Shown here piece after piece: positions 1 to 64,000 of a stretch of 64,000 bases of DNA; position 1 is the first letter of the stretch; the number at the start of each line of letters is the position of its first letter. This stretch comes from an uncultured Candidatus Saccharibacteria bacterium (GTDB lineage: Bacteria > Patescibacteriota > Minisyncoccia > Phycocordibacterales > UBA1006): contig CAZDPR010000001.1 of NCBI GenBank assembly GCA_964507625.1, forward strand, positions 5,012-69,011. The letters are read 5' to 3'. The notes below the pieces were generated by a model that searched no databases, was not told where the DNA came from, and was given only the letters and a program-made list of their open reading frames with translations. A program made the translations under genes and the position numbers.

Positions 1-2
1 TA

Positions 3-170
3 TTTACTAAATTTAAACGAGGTGCGGCTGGAAAATCATCAGCAAGTGGTTCTGGTTTAGGACTTTATTTAAGTAAAAAAATTATTGAACTTCATAAAGG
101 TAATATTATAGTTTCTTCGGATGGAGAAAATAAAGGAAGCACCTTTACAGTAATTATTCCCAAAGAATAG
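3..170 (+). CDS. C-terminal fragment of a sensor histidine kinase (HATPase_c region), 5'-truncated by the window edge
   Basis: Frame-3 translation ...FKRGAAGKSSASGSGLGLYLSKKIIELHKGNIIVSSDGENKGSTFTVIIPKE* shows the G-box GSGLGL typical of HATPase_c. Confidence 0.6.
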   Translation, partial: FTKFKRGAAGKSSASGSGLGLYLSKKIIELHKGNIIVSSDGENKGSTFTVIIPKE

Positions 171-209
171 TTCCTTGTAATATTATAGAAAAAAATTATA
201 CTGTATTAT

Positions 210-686
210 ATGTTTCCTCCTGAACTTATTGAATTTTCTTGGACCGCACAAGAATATGAACATCGCAAAAAAAGCACCGATTGGTATTGGGCATTAGGTA
301 TTATTATTATTGCAGGATCAGTAATTGCTTTTATAAAAGGAAACTTCCTTTTTGGTTTTTTTATTCTGTTAGGGGGATTTCTCATTGGAATCCTTGCAAC
401 AAAAAAACCCGATGCTATTGCTGTAGAAATTACTGATGAAGCATTTTCAATAAATAAACTACTGGTAAAATTTACTGATGTTGAAGCATTTTGGATGTAT
501 CGCAACCCTTTTGGTACAAGGAAATTAATATTAAAAACCAAAAAAAACTTTAATACTATTATTTCAATACCTATTAATGAAGACATTGCGACCGCTGAAC
601 TCCGTTCATTTTTGTCAGAAAAAATTCCTGAAAAAGAACTCCAGGAAACTTTTACGGATATTCTCCTTGAAAGAATTGGATTTTAA
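210..686 (+). CDS. hypothetical small membrane protein
   Basis: 158-aa ORF with two hydrophobic segments; no recognisable motif. Confidence 0.4.
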   Translation: MFPPELIEFSWTAQEYEHRKKSTDWYWALGIIIIAGSVIAFIKGNFLFGFFILLGGFLIGILATKKPDAIAVEITDEAFSINKLLVKFTDVEAFWMYRNPFGTRKLILKTKKNFNTIISIPINEDIATAELRSFLSEKIPEKELQETFTDILLERIGF

Positions 687-755
687 AAACACCATAGTTA
701 TGGTGTTTTTAAATTATCTTGAATATTCTCAATATTGTGGTAGTATGACTGCATT

Positions 756-827
756 GCTTTCGTAGTTCAATGGATAGAACATCAGTTTGCGGTACTGACG
801 ATCCAGGTTCGATTCCTGGCGAGAGCA
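756..827 (+). tRNA. tRNA-Arg, anticodon read as GCG
   Basis: Hand-folded cloverleaf: acceptor GCTTTCG/CGAGAGC (one G-U), D-arm GTTC-AATGGATA-GAAC, anticodon stem TCAGT/ACTGA with loop TTGCGGT, T-arm CCAGG-TTCGATT-CCTGG; the D-loop resembles bacterial tRNA-Arg. Confidence 0.6.
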
Positions 828-1060
828 CACTGAACGAACTAAACGGCTTTTTCAAAGCCAAATGGTGGGCGCGCCGAAGGCACGCCCACTGGTTTTCCCC
901 CGCAGAATTCGCATTTTGGAGCGCGCAAGCGCGCACTGATTTTTCGCCAAGGAGGAGGTTCGAACCAAAAATTTCTTTTGCTACGACCTTTTTCGCAAAA
1001 AGGTCGGCATCAAAGAGGAATCCGCGCGGGCGAGACCGCATTTCAGAAAAACATTAGCCG
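828..1060 (+). other. GC-rich structured island 3' of tRNA-Arg (possible small ncRNA or terminator cluster)
   Basis: Local GC far above the flanks; perfect hairpins GCGCGCAAGCGCGC (+T-run), GACCTTTTTCGCAAAAAGGTC and GTGGGCG...CGCCCAC; the overlapping six-frame ORFs here look spurious. Confidence 0.35.
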
Positions 1061-1181
1061 AATTTTTGTGAATCCTTTTCCCCAGAAAAATTGTTTCGCA
1101 AAAATTCGTCCGCTTTATTTATTTTGGAAATAGGTTCTGATTTGGTAGAATAAACCCACAAAAAAACACCAAAAGATGGTT

Positions 1182-1793
1182 TTATTTGTTTAAAAATTCT
1201 AAATTAATATATTTCATAAAATATTTTTTTAACACTTTAAAAAACATAATACCGAGAACGATAATAACAATTCCAATCGTAATGTTTTGAAAAATTCCAA
1301 TCCCTGCAACAATGCGTTCTATTCTATTTCTCAAGAAAAAACCAAGAAAAATAAAAAAAGTAACATATACTGATAACGAAACGGTTTCATGACGAGCAAA
1401 CGTTTTAAAAGGAAGTTTATAATGTCCTGATAAAAACGGTGCAAGAAATCGAAAGTAAGGCAAAAACCGTGCAACGACAATAACCCGTTCAAGTTTTTCT
1501 GGGTCAGAAAGTCCTTGTAAAAAATCAAAACGTTTTGCAAATAATCGATTATAAAAATGTTGGGTAATACGAGATCCGTGATATGCCAACAAATAAAGTA
1601 CCGTATCACTCAAAAATAACCCAGCCATGGCAATCGGGGTAATAAGAACCCAGTGAAAAACACCTATCCCTGCAAGATAACCTAATACTAATAAAGTAAT
1701 TTCTTCAGGAAATGGAAGTACAATATTTGCAAGCAACGAAACCCCAAAAACTCCCAAATATGAAAGACCTCCTAGTTGATTAACAAATTCCAT
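1182..1793 (-). CDS. DedA/SNARE-associated (TVP38) family membrane protein
   Basis: 203 aa, polytopic; LPFPEE...G-rich DedA signature and overall hydrophobic pattern. Confidence 0.65.
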   Translation of the reverse strand: MEFVNQLGGLSYLGVFGVSLLANIVLPFPEEITLLVLGYLAGIGVFHWVLITPIAMAGLFLSDTVLYLLAYHGSRITQHFYNRLFAKRFDFLQGLSDPEKLERVIVVARFLPYFRFLAPFLSGHYKLPFKTFARHETVSLSVYVTFFIFLGFFLRNRIERIVAGIGIFQNITIGIVIIVLGIMFFKVLKKYFMKYINLEFLNK

Positions 1794-1800
1794 AGCACTC

Positions 1801-2088
1801 TTATTGTACTACATTTCCACCCATTGCCCAAGATTGTAACTGTTTGTAAGAAACTTCACCACATAACACGACCCCTGTCTGAGTATTTACCAACACCGGA
1901 ATTCCAGGACAATCAGTGTGCTCCAGATAATTTTCTAATAATCGATAATTTGATTCATTCCCCCATACTTCTTTTTCTTGTACTACAATACCTAATTCTT
2001 GTTCAAGTCGATCGAGTAATTTTTTCATAAGAGCGCAGTGCGGACAATCAGATCCAAAAAAAAATATTAAATGAGATAATTTTTGCAT
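1801..2088 (-). CDS. thioredoxin-fold protein (CPHC active site)
   Basis: FFFGSDCPHCALMKKLL... CxxC motif; start moved to internal Met (cat at 2086-2088) to avoid overlap with rpsT. Confidence 0.55.
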   Translation of the reverse strand: MQKLSHLIFFFGSDCPHCALMKKLLDRLEQELGIVVQEKEVWGNESNYRLLENYLEHTDCPGIPVLVNTQTGVVLCGEVSYKQLQSWAMGGNVVQ

Positions 2089-2131
2089 AGATAGTCCAGT
2101 ATACCACAAAATAAAAAGCCTTTTCGGCTTA

Positions 2132-2368
2132 TTATTTTGCCATTGCTTTTGCAAGGCGAGATTTTTTTCGAGAAGCGGTATTTTTTTTAATAACCCCTCG
2201 TTTTGCAGCTTTATCAATTGCTTGAAATGCTTTTGATAAATCTTCTGCTGTTTTAGTTGATTTTACTGATTTTACAGCTACTTTCATTGCACGACGACGT
2301 CGGTCATTAATAACTCGTTTACGAGCAGCAACACGAAGTGCTTTTTTTGCATTTTGTAGATTAGGCAT
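2132..2368 (-). CDS. rpsT: 30S ribosomal protein S20
   Basis: 78 aa, basic; MPNLQNAKKALRVAARKRVINDRRRRAMK... matches the S20 pattern. Confidence 0.85.
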   Translation of the reverse strand: MPNLQNAKKALRVAARKRVINDRRRRAMKVAVKSVKSTKTAEDLSKAFQAIDKAAKRGVIKKNTASRKKSRLAKAMAK

Positions 2369-2501
2369 AGAATTATAAGTAAATTTGAGAGCGTTTTTTT
2401 AATAACCATTTGATATGGTAGACACACCAAATGTTGAAAGGAGCAGGATTTCCTTTCTGAACTGCTTTTACACTATAGCACAAATCAATAGTTTTGCAAA
2501 T

Positions 2502-3077
2502 CTACTTTGCTAGGAATTTAAGTGATTCACGAATAATTTCACTCGTATTAGTAAGTGTGGAAACTTCTGGAACCCGTAAAGCTTCCCTGATCACTTTTTC
2601 GTTATACCCCATTGCAAGGAGCGCGTCGATAACGTCTCGCATATGATCAGATTCTTGAGTATCAGTAGTGATGGCAATTTTTTCTACTTTATCTTTTAAT
2701 TCAATAACAATTCGTTCTGCTGTTTTTTTACCGATACCTGAAACTTGTGTTAAATACCCAAGATTTTCTGTTTTAATTGCATGAATCAATGATCCCATAT
2801 CAGCAACCGATAAAATACCGAGTGCTGACTTTGGACCAATACCCGAAACATTTAATAAGAGCTCAAACACTTCTTGTTCAAGAGACGAATGAAAACCAAA
2901 TAAATCAAGTGTGTCTTCTCGAACTGCAGTAAAAATCCACAGACTCAATACGTCACCGTAATTACTGTTTTGTATAACAGTTGGGCCTACAAAAATCTTA
3001 TATCCTACCCCAGAAACATCGAGAATAATACTTTTTTCCTGTACAGAAATAATCTTTCCTGATAAATAACCAATCAT
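2502..3077 (-). CDS. ruvA: Holliday junction DNA helicase RuvA
   Basis: MIGYLSGKIISVQEKSIILDVSGVGYKIFV... N-terminal OB fold plus HhH domain; start trimmed to MIGYL. Confidence 0.85.
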   Translation of the reverse strand: MIGYLSGKIISVQEKSIILDVSGVGYKIFVGPTVIQNSNYGDVLSLWIFTAVREDTLDLFGFHSSLEQEVFELLLNVSGIGPKSALGILSVADMGSLIHAIKTENLGYLTQVSGIGKKTAERIVIELKDKVEKIAITTDTQESDHMRDVIDALLAMGYNEKVIREALRVPEVSTLTNTSEIIRESLKFLAK

Positions 3078-3127
3078 ATATATAAAGTATACCATAGTTC
3101 ATAATATGGTGTTATACTGAAAGCATT

Positions 3128-3304
3128 ATGGCAGATGATAAAAAACCAAAAGAAAAAAATGAAAAGAAAGATGAAAAAACTCCAAGTTTTGTATCACTTT
3201 TTATTGCAGGATTTATTATTGTTTTTGTGTTATGGATTATTTTAGGTGGACCGAATCGTAACCCAGAAGCTCGCAATGAACCTTTTATTTATTTTAGTTT
3301 GTAA
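3128..3304 (+). CDS. hypothetical 58-aa lysine-rich small membrane protein
   Basis: ATG at 3128; MADDKKPKEKNEKKDEKTPSFVSLFIAGFIIVFVLWIILGG...; below the length cutoff of the ORF track; followed by a terminator. Confidence 0.3.
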   Translation: MADDKKPKEKNEKKDEKTPSFVSLFIAGFIIVFVLWIILGGPNRNPEARNEPFIYFSL

Positions 3305-3310
3305 TAATAG

Positions 3311-3345
3311 CAAAAAACCAAACATATAACATGTTTGGTTTTTTG
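3311..3345. terminator. bidirectional Rho-independent terminator
   Basis: AAAAAACCAAACAT-ataac-ATGTTTGGTTTTTT. Confidence 0.6.
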
Positions 3346-3354
3346 CTATGTATG

Positions 3355-3427
3355 TGCGTCCGGTAGGAATCGAACCTACGACCCTCTGCTTAAAAGGCAG
3401 GTGCTCTACCGACTGAGCTACGAACGC
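3355..3427 (-). tRNA. tRNA-Lys (anticodon UUU)
   Basis: Reverse complement folds as GCGTTCG-TA-GCTC-AGTCGGTA-GAGC...anticodon loop CTTTTAA...GTAGG-TTCGATT-CCTAC-CGGACGC-A. Confidence 0.85.
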
Positions 3428-3468
3428 GAATAATGCAATTATACATAAAATAAGTATAATGACAAGAT

Positions 3469-3978
3469 ATGTCAGTAAAAAAACCACAACCTATCCGCGC
3501 TATTCCTGAATGTATATTATTATTACACGATATCCGCAGTATTACTAATGTTGGAGCATTATTCCGCACAGCAGACGCTGTAGGTGTTAATCAAATTATC
3601 CTTTCTGGGATTACCCCTGCACCAATTGATCGATTTGGACGTAAGCGATCTGATTTTACTAAATCATCCCTCGGAGCAGAAGAATCAGTACCTTGGAAAC
3701 AGGTGTCTAATATTATCACAACAATCACAAACCTTAAAAAACAAGGATACACAGTGTACGCACTCGAACAAAATCTACGATCGGTTGATTATAAATCAAT
3801 AAAAATTAACAAAAATGATAAAATAGTGCTCATTCCAGGGAATGAAATCGACGGTGTACCAAAAAATATTCTTAAAAAAATGGATGCTATTATTGAAATT
3901 CCTATGCGTGGAATAAAAGAATCGTTGAATGTATCAGTTGCAACAGGAATTGTTCTCTATCAATTATTAGATCAGTAG
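3469..3978 (+). CDS. SpoU/TrmH-family (SPOUT) RNA 2'-O-methyltransferase
   Basis: 169 aa; LLLHDIRSITNVGALFRTADAVGV... and C-terminal IPMRGIKESLNVSVATGIVLYQL SPOUT motifs. Confidence 0.75.
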   Translation: MSVKKPQPIRAIPECILLLHDIRSITNVGALFRTADAVGVNQIILSGITPAPIDRFGRKRSDFTKSSLGAEESVPWKQVSNIITTITNLKKQGYTVYALEQNLRSVDYKSIKINKNDKIVLIPGNEIDGVPKNILKKMDAIIEIPMRGIKESLNVSVATGIVLYQLLDQ

Positions 3979-3980
3979 AG

Positions 3981-3989
3981 TTATCCACA
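3981..3989. promoter_or_regulatory. perfect DnaA box TTATCCACA
   Basis: exact 9-mer consensus directly after the trmH-like stop. Confidence 0.4.
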
Positions 3990-3999
3990 GTTTTATTTT

Positions 4000-4027
4000 T
4001 TATAACGCTTGCGCGTTATTTTTTGTT
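4000..4027 (+). terminator. Rho-independent terminator
   Basis: ATAACGC-ttgc-GCGTTAT followed by TTTTTTG. Confidence 0.6.
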
Positions 4028-4317
4028 TACATATACTATAAGTGAGGATTTGAAAATTGAAGTAGAGCTTACACCACGGTTTGTGGAATTTTATAAAGCT
4101 ACTTCTTTCAAATGTTCTTTATATTGTTCCTTATAAACCTGTTCTCTATTTTTCTTTTTTATAGTTAATTCTATAAAACAAAACTCCTCACAATTTAATA
4201 TTTTTAATTTTTCTTTCCATTATCACATAGTTTATGTAGTAATAGAAAGTTAAAATATATCGTGTCCATTCTTTCCAAGATTGGGCACTTTTTTTATCAT
4301 CTTTTTTATGGTATTGT

Positions 4318-4794
4318 ATGTTTATGAATTATGAAATTGAACGAAAATTTTTAGTAACAAATAGTGACTGGCGAACTAATGTTACCGGAACTAATTATTA
4401 TCAAGGATATATTATATCTGACGAACTAAAATCAGTTCGTATTAGAATTGCAGGAGAAAAAGGATTTATTACTATTAAAGGAAAATCTGACAAAGACAGT
4501 ATTAGTCGTCCAGAATTTGAATATGAAATCCCTAAAAAAGAAGCAGAGTTTTTACTAGAAAATTTCTGTCTTCCTGGAAAAATACGTAAAATTCGCTATG
4601 AGAAAAAAATTGGTGATCATATTTGGGAAATTGATGAATTTTTAGAAGAAAACGAAGGATTGATTGTTGCAGAAATAGAACTTTCTTCTGAAAATGAACA
4701 TTTTGAAAAACCTGAATGGATAGGTGAGGAAGTTTCCTATGATAAAAAATATACCAATGGAGCACTGTCTCGAAATCCCTATAAAAACTGGTAA
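4318..4794 (+). CDS. CYTH-domain protein (triphosphate tunnel metalloenzyme)
   Basis: N-terminal EIERKFLV (ExExK signature) and 158-aa size. Confidence 0.7.
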   Translation: MFMNYEIERKFLVTNSDWRTNVTGTNYYQGYIISDELKSVRIRIAGEKGFITIKGKSDKDSISRPEFEYEIPKKEAEFLLENFCLPGKIRKIRYEKKIGDHIWEIDEFLEENEGLIVAEIELSSENEHFEKPEWIGEEVSYDKKYTNGALSRNPYKNW

Positions 4795-4823
4795 TAAAAA
4801 AGACCTACGCGAGGTCTTTTTTA
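4795..4823. terminator. bidirectional terminator
   Basis: AAAGACCT-acgc-GAGGTCTTTTTT. Confidence 0.65.
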
Positions 4824-5422
4824 TTAATTGATAGTAATAATTGTTCTAACTGCATTTCAAGGTTTCCATACTTACGGGCATTTGTATATGTTTCTAAAAA
4901 GCGATGTGTTGTTTGTTTTAATTCGTGTGATACTGTTTTCTTTTTTTTAATAATATCTTTTAATTTCCACCACAATATTCCAAAAATTACTTCAGGATCA
5001 TTCCCTTCAGTAAGTAACTGATGATATGTCACCCATAAAACCTTTGTATCACCTGACAGTAGTGTATTCGCAATACTAAAAGGATTTTGTTTAATTTCTT
5101 TTACTGTTTTTTCTTCCCACAAAACATGATTTGGTATTTTTTTAATTATTGCTGCGGGAAAATTTTCTTCTACCCAAAACACTTGCGTGGTTTTTGGTAG
5201 ATGCTCTAATGAATCAATAATAGTATTCCAGAAATCAGCATCAATTCTTGCAAGAATAATAACCCGAGGAATTTGAAATATATTTTCCGAAAGTAATTCT
5301 TGCTGTACGCGATCAATAGTGCTTACAATATCATACAATCGAGTAATATCATGGTGAGGAAAATTTTTTTTAATTTTTTCGTTTATTAATTCATGGGAAA
5401 TGTTTTTACAAAGCGTAATCAT
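4805..5422 (-). CDS. hypothetical protein, possibly DNA polymerase III delta subunit-like (HolA C-terminal pattern)
   Basis: ...IANTLLSGDTKVLWVTYHQLLTEGNDPEVIFGILWWKLKDI... resembles the delta-subunit domain III pattern; directly downstream of polA; start set to MITLCKN. Confidence 0.4.
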   Translation of the reverse strand: MITLCKNISHELINEKIKKNFPHHDITRLYDIVSTIDRVQQELLSENIFQIPRVIILARIDADFWNTIIDSLEHLPKTTQVFWVEENFPAAIIKKIPNHVLWEEKTVKEIKQNPFSIANTLLSGDTKVLWVTYHQLLTEGNDPEVIFGILWWKLKDIIKKKKTVSHELKQTTHRFLETYTNARKYGNLEMQLEQLLLSINKKDLA

Positions 5423-5438
5423 AATAGTATTAATATAA

Positions 5439-7823
5439 TTATATTTTATCAAAATTATCCCCAACCGCCAAAGAAACTTTTAGTGGTATGTCTGAACGTA
5501 GTAATTCTTTTACAACAATGTCTTTATGTCGAACTATTACTTGTTCCATAGTTTCTATGAGTTTTTGAGAAAAGTTATCTACTAATTCATTTGGAACTTC
5601 ATACACCAATTCATCATGAATTTGAAGTACGGGAAAAATTTTTGTATTCCAGTGTTCATTATGGATTACTTGATCAATATCAATCATTGCAAGTTTTATG
5701 ATATCAGCAGCGGTTCCCTGAATCGGAGCATTAATCGCAGTTCGTTCAGCAAGCGCAATCATGAATGGTAGTTTTGAACGAAACATTGGAAAATTTCGAA
5801 TTCTTCCAAAGAGTGTTTTTGTTTGCAATGTTTCTTTTGCAGATTTTTTAATACTATCCAGATAATCTTTAATCGAAGGAAACTCTCGAAAATATGCTTC
5901 ATAAAAAACTTCAGCTTCTTTACGAGAAGTATTCAAGTTTTTTTGGAGTGCAGTAATTCCCATTCCATAAATAATTCCAAAATTAATCACCTTTGCATTT
6001 CTCCGATGATTACTGGTTACTTGTGATTCGTCAATATGAAAAACGCGGGATGCAACAGTTGTATGAATATCTTTATTTTCTCTAAAAACTTGTTCTAAGA
6101 TCGGGTCTCCAGAAAGCATTGCTAGTACACGTAGCTCTATTTGAGAATAATCAGCAGAGACAAGTTTTGTTTTTGGTGAAGCGATAAATGCTTTTCTAAT
6201 TTCTCTTCCTAAATCACTGCGAATAGGGATATTTTGCAAGTTTGGATTTTGCGAAGAAAACCTTCCTGTGGTTGTTCCATGTTGTAAAAATTGTGCATGT
6301 AGTCGATTGTGACTATCAACTAGTGTAGGGAGTACATCAATATAGGTAGAAAGTAATTTTTGTAATTCTCGATAATCAACTATTTTTTGTACAACTTCAT
6401 GTTTATCAACGAGTTCCTCAAGAACTTCCGATCTGGTTGAATAACTACCCGTTTTGTTTTTTTTACCTTTTGGTGGTAGTTGTAAATCGCCGAAAAGAAT
6501 TTCTGATAATTGTTTTGGTGAATTAATATTAAATTCTTTTTGGGTGTATGTAAAAATTTCTTTTTCTTTTTTTTGTAACTGCTGATGATAATCTTTTGAA
6601 AGGTTTTCTAAAAACTTAACATCCAGTAAGATTCCGTGGTCAGACATTTTTTGTACAATAGCCACTAAAGGTTCTTCGATTGTTTGAAATACCTGGAGTA
6701 AATTTTGTTGCTGTAATTTTTGAATAATCACCTGATAGGCACTTTCTAGATTATTGGTTTCTGTTTCTTGAAAAATTTCTTCTTGTGTTGGTTTTACCAT
6801 GTCAGAATTAATCATCCATAAACCAATAGATGTTTTTAGAGGAAGGAGTGGATCACTATTTTTATGATGTGTATCAAATTCTTCTGTTGGTTCAAGGCTA
6901 TTTTTTTTGTTAAACAATTGTTCAAATTTTGGAGTAAGTGTTCTGAATTCGTATTCCCGAGTTAATCGAACAATTTTTTCTGGAGTATATATTTCTGAAA
7001 AAATTTTTTCCGGAAGGACAAAATCAATAGGTGCATCATTTCGAATTGTTGCTAATGTTTTTGAAAATAACGCATCAGCTTCGTGCTGAATAAGTAAATC
7101 AATAATTCTTGGTTTTATTTTTTTATCAACAAGTTTTTGCTTGTTCGTATGTATTGTTTCATATAATTGTTCAATAGTACCAAATTGAGTAATAAGTTCT
7201 GTTGCTGTTTTTTCTCCAATACCCGGAACTCCGACAATATTATCAGATGGATCGCCTCGTAGGCCCTTATAATCAGGAATATATTCTGGACCAAAACCAA
7301 AACGGTCAATAACTGCTTGTTCGTTATATACAACAGTTTCATGTACTCCTTTTTTCATAGTATAAACAACCACTTCTTCAGATCGAACTAATTGAAGTGT
7401 ATCCATATCACCCGAAACAATAACAATAGAAATTTCCTTTTCTGTTTTTAATTGTTCTACAATCGTTCCAAGCATATCATCTGCTTCAAATCCTGCTATT
7501 TGATACATAGGAATTTGGAGTGCTTCAAAAATGTTTCGAGATTCTTCAATTTGAACCTTTAACGTATCTTCTGTTTGTTTTCTCCCCTTTTTGTATCCAT
7601 CATATGATTCGTGACGAAAAGTTGGTTGAGGGAGATCGTAACATGCAATAATATAGTCAGGTTGAATATCTTGTACCATTTTTAAAAACATATTTAATAA
7701 TCCATATAACGCCCCGGTAGGAATTCCGGTAGATGAAGTGAGTGGTGGAACTGCGTGGAATGCACGATGAATAATCGCATGCACATCCAAAAGAACCAAT
7801 CGTTTTGTTCCATGTTTTGTCAT
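5439..7823 (-). CDS. polA: DNA polymerase I (5'-3' exonuclease plus polymerase domains)
   Basis: 794 aa; N-terminal LVLLDVHAIIHRAFHA (5' nuclease), C-terminal QIHDELVYEVP (Pol A motif C), KVINFGIIYG, RRNAK. Confidence 0.9.
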   Translation of the reverse strand: MTKHGTKRLVLLDVHAIIHRAFHAVPPLTSSTGIPTGALYGLLNMFLKMVQDIQPDYIIACYDLPQPTFRHESYDGYKKGRKQTEDTLKVQIEESRNIFEALQIPMYQIAGFEADDMLGTIVEQLKTEKEISIVIVSGDMDTLQLVRSEEVVVYTMKKGVHETVVYNEQAVIDRFGFGPEYIPDYKGLRGDPSDNIVGVPGIGEKTATELITQFGTIEQLYETIHTNKQKLVDKKIKPRIIDLLIQHEADALFSKTLATIRNDAPIDFVLPEKIFSEIYTPEKIVRLTREYEFRTLTPKFEQLFNKKNSLEPTEEFDTHHKNSDPLLPLKTSIGLWMINSDMVKPTQEEIFQETETNNLESAYQVIIQKLQQQNLLQVFQTIEEPLVAIVQKMSDHGILLDVKFLENLSKDYHQQLQKKEKEIFTYTQKEFNINSPKQLSEILFGDLQLPPKGKKNKTGSYSTRSEVLEELVDKHEVVQKIVDYRELQKLLSTYIDVLPTLVDSHNRLHAQFLQHGTTTGRFSSQNPNLQNIPIRSDLGREIRKAFIASPKTKLVSADYSQIELRVLAMLSGDPILEQVFRENKDIHTTVASRVFHIDESQVTSNHRRNAKVINFGIIYGMGITALQKNLNTSRKEAEVFYEAYFREFPSIKDYLDSIKKSAKETLQTKTLFGRIRNFPMFRSKLPFMIALAERTAINAPIQGTAADIIKLAMIDIDQVIHNEHWNTKIFPVLQIHDELVYEVPNELVDNFSQKLIETMEQVIVRHKDIVVKELLRSDIPLKVSLAVGDNFDKI

Positions 7824-7884
7824 AATTGTATTATATCACAAGGGTTTTATTTTTTCTCCCTAAATATGTGGTATAGTGCATGAT

Positions 7885-8376
7885 ATGAAAATTATCGCTA
7901 TTGACCCTGGTTATGATCGTGTAGGGGTTGCAATTCTTGAAAAAAAACCTAATAAAAGTAAGGAAGTTATTCTTTTTTCAACCTGTATCACCACTGATAA
8001 AAAGAAAGATTTTTATACCCGATTAACAGAAATTCAAGAAAAATTAACTGAATATATTACGGTATATAATCCAGAATTTTTTGTATTTGAAGAGCTTTAT
8101 TTTTCAAATAACACAAAAACAGCTCTCAAAGTAGCAGAGGCACGGGGTGTAATTAGTAGTTGTGCGCTTGCTAAAAAAATACCTATTCATGAAATACATC
8201 CTAATCATGTAAAAATTGCGATTACTGGGCATGGTGGTGCAAAAAAGGAAGATATTTTATGGATGTTACCAAAACTTATCACTTTAGAAACAGAGAACAA
8301 ACTTGATGATGAATTAGACGCAATTGCAATTGGACTTGCTTTTTTTGCGCAATATCGTATTTCACAGATTTCTTAA
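7885..8376 (+). CDS. ruvC: crossover junction endodeoxyribonuclease RuvC
   Basis: MKIIAIDPGYDRVGVAIL... and C-terminal DELDAIAIGLAF; the ORF-track start at 7876 is GTG, ATG at 7885 preferred. Confidence 0.85.
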   Translation: MKIIAIDPGYDRVGVAILEKKPNKSKEVILFSTCITTDKKKDFYTRLTEIQEKLTEYITVYNPEFFVFEELYFSNNTKTALKVAEARGVISSCALAKKIPIHEIHPNHVKIAITGHGGAKKEDILWMLPKLITLETENKLDDELDAIAIGLAFFAQYRISQIS

Positions 8377-8465
8377 AAAAGGTATTGCAAAAAACACAAA
8401 AGATTGTTACAACTACTGATAACCCTTCGCGTTGGTCATTGCGATTGGGTGTATTAGTAACCTAA

Positions 8466-8699
8466 TTGTTCATATGCTTATTGATCATTATGAGTAATGA
8501 TGCATATTACGATGACTCTATCGATCCTGAACTCGCTGATGGATTTCACCCAGTCGATGAAGATGATGAAATTTTCGATGAGGAAGATGAGATTATCCCA
8601 AAGAAAAAAATTGAACTTGATGATCTGGAAGAAGATATTGATACAGATCTCATAGACGAGGAAGAACTTGAAGAATTTCTTCACGATGAAGACTACTAA
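8466..8699 (+). CDS. highly acidic small protein (D/E-rich)
   Basis: ...DDSIDPELADGFHPVDEDDEIFDEEDEIIPKKKIELDDLEEDIDTDLIDEEELEEFLHDEDY; true start may be Met at 8490. Confidence 0.35.
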   Translation: MFICLLIIMSNDAYYDDSIDPELADGFHPVDEDDEIFDEEDEIIPKKKIELDDLEEDIDTDLIDEEELEEFLHDEDY

Positions 8700-8727
8700 A
8701 AAAGAACCCTTACGGGTTCTTTTTAGT
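8697..8727. terminator. bidirectional terminator
   Basis: AAAGAACCC-ttac-GGGTTCTTTTT. Confidence 0.65.
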
Positions 8728-8734
8728 AGTCTTA

Positions 8735-11377
8735 TTATTGAATAATATTAAGAGGAATGATTTGAGATGTTCGACTAAACACGGAATCTATTACTGTTAT
8801 CTCCAGATCGACCGTGCCTGGAATACTCACATAATCAGCAGGAATAAATTGATAATCTCCTGATTCTGATTCTTTACTACCAATAATTTGTCCATTTAAA
8901 CGAAACTCATATTTACGAATAGTTCTTCCTGGGAATGGTTGCGCAGTGGCAGTAATAATTATTGGTTGTTCTAGTTCGATTGTCTGATTTTCTGTTGGAG
9001 TAGCTATGGTTAATAATGGTTGTGTTTGTGCTGTGTGTACATCATCAAAACTAGAAGGTTTTTGTGGGGTTGTAGGAATGTTTCCTAAACCATTATTTCT
9101 AATCCACTCTTGAAAAGCAGCTTCCCAATTTTTATATTGACTGTCTGAAATTCCGATACCTGGGCGCGATTGTGTAAGATCGTTTTTATTAACCCAATAT
9201 AAAATTGATCGTGGTTCTTTAATAACATATTCTTGTCGAGTTTCTTTTGGAGTAAATTCTGTTGCTAATTTTCCTGAAATTTTATCAATAATAAATGATT
9301 CACCTCCCCACCATAATCCTCGAATTACTGGAGGTACATTATCAGGTGCGTCGCTATACATTCCAAATGATTGAACTGGCTTATCCACGAGCGCAGTGTT
9401 CATTACCGATCTCCATGTTGGTACTGAAATTGTTGAACCTCGCTTCATAGAAGTATTATTGTTGTTTCCAGACCATACCCCAACTACTATTTGTGGAGTA
9501 TATCCAACAATCCATGCGTCTTTATTATCATTTGTTGTTCCTGTTTTTGCGGCAACTGGTCGATCTCCAAAATTTAATTGGGAATTCGCCCCAAATAATG
9601 GTGTTCGTGCAACATTATCAGCCATTACCGATGAAATCATTCTCGCCGCATCACTAGAAATTACTTGTTCTCCTGGAATTTGTTTATATTCTTCTAAAAC
9701 TTTTCCTTGTAAATCTTCTATTTTTAATATTCCTGTTGGTGGTAATCGGACTCCATCATTTGCAAAAACACCGTACACTGAAGTTAGTTCGAGAAGAGAT
9801 ACTTCTCCACCTCCTAATACTAATGTTAATCCATAACGGTCAAAATTTCTATCAAGAGTTGTAATTCCTAATTTTTTTGCAGTTTGGAGTGCATCACCAA
9901 TACCCACTAAATAAAGCAATTTTACTGCTGGAACGTTTCGTGACTGACCTAATGCGTTTCGTAAACTAATTGGTCCTACAAATTTTCCATCATAATTATC
10001 TGGAGCATAACAATTTCCAGTACTTTCCCGAGAAAAAGCTCCACAAGAAGCACTAAACTGGGTTGGAACATCAAAAAGTACTGTTTCTGGCCGATATCCT
10101 TTTTCAAACGCTCGTGCATATACAATAGGTTTAAATGATGATCCTGGTTGTCTTCGTGCAGTAGTTACATTAAACTGACCATCAATATCTGGATCTAAAT
10201 ATCCTCGAGAACCTACCATAGCGAGAATCTGACCTGTTTTTGGATCAAGCGCTACTAATGCTTGGTTAGATGCATTCCATTCAGATTCATTTTTTAATGC
10301 ATTTTCTCGAACCTGTTTTTCTGCTTGTTCTTGAATTTTCCAATCAAGTGTTGTGGTTACTTTTAACCCATCAACTAACAGCGCATCTTTTCCATATTTT
10401 TCTTCTAAATACGCACGAATATAATCAACAAAATGAAGTGCTTTACCGCTACTTTCAGATAATGGCCTAAATTCTACTTCTTGCTCTCGTGCATCTTGGT
10501 ATTCTGATTCTGAAATATATCCCTGGTTAAACATTCTTTGTAATACTAAGTTTTTACGATTTTCTAATCGTTCTTTGTTTCTCCCGTAAGGTGAATAGAA
10601 TGTTGGCGCATTTGGAATTGAAGCAAGATATGCAGCTTCTGCAATAGTTATATCGTTACTTGATTTTCCAAAAAAGGTTTTAGCTGCTTGTTCAACCCCA
10701 TAAATTGCACCTCCGTAAGGAGCTTCGTTTAAATAAAGTGTAAGAATTTCATCTTTTGACATTGTTTGTTCTAATTTTAATGCTAAAATCCATTCTTTTA
10801 CTTTGCGAGAAATTCTTTTTTCAGAAGTTAGTAGTGTGTTTTTAATTACTTGTTGAGTAATGGTAGATCCACCACTTTCAGTAATAATATTCCCTGGAAT
10901 AATTTGAGATAATGCACCACGAACCATGGATGAAATTTTAATTCCATTGTGATTATAAAAATCCTTATCTTCAATAGCAATTACTGCATCTTTTATATCC
11001 TGATCAATAAAATCTCCCCCAACGACAGTTCTTTTAATGTTTTCATGAACATCATATAAAATTACTTCACCTGTTCGATCATAAATTTTTGTTGAACTTG
11101 CAACTTTTCGTTCAGAAAAATTATCAAGAGTTGGTAGTTGTAATGTCGCAACCCAAATAAAAAATCCTCCAACAGCTAACATTCCTAAAACTAAACAACT
11201 CCAAAATACTAATTGTGTATGATGACTAATCCAGTCAAACATTTTTTGAAACAATGAGTGTGATTTTTTTGCAACCTTTCGCACATGAGGCTCTGCATGT
11301 TTTTGATATGTTTTTTGTGTCTGTGTTTTTACTGAACGTACTGTATCAAAAAACTTTTTTGATTTATTTTGATTCAT
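8735..11377 (-). CDS. class A penicillin-binding protein (transglycosylase plus transpeptidase), PBP1A-like
   Basis: 880 aa; N-terminal TM; GT51 motifs (EDKDFYNHNGI), transpeptidase SxxK (GSSFKP), SxN (SRN), KTG (KTGTT). Confidence 0.85.
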   Translation of the reverse strand: MNQNKSKKFFDTVRSVKTQTQKTYQKHAEPHVRKVAKKSHSLFQKMFDWISHHTQLVFWSCLVLGMLAVGGFFIWVATLQLPTLDNFSERKVASSTKIYDRTGEVILYDVHENIKRTVVGGDFIDQDIKDAVIAIEDKDFYNHNGIKISSMVRGALSQIIPGNIITESGGSTITQQVIKNTLLTSEKRISRKVKEWILALKLEQTMSKDEILTLYLNEAPYGGAIYGVEQAAKTFFGKSSNDITIAEAAYLASIPNAPTFYSPYGRNKERLENRKNLVLQRMFNQGYISESEYQDAREQEVEFRPLSESSGKALHFVDYIRAYLEEKYGKDALLVDGLKVTTTLDWKIQEQAEKQVRENALKNESEWNASNQALVALDPKTGQILAMVGSRGYLDPDIDGQFNVTTARRQPGSSFKPIVYARAFEKGYRPETVLFDVPTQFSASCGAFSRESTGNCYAPDNYDGKFVGPISLRNALGQSRNVPAVKLLYLVGIGDALQTAKKLGITTLDRNFDRYGLTLVLGGGEVSLLELTSVYGVFANDGVRLPPTGILKIEDLQGKVLEEYKQIPGEQVISSDAARMISSVMADNVARTPLFGANSQLNFGDRPVAAKTGTTNDNKDAWIVGYTPQIVVGVWSGNNNNTSMKRGSTISVPTWRSVMNTALVDKPVQSFGMYSDAPDNVPPVIRGLWWGGESFIIDKISGKLATEFTPKETRQEYVIKEPRSILYWVNKNDLTQSRPGIGISDSQYKNWEAAFQEWIRNNGLGNIPTTPQKPSSFDDVHTAQTQPLLTIATPTENQTIELEQPIIITATAQPFPGRTIRKYEFRLNGQIIGSKESESGDYQFIPADYVSIPGTVDLEITVIDSVFSRTSQIIPLNIIQ

Positions 11378-11444
11378 ATATGCGCACTATACAACATTTT
11401 TTGATTTTTTACAAAAAATCGTTTTTCTGGTACTGTGTCGGTAT

Positions 11445-12656
11445 ATGACCGATACAAATCCAGAAAAAATACAAGAATTTCTTTATCGTGGAGTAGAAAA
11501 AATTCTTCCTTCTCGAGACTTTGTGCAACAACAACTCGAATCTGGAAAACGATTAAAAATCTATTATGGAATTGACCCAACAGGCCCTAATCTCCATATT
11601 GGACACGCTATTGCAATTAAAAAATTAGCTCAACTACAACGTATGGGTCATGAGATTATATTCTTGATTGGAGACTTTACCGCAATGATTGGTGATCCGA
11701 CAGATAAACTCGCTGCCCGGGTAACTCTTACTCCAGAACAAATTGTAGAAAACTTGAAAAATTACAAAGAACAAGCTTCAAAACTGGTTCGATTTGACGG
11801 AGAAAATCCTGCAGAATTACGATTTAATAATGACTGGTTGGGAAAAATGGATTTTCCTGAAGTTATTAATCTTTGTTCAAAAGTAACCGTTCAACAACTT
11901 CTCGAACGTGATATGTTCCAGGTTCGTATAAAAGAAGAAAAACCAATCTACGCCCATGAAATCCTTTACCCATTAATGCAAGGGTATGACAGTGTCGCAC
12001 TGATGGTAGATGGTGAAATCGGAGGAAATGATCAATTATTTAATATGATGATGGGTCGTGAACTTTTAAAAGAACATGGGAAAGAAAAATTTGTCATGAC
12101 TGTAAAACTCCTGGCTGATGCAAACGGTAAAAAAATGGGGAAATCAGAAGGAAATATGATTACACTTGAAGACTCACCTGATGACATGTTTGGAAAAATT
12201 ATGTCATGGACTGATGGAATGATTATTGCAGGATTTGAATTATGTACCGATATTCCTGACCAAGAAATCACCACTATCGCAATCTCTATTCAAAATGGTG
12301 ATAATCCAATGCAGTACAAAAAACAACTCGCACGAGAAATTATTACTCTCTACCATAGCGCAGATCAAGCTATTAATGCACAAAATAATTGGGAACAAAC
12401 GTTTTCTGAAGGTGGAATTCCAGAAAATATTCCAGAAATCAACGGAGAATCTGAAAAATTGTTATCAGAAGTATTAGTAGAACATGATTTTATTGGATCA
12501 AAAGCAGAATTTAGACGATTAACTGATGAAGGTGGTGTAAAAATTATTACCAAGGATCTATCTGAAGAAAAAATTACGGATTTCCAATATAAACTTTCTG
12601 AAACGATTATTGTAAAGGTTGGGAAAAAGAAGTTTGTGAAAATAATTATAAACTAA
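11445..12656 (+). CDS. tyrS: tyrosyl-tRNA synthetase (class I, HIGH/KMSKS)
   Basis: YYGIDPTGPNLHIGHA...LIGDFTAMIGDPTDK...KMGKS; C-terminal S4-like RNA-binding tail. Confidence 0.7.
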   Translation: MTDTNPEKIQEFLYRGVEKILPSRDFVQQQLESGKRLKIYYGIDPTGPNLHIGHAIAIKKLAQLQRMGHEIIFLIGDFTAMIGDPTDKLAARVTLTPEQIVENLKNYKEQASKLVRFDGENPAELRFNNDWLGKMDFPEVINLCSKVTVQQLLERDMFQVRIKEEKPIYAHEILYPLMQGYDSVALMVDGEIGGNDQLFNMMMGRELLKEHGKEKFVMTVKLLADANGKKMGKSEGNMITLEDSPDDMFGKIMSWTDGMIIAGFELCTDIPDQEITTIAISIQNGDNPMQYKKQLAREIITLYHSADQAINAQNNWEQTFSEGGIPENIPEINGESEKLLSEVLVEHDFIGSKAEFRRLTDEGGVKIITKDLSEEKITDFQYKLSETIIVKVGKKKFVKIIIN

Positions 12657-12686
12657 AAAACCGCATATGCGGTTTTTTAGTTTTTT
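12651..12686. terminator. terminator (copy 1 of an identical 36-nt repeat)
   Basis: AACTAAAAAACCGCATATGCGGTTTTTTAGTTTTTTA; hairpin CCGCATATGCGG flanked by A- and T-runs; identical copy at 14824-14859. Confidence 0.7.
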
Positions 12687-13222
12687 AATTGATAATTTTT
12701 AATTAAAAAATCAATTAGTTTTTTATAGTCTGTTCCAAAAATTACTTCATTATTTGAAAATTCTTTTTTTGCAGCATAGGTGATATTTTTTAATTCATCA
12801 GATACGCCACCAGTTCCTTCAATTACCGCTACTGGTAATCCTTCCTCGATCGCGATTCCGAATTCTGATAATGTTCCAATACGACCATTTAATACAATAG
12901 CTGCATCAACATTTTTAATCATTTCAAGTGATCGAGCCGTAAAACCAGAAATAAAATGTGCTGTTGAATAAAATTTTATATCATGAGTATTTTCTTCGTG
13001 TTGTCGGTCATAATATTCATTATGATCACTATGAGGAAAATATCCAATTGTTTTTCCTGATGATGAATAAGCAGATTCAATACATACTGCAGGAATTCCA
13101 TTACATCCACCAGTCACCGTCGTAATATCTTTTTCTGCAAGATATTTCCCTATTTGCTCTGCAAGTTTTCTATTCTCTGCAGTAATTTCAGGAAGCCAAG
13201 AACTAAATATTGCTATTTTCAT
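12677..13222 (-). CDS. LOG/SLOG-family (TIGR00725-like) Rossmann-fold nucleotide-binding protein, copy A
   Basis: 181 aa; TGGCNGIP...NGRIGTLSEF motifs of the Lonely-Guy family. Confidence 0.6.
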   Translation of the reverse strand: MKIAIFSSWLPEITAENRKLAEQIGKYLAEKDITTVTGGCNGIPAVCIESAYSSSGKTIGYFPHSDHNEYYDRQHEENTHDIKFYSTAHFISGFTARSLEMIKNVDAAIVLNGRIGTLSEFGIAIEEGLPVAVIEGTGGVSDELKNITYAAKKEFSNNEVIFGTDYKKLIDFLIKNYQLKN

Positions 13223-13225
13223 AAA

Positions 13226-13933
13226 TTATTTTTTACGAGCTTTAATAATAAAATAAGTCGGGTAGTTTCCATTATGGAATTGTTCTGATGCAGGGAAATC
13301 TTTTTCCTCAAGAAATGAAAGTATTTCAAAATTATTCAAAAAATCTCGATTGAAATATTCGTTAAGTGTATGTGTTGGTTCTTTTAAAGTAATTTTTCCA
13401 TTAAAAATATGAAGTGTGCTTACTTTTGATTCAAAATAATCAACACTCTCTCCGTATTCTCGAATTTTTCCAAAATATTGTTGCATTGGATGTTTTGTAA
13501 GTAATACAAATACTCCATCTTTTTTCAATACACGTGCACACTCTGATAATGCTTTAGGAATATTAAAACATGTTTGAAGTGCCCATGTTGAAATTACAAT
13601 ATCAAACATATCATCAGAAAACGGTATGTTTTCTGCAACCCCTTCTTTGATAATTCCTGTTGGATTTAATTCTTTTGCTTTATTAATAAATTCTTCACTT
13701 GGCTCTACTCCATAAATAATTGCACCTTTTTTATTTATTTCCCTTAAAACAGTTCCATCTCCACAACCAATATCGAGTACTTTTTTGTTCATTAATTCTG
13801 GTAATTCTTTAAAGAAGTTGTGTTTACTAATATCATCATAATTAATATTATCTGAATAAATACTTGAAAAGTTATTATATTGTTTTTTTATTTTATTATT
13901 CATACCTAAATTATATCTAAAAATACTTGACAT
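13226..13933 (-). CDS. class I SAM-dependent methyltransferase, copy A
   Basis: VLDIGCGDGT (motif I)...FDIVIS...LKKDGVFVL; shares LKEPTHTLNEYFNRDFL with the paralog at 15380-16066. Confidence 0.7.
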   Translation of the reverse strand: MSSIFRYNLGMNNKIKKQYNNFSSIYSDNINYDDISKHNFFKELPELMNKKVLDIGCGDGTVLREINKKGAIIYGVEPSEEFINKAKELNPTGIIKEGVAENIPFSDDMFDIVISTWALQTCFNIPKALSECARVLKKDGVFVLLTKHPMQQYFGKIREYGESVDYFESKVSTLHIFNGKITLKEPTHTLNEYFNRDFLNNFEILSFLEEKDFPASEQFHNGNYPTYFIIKARKK

Positions 13934-14000
13934 TTCAAAATTATATTGTTTTTATGTATATTTTTAAAAAAATATTTTAAAAATTGATATACTTAATAAT

Positions 14001-14825
14001 ATGTTGTTTTCAAACCATGAAAAATTAGAAGATACTCTTGTTCGAATGCTTTTTCCTGAACGAAAAACCGCAAAAGTACTGTTACGAGAATTATTAAAGG
14101 AAAATCAAGATTATACAATCCAGTCTGTTTATAACTCGTTACGGGAACTTATTCGTTTAGAAATTGTAATAAAAACAGGGTTTTATTACCAAATTAACGA
14201 GGAATGGAAGAATAAAATTATAGAAACCGTATCTGACAGTTCTGATGATATTTTTGATGGAGAAAAGACAATATTTCTCCTTAATTCACTTACTCATTAT
14301 GATCTTCAATGGAAAAACACTATTTTACCACTCCATAATAAATATCCTAAAGATCCTATATTTTTCTATAACTACCATTATATTTGGATTCATTTAGGAG
14401 AAACTCGTGAGAAATCAGAAATTGATTATTATGAGTCATTTTTAAAACAAAAAAGATATGCTTTTTCATTAATTGGATCACATCACCCTTTAGAAGTAGA
14501 GACAAAAAAGATGGTTGAGAATGAATTTGTACGTATTTTTATTGATGATAAACCCATCCAATCATCAGGATATATTACTATTATTAATGATTATATTATT
14601 ACTTCATATTTAACTAAAAAAACACTTTCAGAAATTGATAGTTGTTATAAAAAATCAAAAACTATTCCTGAATTACGCAGGAATATTCAAAAAATTGATT
14701 TTAAATCTAATAAAGTAAAGATTATTATCGAACGCAACCGAGAAAAGGCTAAGAAGTTGCGTAAAAAAATATCAAAAGATTTTTATATTCCACGAGAATT
14801 ACGTGAAAAGTTTGATTTATTTTAA
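14001..14825 (+). CDS. winged-helix (TrmB/MarR-like) putative transcriptional regulator, paralog 1
   Basis: N-terminal IQSVYNSLRELIRLEIVIK wHTH-like segment; divergent from the MTase/LOG pair; C-terminal KVKIIIERNREKAKKLRKKI shared with paralogs. Confidence 0.45.
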   Translation: MLFSNHEKLEDTLVRMLFPERKTAKVLLRELLKENQDYTIQSVYNSLRELIRLEIVIKTGFYYQINEEWKNKIIETVSDSSDDIFDGEKTIFLLNSLTHYDLQWKNTILPLHNKYPKDPIFFYNYHYIWIHLGETREKSEIDYYESFLKQKRYAFSLIGSHHPLEVETKKMVENEFVRIFIDDKPIQSSGYITIINDYIITSYLTKKTLSEIDSCYKKSKTIPELRRNIQKIDFKSNKVKIIIERNREKAKKLRKKISKDFYIPRELREKFDLF

Positions 14826-14859
14826 CTAAAAAACCGCATATGCGGTTTTTTAGTTTTTT
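14824..14859. terminator. terminator (copy 2 of the identical 36-nt repeat)
   Basis: same sequence as 12651-12686. Confidence 0.7.
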
Positions 14860-15371
14860 ATTATCCAATTAATTACCTCTTCGTAATCGTCAGAGAAAAA
14901 TACTTGTCCAGGAAACTCTTTTTCGGCTACAGAGAGGATATATTCTAAATGATCAGCAATACCTCCTGTATTTGTAATTACACCAACCTTTTTCCCTTCT
15001 TCAAGCGCTATTGTAAATTCTGACAGCGTTCCAATACGACCATTTAATAAAAGGATTTTATCAGCATCGTGAATCATTTGTAAACTTCTTGCTGTAAATC
15101 CGGGTATAAACTTAATTTCATTAAAATATTCTGTATGAAGATTATCAAAACGATTATTATGATCTTTTGTGTGTTTATCAGGAGAATATGCGATTGTTTT
15201 TATTCCAAATTCTTTTGCTTTTTGTACTATTAATCCAGGAACTCCTAATGATCCACCTGTCATTATTTCAATATTTTTAATTTCTGAAATTTTTTTAACA
15301 ATTTGATAAATTAAATTTTCTGATTCTTCTGAAATCTTTTCTAATGCAGAAGAAATAATTACTATTTTCAT
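14850..15371 (-). CDS. LOG/SLOG-family protein, copy B
   Basis: 173 aa; MTGGSLGVPG...NGRIGTLSEF; about 40% identical by eye to copy A. Confidence 0.6.
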   Translation of the reverse strand: MKIVIISSALEKISEESENLIYQIVKKISEIKNIEIMTGGSLGVPGLIVQKAKEFGIKTIAYSPDKHTKDHNNRFDNLHTEYFNEIKFIPGFTARSLQMIHDADKILLLNGRIGTLSEFTIALEEGKKVGVITNTGGIADHLEYILSVAEKEFPGQVFFSDDYEEVINWIIKN

Positions 15372-15379
15372 TATAATTA

Positions 15380-16066
15380 TTATCTTTTTTTATAAACTCC
15401 AATAAAATATCCGGGATAAATTCGACCATCAACCTGTTCTGCTGCTGGGTCAAAAACTTCTTTAAAATCAACAAGGTCAAATTTTAAAAGAAAATCTTTA
15501 TTAAAATATTCATTAAAGGTGTGTGTTGGTTCATGAAGTGTAACCGAGTTGTTTAAAATATTACAGGTAACTATTTCTTTTTTAAAATAATCGGCTTTAT
15601 TATTTCTTTTTTCAAAATATTGACGAAACGGGTGGGTCATTAAATAAATAAAATATCCACCTGGTTTTAAAACACGATCAACTTCATTAAAAATTGGATT
15701 CATATCTGAAGATGTCATGATTGCATATTTTGAAACTACAATATCAAATGAATTATTTTTATAGGGAAGATTTTCTGCAAGTCCTACTTTAAAATTAATT
15801 CCTTTATATTTTTCTTTTGCAATTTTAATTAATTCTTCTGATGCATCAACAGCAGACACAGAGAAACCTTTTTGTTTATAATTACTTGCATCATATCCAT
15901 CACCACAAGCAAGGTCTAATAAATTATTATATTTAACCACATCAACTTCATTAATATATTTATAAAATTCACTACGATTTTGATTATTTGAATTATCACC
16001 TAAATTATGATTATTCGAGAAATCTATTGCAAAATTATTGTATTGTTTTCTTATATCAGTATTCAT
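15380..16066 (-). CDS. class I SAM-dependent methyltransferase, copy B
   Basis: LLDLACGDGYD...FDIVVS...LKPGGYFIYL...LHEPTHTFNEYFNKDFL. Confidence 0.7.
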   Translation of the reverse strand: MNTDIRKQYNNFAIDFSNNHNLGDNSNNQNRSEFYKYINEVDVVKYNNLLDLACGDGYDASNYKQKGFSVSAVDASEELIKIAKEKYKGINFKVGLAENLPYKNNSFDIVVSKYAIMTSSDMNPIFNEVDRVLKPGGYFIYLMTHPFRQYFEKRNNKADYFKKEIVTCNILNNSVTLHEPTHTFNEYFNKDFLLKFDLVDFKEVFDPAAEQVDGRIYPGYFIGVYKKR

Positions 16067-16162
16067 GCCCTAATTATATCTTTTTTATATTGACATTTCA
16101 AAATTATATTGTTTTTTGGTATTTTTTTAAACACTTTGTTTAAAAATTGATATACTCTAATT

Positions 16163-16993
16163 ATGATATATTCTAAAAATGAACATTTAGAGGATTTGGT
16201 TATTAAAATATTACTCATTAAAGAGCAGAGTGTGAAAAGTATTCATAAAACATTATCTAGTCAACAAGAAAATTTTACCCTTCAAGGTATTTATCGCGTA
16301 CTTCGAGATCTTATAAAAGATGAAATAGTTATAAAAAGAAAGAATATTTATTTAATTTCTGAGGAGTGGCGTGATCGTGTTATTAATAGTTTTAGAAGAA
16401 AACAAAACAGTATTACCCTTTCGGAACACGAAAGTATTCAATTTAACTTAGATTCTCTTGTCCATCTTGATCAACAATGGAAAAATATAATTATTCCCTT
16501 ACAAGAATCTTTTTCTGATTTTCCTGTTTTTTTATATAATACCCATGAAATTTGGATACATTTAAGTGTTAGTAGAAAAGAAAGTGAATATAACTATTAT
16601 GAATCTTTTAAAGAAAATTCTTATTCTTCGTATTGTCTTTTTGGTGGAAATACAAAGTTTGATAAACAAATAGCTATGGAATTAAAACACGAGAAATTAA
16701 ATATTAATTATGGCTATAAACCTTTTCCAGAAACAGATTATATAATAATAATTGATGATTATATAATTACAACAAGAATTTCTCGGAAAATTGCAAATAA
16801 AATAAAAGATGTTTATTTAAAAAGTAAAAATTTTGATGAACTTGAATATAATTTACAAGAACTTGGTATTGAAAAGAAAAAAGTGAAATTAATCATCGAA
16901 CGTAATCGAGAAAAGGCTAAAATTTTTAGAAAAAGAATTTCTCGTAATTTTTATATCCCAATGCAATTACGAAAACAATTTGATTTGTTTTAA
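16163..16993 (+). CDS. wHTH putative regulator, paralog 2
   Basis: LQGIYRVLRDLIKDEIVIK...ISEEWRDR...KVKLIIERNREKAKIFRKRI; collinear with 14001-14825. Confidence 0.45.
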   Translation: MIYSKNEHLEDLVIKILLIKEQSVKSIHKTLSSQQENFTLQGIYRVLRDLIKDEIVIKRKNIYLISEEWRDRVINSFRRKQNSITLSEHESIQFNLDSLVHLDQQWKNIIIPLQESFSDFPVFLYNTHEIWIHLSVSRKESEYNYYESFKENSYSSYCLFGGNTKFDKQIAMELKHEKLNINYGYKPFPETDYIIIIDDYIITTRISRKIANKIKDVYLKSKNFDELEYNLQELGIEKKKVKLIIERNREKAKIFRKRISRNFYIPMQLRKQFDLF

Positions 16994-16995
16994 TT

Positions 16996-17026
16996 AAAAA
17001 AAACCTTATAAAATAAGGTTTTTTTA
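16996..17026. terminator. terminator of the CCTTATAAAATAAGG family
   Basis: AAAAAAACCTTATAAAATAAGGTTTTTTT. Confidence 0.6.
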
Positions 17027-17290
17027 GAATATTCGCTCTATTCGCTCTAAATATCCTTTTTCTTGTAATTCATTATTAATTTCATTTAATAATTCTGGAA
17101 ACCAAGTAATAATTCTAGATTTAATAATAGGGGAAATATCAAGAAATATATGGTTTTTTTTCTGTATTTGAATACTGGATCGTGGAATAGTAATGGACTG
17201 TTTTTCTAAAAAAGAAAGCGTGGTATTACGAATTACTGTTTCCGCAGGTGGTTTTCCTAAAAAACCCTGTAATCGTTCTGAAATATCCAT
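17024..17290 (-). CDS. hypothetical 88-aa protein downstream of dnaN, possibly DUF721/DciA-like
   Basis: position after dnaN and a ...FLDISPIIKSRIITWFPELLNEINNEL... pattern reminiscent of DUF721; weak. Confidence 0.35.
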   Translation of the reverse strand: MDISERLQGFLGKPPAETVIRNTTLSFLEKQSITIPRSSIQIQKKNHIFLDISPIIKSRIITWFPELLNEINNELQEKGYLERIERIF

Positions 17291-17293
17291 ATT

Positions 17294-18400
17294 TTACCGA
17301 TTCATCGGCATTACGAGGTAGAGAAATGAAGTATCTCCTTGCCCTTTAATAACTAATGGTTTTTTAATATCTAACCATTCAAAATATAATGAATCACTAG
17401 AAATACTCGCAATTCCTTCTTGGATATATCGTGCATTTAACCCAACTTCAATAGTATTCCCTTGAACTACCGCATCAACAGAAGTGTGGATTTCACCTAC
17501 AGTAGTGTTTTCAGCTTGAAAAATAAGGTTTTTTTGATCTGGTTGTACAGAAACATGAATATGATGGTAATGATTTGAAAAAAGAGGAAGTGTTCGTAAC
17601 ACTTGAATTATATCACTTTTTAAAATAATCGCCTGAGTTGTATGCTCTGTAGGAATAATTTTTGTGTAATCAGGGAAATTTCCATGGGTTAATTGAGCAG
17701 TAATGAATATATTTTTTGTTTCAATATGCACCTGATGTTCACTGATAGTAATTATAATATCTTCTTCGGTATCAGAAAGTACTTTCAGAATATCTTGAGC
17801 ATTTTTAATAGGGAGAAGAAATGAGTTTATTAAATCAGCATTTTTAAAGGAAATTTTCTTTTCTGCAAGACGGAACGCGTCTGTTGCTACGAAATAAAGG
17901 TTTTTTTCTTTTCCATGAATATAAATACTGGAAAGTTCTGGTTTTATATCACTTTGTGATCCTGCAAACATTACTGAACGAATACCGGTAATAAAATCTG
18001 TCACAGGAAGCGAAATTTCAGCCTCCTCACCACTTTTCTTTGGTAGTTCAGGGAAATCATCAAAAGGTACTGTTTTAAGTTTTGTACGGCTTTTTTTTGA
18101 CTGCATATGGAGTACATCACCTTCTAATTCACAAAGAATTGTATCTTGATTTGAAAAACCGTTAAGTACCTGAGCAAAAGTGTTTCCAGGAATAGCACAA
18201 ATACCTGATTGTTCTACTTTTGCTGGAATAATAATTTCTGTACCTGTATGGAGATTAGTTGCACGAAAGGTAACTCTTCCATCAGAACTTGCAATACATA
18301 AAATACAGGATAATACCGGTAGGGTAGGGTGTTTACCTGTTACTTTCTCTGCCTTACTCACTGCTGATATTATTTTTTCATGAGAGCATTCAAATTTCAT
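17294..18400 (-). CDS. dnaN: DNA polymerase III beta subunit (sliding clamp)
   Basis: 368 aa; MKFECSHEKIISAVSKAEKVTGKHPTLPVLSCI... three-domain clamp; follows dnaA. Confidence 0.9.
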   Translation of the reverse strand: MKFECSHEKIISAVSKAEKVTGKHPTLPVLSCILCIASSDGRVTFRATNLHTGTEIIIPAKVEQSGICAIPGNTFAQVLNGFSNQDTILCELEGDVLHMQSKKSRTKLKTVPFDDFPELPKKSGEEAEISLPVTDFITGIRSVMFAGSQSDIKPELSSIYIHGKEKNLYFVATDAFRLAEKKISFKNADLINSFLLPIKNAQDILKVLSDTEEDIIITISEHQVHIETKNIFITAQLTHGNFPDYTKIIPTEHTTQAIILKSDIIQVLRTLPLFSNHYHHIHVSVQPDQKNLIFQAENTTVGEIHTSVDAVVQGNTIEVGLNARYIQEGIASISSDSLYFEWLDIKKPLVIKGQGDTSFLYLVMPMNR

Positions 18401-18652
18401 AATATAGTATTTTTTTAAATTTATAAATTTTTCAAATAATATTATTAGTATAGTATGTGGATACTGTGGATAAATCCAGAAACCTTTTTAAATAAAACTA
18501 TTTTAATAATTCGACCTGTGTATAATAATTATTATTATACACATATGAAATGTAGATAAATTGAAGGGAATGTAAAAAGAAATTGTATCCAAAATGTTTT
18601 CAGAAATTATCCCTCTCTATTTTCCCTGATTATAAACAAGTTTTTCCACAGA
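18401..18652. promoter_or_regulatory. oriC segment between dnaA and dnaN (DnaA boxes plus AT-rich unwinding element)
   Basis: TGTGGATAC at 18457 and perfect TGTGGATAA at 18466; flanking AT-rich run AAATTTATAAATTTTTCAAATAATATTATTAG. Confidence 0.6.
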
Positions 18653-20005
18653 TTAAGTTTGTAACATTGCACGAATTTGTTCTATATCATGAATGAGTGA
18701 AGAGTTTTCTTGAAGTTCTTTTGTAATTTTCTCATAAGAGTGCATTACTGTTGTATGATCTCGTCCACCCATTTTCTTTCCAATATGAGGAAAAGATATA
18801 TTAAAATCTTCTCGTAAAATATACATTGCTATTTGACGAGCTTCTACCACCTCTTTTCTTCTATTTTTTTCATACATTGCAGATTCTTCAATGTTATAAA
18901 AATGAGCAACAACTTTAATAATATCCTCAATAGAAATATTTTTCTTCGGTTTTATATTGTTTTTTATTAATAACTTAATTTCCTGAAGGTTTAATTCCCT
19001 TTTTCTGAGCTCCATTTGCATTATTAATGTATTAATAATCCCCTCTAATTCACGAATATTACCTTCTACATGAGAAGCAATATAATCAACTGTTTCTTCA
19101 GAAAGAGCTATTTTATATTGATTTATTTTAGATCGTAATATAGCTATACGAGATTCATATTCAGGGCGAGCTACATCAACAATCATACCTGCGGAAAACC
19201 TTGATTTTAAACGATCTTCGAGTCCTGCAATATAGTTTGGGTGTTTATCTGATGAAAAGATTAATTGTCGGTTTCTGTCATGTAAGGTGTTAAAAAGGTG
19301 GAATAATTCTTCCTGCACCCGTTCTTTTCCGCTTGAAAAGAACTGAATATCATCCATAATAATCACATCATAACTACGATATCGGTTTCTAAACTGATCA
19401 ATACGCTTATTTTGTAACGATTGAATATAATCATTTAAAAAGGTTTCAGAACTGACATAGAAAATATTTAATCCAGGGTATTTTTCTACCAAAGCATTTC
19501 CAAGAGCTTGAATAAGGTGAGTTTTTCCAATCCCCGTTGATCCGTAAATAAAAAATGGATTAAAAGTACCAAGACTTTTTAATACTGTCTGAGATGCTGA
19601 ATAAGCAACTTCATTAAATGGTCCAATAATAAATGTTTCAAATGTGTATTTTGGGTTTAAATTACTACTTTTTGGTAAAGAATGATCCAAAGGTAGTTGA
19701 GGAGCTTCTGGAGGCACAGGAGCCGTTTTTTGAGGCACAGGAGCCGTTTTTTGAGGCTTTTTAGCAATAATAAACTCAATAGATCGAATAGTATCTTTAT
19801 GGTTACGGATTGCTTTTAAAACATCTTTATAAAATTTAGTAGTAAGCCAATCCTTAACAAATTCATTAGGAACACCTACAAAGAAAACCCCCTCCTCTTC
19901 TTTTACTGCATGAGTATTTTTAAACCATGTGGTAAAATTTGCTTTTGAGACGTTCATTTCGATTTCCGCAAGAATCGTTTCCCAGAGTGTGTGTATATCG
20001 TACAT
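18653..20005 (-). CDS. dnaA: chromosomal replication initiator DnaA
   Basis: 450 aa; Walker A GSTGIGKTHL, IDDIQF, C-terminal HTTVMHSYEKI DNA-binding domain; internal PQKTAPVPQKTAPVP duplication in the linker. Confidence 0.9.
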   Translation of the reverse strand: MYDIHTLWETILAEIEMNVSKANFTTWFKNTHAVKEEEGVFFVGVPNEFVKDWLTTKFYKDVLKAIRNHKDTIRSIEFIIAKKPQKTAPVPQKTAPVPPEAPQLPLDHSLPKSSNLNPKYTFETFIIGPFNEVAYSASQTVLKSLGTFNPFFIYGSTGIGKTHLIQALGNALVEKYPGLNIFYVSSETFLNDYIQSLQNKRIDQFRNRYRSYDVIIMDDIQFFSSGKERVQEELFHLFNTLHDRNRQLIFSSDKHPNYIAGLEDRLKSRFSAGMIVDVARPEYESRIAILRSKINQYKIALSEETVDYIASHVEGNIRELEGIINTLIMQMELRKRELNLQEIKLLIKNNIKPKKNISIEDIIKVVAHFYNIEESAMYEKNRRKEVVEARQIAMYILREDFNISFPHIGKKMGGRDHTTVMHSYEKITKELQENSSLIHDIEQIRAMLQT

Positions 20006-20182
20006 AGGCTTTAAAATAAATAACGAAACGAGCTAATAAAAAGATATCCACAGTATACACTGTTTTTATATTTTATTAAAATGTCCTTAAAAGAGGAAAA
20101 AACTGTGGAAAACTTGTTGAAACAGTGGATAACTAAACAAGGACTTGTCTTTTTTGTTTTTTTGTGTAATATAAGAAATATT
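20006..20182. promoter_or_regulatory. oriC segment upstream of dnaA, plus dnaA and rpmH promoters
   Basis: DnaA-box-like ATATCCACA at 20044, TGTGGAAAA at 20104, AGTGGATAA at 20123. Confidence 0.5.
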
Positions 20183-20317
20183 ATGTCAGTGACCTATCAA
20201 CCAAAAGTCGGAAAAAGAAAGCGAAAGCATGGTTTTTTAGTACGACAAGCAACTACTGCTGGACGAAATGTTATTCGTAACCGTCGCCGTAAAGGACGAG
20301 CTAAACTAAGTGTTTAA
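20183..20317 (+). CDS. rpmH: 50S ribosomal protein L34
   Basis: [44 protein letters not shown]; classic L34. Confidence 0.85.
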
Positions 20318-20318
20318 A

Positions 20319-20351
20319 TAAAAAATCCTTATAAAATAAGGATTTTTTATT
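20319..20351 (+). terminator. terminator of the CCTTATAAAATAAGG family
   Basis: AAAAAATCCTTATAAAATAAGGATTTTTTATT. Confidence 0.6.
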
Positions 20352-20385
20352 TTAATTTTTATTATAATCATGATATACTTATTAT

Positions 20386-20709
20386 ATGATCAGTAAAAAA
20401 AACAAGATTTCTAAAGACTTTTTTCCTCAAGTAATGAAAGGAAAAAGAAAGTTAGGTAAATTTGCTGATATTATTATATCCCCTTCCCTTTCTCATAAAG
20501 TCCATGCAGGGGTAGTAATAAGTAAAAAAAATGTAAAAACGGCAGTATTAAGAAATACTTTAAAAAGAATGTTTTATAATAAAATATCTGTACAAAAAGA
20601 TAGAATTCCTCAAAAAACATATGTGTTATATGTTAAAAAACTAATAACTAAAGATATGTTAGAAGAATTTAAAAAAGATCTCTATGAATTATGTATATTT
20701 TCTTCTTAA
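20386..20709 (+). CDS. rnpA: ribonuclease P protein component
   Basis: 107 aa, basic; conserved rpmH-rnpA-yidD-yidC synteny. Confidence 0.6.
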
Positions 20710-20914
20710 AAAAATAATATTATTGAGTATTTCTTTATATCAACGTATTATTCGTCCAATATTACCTCATTCATGTCGGTTTCACCCTTCGTGTTCAGAA
20801 TATACTCGTCAGAGTATTGAAAAATATGGACCTATTAAAGGATCTTTACAAGGGGTAAAAAGAATTTTTCAATGTCATCCATGGAATCCCGGCGGATATG
20901 ATCCAGTAGAGTAA
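20684..20914 (+). CDS. yidD: membrane protein insertion efficiency factor YidD
   Basis: [19 protein letters not shown]...[16 protein letters not shown] signature. Confidence 0.8.
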
Positions 20915-20942
20915 TTATTTTATTAGTATTTATTAAATTTAT

Positions 20943-21644
20943 ATGTTTCAAACATTTATTATTATCCCTTTAAGTAATGCTTTAGTGTTTCTCACAAGTT
21001 TATTTTTTAATAATTTAGGTATTGCAGTGATAGTACTAACACTTCTTGTTAAAATAATACTTTTTCCATTATCACTGTCGACCTTAAAAAGTCAGGCAGC
21101 CCTTAAAAAAATTCAACCACTTATTGATGATATTAAGAAAAAATATACTGATAAAAATGAACAAGCTATTAAAATAATGGAACTTTATAAGGAACACAAA
21201 GCAAATCCTCTTACTGGATGTTTACCACTATTAATCCAATTACCAATTATTATTGGGCTATATCAAGTATTTTTACGAGGAGATACCTCATTAAATCCTG
21301 ATATTATTTATTCTTTTATACAAGTCCCAGAATCAATATCGCATATGTTTTTAGGATTTGATTTACGAGAAAAAAGTGCATTACTAGCACTATTTGCTGG
21401 TGTTGCTCAATATTTTCAACTATATTATTCACCAATGCATGCTCAAAAAAATGAACAAAAAGAAAAAAGTACTGATCCACAAATGGTTATGATGGAAAAT
21501 ATGCAAAAGAATTTACGTTATATACTTCCTATTATGATTGTTATTTTTACTTTCTTTACCCCGTCGGCCATAGCATTATATTTAATTGTTTCAAGTATTT
21601 TCACATTAGTACAAGAAATTATTATTACTAAAAAAATATCATAA
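20943..21644 (+). CDS. yidC: YidC/Oxa1-family membrane insertase (short form)
   Basis: 233 aa; ...KIMELYKEHKANPLTGCLPLLIQLPIIIGLYQVF... and synteny. Confidence 0.75.
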   Translation: MFQTFIIIPLSNALVFLTSLFFNNLGIAVIVLTLLVKIILFPLSLSTLKSQAALKKIQPLIDDIKKKYTDKNEQAIKIMELYKEHKANPLTGCLPLLIQLPIIIGLYQVFLRGDTSLNPDIIYSFIQVPESISHMFLGFDLREKSALLALFAGVAQYFQLYYSPMHAQKNEQKEKSTDPQMVMMENMQKNLRYILPIMIVIFTFFTPSAIALYLIVSSIFTLVQEIIITKKIS

Positions 21645-21645
21645 T

Positions 21646-21671
21646 AAAAACACTCGTACGAGTGTTTTTAT
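21646..21671. terminator. bidirectional terminator
   Basis: AAACACTCG-tac-GAGTGTTTTTATT. Confidence 0.65.
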
Positions 21672-21676
21672 TATGA

Positions 21677-23197
21677 TTAATCATTACCTCCCATACGATA
21701 TGACCAAAGTTCATATGTATTTTTATTCATAAAAAATAGGTATTCTGCAGTTTTATCAGATTCAATACGAATCACATCAACTGATTCAGGAAATACAGCT
21801 AAATTTTCTAATTCTCCAGTAGATAAGGTATATTTTTGCAAAGTATCTGAAAAACGACTAATTCCTTTATACCAAACATCAGGATACACACCCTGAGGTA
21901 TAGTATTAGGAACACCACAAATAAGTATATCATCGTTATACCAAGTACACTTTTCAGGGAGGGTTATAAATGGAACAAGAGTACTCTGAAGATTGTTTAG
22001 TGTAATAATTTTAGTTACTAATTGATTGTTTTCCCAAGCACTAATTAATGTTTTTGTTCCACTCGGGTTTGTATTGGTAGTAAGCCCATTTATAGGACCT
22101 AGTTTTTTCTGAAAACTATTTGTTTGTGGATTTAATTGATACATATACCCCTCTACAGTACCAGCTGCGTAGGTAGTAAGAGTAATAATTGAATCAGAAA
22201 CAAATTGTGGTAACCATTCAGAAAATGGTGAATTGAAAATAATTTCTCTTTTTTTGTTAGTAAAATCTTCTAAAATTCCTTGTATTTCTCCAGTTTCCTT
22301 ATTTTGAATAATTGAGAAGAAAATATTACTCGTAGGATTTTTTACTAACTGTTTATAATAACCAGAAAGAGGTAATCCAGTAATATTTTGTGAAGTATTT
22401 TTAATTTCATTATAATAATTTCTTAAATCTTCACATGTTTTATTAATAAATAAAAGAGTTTCATTATTAACAATACCATCAACAGGAAGATTATTATTTT
22501 TTTGATATATTTTTATATATTCACTTGTTTTATTACCAAAGGATCCATCGCTAATTATTGGTATAGTAATTCTATCATTTAAAAATTTTTGTATATTAGA
22601 AACATTATTATTTTTGTCACCAATTTTTGCTGGTGAAAAATCTTGTAAACAATAATCAGGAGTTGTTTCAGTTTTAGGGAAATTAATAATAAAACTTTCT
22701 ATAGAATTATTTTGTTCATACCGAAGAATACTAGTATTTGCATTATTATTAAAAATAAGCTCTTCCCCAGAAGGAAGGTCTGTATTTGTTATTTTTCTAT
22801 TTATTATATTATTAATATTAATAATACCTTCAAAAAAATGTCCATTTCTTTGGTCATTATAACGAATAAAGTGTTCACTATTTTTAATAAATGATTTATA
22901 ACCAGAAACTGGGAAATTGGTAATTTTTCTCAAACGATTTGTAGTATTATTATAATTAGGATCTCCAAGAAAAATAATATCAGAACTATCAAAAGGATTA
23001 TTATTTAACTCAGCAGGAATTATATCTTCAACTAACATTTCTCGATCACTAAAAGGAAATAAATTTGAATTAGTAATTGGATTTATTAAGGTTTCTTTAT
23101 TCCTATTAAAAATAATATACCCTACAATACCTAAAAAAATAATCAGAAAAATAAATGCAATAATAAAAAGTCGTTTACCTTTTTGGTCCATATGCAA
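21677..23197 (-). CDS. N-terminally anchored, N-rich hypothetical protein with a peptidoglycan-binding (PG_binding_1-like) segment
   Basis: 506 aa; TM near the N-terminus; ...GNKTSEYIKIYQKNNNLPVDGIVNNETL... resembles the PG_binding_1 repeat; last gene of the T4SS-like operon. Confidence 0.45.
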   Translation of the reverse strand: MHMDQKGKRLFIIAFIFLIIFLGIVGYIIFNRNKETLINPITNSNLFPFSDREMLVEDIIPAELNNNPFDSSDIIFLGDPNYNNTTNRLRKITNFPVSGYKSFIKNSEHFIRYNDQRNGHFFEGIININNIINRKITNTDLPSGEELIFNNNANTSILRYEQNNSIESFIINFPKTETTPDYCLQDFSPAKIGDKNNNVSNIQKFLNDRITIPIISDGSFGNKTSEYIKIYQKNNNLPVDGIVNNETLLFINKTCEDLRNYYNEIKNTSQNITGLPLSGYYKQLVKNPTSNIFFSIIQNKETGEIQGILEDFTNKKREIIFNSPFSEWLPQFVSDSIITLTTYAAGTVEGYMYQLNPQTNSFQKKLGPINGLTTNTNPSGTKTLISAWENNQLVTKIITLNNLQSTLVPFITLPEKCTWYNDDILICGVPNTIPQGVYPDVWYKGISRFSDTLQKYTLSTGELENLAVFPESVDVIRIESDKTAEYLFFMNKNTYELWSYRMGGND

Positions 23198-23225
23198 AAG
23201 TATACCATAAATATTAAAAATTAAA

Positions 23226-23252
23226 TAAAAATACCTTATAAGGTATTTTTAT
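23226..23252 (-). terminator. terminator of the CCTTATAAGG family
   Basis: AAAATACCTTATAAGGTATTTTTATT. Confidence 0.6.
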
Positions 23253-24409
23253 TCTATATCTAATTGAGTAAAACCTTTATTTGTTGAATTTATATCACAT
23301 GACCATTGATTATTAATTATTTTTTTATAAGCAGCAACGACTTTTGGTCCATACGTTCTATTTTCAGGATTACTTGTATTTGAACATAACCACTTTACTC
23401 TATTATTACATTGAGAAGATTTTTCATTAGCACCCCTTCCTCCATTATATGCATGAGCTGCGTATCTAACAATACCCTTTCCTTGAGTGTTTCCTGGGTT
23501 ATTTAAAAAACCTTTTATTAAATTTGCTCCAATATTTGCATTAATTTGAGGGTCATCGAGATTAATTCCTTGTTTTTTTAAAGCAATATGAAGTTGATTT
23601 TGTTTATCTGCAGGCCATTTATAATTAATAGTTTCATTAAATTCTGACTGAATTTTCCTTCGCGTAGCATCAGGAAGTGTATCATAAGCAGTAGTTGGCA
23701 TAATCTGTATAATACCTCGAGCACCAACAGGACTTAAAATTAAACCCTGGTTATTTTTTGCTGTTCCCGCTGAAGACTCTACATACATAAAAGCCTTTAA
23801 AACTGAACAATCTAAACCTACATTATTTGATGCTGATTTTAACACTGAATCATATTCAGTGTTATTTTTGTTATATATGTTTGAAATATCAAGAGGTGTA
23901 GTACTTTGTCCACCACCAGAAACACTTTGATCAAGAGAGAGTTTTCCTACATCCAACTCAAACCCCACCCCACTAATTCTTGGATCCACTAACAATAAAT
24001 CAGGATTAATAGTACGTAAAAGAACAAAAGTACCTAAAAGTAGTAGTAAACCAAGCATAACACTGGTAACTCGTTTCTGTATTTCAGTAAACTTACCAAC
24101 ACTCTGTTCATTGGTTGCATATTGAAATCCATAGATAACTAACATAACCACTCCTAATACTCCTCCAATACCAATACCAATTTCAAATACAAAATTAATA
24201 AATCCTCCAATTCCTTGATATTGTTCTTCATTACCCCCTACTTGTATTCCTTCCACATCACCTAACGGTTCTAAAAGTGTATAGCAACCTTCAGAAAGTT
24301 CTGAGTTACAAGAGGTGAAGTTGGTGGTATTTTGTGCAAAAACTGAAAAAGAAAAAGACATGCCCAATAGAATAAAAAATATAAAAATTTTTCTTTTTTC
24401 TCGTTTCAT
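23249..24409 (-). CDS. membrane-associated lytic transglycosylase (SLT domain), VirB1-like
   Basis: 386 aa; signal/TM; hydrophobic G-rich segment; C-terminal ...MYVESSAGTAKNNQGLILSPVGARGIIQIMPTTAYD... fits the SLT family-1 ES...S.AGA.GLMQ.MP.TA motif. Confidence 0.6.
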   Translation of the reverse strand: MKREKRKIFIFFILLGMSFSFSVFAQNTTNFTSCNSELSEGCYTLLEPLGDVEGIQVGGNEEQYQGIGGFINFVFEIGIGIGGVLGVVMLVIYGFQYATNEQSVGKFTEIQKRVTSVMLGLLLLLGTFVLLRTINPDLLLVDPRISGVGFELDVGKLSLDQSVSGGGQSTTPLDISNIYNKNNTEYDSVLKSASNNVGLDCSVLKAFMYVESSAGTAKNNQGLILSPVGARGIIQIMPTTAYDTLPDATRRKIQSEFNETINYKWPADKQNQLHIALKKQGINLDDPQINANIGANLIKGFLNNPGNTQGKGIVRYAAHAYNGGRGANEKSSQCNNRVKWLCSNTSNPENRTYGPKVVAAYKKIINNQWSCDINSTNKGFTQLDIE

Positions 24410-24413
24410 ATAA

Positions 24414-25412
24414 TTATTCGTTTATTTTTTTAAAATAAGCAGTAAGAACACTAGATGTATTCTGAAGAAAAGTAATAGGATTTTCTATTGTTACAGAGAA
24501 ATTTGTTCTCCCTGTTTGGTTTGGGTGAGAAATAAGAATCTCATTTTTAGGAGCGTTTGAATCTAAGTAAAATATTTGACCACCAATTTTCCAATTAAAA
24601 ATTAAATCATTAAGAGTATTTAATGAAAAAAAGTAAGGTTCAGCAGTAATAATTGATGATTGTTGTGCAATATTTATACCGTTATTTACAGCAGTTAACC
24701 TTCTATATCCTCTATCATTTTTTACATACCAATTAACTTCTGGATTAACAGTAGGTATGTTAATACTTTTTTCTGAAACAATGCGATTATTTTGAGATGA
24801 AATTATTGCTTTTATAAACTCATTATTTCTTAGTTTGTTTTGTTCAATAATAATTGAACTCTTTTTATACCCACCTACATTAAGTATTCTATTTCCATTT
24901 CTTTCCCATAAATAAACTGCATTTTGATGAGATAAACCAGTAGTTTGTTGAAAATCAGGAATACCAGTTATGCGAATATATGACTCTCTTCCAGGCATTT
25001 TTTTACCTTTATAAAAAACTGGAACATAGGAATCTATAGCCTCCCAGAGAAGTGTACTATCTTGAGGACTGATAGTTAATTGTTTTTGAACTGAATTTAA
25101 CCCTAAATTAATAGTTACTAAAATATTAACAACAGAATTATATCCGCCAATAGTAACCTGTTGATCTCGTGCTCCAATTCCTGAATTTTTTGTTTCATTA
25201 TTAATAGTCCAATTGATTTGGTAACGATTTAAATCAACAGTATTACTTAAAAGACGGAGAGAAACAGTGGAAAAAGGTTCAGGAAATTTAGGGTTCATAA
25301 TAATTTCAATATCACTTGCATCAATATTCCCACCAAAAGACCCTATTTGAGCATACACAGGAAGTGAAATAAATATTCCTAAAAACAGTAAAAAATAACT
25401 AATTATTTTCAT
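24414..25412 (-). CDS. secreted hypothetical protein (signal peptide)
   Basis: 332 aa; MKIISYFLLFLGIFISLPVYAQ signal; 4-nt gap to the next gene. Confidence 0.45.
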   Translation of the reverse strand: MKIISYFLLFLGIFISLPVYAQIGSFGGNIDASDIEIIMNPKFPEPFSTVSLRLLSNTVDLNRYQINWTINNETKNSGIGARDQQVTIGGYNSVVNILVTINLGLNSVQKQLTISPQDSTLLWEAIDSYVPVFYKGKKMPGRESYIRITGIPDFQQTTGLSHQNAVYLWERNGNRILNVGGYKKSSIIIEQNKLRNNEFIKAIISSQNNRIVSEKSINIPTVNPEVNWYVKNDRGYRRLTAVNNGINIAQQSSIITAEPYFFSLNTLNDLIFNWKIGGQIFYLDSNAPKNEILISHPNQTGRTNFSVTIENPITFLQNTSSVLTAYFKKINE

Positions 25413-25446
25413 ACGGTAAGTATATCATTATTTATAGTAAAATTAA

Positions 25447-25478
25447 ACTAAAAACAGTGAGGATACTCACTGTTTTTA
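25447..25478 (-). terminator. terminator overlapping the virB4-like stop
   Basis: AAAAACAGTGAG-gata-CTCACTGTTTTTAG. Confidence 0.6.
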
Positions 25479-27287
25479 GTTTAATTCATTTTTTACTTTT
25501 TTCATTTTTAAAATCTGATTAGGATCAGATGTTACAATTTGATCTTCGGTATAACTAGAAATAATTTTAATTGCAACATGTTTTAATCCTGCAAAAAATA
25601 TTCCTTCCCCTACCCCAGATTCTAACAAGGTGTATTTTTCTTCGTTAGTTAAATGGAAAACCTCCTGAAGTGTATCAATTGCAGTTGGAGATTGTTTTAA
25701 AAGTAACTGAATAGAAGAATTGGTAATAATAGGTATTCCGTATCGCGATCGCACAAAATCTCCTACATCCTGAGTAATAGTGGTAATACCCAAAAAATAT
25801 TTTCTTCCTCGTTTTGCAAGCATAAAAAGAAATGCTGCTGCTTCTTCATTTTGCATCATTACCCATGCTTCATCAACAACTAATAATCGTTTTTTAATAT
25901 TTTTTCGAACTGCATTCCAGATAAAATGAGTAATAATATACATTGCTGCAGTTTTAAGCTCATCTTCCATGTCTCGAATAGAGAAAACAATCATTTTCTT
26001 ATTAATATCAACATTAGTCGGACTATTAATAAATCCTGCCCAAGTTCCTCGGGTATATTTTCGGAGTCGTTCAATGAGTGATCCAGCCCCTTCCATTGAG
26101 GCAAGTACCATTTCAAAATCAGACATAAGCGGTGCTTCTGCTTTAGTAAAATCTGAATTAGCCGTAATATCTTTTAATGCATAGGTTTCAGTAATAGCGC
26201 GATCAATTATAGAATCTTCTTCTGGAGTAAGTCCTCCTAGTAAAATTCTAAATAATCCTACTAAATGAATAATGTTCGAGCGAAGAACATCGGAAGGTGC
26301 TTCATCTGGTCCAGGAACAGGTACATCAAATGGATTAATATGGTGCTCAGAAGAAAGAGAAATATTAAAATATCTTCCCCCTACTGACTCTGCAAGGTAT
26401 TCATACTCACTTTCTGGGTCGATAACAATAACTTCTGTTTCAAACATTAATGTTCGTAGTATTTCTAGTTTTGTTGCATATGATTTTCCTGCACCAGAAG
26501 TTGCGAAAATTACCGAATTATAGTTTGGCATCGAATATCGATCAAACAAAACAAGACCAGCATTTTGTCGATTTACTCCATATAAAATACCTTTATTATC
26601 AGTTAATTCAGAAGAGATAAAAGGAAAAAATGATGATAGTGGCCCAGTATTTAATTTTGTAGGAATATGAAGATTATCAATTCCTAATGGAATACCTGTA
26701 ATAAAACCTTGTTCTTGTTGAAAAAGTGCAGGTTTTAAATAAATCATTTGAGATTCTAACTGTGAACGAATTTCATTTTCTACCTTAAAAAGCTCTTTAT
26801 CACTATTTGCGTATATTGTAATATAAAGCCCTACCTCAAACATTTTTTCTTGTGCTTGCTGGAGACTATCCCTCAAGTTTTCAAGGTTTTGATAGGCAAT
26901 ATCAAGTTCGGGATCACGTACCATTCCTTGTTTTTCTCGTACATAAATTTGACTCTGTACTTCCGCAACTTTTTTCTGAAAATCTTTCATGATTTGTGCT
27001 GTATTAATCGGTGAAACATGCACAGAAACATCAAAAATTTTATCCATATTAACAATCGGAGCCAACCATCCTTCTGTTAAAAACTTTGGGTATGACATAG
27101 TAAAATAGGTTTTACAAATTTTGTCTCCAATTCTAATAAATCCAGAATTAATTTCTACCGCAGAAGGAGCAAGGATATCACGAAGCTCGAGTGCTGCGTT
27201 AGTATAAATATCAGTCGGAAGAACTGGGATAGCTTCGGGTTGATTATTCTGTTTTGTTTTGCTGAATAGGCTATCAAAAATTCCCAT
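25476..27287 (-). CDS. virB4: VirB4/TraE/CagE-family type IV secretion ATPase
   Basis: 603 aa; Walker A FATSGAGKSYATK, Walker B LLVVDEAWVMM; overall VirB4 architecture. Confidence 0.8.
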   Translation of the reverse strand: MGIFDSLFSKTKQNNQPEAIPVLPTDIYTNAALELRDILAPSAVEINSGFIRIGDKICKTYFTMSYPKFLTEGWLAPIVNMDKIFDVSVHVSPINTAQIMKDFQKKVAEVQSQIYVREKQGMVRDPELDIAYQNLENLRDSLQQAQEKMFEVGLYITIYANSDKELFKVENEIRSQLESQMIYLKPALFQQEQGFITGIPLGIDNLHIPTKLNTGPLSSFFPFISSELTDNKGILYGVNRQNAGLVLFDRYSMPNYNSVIFATSGAGKSYATKLEILRTLMFETEVIVIDPESEYEYLAESVGGRYFNISLSSEHHINPFDVPVPGPDEAPSDVLRSNIIHLVGLFRILLGGLTPEEDSIIDRAITETYALKDITANSDFTKAEAPLMSDFEMVLASMEGAGSLIERLRKYTRGTWAGFINSPTNVDINKKMIVFSIRDMEDELKTAAMYIITHFIWNAVRKNIKKRLLVVDEAWVMMQNEEAAAFLFMLAKRGRKYFLGITTITQDVGDFVRSRYGIPIITNSSIQLLLKQSPTAIDTLQEVFHLTNEEKYTLLESGVGEGIFFAGLKHVAIKIISSYTEDQIVTSDPNQILKMKKVKNELN

Positions 27288-27289
27288 AA

Positions 27290-27952
27290 TTAATTATTTT
27301 CCAATGCTCCTACAGAACTGTGGAGCTCTCCTGGGTTAAAGTTAGATTGATAAAGTTCAATAAGCTCTGCGGTTTCGAGTTGCTTTGATTGAATTCCCAT
27401 ACTAGTAAGACCGCTTGTAACAACTGCAATACGTTGCTCAATTTGTGATCGAGATTCTTCAAACCGACGAACATCAATAGATTGTTCATAAAGTGTTTTT
27501 TTCTTTGATGCCCCAAACAAGTCTCCAATACCACCAAGTAATGATGTTTGTCTTGCATTATTGAGCGGTCCACCAGCAAAGGTGACTACAACATAAAAAT
27601 ACTTTGTCATTATGTTGTAAGATTCATTAAACCAACGAATAAATTCGATATATTCCCGGGTTTGAATACGGAGAAGTTCTTCAGGAATCTCTTCAAGCCG
27701 TTTCTCAAGCGATAAAATGTAAGGACGAATATCGAGTCTTCGAGAAGATGCTTGTATTTGAATTGGAAATTCAAGTGAATTAAGAAAATTTTGAAAACTC
27801 ATAATGGTTGCCTGTTGTTCATCCACTGATTTTAAACCAAGATTTACTGGGGTTGCCATAACCACAGCCCGCATTTCTCCGTTTTGGAGAACTACAATCC
27901 CATCTCGAATTTCTTTGATAGGGACAAATTTTTGTGAAGGAGTTTGTGCCAT
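27290..27952 (-). CDS. hypothetical protein translationally coupled upstream of virB4-like
   Basis: 220 aa; 2-nt gap to virB4; could be a split N-terminal VirB4 domain or an accessory factor. Confidence 0.4.
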   Translation of the reverse strand: MAQTPSQKFVPIKEIRDGIVVLQNGEMRAVVMATPVNLGLKSVDEQQATIMSFQNFLNSLEFPIQIQASSRRLDIRPYILSLEKRLEEIPEELLRIQTREYIEFIRWFNESYNIMTKYFYVVVTFAGGPLNNARQTSLLGGIGDLFGASKKKTLYEQSIDVRRFEESRSQIEQRIAVVTSGLTSMGIQSKQLETAELIELYQSNFNPGELHSSVGALENN

Positions 27953-27956
27953 ACAG

Positions 27957-28370
27957 TTAATTATATCTTGTTTTATCTAAAATATCCAAATTACGCGCAA
28001 TAGATTCAATTTTTCTATGATCAACAACATTTGGTTGTGGTTCTGGTGATGAAATAATAGCAGGTTTTTGATTAACAGGTTTTTGTTTTGATGTAACCTT
28101 CTCCCACACATAGAGTTTATCTTTAGATAAATATTGAATAAATGATTGAACAATACTTAAAAAAGGTTGATTATTAAACTTATAAAAAGAAAGCGCTAAT
28201 GAAATTGATGCAATAATAACCATTAAAGGAATTGCAAAAATGATAGGAAGAATTTTATAAAGAACAAAAACAATTCCTCCGCCACCTGCAAGATAAATAA
28301 ACTGTTTAAAAGTAAGTGGTCCAAAAAGTTTATCTTCGATGTCAATAAATTGTGGTACTTCAAATCTCAT
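27957..28370 (-). CDS. small 2-TM membrane protein, VirB3/PrgI-like by position
   Basis: 137 aa; two hydrophobic helices; sits just upstream of the ATPase, as VirB3 homologs do. Confidence 0.4.
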   Translation of the reverse strand: MRFEVPQFIDIEDKLFGPLTFKQFIYLAGGGGIVFVLYKILPIIFAIPLMVIIASISLALSFYKFNNQPFLSIVQSFIQYLSKDKLYVWEKVTSKQKPVNQKPAIISSPEPQPNVVDHRKIESIARNLDILDKTRYN

Positions 28371-28426
28371 ATAGTTTTAGTATACCAGATAAAAAGAAAA
28401 GACAGTATGGAATACATACTGTCAGT

Positions 28427-29086
28427 CTATAAATTTTCGATCGTGGTGTCGACGATCTGTTTTTTTTTGATTAACATATCGCGTAATTTTTCAGTACTGA
28501 GAAGTGGTGTGGTTTCTGGGATTGGAGAAGTTGTTTTTTGTGGATTAAAAATAATAGGATTCCCAACAGGTTTTGTTTCCGGTATTATTGGCGAACTTCC
28601 AACGGTTCGAACCAACTTTGCTTCAGGTGTAATAATAGGTGTTTCTTCTGTAGTTAATTCAATACCATTTGATAATAACGAGTCTTTCGTATTTATTTCT
28701 GATACAGGATTAAAATTAATATTTGGTTCTGATTTTTTTTCACCACCATGTACAATATAATCATGAATAGGGGTAAACACTTTCTTGACTACTTCTCCTA
28801 AAAGAGATTCCACTTGAGCTGGAGAAAGTGCAAGTCGAACTGCAAGTTCGTTTGGATAATCATTAGGTGAAACCATGCCTACAAGTACTAAAATAGTTTC
28901 AATTTGAAAATCTTCAATTTCACTATCAATAATTCCATTACTTTTCCCAATTTCAGTTATTTGTTTAAGCCAATCAAAAGAAAGGAGTGCCCTTCGGTTA
29001 ATTTCAGGAAGTTTCTGCAATTCTTCCTCAAATACTTGTTTCATTTTTTCATTTTTAAATGTGAGCATAGATGCTATAAGTATCAC
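28427..29086 (-). CDS. hypothetical protein with a P/T-rich C-terminal tail
   Basis: 219 aa; C-terminal TTEETPIITPEAK...PIPETTPLLS low-complexity linker. Confidence 0.4.
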   Translation of the reverse strand: MILIASMLTFKNEKMKQVFEEELQKLPEINRRALLSFDWLKQITEIGKSNGIIDSEIEDFQIETILVLVGMVSPNDYPNELAVRLALSPAQVESLLGEVVKKVFTPIHDYIVHGGEKKSEPNINFNPVSEINTKDSLLSNGIELTTEETPIITPEAKLVRTVGSSPIIPETKPVGNPIIFNPQKTTSPIPETTPLLSTEKLRDMLIKKKQIVDTTIENL

Positions 29087-29123
29087 ATGTATAAAATAAA
29101 AATCAAGGATTTCTCCTTGATTT

Positions 29124-31856
29124 TTATTTTTTCATACGACCTCGAGCATCATTAGCGGCTCTATTTGCTGCTTGATTGTTCTTAATATTAGACCCACCAA
29201 TATTTCCGTTAGTAATAACTCCTAAAAGCCCAGAAAGACCTTGAGTATACATACCGCGATCTTTTTTTAACTCATACGAACCGGCAATATTTTCAAGAGT
29301 GGTATTTAAAACTTGTTGCCCCCGAAACTGAGTATCAAGTAATTGTGTTTGTAAACCTGTTCCAATATCGATAAATGTTTGAAGTCTCCCCATTTCTTGT
29401 TCTTGATATTTTTTAGTTGTATCTTTAATCGAGTCTTCGTAAATTTTAATTCTATTATCAAAATTCTCTTTAAGTTTTGAATCAGCTTTTTTAAGAATTG
29501 CAGCAGTTTCATTTATCTTAATATTTCTTTTTGTAATTAGATCTTTAATTCTATTCATTTCTTCTTGATTATTAAGTGTTTCCGCATCTTTAAATTCTTT
29601 CGCTAATTTTTCTCCTTCTGTTTTTTCTTTTAAATAATCTTCACGAGCTTTATCGTAATCTTTCTGTTCTTGACTATTTGTTTTTTGAATTTTTAGTTTT
29701 TCAATTTCATTTTTTAACCCGTTAATTGATTGGTTTTCCATTTCGTTAACATATTCTCCTAATTTATTATTTTCGTTCAAGTATGTTCCTTTTTCTTTTT
29801 CCAATATTAATTTTTCATTTTCCAATTGTTTTTTATAGTTTTTAGTTTCAATAATTTTTTTCTGTAATTCAATGCCTTTGTTTAATAATTTATCCCCTTC
29901 TCCTTCCGTATAATTACCTGCAGTTAGTTGTTTATCTATTGCATCATACTCTGCTTCCAATTTACTCAAATCTTCAAGACCATCAATTTTTGTGTTAACA
30001 TCATCAATTTTTGTGTTAACATCATCAATTTTTTTATTGTTTTCATTAATTTTACTATTTACTTTATCACTTTGAACTGTTTGATTTCCTGTTTCGATTT
30101 CAATTTTTTGTTTCTCTGCTTCTAATTTTTCTTGGTTTTCAGCTAATTCTTTTCTAATAATATCTTCTCGTTCTTTGTTTTTAGCTTCTCGTTTACCTGC
30201 AACATAATCAGTATTTTCTTTCGATCGTTTTTCTGCATTTTTTGAAACATCGCCTAAATAATTATCAATACTTTTCTTACCATACTTACCTTCTGTTAAA
30301 TAGTTACTTTTACTACCAGTTCCAATATTAATATCACCAGCACCAATTTTATTGGTTGCTTGACCAAATCTTTTCATAAATTGGGCATTATTACGAACAT
30401 CAAATGTTAGCGCGCTTGTTTTATCTCCTGCCTGCATAAAGTTTCGTGCAGCCCAACCAGAAATACCGCCTTTTTCTGCTGTTTTTAATAATCCCTCACT
30501 ATTCCCAATAGCAGCACCTGCGCGTCCAAGTGTTTGTCTCCCTAAAAAGGCTGCTCCCCCCAATGTTGCACCTGCGGCAACACCTGTCGCCATTGTTCCA
30601 ATAGTACCACTCACCTTTGCGGCCATTTCACCGATCACTCCAGCCATTTGTGTTGCAAATTTTTTCCCTTGCATGAGAATAAAAAGAGAAATAAGTAATG
30701 GGATTAATGTTTTTAAAACAATTCCTACAACATTAATAAGCCAAAACCCATCTCCTTCTAGTTGACTCGCAACACTATTCCCAATATCAAGTTTTAAAAG
30801 AGTAGCCGCCAGATAAACAAAAAATAAATATAATGGAGTTAAAAAAGCAAGATTAGTAAAATTTTTCATCCAATTTTCAAAACCAATATAGGGATTTTTT
30901 TCTAAAAAAGGAATTGCAAATGAAACAAAAGCAATTGGAGATAAAATAATTCCAAGCCACAAACCAATAATTCGTCCAAGAAAAATTAATCCCATTTGTA
31001 CAAACATGGCAATTAATATAAGGAGTATAAAAAATATCATAAACCCAACAATAAGATATGAAGTATAAGAACCTTCTTGGTCAGTTTTTATGTTGGCCTG
31101 CTTAAAAAGTGTTTGAGGTTGAACATTTTTTATTAACTGCATGGATATTGGTTTTACTTGATTATCTCGCATTACTCTTTCAATGGTTCCAACCTTATCA
31201 ATATTAGCTTGACCGACTACAATCTGGTTTGCGATTACATGAGAAAAAACATCTGCAGTTTGAATAATTATTCTACAAAAAAACATACTGAAATTAACAA
31301 GGAGTGCCATAATAACAACGCGCACAACTGTTTTTTTTGGACTAAACCCATTCAAAACTCCATCACCTCCTTCTTTTCCTGCGATAAGCATAAAGGCAGA
31401 AGTAAAGAGGGCAAAAATAAATCCAATATTTGCCAAGTCACGAGTAATTTTCCATGCAGATTGAATACCGCTCTCAATAGAGCTCCCAGGAACACCATAC
31501 ACTATTGGGTTGATTGACATTGTTAAAAAAACATCAGCTAAAATACCGGTAAGCATTGCAATAGCATTAGGAACAAAGGTTACCAGGTCTATAATCACAA
31601 GCACTAATGAACACCCAAAATCTTTCCAGCCACAGTCGACAAAATCGTTTGCCTGAGACTCTGTTCCAGAAGTTTGAGCCAAAACAAAACTTTTTTCGAC
31701 AGACACGTTAAATAAGTTTCCACCCACATTATCAAAATCTATAGATTGACCAATGGGATTTTTAACACCCTTCTGGGTAACAGAAAAAGTCATAGGAGTA
31801 AAAATTCCCATGAAACTAAAAAAAAGTATTAACGATGCAATAAATGAACGCATCAT
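29124..31856 (-). CDS. VirB6/TrbL-like polytopic membrane protein with a long C-terminal coiled-coil extension
   Basis: 910 aa; at least 6 hydrophobic helices in the first 450 aa, G/A-rich segment, then a K/E/N-rich coiled coil containing a KIDDVNT tandem repeat. Confidence 0.5.
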   Translation of the reverse strand: MMRSFIASLILFFSFMGIFTPMTFSVTQKGVKNPIGQSIDFDNVGGNLFNVSVEKSFVLAQTSGTESQANDFVDCGWKDFGCSLVLVIIDLVTFVPNAIAMLTGILADVFLTMSINPIVYGVPGSSIESGIQSAWKITRDLANIGFIFALFTSAFMLIAGKEGGDGVLNGFSPKKTVVRVVIMALLVNFSMFFCRIIIQTADVFSHVIANQIVVGQANIDKVGTIERVMRDNQVKPISMQLIKNVQPQTLFKQANIKTDQEGSYTSYLIVGFMIFFILLILIAMFVQMGLIFLGRIIGLWLGIILSPIAFVSFAIPFLEKNPYIGFENWMKNFTNLAFLTPLYLFFVYLAATLLKLDIGNSVASQLEGDGFWLINVVGIVLKTLIPLLISLFILMQGKKFATQMAGVIGEMAAKVSGTIGTMATGVAAGATLGGAAFLGRQTLGRAGAAIGNSEGLLKTAEKGGISGWAARNFMQAGDKTSALTFDVRNNAQFMKRFGQATNKIGAGDINIGTGSKSNYLTEGKYGKKSIDNYLGDVSKNAEKRSKENTDYVAGKREAKNKEREDIIRKELAENQEKLEAEKQKIEIETGNQTVQSDKVNSKINENNKKIDDVNTKIDDVNTKIDGLEDLSKLEAEYDAIDKQLTAGNYTEGEGDKLLNKGIELQKKIIETKNYKKQLENEKLILEKEKGTYLNENNKLGEYVNEMENQSINGLKNEIEKLKIQKTNSQEQKDYDKAREDYLKEKTEGEKLAKEFKDAETLNNQEEMNRIKDLITKRNIKINETAAILKKADSKLKENFDNRIKIYEDSIKDTTKKYQEQEMGRLQTFIDIGTGLQTQLLDTQFRGQQVLNTTLENIAGSYELKKDRGMYTQGLSGLLGVITNGNIGGSNIKNNQAANRAANDARGRMKK

Positions 31857-31903
31857 AACTGTTGTTAGTATAACATAGGTAGTTATTTAATTACAATAAA
31901 AAT

Positions 31904-31930
31904 AAAAAGCCATAACGGCTTTTTATTGTG
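31904..31930 (-). terminator. internal terminator/attenuator within the T4SS-like operon
   Basis: AAAAAGCC-ataa-CGGCTTTTTATT. Confidence 0.55.
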
Positions 31931-34793
31931 AAAATGAATCTTTAAAAATATAACTCACAATTTCACTTTCTTTTGTGGTATACCACTGAGATCCATTAAT
32001 AAGTTTACATCGTAATTCTCCATTTTTCTTTGTACCCCTATCATCATTAACTTCTAATAACCATACAGAAAATGGACAAAGATAATGACGATTTAAACTT
32101 CTTTCTCCTGGGTCTTGATTAAAAATTTCCCAAATATTTCGCGCAGGTTGTACCTGGTATTTATCGCTCGAATCACGACTTTCCCGAATACCTGTATCCT
32201 GATAACAAGGTCCAGTGGTTGGGTTTGCGCATTGACCACCCTCTATCATATCTTCTGGAAAACGGGTTGGGTCAGTAGTAAGAATCGATGAACTACCATC
32301 CTGAATACCCAAACGAACTACATCAGTTCTAAACTCATTTTGTCGTCGTATTAGTATTTGTCGTAATTGTTCATGAGCATTTTTATTTGTTGGAGCACTT
32401 GGGTTTCCAATAAGCCCAACATTTTGTTCAGTAATAGTTCTAAGTAATCTACAATCATGGAGATTGTCTTGAATGTCTAAGGTTATGGATCGTAATTCAT
32501 TAATATCTAATTCTGACTGGTCAACATCTCTTTTTATTGAAACTCTTTCAGCAACTGCATTATATTCTGTTCTGATTTGATTTTTTTTCTCTAAAAATAA
32601 TTCAGATCGGGATATTGGTGCGGTTCCCAATATCTGCTCTCGTCGTTGTTGCAACTCTACAACAGAAGGTTGTCCAAAATTCCAATAATCAGATGCAGTA
32701 ATACTGGTCCCTTGAATAGTATCTATTTGAACTAATTTAAAATATGCTTCTGGTTTTTCCCAAATATTCCAAAAATGATTCATTACATAGTCAAACTCAC
32801 CTTGTTCACTAGTTGGAACATCTGTAGCAGTTGAATTTTTTACCCAATTCAGCATTTCTGTTTTATCCGCCCTTGAAAGCGCTTTCCATTCCGAAGGGGA
32901 AAAAACAATTTTTGTTCGTATTGATTCAGGAATAATTCCACTAGGAATCAATGCAAAGCTTTGACGAATATCATTTTTAAGCTTTCTTAAAACATTTAAT
33001 GCAGTTTGTTTTTTAATTAGATCGGATCGTTTTTTTCCGTATACTTTTTGCACATCAATTAATTTATTGGTTTGAGATTGAAAAGTAAATGCTCCTGGAA
33101 TATTTCGCTCTGGGTCTGACATCCATACTTCTACTTCTGCCTTAGCGAGAGGTACTGCGGTTTCAATAATATCTTTTGCTTGCTCTCTATTTTCTTGTTT
33201 ATTATCAGTTCCTCCCCCTGATGCAAGTTTTGCTTCTAAATTTCTTGTTTGTACTTGAACATATTTATCAATTTTATCTACAAAATCAAAGTCAGGACCA
33301 GGAACACATGCGCTGAGTTGCGAAACGAGCTTTGGAAATGATTTGTTTTCATTTACTCCATTTTCTTCTACAGACACCAGTGGTTTACCTCCGATAATAG
33401 ATATGTATTCTTGAATTAGTCGTAATTCTTGCTCTGTATATTCAAGCGCAAGACTAAAATCAGATCGTAAATCCACAACGTTTATAGGGGCTTGTGTCCA
33501 ATTTATAATTCCACCTGAAACTGATTGGAGTTGTTCTGGTCCTCCAATGGCGGGGGGTGATTGTCGATAATCAGCACGAAGTGATGCAAGTCCCGACTGA
33601 AGAAAGCTGTTTGCCATACTTACAAAAATACCCGCAACCACCTCTCCAATTTCATCAACGTTTTTAATTTTATCCATCGCGAGATCAGTAGCTCCTTGCA
33701 GACCACTCGATACTAACCCTAAAGGATTTTGGATTGTTTCTACTAAACATCGTCCAAAATCTTCAACTAAAACTTGTGTATTTGTTGCGAGCGTGTTTCT
33801 TAATCCCTGTACCTGACCCTGAATTTCTTTTATTTCCTCTAGTTCTTTATTATACCGGGCAATATCATTTCCCCAGTTTTTATATTCATCTTGTAACATT
33901 GACATTTCTATTTGTAGTTGTTGTGCTCTCGTTTCATTTCCCGCATTTTTTGCTTCTTGTATTTTAGGTGGAAATGCAGTAATTTTGGGAGATAAAAGCA
34001 TTTGTTCCTGTATTGCTTCTTGTATAAGTGTATTTAATCGATTGATTTCTTGTTGCGCCATTTTTAATGCGGTAGTATCTTCACCTGTTTCAATCTGTTG
34101 TTGATTTACACCCTGAAACTCATCTCTATTTTTCTTTATTGTTTTAATTTGTTGTGCATAGTCAGAAAAATTAAGTGAACACGCCTGTTGCTGAGGGAGT
34201 ATTCCTGGGCTCGTTAATTTAATCATTTCGTTTTCCCGAGCACGCTCAATAGTTACCCCTAATTGTCGTTGTGCGATCAAGCTTGAACCAATTCCAGTAT
34301 TTCCAGGAATAGACATGGCGAGCAATCCATCGTAACCACCAACACTTGCGTCTTCGTAAAATTCCTGCCAGCGACTACCAACAACTCTATCAAGATTAAA
34401 ACCACCAATAGTGTCAGGTATACCAGGTCCTCCAGCTGTTGAATAAGCAAAAATCATACTACGTGCAATATTTTGAGCGAAAGGGTTTTGTGAAACCTCT
34501 AAGTCAGTAACAAATTTTTGAATTTTTGTTCGTTCGAGATCTGCAAAATAACTATTAAAATCATTTACAAAACTTGGCTGACTATCGTCACCACTGGCCC
34601 CACCATTTGCCTTATTAAAAATTTTATTAGCAAGTTTCGTTCCCGCAGTAGACGCAAGTACATATGCAAGCGTGTCGAGTCCATATTCTTTTATTTGGTT
34701 TGCAACATCAACAAATTGAGCTTGGGATATTTGAGGAACCATGATTACAAAAAGTAATAAAAGGGTAATATTTTTTTTTGTTTTCTTAAACAT
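31923..34793 (-). CDS. large secreted hypothetical protein (956 aa, signal peptide)
   Basis: MFKKTKKNITLLLLFVIMVPQISQAQ signal; no recognisable catalytic motif; candidate surface, pilus or adhesin component. Confidence 0.5.
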   Translation of the reverse strand: MFKKTKKNITLLLLFVIMVPQISQAQFVDVANQIKEYGLDTLAYVLASTAGTKLANKIFNKANGGASGDDSQPSFVNDFNSYFADLERTKIQKFVTDLEVSQNPFAQNIARSMIFAYSTAGGPGIPDTIGGFNLDRVVGSRWQEFYEDASVGGYDGLLAMSIPGNTGIGSSLIAQRQLGVTIERARENEMIKLTSPGILPQQQACSLNFSDYAQQIKTIKKNRDEFQGVNQQQIETGEDTTALKMAQQEINRLNTLIQEAIQEQMLLSPKITAFPPKIQEAKNAGNETRAQQLQIEMSMLQDEYKNWGNDIARYNKELEEIKEIQGQVQGLRNTLATNTQVLVEDFGRCLVETIQNPLGLVSSGLQGATDLAMDKIKNVDEIGEVVAGIFVSMANSFLQSGLASLRADYRQSPPAIGGPEQLQSVSGGIINWTQAPINVVDLRSDFSLALEYTEQELRLIQEYISIIGGKPLVSVEENGVNENKSFPKLVSQLSACVPGPDFDFVDKIDKYVQVQTRNLEAKLASGGGTDNKQENREQAKDIIETAVPLAKAEVEVWMSDPERNIPGAFTFQSQTNKLIDVQKVYGKKRSDLIKKQTALNVLRKLKNDIRQSFALIPSGIIPESIRTKIVFSPSEWKALSRADKTEMLNWVKNSTATDVPTSEQGEFDYVMNHFWNIWEKPEAYFKLVQIDTIQGTSITASDYWNFGQPSVVELQQRREQILGTAPISRSELFLEKKNQIRTEYNAVAERVSIKRDVDQSELDINELRSITLDIQDNLHDCRLLRTITEQNVGLIGNPSAPTNKNAHEQLRQILIRRQNEFRTDVVRLGIQDGSSSILTTDPTRFPEDMIEGGQCANPTTGPCYQDTGIRESRDSSDKYQVQPARNIWEIFNQDPGERSLNRHYLCPFSVWLLEVNDDRGTKKNGELRCKLINGSQWYTTKESEIVSYIFKDSFSQ

Positions 34794-34798
34794 ATTGT

Positions 34799-35752
34799 TT
34801 ATAAGTTAAATAAAATAGTAAATTCAGAAATTTTTTTTTCAACAACATTTATATTTTTTTGAAGCACTAGAAATAAAATCATATTCATCATATCTTGGTC
34901 TTCTGCCGGAAGGTTATTTTTTTGTAAAAAAGTGTCATGAATTTTTGCTAGCGCATTCATAAGTGCTAAGTGTTGATCGATATAATCAAAAGGTACCGGG
35001 ATAGTATATATTTCTCGAGTAAGATTTTGGAATAATATTCTATCTGCTGAAGTGTCAGTATTATTGAAAAAGTTTGGATACCGATTATAAATATCTTGAA
35101 TATTTATTCTTTCGATTATTTTTTTTATTTTTTCCTCATAATCAGATAGTTCTTTGTTTATATTTACCCCTTCTTCATCAAAAATAACTACAACATCTTG
35201 TTCTGCATAAGTTGTCATTTGTCTATCAATAGTGTCTGCAAGATCGAGAATTTCTTTTGCAGTTGCTGCTTGAAGATTTTCTTGGTAATTCCTTCCTATA
35301 GGATTTGTTCGTGCTCTCTCATAAATTGCAAGCGCTAATTGATCACTCGTAGTTAAAATACCTATAGTGTCATTAATAATTGACCGCATTTCAATAGGAA
35401 CTTCTTCGATTGTGGTAAATACCTCAGAATCAGTTCCAATTAATGCTTCTTGCCAATCAGGAATTCCATCCCCATCTGTATCTTTATTAATAACAAAGGA
35501 AACATTTCTCTTGTTGGTATCTATAACTGGTGCAGGAATATCATTCGGTGGAAAAACCTTGGTTTCTATTTTTTTAAATAGTCCAATGATTTGAGACCGC
35601 AACATAATAATGATTACTACGACGAGTATTCCAAATACAGTGAATACTAATTTTTTACTCGGTAAATAACTACTCAATGATCCTGAATATTGTTTTGGTG
35701 GTTCCATGTAATTCTGATCATTTTTTTGTTCATAAAAAAATTTATTTCGCAT
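34799..35752 (-). CDS. membrane-anchored hypothetical protein with a DxDxDG calcium-binding-like motif
   Basis: TM LVFTVFGILVVVIIIML; DTDGDGIPDWQEA (thrombospondin-type-3-like); start set to MRNKFF. Confidence 0.4.
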   Translation of the reverse strand: MRNKFFYEQKNDQNYMEPPKQYSGSLSSYLPSKKLVFTVFGILVVVIIIMLRSQIIGLFKKIETKVFPPNDIPAPVIDTNKRNVSFVINKDTDGDGIPDWQEALIGTDSEVFTTIEEVPIEMRSIINDTIGILTTSDQLALAIYERARTNPIGRNYQENLQAATAKEILDLADTIDRQMTTYAEQDVVVIFDEEGVNINKELSDYEEKIKKIIERINIQDIYNRYPNFFNNTDTSADRILFQNLTREIYTIPVPFDYIDQHLALMNALAKIHDTFLQKNNLPAEDQDMMNMILFLVLQKNINVVEKKISEFTILFNL

Positions 35753-35818
35753 ATCATATAATAGTGTACCAAAAAAGAAAAAAAATAGATATAAAAAACA
35801 CACCACACGGTATGTTTT

Positions 35819-36622
35819 TTATATTAATTGTTCTGCAATAAAAAGCCATGTATCGAGACATATGTCTTCTGCACGAACCGTAGGAGAAAGTTTTGCTTCC
35901 TGGAATAATTTTTCTAATATTTCTTGTGGAATAGAGAGTTCTTGATGTATGTTTTTTAATGCAAGTTTTCTTTTATGTGCAAATCCAGCATGGATTAGTT
36001 GAAAGAACATGTTTTCGTGTTTATGAGAAGTGAAATTTTTTCGAGAAATATCATAAACCGCAATAACACTGGAATCAACTTTTGGGGGAGGGTTAAAGTT
36101 TCCTTTTCCAACATGGGTAATTAATTTTGGTGTTCCATAAGCCTGAACACTCAATGATAATAATGAGTGTTTTTGATCACGAGCTAGAATTCGGGTTGCA
36201 ACTTCTTTCTGAATTAATATAACCATCTGTTTTGGTTGATTATTAAGTGTTAAAAAGTGCCGTAAAATGAGACCGGTAATATTATAAGGAATATTGGCAG
36301 CAATTTGATACTCTTCTCTACCAATAACGGTCTCCAAAGGAAATTGAATAACGTCATCATGAACAAGTTGTAAGTTTCCCTGCTGAATGTCGATAATAAA
36401 TTTTTCTCCAAGAATGGTGAAAAGTTCTCTGTCTTTTTCAATAGCTAATACTCTTTTTCCTGTTCGGATCAGTTTTTCCGTAATTGCCCCCAATCCAGGA
36501 CCAATTTCAACAATCCAGGGAGCAGGACACGATCGGGTCTGCTCTACAATAGTTTTAATAACTCTTTGGGAGTTGAGAAAGTTTTGACCAAGAGATTTTT
36601 TTGGGATTACCGGAAGTGGCAT
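35819..36622 (-). CDS. ksgA: 16S rRNA (adenine1518/1519-N6)-dimethyltransferase RsmA/KsgA
   Basis: SLGQNFL motif, EIGPGLGAIT SAM site; start at MPLPVIP. Confidence 0.8.
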   Translation of the reverse strand: MPLPVIPKKSLGQNFLNSQRVIKTIVEQTRSCPAPWIVEIGPGLGAITEKLIRTGKRVLAIEKDRELFTILGEKFIIDIQQGNLQLVHDDVIQFPLETVIGREEYQIAANIPYNITGLILRHFLTLNNQPKQMVILIQKEVATRILARDQKHSLLSLSVQAYGTPKLITHVGKGNFNPPPKVDSSVIAVYDISRKNFTSHKHENMFFQLIHAGFAHKRKLALKNIHQELSIPQEILEKLFQEAKLSPTVRAEDICLDTWLFIAEQLI

Positions 36623-36640
36623 ATGTTCGCACAGTACCAC

Positions 36641-36938
36641 AAAAAAGACATCTTGTCCTTATTTTGACAATTTTTGTATAATGTTTCTTAACTATGAATG
36701 TTCCTTGTCAGAGGGTGATACTATGCTACCCTAGTAAGGTACATAAAAGTTTACCTTTTATATTCTGTTACTGAAGTATGATAGACATGGATGCACGAAT
36801 GGATACCTGTAAAAAGGGGTAAAAACTCATTCTTTTTCGAAATAATGGTCTTGTTTTTATCTCTAAAGCTTTTGGCTTATAAATAATCATTTTTTTGGGA
36901 AAAAAACCCTAAATATAATAACATACATCACATTAACA
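36641..36938 (+). promoter_or_regulatory. long 5' leader/intergenic region upstream of the LysM-M23 peptidase gene, with hairpins
   Basis: TTGACA at 36664 and TGTATAAT at 36675; hairpins AGGGT...ACCCT and GGTA...TACC; about 250 nt untranslated. Confidence 0.3.
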
Positions 36939-38006
36939 TTGGTTGCTGTATGGCTTACTAGCCCTACAGTTGTTTTTGCAACTCTCTTTAAATCATTTGC
37001 CTCAGCAAGTGCTACAAAATCAGAAAGTTTACAAACACTTCCAATTTTACAAGCAAAATTATCACCTATGGTACTCACTTCCGTTGGGGGTCCATCAGCA
37101 GACATTACGAGTGATGCACTTTCAGGAAATTTTTCATTGTATACTCTGGATAATGTATTTGTTCCTGAAAAAGAAACAATTACTACCTATGTGGTACAGC
37201 CTGGTGATACCATTTCTCAAATTGCAGAAAAATTTGGAGTAAGCACTAATACGATTCGTTGGGCAAATGATATTCCAGCAAAAGGAACTATTCGTGTCGG
37301 ACAAAATTTAGTAATTTTACCAATTACCGGAGTAAAACACGCAGTTGTAAAGGGGGATACATTGGCAAGTATTGCTAAAAAATATAAAGCTGATATTAAT
37401 GAAATTTCTTCGTACAATGATATACCACTAAACGAACCACTGGTTACAGGGTCAGAACTTTTAATTCCTGATGGAGAAATTGTATATTCACAAACACAAA
37501 TTGCTCAAAATACACAAAAAACTAAACCAGTAACAAGTACAGGTAGTCAATCTGTTGTAGTGAGTAGTAATGCTGGAAAAAGTAGTGATGCGCAATATAC
37601 CTCAGCAATGCTCCAGGCTCAACAAGTTGGAAGAAATAATACAAAATCAGCTCCTGCAGGATACTTTATTAAACCAGTAAAAGGAATTAAAACACAAGGA
37701 TTCCATGGCCCATATAATGCAGTTGATATCGGGGCGCCAGTAGGAACACCAATTGTGGCAGCTGCTGCTGGAACAGTGATTCTCGCAAAAGCATCTGGAT
37801 GGAACGGTGGGTATGGAGGTCTTACTATCATCCAACATGACAACGGTTCTCAGAGTTTGTATTCTCATCAAAGCAAAGTAATTGTTTCGGTAGGTCAAAA
37901 AGTTTCCCAAGGACAAAAAATTGGAGAAGTTGGAAATACTGGACGATCTTCAGGTCCTCATCTCCACTTAGAGTTCCGCGGAGTGAAAACGCCAATATTA
38001 TATTAA
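36939..38006 (+). CDS. LysM-domain M23 family metallopeptidase
   Basis: two LysM repeats (YVVQPGDTISQIAEKFGVS..., AVVKGDTLASIAKKYKADI...) and a C-terminal M23 core (HxxxD...GNTGRSSGPHLHLE). Confidence 0.8.
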   Translation: MVAVWLTSPTVVFATLFKSFASASATKSESLQTLPILQAKLSPMVLTSVGGPSADITSDALSGNFSLYTLDNVFVPEKETITTYVVQPGDTISQIAEKFGVSTNTIRWANDIPAKGTIRVGQNLVILPITGVKHAVVKGDTLASIAKKYKADINEISSYNDIPLNEPLVTGSELLIPDGEIVYSQTQIAQNTQKTKPVTSTGSQSVVVSSNAGKSSDAQYTSAMLQAQQVGRNNTKSAPAGYFIKPVKGIKTQGFHGPYNAVDIGAPVGTPIVAAAAGTVILAKASGWNGGYGGLTIIQHDNGSQSLYSHQSKVIVSVGQKVSQGQKIGEVGNTGRSSGPHLHLEFRGVKTPILY

Positions 38007-38009
38007 TTA

Positions 38010-38037
38010 TAAAAACAGTCTTTTCAGACTGTTTTTA
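38010..38037. terminator. bidirectional terminator
   Basis: AAAAACAGTCT-tttc-AGACTGTTTTTAT. Confidence 0.65.
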
Positions 38038-38043
38038 TAATTA

Positions 38044-39558
38044 TCATTGTTTTGGTCGGTATTGTAACGCTTCTAATATATGATCAGGCATAATCACTGG
38101 ACAATGTTCCAAATCTGCAATTGTTTGAGCAAGTTTAATGACTCGATGATATGCACGAGGAGATAATTTTAACTTTTCAGCGCTCGTATTGAGTATATTT
38201 TTTACTTCAGGAGAAAGTGATATTTTTTCAATATCACGTGCAGACATGTGTGCATTACATTTTGATTTTGAATTAAATCGCTTTTCTTGAATAGCTCTTG
38301 TTTTTATAACTCGATTACGAACATTATTACTGGATTCGCTATTTTGGGAAGTACTGAGTTTTTCATAATCAATATGTTCTACCGGAATCCAAATATCAAT
38401 ACGGTCAATAATTGGTCCAGAAATTTTTCTAGCATAACGTGCAATATCAGATTGTGTGCATATACATTTTTTATGGAGCGACCCTTTATTTCCGCATGGG
38501 CAAGGATTCATTGCTGCAATTAAAATAAATTGCGACGGAAACGAAATAGTTCCTTTTGCACGGGAAATGGTTACAATCCTGTCTTCTAAAGGCTGTCGTA
38601 ATGATTCTAGTACTCTATTTTCAAACTCAGGAAATTCATCAAGAAACAAAACCCCGTGATGTGCTAATGTTACCTCACCGGGTTTTGGAATAGCGCCTCC
38701 TCCAATTAATGAAACATAACTGGCAGTGTGGTGTGGTGAACGAAACGGAGGATGGGTAATGAGTGGTTCTTGTAATATTCCTGAAATACTATGAATACCA
38801 GTAATAACAAGTGCTTCATCTGTTGATAGTTGAGGAAGTATTCCTGAAAAAGCTCGTGCAAGCATTGTTTTTCCAGTTCCTGGTGGGCCGTACATAACAA
38901 TATTATGACACCCTGCTGCAGCTATTTCGAGTCCTCGTTTTGCAATTTCTTGACCTTTGATGTCGTTAAAATCAGTCGCTACCTGGGATTCTTTTTTAAT
39001 AATTATTGTTTTTTCTTGGGGTTGTATTTTCTGTTTATCAGTGAGATGGTTAATAATTTCAATGAGGGTTTTTGTAGGATAAATAGTAATTCCGTCGATG
39101 AGTGCAGCTTCTTCTCGATTATCGTAGGGTACAAAAATTTCTAAAAAACCTTTTGCTTTAGCGTGTTGTACCAAAGGAAGTATTCCATTCACTTTTCCAA
39201 CATCACCATTCAATGATAATTCTCCTAAAAATATTTTTGATTCAGGATCAAATACGATAGAGTGTGATGATAACAAGTATCCAAGCGCAATTGCAACATC
39301 AAAATAGGAACCTTCCTTTTTTATTTCTGCTGGAGCCAACGATACCACGGTTTTAAAATTTTCTTGTTTCGGAGAAATGAATCCAGAATTTTTAAGTGCA
39401 CTTGATACGCGATCACGAGATTCTTCCACCGCTTTATCAGGTAGGCCGATAATCGTAAAACTGTGCATACCGTTCGTAATATCTACTTCAACCGTAATGA
39501 TGTGTCCCTGTAAATGAAATGGCTGTGCACTATATACACGTGAAAATGTGGAGAGCAT
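38044..39558 (-). CDS. comM: YifB/ComM-family Mg-chelatase-like AAA+ ATPase
   Basis: 504 aa; Walker A MYGPPGTGKTMLA; N-terminal Lon-like domain; C-terminal Mg-chelatase domain. Confidence 0.8.
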   Translation of the reverse strand: MLSTFSRVYSAQPFHLQGHIITVEVDITNGMHSFTIIGLPDKAVEESRDRVSSALKNSGFISPKQENFKTVVSLAPAEIKKEGSYFDVAIALGYLLSSHSIVFDPESKIFLGELSLNGDVGKVNGILPLVQHAKAKGFLEIFVPYDNREEAALIDGITIYPTKTLIEIINHLTDKQKIQPQEKTIIIKKESQVATDFNDIKGQEIAKRGLEIAAAGCHNIVMYGPPGTGKTMLARAFSGILPQLSTDEALVITGIHSISGILQEPLITHPPFRSPHHTASYVSLIGGGAIPKPGEVTLAHHGVLFLDEFPEFENRVLESLRQPLEDRIVTISRAKGTISFPSQFILIAAMNPCPCGNKGSLHKKCICTQSDIARYARKISGPIIDRIDIWIPVEHIDYEKLSTSQNSESSNNVRNRVIKTRAIQEKRFNSKSKCNAHMSARDIEKISLSPEVKNILNTSAEKLKLSPRAYHRVIKLAQTIADLEHCPVIMPDHILEALQYRPKQ

Positions 39559-39592
39559 ATGAATAAATTATAATACAAAATGTGTAATTAAA

Positions 39593-39622
39593 AAATAAAA
39601 CACCGTACGGTGTTTTATTTTT
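39593..39622 (-). terminator. terminator
   Basis: AAAACACCG-tac-GGTGTTTTATTTTTT. Confidence 0.65.
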
Positions 39623-39993
39623 TAATTCATGTGTGCCTTACAGGTTCGAGCTGATGGATTAGCCTGGAGTCGATCGATTTCAATCGGTTGTCCAGATTTT
39701 TCACAAACCCCATAATTACCACCCTCTATTTTTTTGAGTGCATCACGAACATCATGTAACTTTTTTTCCAATTCACCTAACCGTGCTGATCGTGATTCAA
39801 ATTCTTCAACATAATCAGCTTGATCTGAATAATCTGCATCAGCTTCACCGTCGTTTTCCATAGGAACGGCATACCAATCCCCCGTTTGGGGATTTTCTCT
39901 CCCAATATCAGTTAATTCTTCGATCAAGTTTTTTTGCTCACCAAGAAGTTGTTCTTTAAGTGATGCGAGCAATGTTTTTTCTATGTGTTTCAT
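39622..39993 (-). CDS. DksA/TraR-family C4-type zinc-finger protein (degenerate Cys set)
   Basis: 123 aa; coiled-coil N-terminus, acidic stretch, C-terminal ...GNYGVCEKSGQPIEIDRLQANPSARTCKAH. Confidence 0.55.
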   Translation of the reverse strand: MKHIEKTLLASLKEQLLGEQKNLIEELTDIGRENPQTGDWYAVPMENDGEADADYSDQADYVEEFESRSARLGELEKKLHDVRDALKKIEGGNYGVCEKSGQPIEIDRLQANPSARTCKAHMN

Positions 39994-40010
39994 AAAATTT
40001 TACAGTATTA

Positions 40011-41636
40011 TTACCGTTCAATAATCCTTCTAATAAGTGGTTGTAGTATATCAGGTTCAGGGGTAATGACAAGGATATTTCTGGTTATAAAACCATAATA
40101 GAGTTCTTGTCCATCTTTGGTTCCAAATCGAACAGGGACATTATTACGAACTATTTGAGTAAATACTGTTTCTTCAGGAATATTTGAAACAATATTGGAT
40201 TCTAATACGGGCTCCTCTATTGTCACCACCTGTTCATTATCCTCTACAATTTCTATTGGTATATTTTCAATAATTTCAACTGGATTCAAAACGATAACAT
40301 CTTCTTCTCTAGGAATATTTTCAGTTGATTCTGATAGTAATTGCTCTGGAGTAGTTTCAGTAATATTTTCCATTGATTCGTAATAGAAGCTAAATAGGTC
40401 TTTTGTATCAGGTAAAATTGTTTTCTCCCAGTTTTTCATAAAGAGAGTTACTGTTTCAGGATCGTTTATTATGAGTGCAAGAAACGGAGCAGGTGTCGTA
40501 TTTTCAGATAGTGTAAAAGTTCCATATATCCAATTATCAGTTTTTCCAGAAAGTCCAGAAGGAATGGTAACTGAAAATAATTTCATAGCATCATTTAAAA
40601 GTAAAAACTCGTTATTGCGAACAGGTAAAATCGCATGAAATACTTTTTGTTCAAAAAACTTCTGTTGCAATTCTTTTAACTCTGTAACAATGTCACTATT
40701 TTCACGAACACGAATAATTGATTCATGTTCGACTTTCATAAACGTATTATAGATTGGTCGATTAATAAAATTAGGGGCAACTCGATCAATCATTGGGCGA
40801 AGTCCATACACCAATAATCCTAGGCCAAAAATTATAAATAAAATAGTTCCGATGATAAATCCAATATTTTTTGGATTTTTTATGCTTGCTTGTTTTTTCA
40901 AATCTTCGTTTACCTTTGCTTCTGCGAGGAGTTCCGAAATTACCCTTCCTTGGTATCCTGCAATACTTTTCGCAAGCGCAGTGTCATAGGTAGTTGTTGC
41001 GGAAAGTGATGTTGCAACAATATGTTCTCGATCTACTTGTTTTTGTTGTTCTATTTGAATTTTTTCTTGTTCTATAATTTCTTGAGTAATTTGATTAAAT
41101 TCTTTTTGTAGGATTTGAAATAATGCTGGTTCAGATTCATTTACAAAATGGTCGGTACCGTTTAGTGGAAAATTGAGTCCTGGAATTTTTTCTGCAAAGA
41201 AAATTGAAAATGATGGATCTATAAAAGGGTCGGCAGTATTCCAGATATGAATAACTTTTTTTGTATGTGCAATGACTTGTTCTGTTAACACTGGGGTTTC
41301 CAAAAAAGTTTTTGCAATAGGTACATATCCCTTATGGTCAGGTGTTTGTGCGGTACCTGCAACACTCACATAAAGTTTAATTGAAACTGAAAGTGTTTCT
41401 AAAAATTTTAATAGAAGGAGTGAGCTGATACCATGGGTGATAACGATAGTTTCTGGAGTGAATTGTTCTCGATATTTTTCAAGTGCAGGAATCCAAAATT
41501 CTGCACCTTGTAAATTACCTTCTGGAAGTTCGGGGGTAATGAGTGTATATCCTTTTGGAAGAATTGTTTCCACTGATTGATACCAGATATCTGTTGGTTT
41601 TAAAAACGCATCATGCAATACAATAACCTGTTTCAT
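40011..41636 (-). CDS. hypothetical membrane protein with an N-terminal alpha/beta-hydrolase-like segment
   Basis: VIVLHDAF...ITHGISS (GxSxG-like); mid-protein TM IGFIIGTILFIIFGLGLLVYGL; start set to MKQVIV. Confidence 0.4.
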   Translation of the reverse strand: MKQVIVLHDAFLKPTDIWYQSVETILPKGYTLITPELPEGNLQGAEFWIPALEKYREQFTPETIVITHGISSLLLLKFLETLSVSIKLYVSVAGTAQTPDHKGYVPIAKTFLETPVLTEQVIAHTKKVIHIWNTADPFIDPSFSIFFAEKIPGLNFPLNGTDHFVNESEPALFQILQKEFNQITQEIIEQEKIQIEQQKQVDREHIVATSLSATTTYDTALAKSIAGYQGRVISELLAEAKVNEDLKKQASIKNPKNIGFIIGTILFIIFGLGLLVYGLRPMIDRVAPNFINRPIYNTFMKVEHESIIRVRENSDIVTELKELQQKFFEQKVFHAILPVRNNEFLLLNDAMKLFSVTIPSGLSGKTDNWIYGTFTLSENTTPAPFLALIINDPETVTLFMKNWEKTILPDTKDLFSFYYESMENITETTPEQLLSESTENIPREEDVIVLNPVEIIENIPIEIVEDNEQVVTIEEPVLESNIVSNIPEETVFTQIVRNNVPVRFGTKDGQELYYGFITRNILVITPEPDILQPLIRRIIER

Positions 41637-41676
41637 AGTGATAGTATACCAGACAAAAAAATTTTTGTATTCAAAA

Positions 41677-41708
41677 AACAACACCATGATCATGGTGTTG
41701 TTTTTTGA
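41677..41708 (-). terminator. terminator
   Basis: CAACACCATGATCATGGTGTTGTTTTTTG. Confidence 0.65.
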
Positions 41709-41709
41709 A

Positions 41710-41973
41710 TTATTTTAATCCAACTTTTTTCAAGATTGACTCATATGCTTCAGGATTTTTTTTCTTGAGATAAGTAAGAAGTTTTCTTCGTTCAGAAACC
41801 ATCATTACTAACCCTCGGCGTGAATGAACATCTTTTTTGTGCAGCTGCAAATGAGCGGTCAAGTGATTAATTTGCTCACTGAGTAACGCAACTTGTACTT
41901 CAGGTGATCCAGTATTTTTATCAGAACCTCCAAAGTTTTTCACAATTTTTGCTTTTGATTCTTTCGTTAGCAT
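41710..41973 (-). CDS. rpsO: 30S ribosomal protein S15
   Basis: MLTKESKAKIVKNFGGSDKNTGSPEVQVALLSEQINHLTAHLQLHKKDVHSRRGL...; ORF trimmed to the internal Met. Confidence 0.85.
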   Translation of the reverse strand: MLTKESKAKIVKNFGGSDKNTGSPEVQVALLSEQINHLTAHLQLHKKDVHSRRGLVMMVSERRKLLTYLKKKNPEAYESILKKVGLK

Positions 41974-42126
41974 AACTACAGTATAGCATATATTATATTT
42001 TTTTGCAAGTATCCCAAGTTGCAAATATGATTCTCTTGTTTTATATAAATTTGAATATGAAGAGTCTGATTTTTGGTAATTGCGTAACCAGAAAATGTCG
42101 TAAAATATGCTATACTCATTCATAGT

Positions 42127-43083
42127 ATGAACGTAATAGAAGCGCTCCAACAATTTTTAGAATATGTAGAAATTGAACGAGGTCGGTCACTCAATACCGT
42201 CCGTAATTATGATCACTATCTGCACACCTTTTTTAATCACGGAAAAATTGTGAAACTGTCTGATATTACCGAATCAAAAATTCGTGAGTTTCGACTCCAC
42301 TTGAATCGGAGTCAGGGAATAAAAATAAAAGGTCAGTCACAAGGAACTATGAAAAAAGTTACTCAGAATTATTACATGATTGCGATTCGTTCCTTTCTCA
42401 AGTTTCTCAAGAAACGAAACCTTAACTCCCTTTCTCCTGATGCTATTGAACTTGCAAAAGTTGGAGCTCGCGACATTGATCATTTATCAAGTGATGAACT
42501 CAAACGATTGTTACACGCGCCAAAAATTGCATACGAACAACTGATTAACGGAAAAAAAGAAAGCGATAAACAAGGGTATGAAAGAGAACGATTACTACGA
42601 GACGCTGCAATTTTGGAATTGTTTTTTTCTACTGGATTGCGTTTATCAGAACTGTGCTCACTCAATCGTGATTTAGATTTACAAAAAGATGAATTCAGTA
42701 TCAGAGGTAAGGGCGATAAAGTTCGTGTGGTATTTTTATCAGATACTGCAAAACAATCAATTCGTGAATATTTAAAAATACGTAAAGATTTTGCAGAACC
42801 TTTGTTTACTAATATGTCGTTTCATAAGACTAATGATGCACGACTAACCCCACGATCAATTCAGCGTATTGTGAAACAGTATGCAACGATTGCAGGTATT
42901 TCAAAAAAAGTTACCCCACACATGTTGCGACACAGTTTTGCAACTGATCTACTATCTAATGGTGCTGATATTCGATCGGTACAAATGATGTTAGGTCATG
43001 CAAATATTGCAACGACACAAGTCTATACGCATGTGACGGATAAACAATTACGAGACATTCATAAAAAGTTTCATGGGAAATAA
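42127..43083 (+). CDS. tyrosine site-specific recombinase, XerC/XerD family
   Basis: 318 aa; N-terminal SAM-like domain, catalytic R...HxxR...Y: LRHSFATDLLSNGADIRSVQMMLGHANIATTQVYTHV. Confidence 0.8.
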   Translation: MNVIEALQQFLEYVEIERGRSLNTVRNYDHYLHTFFNHGKIVKLSDITESKIREFRLHLNRSQGIKIKGQSQGTMKKVTQNYYMIAIRSFLKFLKKRNLNSLSPDAIELAKVGARDIDHLSSDELKRLLHAPKIAYEQLINGKKESDKQGYERERLLRDAAILELFFSTGLRLSELCSLNRDLDLQKDEFSIRGKGDKVRVVFLSDTAKQSIREYLKIRKDFAEPLFTNMSFHKTNDARLTPRSIQRIVKQYATIAGISKKVTPHMLRHSFATDLLSNGADIRSVQMMLGHANIATTQVYTHVTDKQLRDIHKKFHGK

Positions 43084-43813
43084 AAAGTTTCATAATTATG
43101 AAACTTTTTTTCGTGACAAAAAATTTTACCAACGTATAATAGAAATAATTATGGACACACAAAAGCAATACAACTATTTTGATCTTTCCTATCGCACCGG
43201 ATCTGATGTATGGACGCATACACCATATCATAAAACTGCATTGCGCATACTTCCCCCGCTCCCTGCAGGAACCATTGTGCTCGACATTGGATCAGGTCGT
43301 GGTATATGGGCTGTGAAACTCATCGAACAAGGATACCGTGTAATCGGCGTTGATTATGTAAAATCAATCGTAGAAAAATTAAATCAAGACATCAAAGAAT
43401 ATGCGAACGCAGAAAAAATTCGTTTCATTCAGGCTGAAGCAACCGATCTCCCTTTTACAGACAATAGTATTGAGCTTGCAACCGAAATTGGTCTTATGCA
43501 ACATTTTGATCACGACCATCAATTAAAGTATGTAACAGAATTACAGAGAATTATAAAATCAGGTGGATATGTATTATCGGTTAATCTTTCAGATCAAACA
43601 CCGCGATATTTAGATTTCACTCCAAAAACAAAAAATAATTCCCCATATGAAAAATTTGGGGTGAGTTATACCTTTTTTTCAAAAGAAGAAGTTGCAGAAA
43701 TGTTTGGCCAATACGGCTTTACAACAATACATCAAGAAATTGAATTTTTTGATTCTCGTACTGATCCAGGTGAATCGCTCGGGTTACTGTTTACGCTCGC
43801 ACAAAAAAAATAG
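43073..43813 (+). CDS. class I SAM-dependent methyltransferase
   Basis: VLDIGSGRGIWA (motif I), VIGVD, ...IKSGGYVL; true start possibly Met at about 43151. Confidence 0.6.
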   Translation: MGNKKFHNYETFFRDKKFYQRIIEIIMDTQKQYNYFDLSYRTGSDVWTHTPYHKTALRILPPLPAGTIVLDIGSGRGIWAVKLIEQGYRVIGVDYVKSIVEKLNQDIKEYANAEKIRFIQAEATDLPFTDNSIELATEIGLMQHFDHDHQLKYVTELQRIIKSGGYVLSVNLSDQTPRYLDFTPKTKNNSPYEKFGVSYTFFSKEEVAEMFGQYGFTTIHQEIEFFDSRTDPGESLGLLFTLAQKK

Positions 43814-43833
43814 CACCCGAAGGTGCTTTTTTG
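43806..43833. terminator. bidirectional terminator
   Basis: AAAAAAATAGCACC-cgaa-GGTGCTTTTTTG. Confidence 0.65.
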
Positions 43834-44094
43834 TTATAACAATTTTTCAGCTATAAGGAATAATCCAATATAGCCGACTAGTTGCATAAAACGAATCTTT
43901 TCATGTTGTTCGTATGTTTCAGATAATGAGTTACGAACAGTGTAGAAAAAATCGTCAGCGTAATTTTGGACAGTTCTCGAATGTTTTGGTTGCACTTCTT
44001 CACCGTCCTTGAGTTCGTAGATGAATTCTCTTTTTTCTTGAATTGCTACACGTACACACTCTAACTCTGATAAGAGATTGCTCAAAGACCGCAT
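43834..44094 (-). CDS. hypothetical 86-aa protein
   Basis: ORF only; a G9 homopolymer lies 46 nt upstream of its start. Confidence 0.3.
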   Translation of the reverse strand: MRSLSNLLSELECVRVAIQEKREFIYELKDGEEVQPKHSRTVQNYADDFFYTVRNSLSETYEQHEKIRFMQLVGYIGLFLIAEKLL

Positions 44095-44139
44095 TGCATC
44101 TTTTTTAATTGATTTTATTTCTCCTACAGAAAGTTTTCT

Positions 44140-44148
44140 GGGGGGGGG
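44140..44148. repeat. G9 homopolymeric tract in an intergenic/promoter region
   Basis: ctgGGGGGGGGGtt in a roughly 30% GC background. Confidence 0.7.
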
Positions 44149-44296
44149 TTAATTTTTCAGAGTTGTATGTTTCAATGGTTGTTTCAATTTTAGTCATCAC
44201 AACACTATCAGGGAGACACATATTTTTTTATTTGGTTCAAATATACTATACCATATATACAAAAATAATCAAACTCAACAATGTTGTGCTATACTC

Positions 44297-45100
44297 ATGT
44301 ATATGAAACTCGTCACATGGAATGTAAATGGAATTCGGTCGGTGCATAAAAAAGGAGTATTCGAACCGATGATTGCAATGCTTGAACCTGATGTTATCTG
44401 TCTCCAAGAAACCAAGGCACACCAACATCAGTCCCCGCTTGATCTGGCTGATTATCACGAATATTGGAATTCAGCAGAAAAAAAGGGTTACAGTGGTACG
44501 GCGATTTTTACCAAAGAAAAACCAATTACGGTGATTAATAATTTCCCAGAACATATTGTTAAAAAATATAAATTGGAAAATGACGGGTATGGGGATCCAA
44601 ATAACGAAGGTCGTGTGATTGCAGTAGAGCTTAAAAAAGTTTTTGTCGTGTGTGTGTACACGCCGAATGCAAAACCGGATTTATCACGATTGGCACTCCG
44701 TGCAAAACAATGGGATCCAGCGTTTTTGGAATTTTGTAAAGAATTAGAAACTAAAAAACCGGTATTATTTTGTGGAGATTTAAATGTTGCACATACTTTT
44801 GATGATCTCGCAAACCCCAAAGCCAACATCGGTGAACATGGATTTACTAATGAGGAACGATCAGGAATCGATAACATTATTCAATCAGGATTTATTGATA
44901 CATTCAGAATGTTTTATACGGGGAATGGTCACTACACCTGGTGGAGTAATTTTGGAAATGCACGAACAAGGAATGTTGGCTGGAGAATTGACTATTGGTT
45001 TGTTTCAAAAAAACTACAATCAAAAGTCATTGATACAAAAATATATCCCGAAATCACCGGGTCTGACCACTGCCCTGTCTTGCTTGAAATTAATATATAA
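44297..45100 (+). CDS. xth: exodeoxyribonuclease III / AP endonuclease
   Basis: WNVNGIRS...ICLQETK...SDHCPV signature motifs. Confidence 0.85.
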   Translation: MYMKLVTWNVNGIRSVHKKGVFEPMIAMLEPDVICLQETKAHQHQSPLDLADYHEYWNSAEKKGYSGTAIFTKEKPITVINNFPEHIVKKYKLENDGYGDPNNEGRVIAVELKKVFVVCVYTPNAKPDLSRLALRAKQWDPAFLEFCKELETKKPVLFCGDLNVAHTFDDLANPKANIGEHGFTNEERSGIDNIIQSGFIDTFRMFYTGNGHYTWWSNFGNARTRNVGWRIDYWFVSKKLQSKVIDTKIYPEITGSDHCPVLLEINI

Positions 45101-45128
45101 GTATACTGTTTTTTGAAAAGCAGAAAAT

Positions 45129-45335
45129 ATGAATATAACACAAGAAGGTGTACAGCTCGAATTGTTTGAACGTACCCCAAAAGAGCAAGCAGAGATAATT
45201 TTCCATAACTGTGGAACTGTTATCGAATTGCAAAATGCAACATCAGATAGAAAATACTCAAAAGAAGTTCAAGCTGAACTTCTCAGGTTACTACAAACTG
45301 ATCCTCGGGTGAAAAATCTACCAGAGGGCTTGTAA
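45129..45335 (+). CDS. hypothetical 68-aa protein
   Basis: ORF only. Confidence 0.25.
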   Translation: MNITQEGVQLELFERTPKEQAEIIFHNCGTVIELQNATSDRKYSKEVQAELLRLLQTDPRVKNLPEGL

Positions 45336-45424
45336 AGAACACCGGGTCACCTGACTCGGTTTTTTGTAATATATTTTTTCTTTGTAAAGATTATGTCTTT
45401 TATGGTTTGTGTATATAATTAATT

Positions 45425-47038
45425 ATGCACACTCAAAACAATACTCAAAAATATATTTTTATTACTGGCGGGGTCGTATCAGGATTGGGAAAAGGAATTA
45501 TGGGGGCCAGTATTGGACTCATTTTAAAATCCAGCGGGATAACAGTGGAAGCATTAAAAATGGATCCTTATTTAAATGTTGATCCAGGAACGATGTCACC
45601 CTACGAACATGGCGAGGTATATGTACTGGCCGATGGTGCGGAAACCGACCTTGATCTTGGGCACTATGAACGATTCCTGAACACGAACCTCACCGGACGG
45701 AGCTCTGTTTCTGCAGGTAAAATTTACCAATCAGTACTCGATAAAGAACGTAAGGGTGAATATCTAGGTCATACCGTACAACTCATTCCCCATATTACTG
45801 ATAAAATCAAACAAATTTATACAACTTCAGACAGCGAAATAAAGATTATTGAAATTGGTGGTTCGACTGGTGATATGGAAGCAGAAGTTTTTCTGGAAGG
45901 TATCCGACAGTTTAAACGAGATCGTCCTGACCAGGTGCTCCATGTTCATCTGGGTTATATTCCCTATCTGGCGGTTTCTGGAGAATATAAAACAAAACCA
46001 ATTCAAAATTCTATCAAAGAGTTGCTTCGCATCGGATTACAACCAGATATTATTGCTGCACGATTTGAACCAAAAGACGATGAAACACTTGCTGATGGAA
46101 TTCTGGAAAAAATTGCTCTGTTTTGTAACTTGTCCAAAGATCGTGTTATTCCCTGCCCTGACCTGAACAATATTTATCAAGTCCCACTCCACCTGCTCCA
46201 GAATACAGCAATTACCAATATTTTAGGAGAATTCTACGAACAATCAATTAATCCGAAACTCCCTCAGTTTTTTACCGACTATCAATCAGAAAAAACAAAA
46301 AAAGTTTCTATTGCGCTCGTTGCAAAATATACCAAACTTTCTGATTCATATCTCAGCGTTATTGAATCAATTAAAATTGCTGCTACTGCACAAGGGGTCA
46401 TGGCACACATTGATATACTTGATGCTGATGATCCACAATTACTTGATACGCTTGCTACCTATGACGGGATTATTGTACCCGGTGGATTCGGTTCGCGTGG
46501 AATGGAAGGGAAAATAAAAGCAATTCAATATGCTCGAGAAAACAAAAAACCATTCCTTGGGATTTGTTTAGGGTTACAATTAGCAACAATTGAATTTGCA
46601 CGACACGTTGCAGGAATCACTAACGCTGTGAGTCGTGAAATGGACCACACTAATGACACCGATGCGTTTATTATTGATTACATTCCAGAACAATTAAAAA
46701 TAGAACATAAAGGCGGTACGATGCGGTTAGGTAATTATGTATGCACGCTCGAACCAAACACCAAAATTGGATCGTTGTTCGGATCATTTGAAACTATCGA
46801 ACGACATCGTCACCGACTAGAGGTGCAAAACCAATATGTTCCAGATTTAGAAAAACATGGATTCAAAGTTTCTGGAAAGTTCAAAAAATCTGGTTCCGAT
46901 GATTATTTGGTAGAAATGATTGAGTTATCAGAAAACCTTCATCCATATTTTGTAGCTACGCAATCACACCCCGAATTTCTATCACGCCCCGACCTCCCTC
47001 ATCCGTTGTTTGCAGGACTCGTTAAAGCATGTTTGTAA
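45425..47038 (+). CDS. pyrG: CTP synthase
   Basis: FITGGVVSGLGKGI N-terminus; GATase domain GICLGLQ; 537 aa. Confidence 0.9.
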   Translation: MHTQNNTQKYIFITGGVVSGLGKGIMGASIGLILKSSGITVEALKMDPYLNVDPGTMSPYEHGEVYVLADGAETDLDLGHYERFLNTNLTGRSSVSAGKIYQSVLDKERKGEYLGHTVQLIPHITDKIKQIYTTSDSEIKIIEIGGSTGDMEAEVFLEGIRQFKRDRPDQVLHVHLGYIPYLAVSGEYKTKPIQNSIKELLRIGLQPDIIAARFEPKDDETLADGILEKIALFCNLSKDRVIPCPDLNNIYQVPLHLLQNTAITNILGEFYEQSINPKLPQFFTDYQSEKTKKVSIALVAKYTKLSDSYLSVIESIKIAATAQGVMAHIDILDADDPQLLDTLATYDGIIVPGGFGSRGMEGKIKAIQYARENKKPFLGICLGLQLATIEFARHVAGITNAVSREMDHTNDTDAFIIDYIPEQLKIEHKGGTMRLGNYVCTLEPNTKIGSLFGSFETIERHRHRLEVQNQYVPDLEKHGFKVSGKFKKSGSDDYLVEMIELSENLHPYFVATQSHPEFLSRPDLPHPLFAGLVKACL

Positions 47039-47067
47039 CAAAAAACTACCTAACAGGTAGTTTTTTG
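47039..47067. terminator. bidirectional terminator
   Basis: AAAAAACTACC-taaca-GGTAGTTTTTTG. Confidence 0.65.
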
Positions 47068-47069
47068 TT

Positions 47070-47876
47070 TTATATATTTTTATTAAAAAGTTCCTGAACA
47101 CGTCTTTTATATGTTATATCTGCATTAAAATAATCATCTGAAAAGTTGGGATTTGTAATATAAATATCTGTTTCAAATACTCCTTTTTCAAATTCCATAA
47201 AAGTAAACATTTTATCAGCAAGTTCTTTAGGTGTAATCCAAAATTCAGGATTTACTTTTGTTGAAAAAATAAAGGGTCGTTCGATCATTTCATCAACCGT
47301 AAAGATTGTGCTTGTGTTAAATAGATATATACTAACATTTTGAAAAGTTCCCTGGATTTTCTTTGAAAAGTTTTTTACCACATCTCGTGATTTTTTAAAT
47401 GATTGAAAAACTGGAATATTGTGCATATCAGCAAGTGAACCAAAAGAGACAACTCTTAGTTCTTTGTTTAAACTATTTGTTTTTTCAGCTAGAATCTCAA
47501 CCATTTCTATATAAGATTTTGCAACAAGATTATAAACCTCGTCATCAATTCCGTCATTGTCAAAATCATTTGCAACATTAATTTCTAGATTACTATTAAT
47601 TTCAGTTTTAAATTCACCAACAAGATGAAAATACTCAACAGAATTTACATTCGTAAAAGATATTTTTTTTAGAAAGTCTTTAATGCTATTTGAGTCAGCA
47701 AGGTCAACTTTAACAATTAAGTGGTGCTCAGGCAGTTTTTCAATACTTGAAATATCTACTCCTCTACGAGAAATACCATAAACTATAGTATTTTTTTGAC
47801 TAATATATTTTCGAGCAACTTCTTGCCCAATTGATCCGGTAATTCCAGACACGATAATAATTTTTTTATTTTCCAT
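47070..47876 (-). CDS. NAD(P)-binding Rossmann-fold protein (SDR/epimerase-like)
   Basis: N-terminal IIIVSGITGSIGQEVARK glycine-rich dinucleotide-binding motif. Confidence 0.5.
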   Translation of the reverse strand: MENKKIIIVSGITGSIGQEVARKYISQKNTIVYGISRRGVDISSIEKLPEHHLIVKVDLADSNSIKDFLKKISFTNVNSVEYFHLVGEFKTEINSNLEINVANDFDNDGIDDEVYNLVAKSYIEMVEILAEKTNSLNKELRVVSFGSLADMHNIPVFQSFKKSRDVVKNFSKKIQGTFQNVSIYLFNTSTIFTVDEMIERPFIFSTKVNPEFWITPKELADKMFTFMEFEKGVFETDIYITNPNFSDDYFNADITYKRRVQELFNKNI

Positions 47877-47986
47877 ATTGAAATAATAGCATTTATTTAA
47901 TAAAAAGTCAATTTATAATAATAAAATATGTATTTAGTAAAAAAATACTTTACTTTTTATTAAAAAACAGATATGATACAAGGTAT

Positions 47987-48802
47987 ATGAACCTCACAAA
48001 ACCAGAAACTACCGAGGAACGAATCATTTCCCTCCTCCTTAAAAATTCGCTTTCTGGGGTTGAGTTATTAGAAATACTTGATGTTTCTGGTAAAAAAATT
48101 ACAAAACAAGCGTTATATAGTGTTTTAAGAAAATTAATCCAAGATGAAATAGTCGTAAAACATGCAAAAATGTTTTCAATTTCTCGATTATGGCTCAAAA
48201 ATATGGCGAATATGTTTACCTCGGCTCAGGATCGTTACGGGATTGAACTTGAAAAAAACGACTTTCTTTCATTGCATGAAGGTGACAAGATTTCATATAC
48301 CTTTAAAAATCCATACGAAGCAGACCAGTTTTGGGGTCATGCATTTGATATTCTAATTGATAAAACACCATTAGAAATTCCTATTGTATTATACAATCCC
48401 CATCAGTGGTTTTTACTAGTTCGTAAGGACAGTGAATATCAGTTATTAGAACGAATTAGTAAAGAGGGAAAAAAGTTACATAACCATGTTGGGAGTTCGA
48501 ATGCGTTAGATAGATATGTAGAAAAGTATTTTAATTTACCGGGATTGCAATATGTAATGAATGAACAAGGGTATTTTGAAGCAAGGAATTATTATATCAA
48601 TATATTTAATAACTATATTATTGAAGTATATATTGATGAAAAAGTTGCCGAAGAAATTGATCGTTTTTATGAGCAATATACAGATTTTGATAAAATCGCT
48701 GAAAAGAAATTACAATCTATTGTATCCCAGGGTAAAACAAAACTTATTATTTCTCTGAATACCAAAAAAGCAGATAGATTAAGAGGGTTGATTGAAGCTT
48801 AA
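47987..48802 (+). CDS. wHTH putative regulator, paralog 3 (same family as 14001 and 16163)
   Basis: KQALYSVLRKLIQDEIVVK...ISRLW...NPHQWFLL...KTKLIISLNTKKADRLRGL; collinear motifs with paralogs 1 and 2; divergent from the SDR-like gene. Confidence 0.45.
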   Translation: MNLTKPETTEERIISLLLKNSLSGVELLEILDVSGKKITKQALYSVLRKLIQDEIVVKHAKMFSISRLWLKNMANMFTSAQDRYGIELEKNDFLSLHEGDKISYTFKNPYEADQFWGHAFDILIDKTPLEIPIVLYNPHQWFLLVRKDSEYQLLERISKEGKKLHNHVGSSNALDRYVEKYFNLPGLQYVMNEQGYFEARNYYINIFNNYIIEVYIDEKVAEEIDRFYEQYTDFDKIAEKKLQSIVSQGKTKLIISLNTKKADRLRGLIEA

Positions 48803-48836
48803 AAAACACCTGTTTCATATGAAACAGGTGTTTTTG
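48801..48836. terminator. terminator whose stem is a parS-like palindrome
   Basis: AAAAAACACCTGTTTCATATGAAACAGGTGTTTTTG. Confidence 0.65.
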
Positions 48837-48873
48837 TTATGGATTAGATAAAAAATGGTTACATGTGAAACGT

Positions 48874-50364
48874 TTATTTATTAGCTTTCTTGGCAACATT
48901 ATGTTTCATGTGTAACTTGGTAATTTCTTGATTATCAATTTGTTCTTTGGTTTCCTTCCCTTTTTCTCCTAATGTACGAAGAATTGTATCATCTAGCTCA
49001 TTAAGATCTTTTACTCGTTCTGTTAATGTTTCCAGGGTGTTTTTTGTGGGGTCTTCCAAAACCTCTTCGAGTAATGCATGTAATATCCACCCCATGCGTG
49101 GCCCTGGTTTCATGTGTAACGTATGGAGTAAATAGTTCCCATCAATAGCGAGCTGTTTTACACTGATCGGATCACGCAAACATTCCTCAATCATGGCAAA
49201 ATATTTACGCAGACGATAGGGTGCCTCTGTTTTAGACATTCCAACACGGTCACATTCACGGACTTTCATGAGATCCCAAATATATTCCTTACCGACATTT
49301 TGAATCATTCTCCGCACAGCAGACAATGTGATTTGTTCTGTGTCGCTAAAAAACATATGCCAACGGACAAACATAACAACGATTTCAATGTCCTTTTTAG
49401 GAAATTTTAATCTTTCAAGGACTTTCTGGGTTATTCGTGCACCAACTACCTCATGTCCGTAAAAAGTATATGCTTTTTTATTTCCAGGCCTACGTGTTTT
49501 TGGTTTTCCGATATCGTGGAACAACGCTGCCAGTTTCACATGAAACGGATAGTCTTTATCTGCAGCATGCTGTAATGCATATACCAAATGGTCAAAAACA
49601 TCGTATTTATGGACTCCTCCTTGTTCACAATTAATTCCAGGAACGAATTCAGGGAGAATTATCTCCAGTACCCCTAATTGTTTCATGAGAAACATTCCAA
49701 TACCAGGATTTTTAGAATCTATTATTTTAATAAACTCATCCCTAATCCGCTCTATTGATATATTTTTCAATAAATCTTTGGTTTCTGATATTGCGGATAG
49801 GGTTTCATATGAAACAGGTAGGTTTAACTGAGCTGAAAAGCGGATAGCACGCATAATACGGAGTGCATCCTCTGAAAAACGTTCCACAGGATTACCAACC
49901 GATTCAATAATTCCCTTTTCTAATGATTGTTTCCCATGAAACGGATCAATAAACTCATATGTTTCAGGATTTAACGCAATTGCATTCATGGTGAAATCTC
50001 GACGAGAAAGGTCATCAATGATGTTTTTACTAAAAGACACAGAATCAGGATGTCTGTTATCAGAGTAATTACCTTCTGTCCGATATGGGGTCACCTGGAT
50101 TTCTCGCACAGTACTGGTGAGATCTTCATCTTCAAAAACAACAGAAACTGTTCCAAATTGGTTTTCGTACACCACCTTGAGATCGTCTAATTCAAATATG
50201 GGGATCATTTCCTCTGGGATTGCATTTGTTGTAATATCCCAATCTTTGGGTTCACGTGAAACGATAATGTCGCGTACACAACCTCCTACTAGGTACGCCT
50301 CAAAACCCGCTTTGGCAAGCAAGTTCGTTACACGGGAAACATTGTGAGGAATACGCGCATTCAT
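48874..50364 (-). CDS. cca: CCA-adding enzyme / tRNA nucleotidyltransferase with an HD domain
   Basis: LVGGCVRDIIVSREPKDWDITT (PolB-type NTase), HD motif LAALFHDIGKP; 496 aa. Confidence 0.8.
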   Translation of the reverse strand: MNARIPHNVSRVTNLLAKAGFEAYLVGGCVRDIIVSREPKDWDITTNAIPEEMIPIFELDDLKVVYENQFGTVSVVFEDEDLTSTVREIQVTPYRTEGNYSDNRHPDSVSFSKNIIDDLSRRDFTMNAIALNPETYEFIDPFHGKQSLEKGIIESVGNPVERFSEDALRIMRAIRFSAQLNLPVSYETLSAISETKDLLKNISIERIRDEFIKIIDSKNPGIGMFLMKQLGVLEIILPEFVPGINCEQGGVHKYDVFDHLVYALQHAADKDYPFHVKLAALFHDIGKPKTRRPGNKKAYTFYGHEVVGARITQKVLERLKFPKKDIEIVVMFVRWHMFFSDTEQITLSAVRRMIQNVGKEYIWDLMKVRECDRVGMSKTEAPYRLRKYFAMIEECLRDPISVKQLAIDGNYLLHTLHMKPGPRMGWILHALLEEVLEDPTKNTLETLTERVKDLNELDDTILRTLGEKGKETKEQIDNQEITKLHMKHNVAKKANK

Positions 50365-50372
50365 ATAGTTTA

Positions 50373-50660
50373 TTATTGATCACTTGATACATCTTTTGCA
50401 TCAGATTTTATATCACTTGTTTCATGTGGAACATTAAAATCTTCATGATGATTATTTGTTTCACGTGAAACTTGCTCTTGTTTTTTTGGAATAATAGCCC
50501 AACAAATAATATAGAACAGTATTCCAGGTAGATTAAAGATTAATGTAATTAATACATAAGCCAGTCGTACCAATGTCGGATCTTTTTCAATATGTTCAGC
50601 AAAACCACCTAAAACACCACCAAGTATTTTTTCTTGATTTGATCGATATAGTTTTTTCAT
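50373..50660 (-). CDS. PspC-domain membrane protein
   Basis: LYRSNQEKILGGVLGGFAEHIEKDPTLVRLAYVLITLIF...YIICWAIIP fits the PspC-domain consensus; start moved to the internal Met to clear tRNA-Arg. Confidence 0.55.
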   Translation of the reverse strand: MKKLYRSNQEKILGGVLGGFAEHIEKDPTLVRLAYVLITLIFNLPGILFYIICWAIIPKKQEQVSRETNNHHEDFNVPHETSDIKSDAKDVSSDQ

Positions 50661-50727
50661 AAGTATTATGGCAAGTTCTTTAGTTTCTTGCTCATTATTA
50701 GTATACAACATTCTTAAAGAATTTATG

Positions 50728-50799
50728 TGCACCTACCAGGACTCGAACCTAGAATAACAGTTCCGAAGACTGCTGTGATATCCATTTCACCATAGGTGC
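50728..50799 (-). tRNA. tRNA-Arg (anticodon UCG)
   Basis: reverse complement folds as GCACCTA-TG-GTGA-AATGGATA-TCAC-A-GCAGT-CTTCGGA-ACTGT-TATT-CTAGG-TTCGAGT-CCTGG-TAGGTGC-A. Confidence 0.75.
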
Positions 50800-50872
50800 T
50801 TTTTAATTATTCGAACTTAGTAAAAATAGCATATATTTTACATTAAATCAAGTTATATTCATTATTAGCTAG

Positions 50873-50943
50873 TGCAAGCAGAGGGAATCGAACCCTCGAC
50901 TTCTCCTTGGCAAGGAGATATTTTACCACTAAACCATGCCTGC
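50873..50943 (-). tRNA. tRNA-Gly (anticodon GCC)
   Basis: reverse complement has anticodon arm TCTCC-TTGCCAA-GGAGA, T-arm GAGGG-TTCGATT-CCCTC, acceptor GCAGGCA/TGCTTGC. Confidence 0.8.
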
Positions 50944-51393
50944 GATAAATCGAGTATATCATAAGGACTTTATTTTTGAACAGATAAGTTAATAAAGGAC
51001 TTATACACAAATTCCCCAAGTTATCCACATATTGTGTAAGACAAGAATAAAAAAATCAGGAACAATTTTGTCAAAAAATTATTGACATATAATAATTTTA
51101 TTATTTTTAAATCAAAAATAGCCTTTATTTTTATTAAAAATGTGGATAAACCTGTGGTATATGTTTATAACCGACAAGTCAATATTGTCTATTGTTAAAA
51201 AAATTGTGTCTCACAATAGTCTTATATAAAATTTTTTTATCAAAATATTCATATAAAATAAGCTTATTTTGAATAAAAACTTTTTATCAGACAAAAAAAT
51301 AATATTGTGGATATTAATATGTTTCACGTGAAACATATTAATTTTATTAAACTAATAAAAATTTGAACTAAAATATATTATAATAAACCTGCT
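50944..51393. promoter_or_regulatory. AT-rich intergenic region with a DnaA-box cluster (second origin-like element)
   Basis: perfect TTATCCACA at 51021, perfect TGTGGATAA at 51140, TGTGGTATA at 51152, TGTGGATAT at 51306, perfect parS at 51319; about 20% GC. Confidence 0.5.
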
Positions 51394-51843
51394 ATGAAAC
51401 GCTTTACTACAGGAAAACAAAAAATTGGTGAATTAGGTGAAACGTTTGCGCAGAATTTTTTAGTTGAACAAGGGTATGTAACTATTCAGAGAAACTTTAA
51501 TTGTCGTTTTGGTGAAATTGACTTGATTATGAAAAAGGGAAGTCGGTTACATTTTATTGAAGTAAAGACAGTAGTACAAAAAAGTGCTACTGACCTGGTA
51601 GTAAACTCGCAAATGTCTTTGAGTAACCGAGAGTTATTTATTAAAGAATATCGATCACTTACTAATCCTTTTGAAAATATTTCGTTTCGCAAGAAAAAGA
51701 AGCTCATAAAAACAGTAAGGTATTATTATTTAGTGAATAAAAAAATACCAGAAAATTTTTCCATTGATGGCATTGGAATTATTTTAAATAAAAATAATGA
51801 AGTCACTGATTGTAAAGTTATCCACAATATCATTATTCAATAG
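51394..51843 (+). CDS. YraN-family (UPF0102) endonuclease-like protein
   Basis: ...FGEIDLIMKKGSRLHFIEVKTV... PD-(D/E)xK-type signature of the YraN family. Confidence 0.65.
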   Translation: MKRFTTGKQKIGELGETFAQNFLVEQGYVTIQRNFNCRFGEIDLIMKKGSRLHFIEVKTVVQKSATDLVVNSQMSLSNRELFIKEYRSLTNPFENISFRKKKKLIKTVRYYYLVNKKIPENFSIDGIGIILNKNNEVTDCKVIHNIIIQ

Positions 51844-51884
51844 TATAGGGAATATGAATATTTACTTTATAATAGTAAGTATCT

Positions 51885-54800
51885 ATGTCTAACGCTAATA
51901 CATTTGGAACAATTGGAAGTAAAAAAGTAAACACTGTTTCGATAGAAAAAGTTGTACCTCAATCAAATTCAAAAAATCCCAACCTTGATTTTATTAAAGG
52001 TCGCCCACCAGTGGATTCGCTCGCAGCAAAAATGAAAATTATTCCTGAGGGACAGACGGAGGCTGATCATGTTTCAAAAGATATAGAATCAAAAAATACA
52101 GTTGACCTTACTTTTGGGTCCACAAAAATTGGTCAAGAGCCTCCACAGCATATTTTAATGTTGTTAAAAAAATTAAATATACCATTTTCTATTGATAAAA
52201 ATTATATTCAACATACTCCAAACGAAACATTTTTTACAGTCTTTGAACCTGGTTCTAATAGAAAAATAATGATTGATTTAAAAAATCAAGATATAGTAAC
52301 CTCTTTTGATAGTTCTCAATTTACGAAATTTTTTGAAAATAAATCTATTTCTAATTCTGAGCTTAAGGATGATGAGGAAATAAAAAATCCTTTTGCTAAT
52401 ATAGTCGAAGGTTTTTCACCTGATAATTTAAAAAAAATATACGGAGAACAAGAAGGAGTTTCTAATGGGGAAGAAAAAACAGTAAAAACTATTGAAGATC
52501 GAATTAAAGAAATTGATGCAGAGTTCCGTTCGATTATGACAAAGTCAGATGATGCTTCAAAATTACGAAGACTTGAATTAACACGAGAAAAAACAAAATT
52601 AACACGGGAAAAAAATAAAATTAAGGAAATAGATACTGAAGATCAGAAGATTGAAAAAGATTGGTCGTTCGGTAAAAAGTTTATTGAAGGCAAAAAAGAA
52701 CCCGTTTCTTCTGATGATGCAATTCGTCAAGAATATCAAGAGTTAAGTAATAAGGTGAGCGCAGAAGGGTATACAGAACAAGAACGTGAAGCATTCCTTG
52801 AAAAAGGAATTGCAATTGAAAAAGTTTTAACTAATTTAAAACAAGAAAAAATAGCAAGTCCTGTAGTGACATTAGAAAATAAAATTGGGAATACTACTGG
52901 TCTCATAGACCTTTTCAAAGTAATTGAGCAGTCAAATGGCATTCGTCGTGGAGAAGATTTCTTTACTCCAGGAGAAATAAGGGAACGCATTGTTAAATTC
53001 TTACAGAGTAATGGTGATATTCGAGATATACCAGAAACTGATGGTTTGAGGAAAAAAGTTCTTGAAATTAAAAAAAATCGCGAACAAGAAAATATGTTAC
53101 TTGAAATGGATGGTGCTTCAGAATTAAAATCAGACAATGTCATACCCGTAGCCCTTGAACAAGGGTTAGAAAGTGTTACTGTTAAAAATGTCTTACCAGA
53201 TGATGTTTTTTTGGATGAGCCTGTACTCATCGCACAAGAACAAAACAAAAAAAGGCTTGAGCAAGAAGCGTTAGAACTACAAAAACAAGATCAGCAAAGA
53301 ATAAAAATGGAAATGCTGAAAAATAATCTTAATGCAGCACGTGCTGAATACGCAAAACAACAAGGTGAATACAATAAACGTTCTTACATCGATCGGTTTA
53401 GTGCAAAAGTTGCTAATATTTTTGGAAACAATTCAGAAGTAACCCGAGAAAAATTCAACGCACAAAACGCTTATGAATCTGCAAAACAGGCATATCTCCA
53501 GGAAATGGCGCAACAGAAAAAACCAGTAACTGAAATTATTGGTTTCATACAACAAGAGCAGGTGACTTTTGCAGAATCAATGCCGCTCAAGCGTCGACAA
53601 CAATTGGCAAGGTTTGCTGGTAAATTAGGGATGGGGGCGCTATCAACAGTTGCAACCACTGTCGGTACTGTTGCAAATTCTTATACTCAAGCTACTGAAT
53701 CAGCATTGAAAACAATTGGTTTGAGTGAAGCATCTGCAAAAACTGCTTCAAAATGGATTGGTCGTGGACTCCTTGCTACTACGTTTGGATTAGTGTCAGG
53801 AGGGGGAGGTATTGTCGCAACAGCTGGAAATGTTGCGGTTCGCATGGCTGGCGCAGAACTCGCTGATTGGGCAGTACTCAAAAGAGTATTTGGGAATGAT
53901 ACGGAAGCAAAAGTTTTGGAAAAAACGGTAGAAAAATTTGCAGAAACCGATCTTACCAATGCAAAAAACTTGGCAACGCTTGAACGTAAAGTGAAAAATG
54001 CTAAAAAAACGAGCACATTAAACAGGTTTATGCGTGGTGCGTTAAAAATTGGCGCAGGAATGGGAACCGGGGCTGCAGTAAATGCAATTGATGCAGCGTA
54101 CTTTACACCACAGGTGGAAGTCCCTCAAACACCCAATGATATGCAAATTGGAAAAATAGAAGAAGATATTGGTATCCGGCCAGAGGCTACTCCAGGGACA
54201 GGAGTTGAAAATCTTTCATCTGATGCACTGGTAAGAACTGGGGAAGGGGTTACTCATCCAATTTTACGACAACTCCAAGCTGACCCCGAGCTTGCAAAAG
54301 CGTTCGGTGTTGAAGGTACTCCTACCGGAGCTGATGCTGCGCGTGTAGCAAAAGAATTTGGATATATTGACACAAATGGTACAGAAATCCGAGTATTTGA
54401 TGGTAATAATGCTGCATATGAGTTGAAAATTGATAGTAATGGAAACCCTGTAATAAATGAATACAAAAATGGGATTTTTATGGAGTCAAAATCAATTGGG
54501 TCAGCATTTGAAGGTTCTGGTGCTGAGCCTTATGAATACATAGAAAATAAAACTCCTATAACATCATTTAATGCAGGTTCTGCAAATAATTTCCCAGAAC
54601 AGTTTGATCAACCCGCTCCTGGTTATCAACCAGAAGCTACGACAACGCTTGAAAAAATCCAATCTAATATTGTTGGCGGTGGAATAAGTATTCCACAATC
54701 ATTAAATCCATTTATTGATGGCAGTGCTCCGTTTGATCCAAGTAATATAGCTCTTAATAAAATTTTGTTAACAGAAGCTTATCCAAATGCAACTAGTGAT

Positions 54801-54923
54801 CAGTTAATAAAAATGGCAGAGGGTGTAAAAAATCTTTATGCGCAAGGGGTTACGACTCCGCCGGATCAATTATTTAACCAGGCTCAGTCAGTAAAAGTTA
54901 CTCCTGATACACTCTTCAACTAA
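51885..54923 (+). CDS. large hypothetical protein (1012 aa) with coiled-coil N-half and glycine-zipper hydrophobic segments
   Basis: locally elevated GC (spurious antisense ORFs appear); segments GALSTVATTVGTVANSY, GLLATTFGLVSGGGGIVATAGNVAVRMAG, ALKIGAGMGTGAAVNAIDAAY; no N-terminal signal peptide. Confidence 0.5.
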   Translation: MSNANTFGTIGSKKVNTVSIEKVVPQSNSKNPNLDFIKGRPPVDSLAAKMKIIPEGQTEADHVSKDIESKNTVDLTFGSTKIGQEPPQHILMLLKKLNIPFSIDKNYIQHTPNETFFTVFEPGSNRKIMIDLKNQDIVTSFDSSQFTKFFENKSISNSELKDDEEIKNPFANIVEGFSPDNLKKIYGEQEGVSNGEEKTVKTIEDRIKEIDAEFRSIMTKSDDASKLRRLELTREKTKLTREKNKIKEIDTEDQKIEKDWSFGKKFIEGKKEPVSSDDAIRQEYQELSNKVSAEGYTEQEREAFLEKGIAIEKVLTNLKQEKIASPVVTLENKIGNTTGLIDLFKVIEQSNGIRRGEDFFTPGEIRERIVKFLQSNGDIRDIPETDGLRKKVLEIKKNREQENMLLEMDGASELKSDNVIPVALEQGLESVTVKNVLPDDVFLDEPVLIAQEQNKKRLEQEALELQKQDQQRIKMEMLKNNLNAARAEYAKQQGEYNKRSYIDRFSAKVANIFGNNSEVTREKFNAQNAYESAKQAYLQEMAQQKKPVTEIIGFIQQEQVTFAESMPLKRRQQLARFAGKLGMGALSTVATTVGTVANSYTQATESALKTIGLSEASAKTASKWIGRGLLATTFGLVSGGGGIVATAGNVAVRMAGAELADWAVLKRVFGNDTEAKVLEKTVEKFAETDLTNAKNLATLERKVKNAKKTSTLNRFMRGALKIGAGMGTGAAVNAIDAAYFTPQVEVPQTPNDMQIGKIEEDIGIRPEATPGTGVENLSSDALVRTGEGVTHPILRQLQADPELAKAFGVEGTPTGADAARVAKEFGYIDTNGTEIRVFDGNNAAYELKIDSNGNPVINEYKNGIFMESKSIGSAFEGSGAEPYEYIENKTPITSFNAGSANNFPEQFDQPAPGYQPEATTTLEKIQSNIVGGGISIPQSLNPFIDGSAPFDPSNIALNKILLTEAYPNATSDQLIKMAEGVKNLYAQGVTTPPDQLFNQAQSVKVTPDTLFN

Positions 54924-54958
54924 TAGGTCGAAGTTATATTTTTAATTATATATATTTT

Positions 54959-55303
54959 ATGGATGCACAAAAATTTCATGAGACGCTTGTTCAAGAATTT
55001 AATCTCCAAGCGTACTCACCACAAGAGCAAGCACAATATATCGATCAGTTGGGCGAATTAGTACTCCAAGGGGTATTACTCAAAGCGTTTTCTGCTATTT
55101 CAGATGAACAAGCTGATCAAATGGAAAAATCTATGGAACAGGGAATGGAGCCTGAACAGATGATGAGCATGCTCCAATCAATGATCCCAGGGTTTGCAGA
55201 ATTGGTTCGAGACGAGGTGATGCAAGTAAAACAAGATCTTGCCACCGGGACCAATTCATCAGACGTTACACCTTCAACAAATTCTGATTCTATTTTTGGA
55301 TAA
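54959..55303 (+). CDS. acidic, Q/M-rich hypothetical 114-aa protein
   Basis: ORF only; follows the 1012-aa gene; terminator after it. Confidence 0.35.
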   Translation: MDAQKFHETLVQEFNLQAYSPQEQAQYIDQLGELVLQGVLLKAFSAISDEQADQMEKSMEQGMEPEQMMSMLQSMIPGFAELVRDEVMQVKQDLATGTNSSDVTPSTNSDSIFG

Positions 55304-55337
55304 TAAAAAAGAGCATTCGAGACATGCTCTTTTTTGT
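55304..55337 (+). terminator. terminator
   Basis: AAAAAAGAGCAT-tcgagac-ATGCTCTTTTTTG. Confidence 0.65.
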
Positions 55338-55374
55338 ATAAAAAACATAATGTTCCTGTGATATACTTTATTAT

Positions 55375-57297
55375 ATGAATTTTGATTATTTAAATGATTT
55401 AAACAATGAACAGCGAAAAGCGGTAATGCATACAGCAGGACCGCTTTTAATTGTTGCTGGTGCAGGAACTGGAAAAACAAAAACATTAACCTATCGAATT
55501 ATGCATTTAATAGAACAAGGGGTAGATGCGCATGCAATTTTAGCAATTACTTTTACCAATAAAGCAGCTAATGAAATGAGGGAACGATTACGTCATATGC
55601 TCGGCGAACACAGAACTATGCCAATGATGAAAACTTTTCACGGACTCGGAGTGTATATACTGCGTAGGTTTTATCAAGAAGTGGGAATTCGCAAAGAGTT
55701 TGCTATTCTTGATACTCAGGACACAATGAAATTAATTAAAGAATGCATGGAAGAATTATCGATTGACCCCAAAAAATATGACCCACGAACCATCCGTACT
55801 ATTATTAGTAATGCAAAAAATGCAGGAAAATCAGTTTTTGATTTTGAATCAGAAATACACAACGAAACATCGAATTTTGCTTTACAAATTTGGAAACTTT
55901 TTGAAACCAAGAAAAAAGCAGAACACGCACTTGATTTTGATGATTTATTAATAAAAACACGCGATGTTTTAAAAAATAATGCATTGGTACGCGAAACATT
56001 GCAAAAACAATTCCAGTATATTCATATTGATGAGTATCAGGACACCAATCAGGTACAATATGAAATTGCAAAAATTTTGGCGGCAGATGATCACAATATT
56101 TGCGCAGTGGGCGATACTGATCAAAATATCTACAGTTGGCGTGGAGCAAATATTAAAAATATGCTCAATTTTGAAAAAGATTTTCCTGGAACCATTACTA
56201 TTATGCTCGAACAAAACTATCGTTCGTCAGGAAATATTTTATCTGTAGCTGATGCGATTATTACCAAAAACACTGCTCGTATTGAAAAAACATTGCGCAC
56301 AGAAAAATCAGCAGGTGAAAAAATTGCAGTATATATAGGACTGAACGAGTCCCATGAAGGAAACTTGATTGCAGGTGAAATCAAGCAAATCTTATCCCAT
56401 GGAGTTCCAGCAAACGAAATTGCAATATTATTCCGAACACATTTTCAATCACGAGTATTAGAAGAATCGTGTTTGAAAAATGATATTCCGTACCACGTAT
56501 TGGGGGTAAAATTCTTTGATCGTAAAGAAATCAAGGATCTTGTCTCGTATATTCGTGCAAGCGTTAATCCAGACAGTTTAACTGACGTAAAGCGAGTTAT
56601 TAATGAACCTAAAAGAGGTATTGGAAAGGTAGCTTTAGCAAAAATTTTTGCAAACCAGGCGAATGATCTTTCGGGGGCCGCAGCACAAGGGTATCGAGAC
56701 TTTCAAATGATATTGCACGATATTCGTACCAGTGCTTCAGAAAAAATACCATCAGAGGTAGTGCGATTTGCAATAGACCGATCTGGAATGAAATATGCTT
56801 ATATGAATGGTCCAGCAGATGAACAGGAGCGGTTAGAAACGATGGAGGAATTGGTAACCTATGCGCTTCGTTATGATGAATTACCAATTGGAGATGGAAT
56901 ATTGCAAATGCTTGAAGATATTGCATTATTATCAGAACAGGACAATATCAGAGATGATCGACCTGCGGTAAAGTTAATGACCGTGCATGCTGCAAAAGGG
57001 CTCGAGTTTAATTATGTATTTGTATCAGGAATGGAGCAGGGATTATTCCCTCATGCAGGATATGACCAGAAAAAAGGTAAGGAAGAGCAAGAAGAAGAGC
57101 GTCGTCTGTTTTATGTAGCAGTAACCCGAGCCCGGGAACAGCTGTATCTGTCCTATGCATATTCTCGAACCGTATACGGACAACAGAATTTTAATGCTCC
57201 GAGTGAATTTTTAGCCGATATTCCGGATACTTTGTTGGAATATCAAGAAACGGATGCACCAGAAGAACCCTTAAAAACCGTGTATTTGGAGTGGTAA
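55375..57297 (+). CDS. pcrA: UvrD/PcrA/Rep-family superfamily 1 DNA helicase
   Basis: motif I AGAGTGKTKTLT, II DEYQDTN, III, V, VI VAVTRAREQL; 640 aa, lacking the usual C-terminal tail. Confidence 0.8.
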   Translation: MNFDYLNDLNNEQRKAVMHTAGPLLIVAGAGTGKTKTLTYRIMHLIEQGVDAHAILAITFTNKAANEMRERLRHMLGEHRTMPMMKTFHGLGVYILRRFYQEVGIRKEFAILDTQDTMKLIKECMEELSIDPKKYDPRTIRTIISNAKNAGKSVFDFESEIHNETSNFALQIWKLFETKKKAEHALDFDDLLIKTRDVLKNNALVRETLQKQFQYIHIDEYQDTNQVQYEIAKILAADDHNICAVGDTDQNIYSWRGANIKNMLNFEKDFPGTITIMLEQNYRSSGNILSVADAIITKNTARIEKTLRTEKSAGEKIAVYIGLNESHEGNLIAGEIKQILSHGVPANEIAILFRTHFQSRVLEESCLKNDIPYHVLGVKFFDRKEIKDLVSYIRASVNPDSLTDVKRVINEPKRGIGKVALAKIFANQANDLSGAAAQGYRDFQMILHDIRTSASEKIPSEVVRFAIDRSGMKYAYMNGPADEQERLETMEELVTYALRYDELPIGDGILQMLEDIALLSEQDNIRDDRPAVKLMTVHAAKGLEFNYVFVSGMEQGLFPHAGYDQKKGKEEQEEERRLFYVAVTRAREQLYLSYAYSRTVYGQQNFNAPSEFLADIPDTLLEYQETDAPEEPLKTVYLEW

Positions 57298-57320
57298 ATT
57301 TTTTATAGTATACTAGATTT

Positions 57321-59525
57321 ATGAATCAAATTTTTTTTAGAAACCAGCAAAGTATTTTAAAAGAAAAACCAGGTGATAAAAAAATTGAAAGTTTTGAAGA
57401 CCTTTCAAAGAATTTTGATTTCTATAACCTAGATCAAAAGGGATATAGTAATTTTGTAAAAGATTTCTCAAATGAATTTCTTGAAAGAGAATTTAAATTG
57501 GGGAGAATAATAAAAGACCCTACAGGAAGGCTTGTTGTAAATACTCAGACAGAGGATTTTATTAAAAGTGCTATTGATAGAATTAGTAAATTTAAAACAA
57601 GAAGGCCTGACGATGTTTCATTTTTACTTCTTTTATATAGTGATATTTTTATAAAAACTGAAAATGGACTAGAAAAATTCCTAGATATTCCAAAAACCAA
57701 AGATCATTTATTGACTGGATCAGAAGGTTTTCATGATTTTCTCTCCTTAAAAGGTGTTTCTCCAAAAGTGGAAATAGTTTTACCAGATGGAACAAAAACA
57801 AATCCTTTAGAAATCTCTTTTTTGAGAGCATGTAGGAAATATAACATTTCTAGACAAAAGGGTGATAAGCTTTTTTATACTAATCCAGAAACAGGAAAAA
57901 GAGAAAGATTTTTCATAAAAAGAATTGAAGATGGTTCTATAAAAATGAAATATTTTAAAGAAATGTTTAATATAGAAAAAATAAAAGAAATCCTACATAA
58001 TTGCTTCGAGGAAGAGATAATTAAAACTACAGATTTTCGACTAGACAATAGAGATAATTTTGGCTTAGATGAAAAAAGTTTTGAAAATAAAAAAGTTTTT
58101 TTTGGTCCCAAGTATGCAAGTTTTACCACTATTCCTGGCTATTCAATACGTTATTATTTAGGTAGAAATAAAATACCAGGTATTAATATTGACTGGAAGC
58201 CAACAATAAAATTATCTAGACTAGACAAAAACACCGCTGCGTTTATAGACTCAAGTTATGGTGTTAATAAAATTATTGCAACACTTGACTTATTCCAAGA
58301 TAAATATGCTATAGAGAAAATGTTTCTGACCGCAAAAGAGTTAGGAGTTAAAGATCCTGATGCAAATTTAGTACTCAATAATGATTATACAGAAAAGAAC
58401 ATACAATCTTTTGATATTAAAAATATTTTACCTCAATTTGTAAAGGAAAACCCACTAGATCACCTAGATTTCTTAAGTCAGGTTACTGATGTAAAAAATG
58501 TTATAAATATGACTAGAAGTGTATTAGAAAAATTAAACATTTCTGTTCTTGAAATACCATTCAAACAACAGGTATTACTGTTCGGCTCTCTTAGTCAAAT
58601 AGGAAAGGAGGATGAGGTTATAAATTTAGTTAAAAAATTTAAAATTAATGGATTAAAAACTTTCCTTTCTCTTGAACATGGTGGACAAGAAATGGGTGAT
58701 AAAATTCTTGAGCTAGGTAAGATACTCGAACAACACGATGCAGAGCGTGTATTTACTGGATACGCACAAATTATTGATCAAGCAGATTCGTTAAAAAATC
58801 GTCTAGAAAATTCATTACAAGATCGGGATATAGTCTCACTTGAACTAAAGAAGAAAATCCCCCACCAGATATATGATGCGTTGTTACTTCGTGCAAAAGA
58901 TATTTTAATAGGCGCTCATATGGTTGCAACAGGAACGATTGAAGGAAAACTCGATATTGATGAAGTGTGTAATGCACTTGCAGGTATTACTAAAATGCTT
59001 CATATTATTAATCATTTACATACCCAGGATTACTATCAGTTTACTAAAACACTTGAGACACCCCAAAATCATAAATATCATATTATTGATTCTGTAACAC
59101 AACATGAATACATCTTAAAAATTTTCTTGCGACCATATGCAGAAAAAAACGCTCAAGCCCGTGCCAATTTTGAATTATCTTTTGACACAAAAAATCCAGA
59201 TCCAATATTACAAAAAACATTTTATAATGAAATTATTTCACATACCCAGAATAAAAAGATATCAGGTTCAGTATTACGTATTGGTATTGATCGAGAGGAT
59301 TATGATGGAGTTGGTCGTGTATCACTCGATATAGGAAGGTCAGAACGCAGTGATACAGAACTTACTCGTACTGGAGATATACTTGGAAACTTACTTTCAT
59401 ATGCATCTATCGATGGCCACCATACCACAGAACCATTCAGTTCAGAATTTGGTGATCCAGAAACATTCGCACAACTTGTAAACCTACTAGGAACGTCATT
59501 AATAAAACAAAAACAGCCTAATTAG
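57321..59525 (+). CDS. hypothetical 734-aa protein
   Basis: long ORF with native codon usage; no recognisable motif. Confidence 0.45.
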   Translation: MNQIFFRNQQSILKEKPGDKKIESFEDLSKNFDFYNLDQKGYSNFVKDFSNEFLEREFKLGRIIKDPTGRLVVNTQTEDFIKSAIDRISKFKTRRPDDVSFLLLLYSDIFIKTENGLEKFLDIPKTKDHLLTGSEGFHDFLSLKGVSPKVEIVLPDGTKTNPLEISFLRACRKYNISRQKGDKLFYTNPETGKRERFFIKRIEDGSIKMKYFKEMFNIEKIKEILHNCFEEEIIKTTDFRLDNRDNFGLDEKSFENKKVFFGPKYASFTTIPGYSIRYYLGRNKIPGINIDWKPTIKLSRLDKNTAAFIDSSYGVNKIIATLDLFQDKYAIEKMFLTAKELGVKDPDANLVLNNDYTEKNIQSFDIKNILPQFVKENPLDHLDFLSQVTDVKNVINMTRSVLEKLNISVLEIPFKQQVLLFGSLSQIGKEDEVINLVKKFKINGLKTFLSLEHGGQEMGDKILELGKILEQHDAERVFTGYAQIIDQADSLKNRLENSLQDRDIVSLELKKKIPHQIYDALLLRAKDILIGAHMVATGTIEGKLDIDEVCNALAGITKMLHIINHLHTQDYYQFTKTLETPQNHKYHIIDSVTQHEYILKIFLRPYAEKNAQARANFELSFDTKNPDPILQKTFYNEIISHTQNKKISGSVLRIGIDREDYDGVGRVSLDIGRSERSDTELTRTGDILGNLLSYASIDGHHTTEPFSSEFGDPETFAQLVNLLGTSLIKQKQPN

Positions 59526-59537
59526 GCTGTTTTTGTT
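59506..59537. terminator. bidirectional terminator between convergent genes
   Basis: AAAACAAAAACAGCCTAATTAGGCTGTTTTTGTT. Confidence 0.65.
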
Positions 59538-60366
59538 CGTGGAGTGGATGTTTTTCTTTTGCAGTATTCCAAATAAAATTGAATATAATGAGGAATGTTG
59601 TATACGTAGCATAATCGTCAATAATAGTAGTAATCATTGTTTCTCCAAAAGAAGTAATACCAACTTTTTGTTTACCATAGAGAATAATTTGGGCTGGAAT
59701 ATTAAAAACCTCAATAGGAACAACTTGACGTTCTACAAAGTGTTTTTCATCAAATTCTTTTACCCAATGAAAAGTATCTTCTACTATTGGAGTGATTGCT
59801 TTAGTATGGATATTGTTTGTCACCTGTTTTTGAATTTGTTTTAATATTTTATCATCTACTTCGGGGTGGTTTCGATCAGCTGGTGATTGAATAAGAAAAA
59901 TATCTTTTTTTTCACTGATAATATCAGACCATAATCGTTCAAGCCCCTTGATACCTTCAAAAAATTGAACCCCTGGTTTTTCTTGAAATAAATTAAACTG
60001 AGATAAAAACGTGCCAAGATTCGCAGAAACAGTTTCTTTTGCAAGTTGGATATTTTTTTCTTGACTTTCCAACATGTCGATCAGGCGATCGGGATGAGAA
60101 GGGGAATAGGTGGTTACTGTCCCAGTACCACCTTTTTTCTGTACAAGTCCTAAATGCTCCAATTGTTCAAGTGTTTTATAAACTAACCCCCTTTTAACAC
60201 CTGTCCATTTTGAAAGTTCTCCAGCTTTTTGAGCACCTTTTTCTAATAATGACTGATAAATAAGCGCTTGATCTGCTGAGAGGCCTGATTGAATAAGAAT
60301 GTTTTCTTCTGTCATACCTCGATAGTATATACTATTTTGTTTTGTCATGCAAATATGACAAAACAT
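59518..60366 (-). CDS. wHTH (TrmB-like) putative regulator, divergent paralog 4
   Basis: N-terminal ...ALIYQSLLEKGAQKAGELSKWTGVKRGLVYKTLEQLEHLGLVQKK wHTH; divergently transcribed from the ncRNA-candidate promoter. Confidence 0.45.
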   Translation of the reverse strand: MFCHICMTKQNSIYYRGMTEENILIQSGLSADQALIYQSLLEKGAQKAGELSKWTGVKRGLVYKTLEQLEHLGLVQKKGGTGTVTTYSPSHPDRLIDMLESQEKNIQLAKETVSANLGTFLSQFNLFQEKPGVQFFEGIKGLERLWSDIISEKKDIFLIQSPADRNHPEVDDKILKQIQKQVTNNIHTKAITPIVEDTFHWVKEFDEKHFVERQVVPIEVFNIPAQIILYGKQKVGITSFGETMITTIIDDYATYTTFLIIFNFIWNTAKEKHPLHEQKQPN

Positions 60367-60430
60367 TTAATTAAAAAAGCTATATTTTATAATGTTTATT
60401 TTAAAAAATATAATTTTTATTCACAAGTCA

Positions 60431-60459
60431 TTGACAAAACAATATGATTATGCTATACT
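60431..60459 (+). promoter_or_regulatory. consensus sigma70-type promoter (TTGACA-17 nt-TATACT) firing rightward
   Basis: TTGACA at 60431-60436, 17-nt spacer, TATACT at 60454-60459; predicted TSS about 60466. Confidence 0.6.
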
Positions 60460-60465
60460 GTGGGT

Positions 60466-61264
60466 AAGAAAATGAGATATGAAATTAATCACATCTCAGA
60501 TTCAGTTCTTTCCATACAGATTATCTATTCAATTAAGAACGTACTACCGAATGGTCAGGGGAGCCAAAAATCGCCATAACGAAGAAGTAGAGACGAGGAG
60601 AGCTTAACCGAGTAGATAATGGTTCATAGAATGATCGGAGTAGGAAAACAATGACTTGAACCTCATCTGTTCCCTATATTCCACTAAGTGCTTAGCGGCC
60701 GACGGATTGCATCATTCACACAGTCTTATAACGAGATCTGCTGGGATAATACGACTAACCCCCGTATTACCTAGAAATCTCTTTAGAAGAAAATTATTTA
60801 AGAGGAGAGATCTTACATAATTCTAAAGAGGAGAGAAATCTTCTTTGTAAATTGAATAGACACTGACCACAAAACCTGATGAGGTGTGTAACGCACGGTA
60901 GGGGGTTGTGGGTGCAGATAACATATAAGTTTTAAAGACAATCTACTCACAAAGTAATAAACAGTGGAGGATGATTGTCTACCTTATTGAGCCGGCAGGG
61001 TTACCCGCGCCAGATCCGCGTCTCCATTGGAGACCTGGGATCATTTCCGGGTAGTCGGCTCATTGGGTTTGCACCCTCCTGAACTAGGGACCACCAGTTT
61101 AAGGATGGGGAGGGGCAGTGGCTGAGTTCACTATAACCCGTCCCGCTCCAAAGATGACTCAGTCACGACTCTGTTAGATCGGAGAACTGAGTTGAGATGT
61201 TAGTGAGGGTGCAAAAAAAATATAAGGGGAGAAAAACCGAGCAATCGGCCTCCCCTCTTTTATC
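60466..61264 (+). ncRNA. candidate large (about 800-nt) structured non-coding RNA of unknown family
   Basis: bounded by a consensus promoter and a GGGGAG...CTCCCC+TCTTTTAT terminator; no ORF of 60 aa or more in any frame across about 900 nt; GC well above the genome background; numerous local hairpins and a duplicated AAGAGGAGAGA element. Confidence 0.35.
61226..61264 (+). terminator. Rho-independent terminator ending the ncRNA candidate
   Basis: GGGGAG-aaaaaCCGAgcaaTCGGc-CTCCCC then TCTTTTAT. Confidence 0.55.
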
Positions 61265-61730
61265 CAGCAGAGGAGAGAATCGTCTGTTGGTAGAAGTTGT
61301 GAAATTGTTTCCAGAACTTTCTGTTCAATAGTATTGAATGGTTGGTTATGGAAATAATGTCAAATATGGTCAGCCTTCCGGGGCTGACCGTCGTGGGTAA
61401 GATAGATTTGCCCACGAAAACTGCGGGCAAAAAAGCCCGCAAAAAATATTTCAAACCTTTCACCGGTGGGTCGACCATCGGGGAAAGGTTGAAAGCCGCA
61501 GGTGTTACTTTAAAGTAACACCTGCGGTGGTCACCGAATGACCTCAAAAATGTCGGCGTGATAGAGTGATCCTTACGAGAAATGGATTGCAGGTTCATTA
61601 GACCAAAGCGTGTTTGCAAAGTAATGCCTTGGCATGAAATGCAGAGATCTTTGGCAAGCAAACAGAGCCTGTAAGCTCTGGCGGTACCTAAAATAAAACC
61701 GCGCTTTTCTTTTTTTAAATCATATAATAT

Positions 61731-62165
61731 ATGATTATAAAAAAAGAAGTCAATTCCCTTCAAATCCTCGAAATTTTCGACGGATTTGGAGGGGTGTTCC
61801 TTGGAGCACTGAGTCTGTTCTTGAAACAGCAGTGGGATATCTCCCTCTGCATTGAAAGAGCAGATTCACTTGCCGAAGGGCTCCACGAGGAGATTGATGG
61901 TTTTGAAACAGTAAACCTAAATTATTCCTGGGAGTCACAAGGTGACGATGAACTTGTAATCCACTACTTTTCACGTAGTGGAAATGAATACAAGTTCATC
62001 CTAAACAAGGGATTTGCTTTGTGGGATCGTAAAAAATCCCACAGAGTAGAATTTTTCAATGGAACCTCGTTAGAGAGTTTCATTGAAAAGGTGTGTGCCT
62101 CAGAAGGTACACACCCGAATCCTTTGTTTAGAAGGAACACGACCACCACAGACACCGAAATATAG
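61731..62165 (+). CDS. doubtful 144-aa ORF in the GC-elevated, hairpin-rich region
   Basis: starts right after the AT-rich palindrome ATCATATAaTATATGAT; region contains strong hairpins (for example GTGTGTGCC...GGTACACAC) and overlapping antisense ORFs, so coding status is uncertain. Confidence 0.2.
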   Translation: MIIKKEVNSLQILEIFDGFGGVFLGALSLFLKQQWDISLCIERADSLAEGLHEEIDGFETVNLNYSWESQGDDELVIHYFSRSGNEYKFILNKGFALWDRKKSHRVEFFNGTSLESFIEKVCASEGTHPNPLFRRNTTTTDTEI

Positions 62166-62759
62166 TAGGTGTCAGTGGTCCTCGGAGTTAGGAAGTTTTT
62201 TCCTTCGAGGTAAAACCGGACAATGTGTCTGGCGTAGTGAACCAATAAGCTACGAACAGGTGAATGATTGTGAAAGGTTTCCAAGGGAATCAATCAAAAC
62301 TTAGCCACCAAAAAGAACGGCGTTTGATAGTGAGTACGCTTCGTGCCAGCAATGGAATAACACGAGAAAACTGTCTGATAGTGTCACCTACTACGTGGTG
62401 AGCCTAGCGGAAGCAGATCCGACATGACGAGAAGTCACAGTTATCCCAAGCAGGCGTGGTTGCCTGCTTGGGCAAGAGGGTTATGGCAAAGTAATTTGCC
62501 ACTCTTATTCCATTATCAAGTTTGTAATTTGATAGTGGATTAGAGGTAAATTGGTAAGAGTATCAAGAATGCATGGTTCACCATGTTTTTTTATTACTCT
62601 TACCAAGGAACGCACGTTGTGCAAGTACCTTCCGAAAAACTGATTCTCGTGAAAGCCATGCCAGGCAGGAAGACGAGTGAGGTAAACAGTTCACGCCGAG
62701 TATGTTCTCGGAAAAATTCTGGATGAAATGAAATCCCTGGCCAGACAGGGTAAGAAAAT

Positions 62760-63314
62760 ATGGCTAAAACTTTGAGTTTGGCAGAATTTTCTCAAATCGC
62801 AAAAGCAGCGCAAGCGCGCGTTGCTGAGCGTGGTCCAGCCTACTATGGCTGGGTGAATGCGCCTGAAAGAACAGGTCGCATTTTCACCCAAACCCAAGGC
62901 TGGGGTCAATCAGCCAAAAAAGTAAAAGCCTCCCCAGTGGAGGCTTTAGAAATTTATAAGAAAAAATTGGATGGAGCGTACGGCGAACGGTTTGTAATGA
63001 GCCTGGGACTTATCGCCTCACTCATTGCGAACGGATATTCTGTTCGTTTTGTGCAATTCCAAAAGGAGGCAGGCGTGCCGTTTAACGCCTCCGGCTGGAC
63101 AGTCATCGTCGTGGAGACGATGCCAATTTTTCACATCGCTCCGGAGGATCTCCGGTTGAGCGATGTTCAGGATCTCGTAGAGATTCTGACTGATAACCAA
63201 GCTCCAGATGTGGCTTGGAAAAAAACCAATAAAGTCGGCGAATTCGCCGCCTTACTGGCTGGCTCAATCGAGCCCGGGCTGGACTTGGTAAAAATTGCTC
63301 AGGAGAATTCTTAA
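62760..63314 (+). CDS. hypothetical 184-aa protein with foreign (about 50% GC) composition
   Basis: clean ORF with protein-like composition; no recognised motif; lies in the GC-elevated island. Confidence 0.4.
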   Translation: MAKTLSLAEFSQIAKAAQARVAERGPAYYGWVNAPERTGRIFTQTQGWGQSAKKVKASPVEALEIYKKKLDGAYGERFVMSLGLIASLIANGYSVRFVQFQKEAGVPFNASGWTVIVVETMPIFHIAPEDLRLSDVQDLVEILTDNQAPDVAWKKTNKVGEFAALLAGSIEPGLDLVKIAQENS

Positions 63315-63533
63315 TCTCTTGAGCTATGTCCTACGCGAGACCGTAGGAAGAGCACATGCCTGACGTGCGAATTCTGGTTAATCAGGTAATGAGAGTTTGG
63401 TTGTAACTCTTGAAAAAACAATCGACAGGGTTAAAGGGTTAACATGGAGAGCAATCTCCAACTGTCTCCGTCTCATAGGCGGACTGATGAGTCTTGTTCT
63501 GAATAATACTGAAGAACGAAAGACGAAACAGGA

Positions 63534-63797
63534 ATGGTTCCAAACATGTTTGAGTGGGTATTTTTTATCTATTCAAATATGTTTGGAACCTGTAAGGTTC
63601 CCGGTTGCTGTAAACCAGCAATCGGGAGCTACTGGGGTGGTTCTCCTGGCGTATGTCAGGAGCACTTTGATGCCCCAAAAAAGGCCGAACGTGAAAAAAA
63701 AGAAAGAGTCTATAACGAGGCTCTTTCTGCAATCATGCGTAAGTATGATTGCTCACGTGAGGCTGCTGAAATAATACTTCGTAAAGGGGTATTATAA
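63534..63797 (+). CDS. small Cys-rich (putative zinc-binding) protein
   Basis: ...GTCKVPGCCKPAIGSYWGGSPGVCQEHF... C-x4-CC...C-x2-H cluster; GC-rich island. Confidence 0.3.
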   Translation: MVPNMFEWVFFIYSNMFGTCKVPGCCKPAIGSYWGGSPGVCQEHFDAPKKAEREKKERVYNEALSAIMRKYDCSREAAEIILRKGVL

Positions 63798-64000
63798 TTT
63801 CAGCTCCCCCTGTCTCGATGGCACAACAGGGGATTCCAAGAAGGCAAAGCCTTCATCGAGAATAAACTTCTTGGACATAGAAACTGATTCAACTATGTAA
63901 AAAAGATCAGAAAGCAGATTCGTGAACACTGCTTGGAATAAAGTTCACCCCAACGACTGCGGGTAAAAGTCACAAAGGTTCCACCCATCACGCGTGGTTG

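Follow-up and report, generated by a model that had tools for sequence, protein, structure and literature searches.

What does the stretch at 60431-61264 encode, within the 64,000 nucleotides of DNA that were analysed (the window), if it encodes no protein? The original prediction had singled it out as an undescribed, promoter-driven, ORF-free structured RNA. We found it to be a genuine structured non-coding RNA of ultra-small (CPR/Patescibacteria-type) bacteria that had not been catalogued before, a conclusion supported by the conservation of its promoter, by covariation, by the lack of an Rfam match and by the absence of a micro-ORF. Related loci are referred to below by number (L001, L002 and so on).

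The RNA is preceded on the plus strand by a sigma70-type promoter (60431-60459) consisting of a -35 hexamer TTGACA (60431-60436), a 17-nt spacer ending in TGc, which supplies the extended -10 TG, and a -10 hexamer TATACT (60454-60459). With a score of 11/12 plus the TG extension, this was the top promoter-like site within 59000-64000. The pattern aTTGACAaaac..TGCTATACT was kept across six aligned loci and was present in L003 and L031 as well, in agreement with the promoter assignment made originally. Transcription is predicted to start near 60466.

Divergent from the RNA lies a gene for a TrmB-family winged-helix regulator (59518-60366, minus strand; Pfam TrmB, E = 2.6e-11), as had been proposed; its true start is probably near 60315. 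Homologues of the regulator are 261-275 aa long, and the gene adjoins the leader in L002, L031, L035, L045, L046, L049 and L052. A control region of 115 bp is common to this gene and the RNA promoter. Between the two we found an inverted repeat, the palindrome TGTTTTGTCATGCAAATATGACAAAACA (60338-60365, not assigned to a strand), whose form TTGTCAT-N6-ATGACAA is kept in the window, L046, L045, L052 and L049, and of which both half-sites are altered together in L002 (TTGTAAT..GTTACAA). The half-site TGACAAAAC was found again over the -35 hexamer. The palindrome is a candidate operator, to which the TrmB-family regulator may bind. This arrangement resembles the switch of a temperate element, in which a winged-helix regulator gene diverges from a strong promoter with a palindrome between them and a half-site over the -35 hexamer; likewise, the RNA promoter, which the regulator may repress, reads into variable, GC-shifted DNA. 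It differs from such a switch in that the regulator belongs to the TrmB family, has a host-like composition and a housekeeping neighbourhood, and is accompanied by no recognised integrase or phage genes.

No ORF of 60 aa or more follows the promoter for about 890 nt, the longest six-frame ORF within 60367-61259 being 54 aa and the longest stop-free run 61 codons, which bears out the original statement that all six frames lack such ORFs. Recoding of TGA, TAG or TAA disclosed no concealed long ORF in this stretch, and a small-ORF protein search returned no matches. Comparison of the homologue sequences yielded no micro-ORF with a common start, frame and stop; the sole semi-conserved frame was broken by UAA in L045 and L052, and mismatches between homologues were even over the three codon phases, without codon periodicity. 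Taken together, the ORF, recoding, micro-ORF and codon-phase tests excluded a hidden coding region or an alternative genetic code.

Nor does the RNA belong to a catalogued family. A scan of the whole window at the Rfam 15 gathering thresholds gave only four tRNAs, all outside the RNA, and permissive scans (E<=10) of 60300-64000 and 60440-61300 gave chance-level matches in the RNA (best E = 1.1). ARAGORN detected neither a tRNA nor a tmRNA in 60400-64000. GOLLD, ROOL, OLE, HEARO, raiA, RNase P, 6S, tmRNA, SRP, group I/II introns, riboswitches and Y RNA were thus rejected as identities for want of an Rfam 15 match, in line with the original proposal of an undescribed element, and a description of this RNA was not found in the literature.

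Homologues were found in other metagenomic genomes. Full-length copies adjoin TrmB-regulator genes in three of these, and a further five contain the central hairpin module (L049, L035, L007, L003 and L031, homologous at the level of this module). Conservation is limited to the first ~460 nt of the RNA, a core of ~40% GC (60466-60927, plus strand) defined by homologues and covariation, which is 68-81% identical to the sequences beside the trmB genes of L045, L046, L002 and L052. The consensus fold of the core contains 72 pairs, 93.9% of which are paired across the alignment, as compared with 37-46% in slid controls; compensatory (double) changes occur in 26 of the 72 pairs, as compared with 2-6 in the slid controls, in a set limited to five close homologues, four full-length and one partial, from which the fold itself was derived. 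None of 500 shuffles equalled this pairing. G-U pairs, which are compatible with the plus strand only, occupy 14 cells of the core alignment. Folding energy was in keeping with the strongly structured region predicted originally: the minimum free energy of 60466-61264 was -250 kcal/mol (z = -4.8 against dinucleotide shuffles). Since the minus strand folds as well (z = -6.4), folding energy alone does not indicate the strand.

Domain 1 of the core (60519-60622, plus strand) is, in the consensus fold, a long irregular hairpin of helices H1-H6 with the invariant strands CCGAAUGGUCAG, GAGCC(A/U)AAAAUC and AACGAAGAAG and a single-stranded GAGGAGAG. Its closing helix AUUAUCUA/UAGAUAAU is replaced by AUUUCUGA/UCAGAAAU in L002 and L052, and a covariance model of the domain (R1) scored 107-131 bits in five loci, with no matches elsewhere. 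Domain 2 (60629-60717, plus strand) encloses a variable interior within the 7-bp covarying helix H7, which is 100% paired with compensatory change in 4/7 pairs. Domain 3, the P_a module (60724-60790, plus strand), is a three-tier hairpin with the stems GAGAU, CUGGG and UAAUACG and a near-invariant loop ACUAACCCC (60754-60762). It is the most widely conserved module of the RNA: model R2 located it at the expected place and on the expected strand in L002, L046, L052, L049, L035, L007, L003 and L031. In nine sequences its 17 pairs were 98% canonical, with compensatory change in 13 of them, counts that rest on a hand alignment because MAFFT mis-registered the loops of the distant modules; slid controls were 21-49% paired, and 0 of 1000 shuffles matched.

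Domain 3 is followed by two hairpins presenting GGAGAGA and then by the conserved block UUCUUUGuAAAUUgAAUAG (60797-60859, plus strand). Further downstream, P_b (60867-60911, plus strand) has an asymmetric internal loop that is invariant (AACCUGAUGAG / GGUAGGGG) and is flanked by two covarying helices. The outer helix changes from CCACAA/UUGUGG to CUAUGA/UCAUAG and CCGCA/UGCGG, and the inner helix from GUGUG/CGCAC to GCCA/UGGC and GCC/GGC. With model R3 of this element, four loci scored 85-95 bits and L049 scored 24 bits. Neither domain 1 nor P_b was detected in more distant members, even with filters off. Since P_b contains CUGAUGAG, a degenerate hammerhead was considered and rejected, as GGUAG, which is invariant across the family, stands where the essential GAAA belongs.

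In its length of hundreds of nucleotides, its several covariation-supported domains, its freedom from ORFs and its visibility in an AT-rich genome, the RNA resembles OLE, GOLLD, ROOL, raiA and HEARO. It is distinguished from them by the lack of a covariance-model match, by a conserved part that is not GC-rich, by a fixed place after a TrmB-controlled promoter, and by hallmarks of its own, namely the AGGAGAG repeats and the ACUAACCCC loop. As with GOLLD and ROOL, which occur in prophages, it lies at or in horizontally variable DNA, and its function is not obvious from the context.

The element AAGAGGAGAG, whose duplication had been noted originally, occurs at 60800 and 60826, and related copies of GAGGAGAG occur at 60595 and 61270. 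The four GGAGAG motifs of the RNA region make it ~75 times denser in this motif than the rest of the window. All eight leaders carry 3-5 sense copies and 0-1 antisense copies, 10-75 times above background, and several AGGAGAG copies occupy the loops of hairpins with covarying stems. The sites are Shine-Dalgarno-like, with no conserved start codon after them. Repeated, exposed SD-like or GGA motifs in an untranslated 5' RNA, without a following start codon, are likewise found in STAB-SD (cryIIIA-type) elements and in CsrB/RsmZ. The STAB-SD stabiliser of mRNA 5' ends is, however, a single short element, and Csr sponges carry ANGGA loops without a large covarying architecture.

It might be supposed that the RNA is itself a sponge of the CsrB/RsmZ type, sequestering a CsrA-like translational regulator on its repeated GGA-containing motifs. 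The strand-specific and strongly enriched A(N)GGA-containing motifs, 3-5 per RNA, and the presence of several of them in hairpin loops on covarying stems are consistent with this. However, we consider it quite unlikely: the repeat is a fixed 7-mer, AGGAGAG, rather than an ANGGA-in-loop consensus, 3-5 copies are fewer than in typical sponges, most of the covarying structure (domain 1, the P_a module and P_b) would have no role in a simple sponge, and a csrA gene was not seen in the 64-kb window or in the partial related loci.

Beyond the core, the RNA of this genome continues into a lineage-specific GC-rich 3' extension (60928-61222, plus strand; 50-55% GC), which folds into a long hairpin and a multi-branched domain (MFE z = -6.3). 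No homologue of it was found, so that its structure rests on folding energy only; it is absent from L002 and L046, and a different GC-rich insert occupies its site in L052. The extension is followed by an intrinsic-terminator-like hairpin and then UCUUUUAU (61226-61263, plus strand; GGGGAG..CUCCCC with an inner CCGA/UCGG, dG -16 kcal/mol), the DNA reading GGGGAG..CCGAgcaaTCGG..CTCCCC and then TCTTTTAT. The original description of the transcript as terminator-bounded thus held for the hairpin and T-run of the window and failed for its relatives, in which a terminator at the 3' end of the RNA is not conserved: the hairpins of L002 and L046 are weak and their U tracts poor, and L052 has a GC hairpin without a U tract. 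Because of this, a terminator-bounded transcript of 800 nt may be true only in this genome; across the family, the RNA may just as well form a long 5' leader on one transcript with the downstream genes.

The terminator also bears on whether the RNA is a riboswitch-like attenuator that senses a metabolite or protein, with the core as aptamer and the hairpin at 61226-61263 as expression platform. A position in the 5' region of an operon, invariant internal loops between covarying helices and the terminator-like hairpin of this genome would suit such a device. We nevertheless regard it as very improbable, as ~300 nt of non-conserved sequence separate the core from the terminator, homologues lack the terminator, the downstream genes are functionally incoherent and no known riboswitch model matches.

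Conserved RNA modules were found past the terminator. A fourth GGAGAGA hairpin (CCAGCAGA-GGAGAGAAUCG-UCUGUUGG; 61264-61290, plus strand) has a counterpart in L002 with the altered stem CCAAAGA..UCUUUGG, and comparable copies of GGAGAGAG lie 3' of P_b in L046 and L049. It is followed by a highly conserved 5'-UTR/start element (61294-61351, plus strand) that matches two copies in L046 (5702-5643 and 4605-4553) at 92-94% identity, against ~76% in the flanking DNA, and that is joined to different ORFs in different genomes. Since AGGAGAG hairpins and conserved UTR modules extend beyond the terminator-like hairpins, it appears that in most genomes the RNA runs on into the downstream transcript. The first gene to encode a protein past the RNA in the window is a small ORF of 56 aa (..LPGLTVVGKIDLP..FKPFTGGSTIGERL..; 61348-61518, plus strand), which has no family match; its product is 57-65% identical to proteins in L002 (tblastn E 1.5e-10) and L052, and a related N-terminus occurs in L049. 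The gene at this place varies, from an ORF of 48-56 aa in the window, L002 and L052, to a 100-aa membrane protein, preceded by the 5'-UTR/start element, in L046, and a hammerhead with a 186-aa gene in L003.

The original prediction had placed an abrupt jump in GC content at the promoter. Instead, the rise was gradual, with a GC fraction of 0.23-0.32 at 60300-60600, ~0.40 at 60500-60900, and 0.50-0.55 only at 60900-61200. A GC-rich segment is present (60928-61222), as had been argued from the appearance of a GC island, but it has no homologue, and the conserved core is only ~40% GC. As the raised GC persists up to the window end, the RNA region is the edge of a larger island of at least 3.6 kb and not an isolated 0.8-kb GC island. 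The 60 kb upstream are densely coding under table 11, and the genes upstream of the RNA are housekeeping genes syntenic with L002. An independent Logan contig, L001, was identical to the window over 59508-61525, which shows that the junction between TrmB and the RNA did not arise as a chimera of one assembly alone; together with the matching gene order of L002, this ruled out a chimeric assembly where the composition changes.

The RNA is the first feature after the promoter at the edge of this GC-rich island of variable gene content, which also holds other conserved RNA modules, a hammerhead, the conserved 56-aa ORF and a 184-aa protein of no known fold. The hammerhead (63462-63531) is of type III, with the full core CUGANGA..GAAA in the Rfam alignment, a UH cleavage site and three helices (stem III open), and is predicted to self-cleave; its score of 30.0 bits (E = 0.0013) is below the Rfam gathering score of 48.5. 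In related loci, a purpose-built hammerhead descriptor picked out 8 sites, every one of them on the gene strand; it gave 0 for the opposite strand and for reversed and shuffled sequence. Related islands encode an RNA helicase (DEAH/HrpB-like), DHH, RtcB and 2H/LigT, RtcB having been seen in one related locus, L041, which has no detectable copy of the RNA. A phage or plasmid origin was rejected. No window ORF had a PHROG or PADLOC match, phage records contained no match to the RNA, and neither phage nor plasmid records contained one to the 184-aa protein; three pattern scans of IMG/VR yielded 0, 0 and 15 matches, and the covariance model accepted none of the 15.

In L003 the island is flanked by 79-nt direct repeats beside a tRNA gene whose 3' end is duplicated. 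This, the good folding of both strands and the repetition of modules between cassettes, which suggests recombination, would fit a function at the DNA level in an integrated element (an attachment, recombination or replication site), or else a non-functional spacer or decayed coding sequence. Such explanations appear the least probable of those considered. The L003 direct repeat falls outside the RNA, pairing is kept by compensatory changes with G-U pairs that fit the plus strand only, the motifs are strand-specific, a conserved strong promoter is directed into the region, and neither codon periodicity nor an ORF remnant was found.

We tentatively favor, at a little short of an even chance, a reading in which this uncatalogued RNA family is a cis-acting leader of the island transcript with its AGGAGAG sites bound in trans. 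Rightward transcription from the extended -10 sigma70 promoter would place the RNA at the head of the island transcript, where the core, with its three covariation-supported domains and P_b, would show three to five exposed AGGAGAG motifs. The RNA may be a leader with regulatory and stabilising effects in cis. A trans factor drawn to the AGGAGAG sites and the invariant loops, either the anti-SD of the 30S subunit (as for STAB-SD stabilisers, and here the general bacterial anti-SD rather than that of the host's rRNA) or an RNA-binding protein, could set how stable the downstream cassette transcript is, whether it is terminated or read through, and how it is translated. In this genome, the lineage-specific GC-rich extension and the strong terminator would additionally release a discrete RNA of ~0.8 kb. 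Transcription, the transcript ends, factor binding and the regulatory outcome are what we infer here. The variation of the downstream genes between genomes is unusual for a dedicated cis-regulator, and against the leader reading the strong terminator parts the RNA from the genes in this genome, where a free-standing RNA fits equally well.

Weighed beside it is a trans-acting RNP RNA of ~0.5-0.8 kb, freed by termination or processing, that would scaffold island proteins such as the 184-aa protein, the DEAH/HrpB-like helicase and RNA repair enzymes. This is possible and, in our judgement, less probable than the leader. The size, multi-domain fold and invariant loops exceed the needs of a typical cis-leader, a strong terminator stands right after the RNA in this genome, the RNA is retained while the downstream cargo switches, and genes for RNA helicases, DHH, RtcB and 2H/LigT enzymes occur in related islands. 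Such an RNA would have parallels in orphan large RNAs such as ROOL, GOLLD and OLE. A precedent is offered by the bacterial Y RNAs (YrlA/YrlB), which are encoded in rsr-rtcBA RNA-repair operons (PMC4201824, PMC7790460). As in those operons, a non-coding RNA lies in or heads a gene cluster, and related clusters hold RtcB, 2H/LigT, DHH and RNA-helicase genes. However, no Ro60/TROVE gene was found (Pfam, neighbouring genes), nor a Y RNA model match or a tRNA-like module, and the RNA is 4-8 times larger than Y RNAs. Further points against a free-standing RNA are that the terminator is not conserved, that the 184-aa gene is missing in L046, L049 and L052, all of which bear the RNA, and that the RNA co-occurs strictly with no protein partner except TrmB.

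A bolder reading, which we regard as unlikely, would make the RNA the head module of an undescribed class of RNA-centred, cassette-built and at least sometimes mobile CPR islands. A long transcript would run from a single strong TrmB-gated promoter, and reusable RNA modules between the cassettes, including type III hammerheads directly before ORFs, would cut it into units, which island-borne RtcB and 2H enzymes could re-ligate or circularise. The leader might then serve as an RNP scaffold, or as a stability and packaging determinant, for the processing of RNA.

A new class of large structured RNA is seldom found in bacteria, and previous discoveries of this kind have led to new biochemistry. 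The genomes of Patescibacteria/CPR bacteria are reduced, with little room for non-functional DNA, and we found no curated or published non-coding RNA family from them beyond the universal ones. The anatomy of the present RNA is unusually clear, with a conserved promoter and operator, three covarying domains, invariant loops and repeated SD-like sites. Together with its island, it provides a concrete, testable handle on RNA processing and control in CPR bacteria. If the island transcript is indeed cut and re-ligated, it would represent a natural bacterial case of RNA circularisation by a ribozyme plus RtcB.

The original prediction placed an ORF-free structured transcript at 60431-61264 (+), divergent from a regulator gene, trmB (59518-60366, -), which was indeed assigned to the TrmB family. 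As claimed, no ORF of 60 aa or more was found: between the start region of trmB and 61259 the longest in any frame is 54 aa, and recoding of TGA, TAG or TAA created no hidden ORF in the RNA region. Rfam 15 at gathering thresholds yielded only four tRNAs in the window, all outside the RNA, while permissive scans (60300-64000 and 60440-61300) gave only chance-level matches inside it and an ARAGORN search of the region gave no match, in keeping with the claim that the RNA falls in no known family. A search of a literature library did not find a description of the RNA. Each strand of 60466-61264 folds better than shuffled sequences (z = -4.8 and -6.4), and an independent Logan contig (L001) was identical to the window across 59508-61525. 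The GC rise proposed at the promoter was present, but as a gradual climb rather than an abrupt step, reaching 50-55% only at 60900-61200. Since GC content past 61200 holds near 45% up to the window end, a larger GC-rich island has its left edge here.

Related loci were fetched using as queries the TrmB protein and the product of a 184-aa ORF (62760-63314), a genuine, conserved protein with 76 relatives. The RNA region proved to be conserved at the DNA level in four of these loci, L045 (81% identity to the window; truncated by the contig end), L046 (76%; L047 and L048 are identical to it over this region), L002 (74%) and L052 (68%), with a divergent trmB adjoining in every case. A consensus fold of 72 pairs was built from an alignment of five close sequences, and when pairing was scored on the same alignment, 93.9% of cells were paired, as compared to 37-46% with partners slid by 1-3 columns. 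The compensatory changes anticipated for a structured RNA were found in 26 of the 72 pairs, changed on both sides, versus 2-6 in the slid controls, and none of 500 column shuffles reached the observed values. G-U pairs in 14 cells agree with the + strand. The alternative that conserved small ORFs underlie the region was not borne out among the homologues: no micro-ORF has a common start, frame and stop, the sole partly shared reading frame is interrupted by UAA in L045 and L052, and substitutions fall equally across the three codon phases. Among bacterial leaders and large structured orphan RNAs, the RNA forms a new class.

The conserved RNA segment is 60466-60927 (~40% GC). This part of the predicted ~800-nt structured RNA was sustained, whereas the GC-rich 60928-61222 is missing from L002 and L046 and replaced by an unrelated GC-rich insert in L052; its fold is a prediction from folding energy (z = -6.3). 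Domain 1 (60519-60622) is a long irregular hairpin whose closing helix shows full compensation between subgroups, domain 2 (60629-60717) is closed by a covarying 7-bp helix, and domain 3 (60724-60790) is a three-tier hairpin, the loop of which, ACUAACCCC, is nearly invariant. Next come two hairpins with GGAGAGA and a conserved block (60797-60859), and then the module P_b (60867-60911), in which two covarying helices flank an invariant internal loop, AACCUGAUGAG/GGUAGGGG. The duplicated element, AAGAGGAGAG, was located at 60800 and 60826, and copies of the related GAGGAGAG at 60595 and 61270. Covariance models built for three modules retrieved every close homologue (85-131 bits), and the domain 3 model also located its module in L049, L035, L007, L003 and L031, in the expected place and strand. 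Over nine domain 3 modules, aligned by hand for the pair counts, the 17 pairs were 98% canonical, with compensatory change in 13; slid controls gave 21-49%, and 0 of 1000 shuffles matched. Domain 1 and the loop sequences of P_b were confined to the closer subfamily and were not detected in distant members. GGAGAG, mostly AGGAGAG, occurs in 3-5 sense-strand copies in each of eight leaders, at 10-75 times the same-locus background and with at most one antisense copy; it includes the Shine-Dalgarno core, yet conserved start codons do not follow.

The predicted sigma70 promoter, TTGACA-17-TATACT (60431-60459), carries in addition a TG extension and is the top promoter-like site within 59000-64000. 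Between it and trmB lies a palindrome, TTGTCAT-N6-ATGACAA (60338-60365). Our locus comparison showed both to be kept in six loci, and in L002 both half-sites of the palindrome are altered in concert. The start of the longest trmB ORF (60366) falls within the conserved palindrome. Since TrmB homologues span 261-275 aa, the gene probably begins instead at an ATG near 60315 (MTEENILIQ..). A TrmB-family protein, acting via the palindrome, would gate the leader promoter. The conservation, covariation and non-coding character of the RNA, and the enrichment of its motif, are shown; all that concerns its function we infer, and we favour a cis-acting structured leader that binds a trans factor. Its exposed AGGAGAG sites and invariant loops would bind this factor, which could be the 30S anti-SD, in parallel with STAB-SD stabilisers, or an RNA-binding protein, and its binding would control how stable the island transcript is and to what extent it is read through and translated. 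A free-standing RNA that acts as an RNP scaffold is the main rival; Y RNAs in rsr-rtcBA operons offer a contextual analogue (PMC4201824, PMC7790460), and the variable cargo and the strong terminator in the window genome favour this reading. This terminator, a hairpin of -16 kcal/mol followed by UCUUUUAU (61226-61263), was found as predicted, but it is particular to the window genome in comparison with L002, L046 and L052, and the terminator-bounded transcript may not extend to these homologues. A sponge, a riboswitch-like RNA and a DNA element are less likely readings.

Conserved elements resume 3' of the terminator. A further GGAGAGA hairpin (61264-61290) precedes a 58-nt UTR/start element (61294-61351, +; 58-63 nt across copies), which includes the palindrome UUCAAUAGUAUUGAA plus a start codon. 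It is 92-94% identical to two L046 copies (5702-5643 and 4605-4553) that precede different ORFs, as compared with ~76% in the flanks, and may serve in recombination or in translation initiation. The protein of the 56-aa ORF (61348-61518) is conserved in L002 and L052. A perfect 16+16-nt palindrome, CCGCAGGTGTTACTTT/AAAGTAACACCTGCGG (61496-61527), lies across its stop codon; the L001 contig terminates inside this palindrome, and GGTCACCGAATGACCTYAAAAATGTCGGCG, directly after it, is kept in L002. Motif B (61557-61612, +), 83% identical to L031 5857-5913, has a hairpin with a compensatory change, and Motif A (62143-62210, +), a conserved non-coding module 83% identical to two L031 copies, overlaps the end of an unconserved 144-aa ORF. 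The structured 5' UTR of ~170 nt before the 184-aa gene (62591-62759, +) is 77% identical to the region that in L052 precedes an unrelated 449-aa gene. Cassettes thus appear to exchange RNA modules by shuffling.

Upstream lie housekeeping genes (CTP synthase, CCA-adding enzyme, UPF0102, UvrD) in synteny with L002, and the RNA is therefore the first feature of the GC-shifted island, whose gene content differs among genomes. Related islands encode DEAD/DEAH helicases (HrpB-like, HA2) and a DHH phosphoesterase, and in L041 the 184-aa/helicase pair is surrounded by genes for MoxR-AAA, VWA, LigT (2H) and RtcB. In L003, 79-nt direct repeats (97% identical; 8888-8966/15636-15714) bracket a 6.7-kb island starting with the leader promoter, and the adjoining tRNA gene has its 3' end duplicated 144 bp downstream (8724-8745/8868-8889); on account of these repeats and this duplication, at least the L003 island looks like an integrated element. 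No recognisable integrase was seen in it, and searches for an integrase, phage or plasmid relationship found none. Repeated intergenic modules were also observed in the islands of L007 (five copies of a 73-nt hairpin element and three of an 88-nt UTR, 6358-12281), L002 (93-nt direct repeats around a 210-aa ORF, 13230-13322/14200-14292) and L041 (two copies of a 45-nt hairpin with a ribosome-binding site, 5348-5392/6731-6775). On the far side of trmB, the closest relative, L045 (TrmB 84% identical), carries type IV secretion/conjugation-like genes (SLT, TraG-like P-loop, TraC-like, PrgI; 1076-6417) where the window has a 734-aa gene. The cumulative GC skew of the window has a minimum near 35-36 kb and then rises, possibly at a switch of replication origin or terminus that has no connection with the RNA.

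A type III hammerhead with a complete catalytic core was found in the window at 63462-63531 (+), at 30 bits (E = 0.0013), under the gathering score. The AGGA immediately 5' of the ATG of an 87-aa ORF (63534) overlaps the 3' strand of the ribozyme's stem III. Further type III hammerheads are present in L003 (9891-9939 and 12517-12595), L021 (1006-1056), L031 (7459-7518 and 8509-8568) and L035 (4305-4353 and 5971-6019). They are intergenic, immediately 5' of ORFs, and all eight are on the gene strand, with none in reverse, reversed and shuffled controls. Near-identical pairs bracket segments of 1.05 kb in L031 and 1.67 kb in L035 and, judging from this arrangement, could release circularisable RNAs. 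Such RNA-rich cassette islands with hammerheads may be a more unusual phenomenon than the RNA itself.
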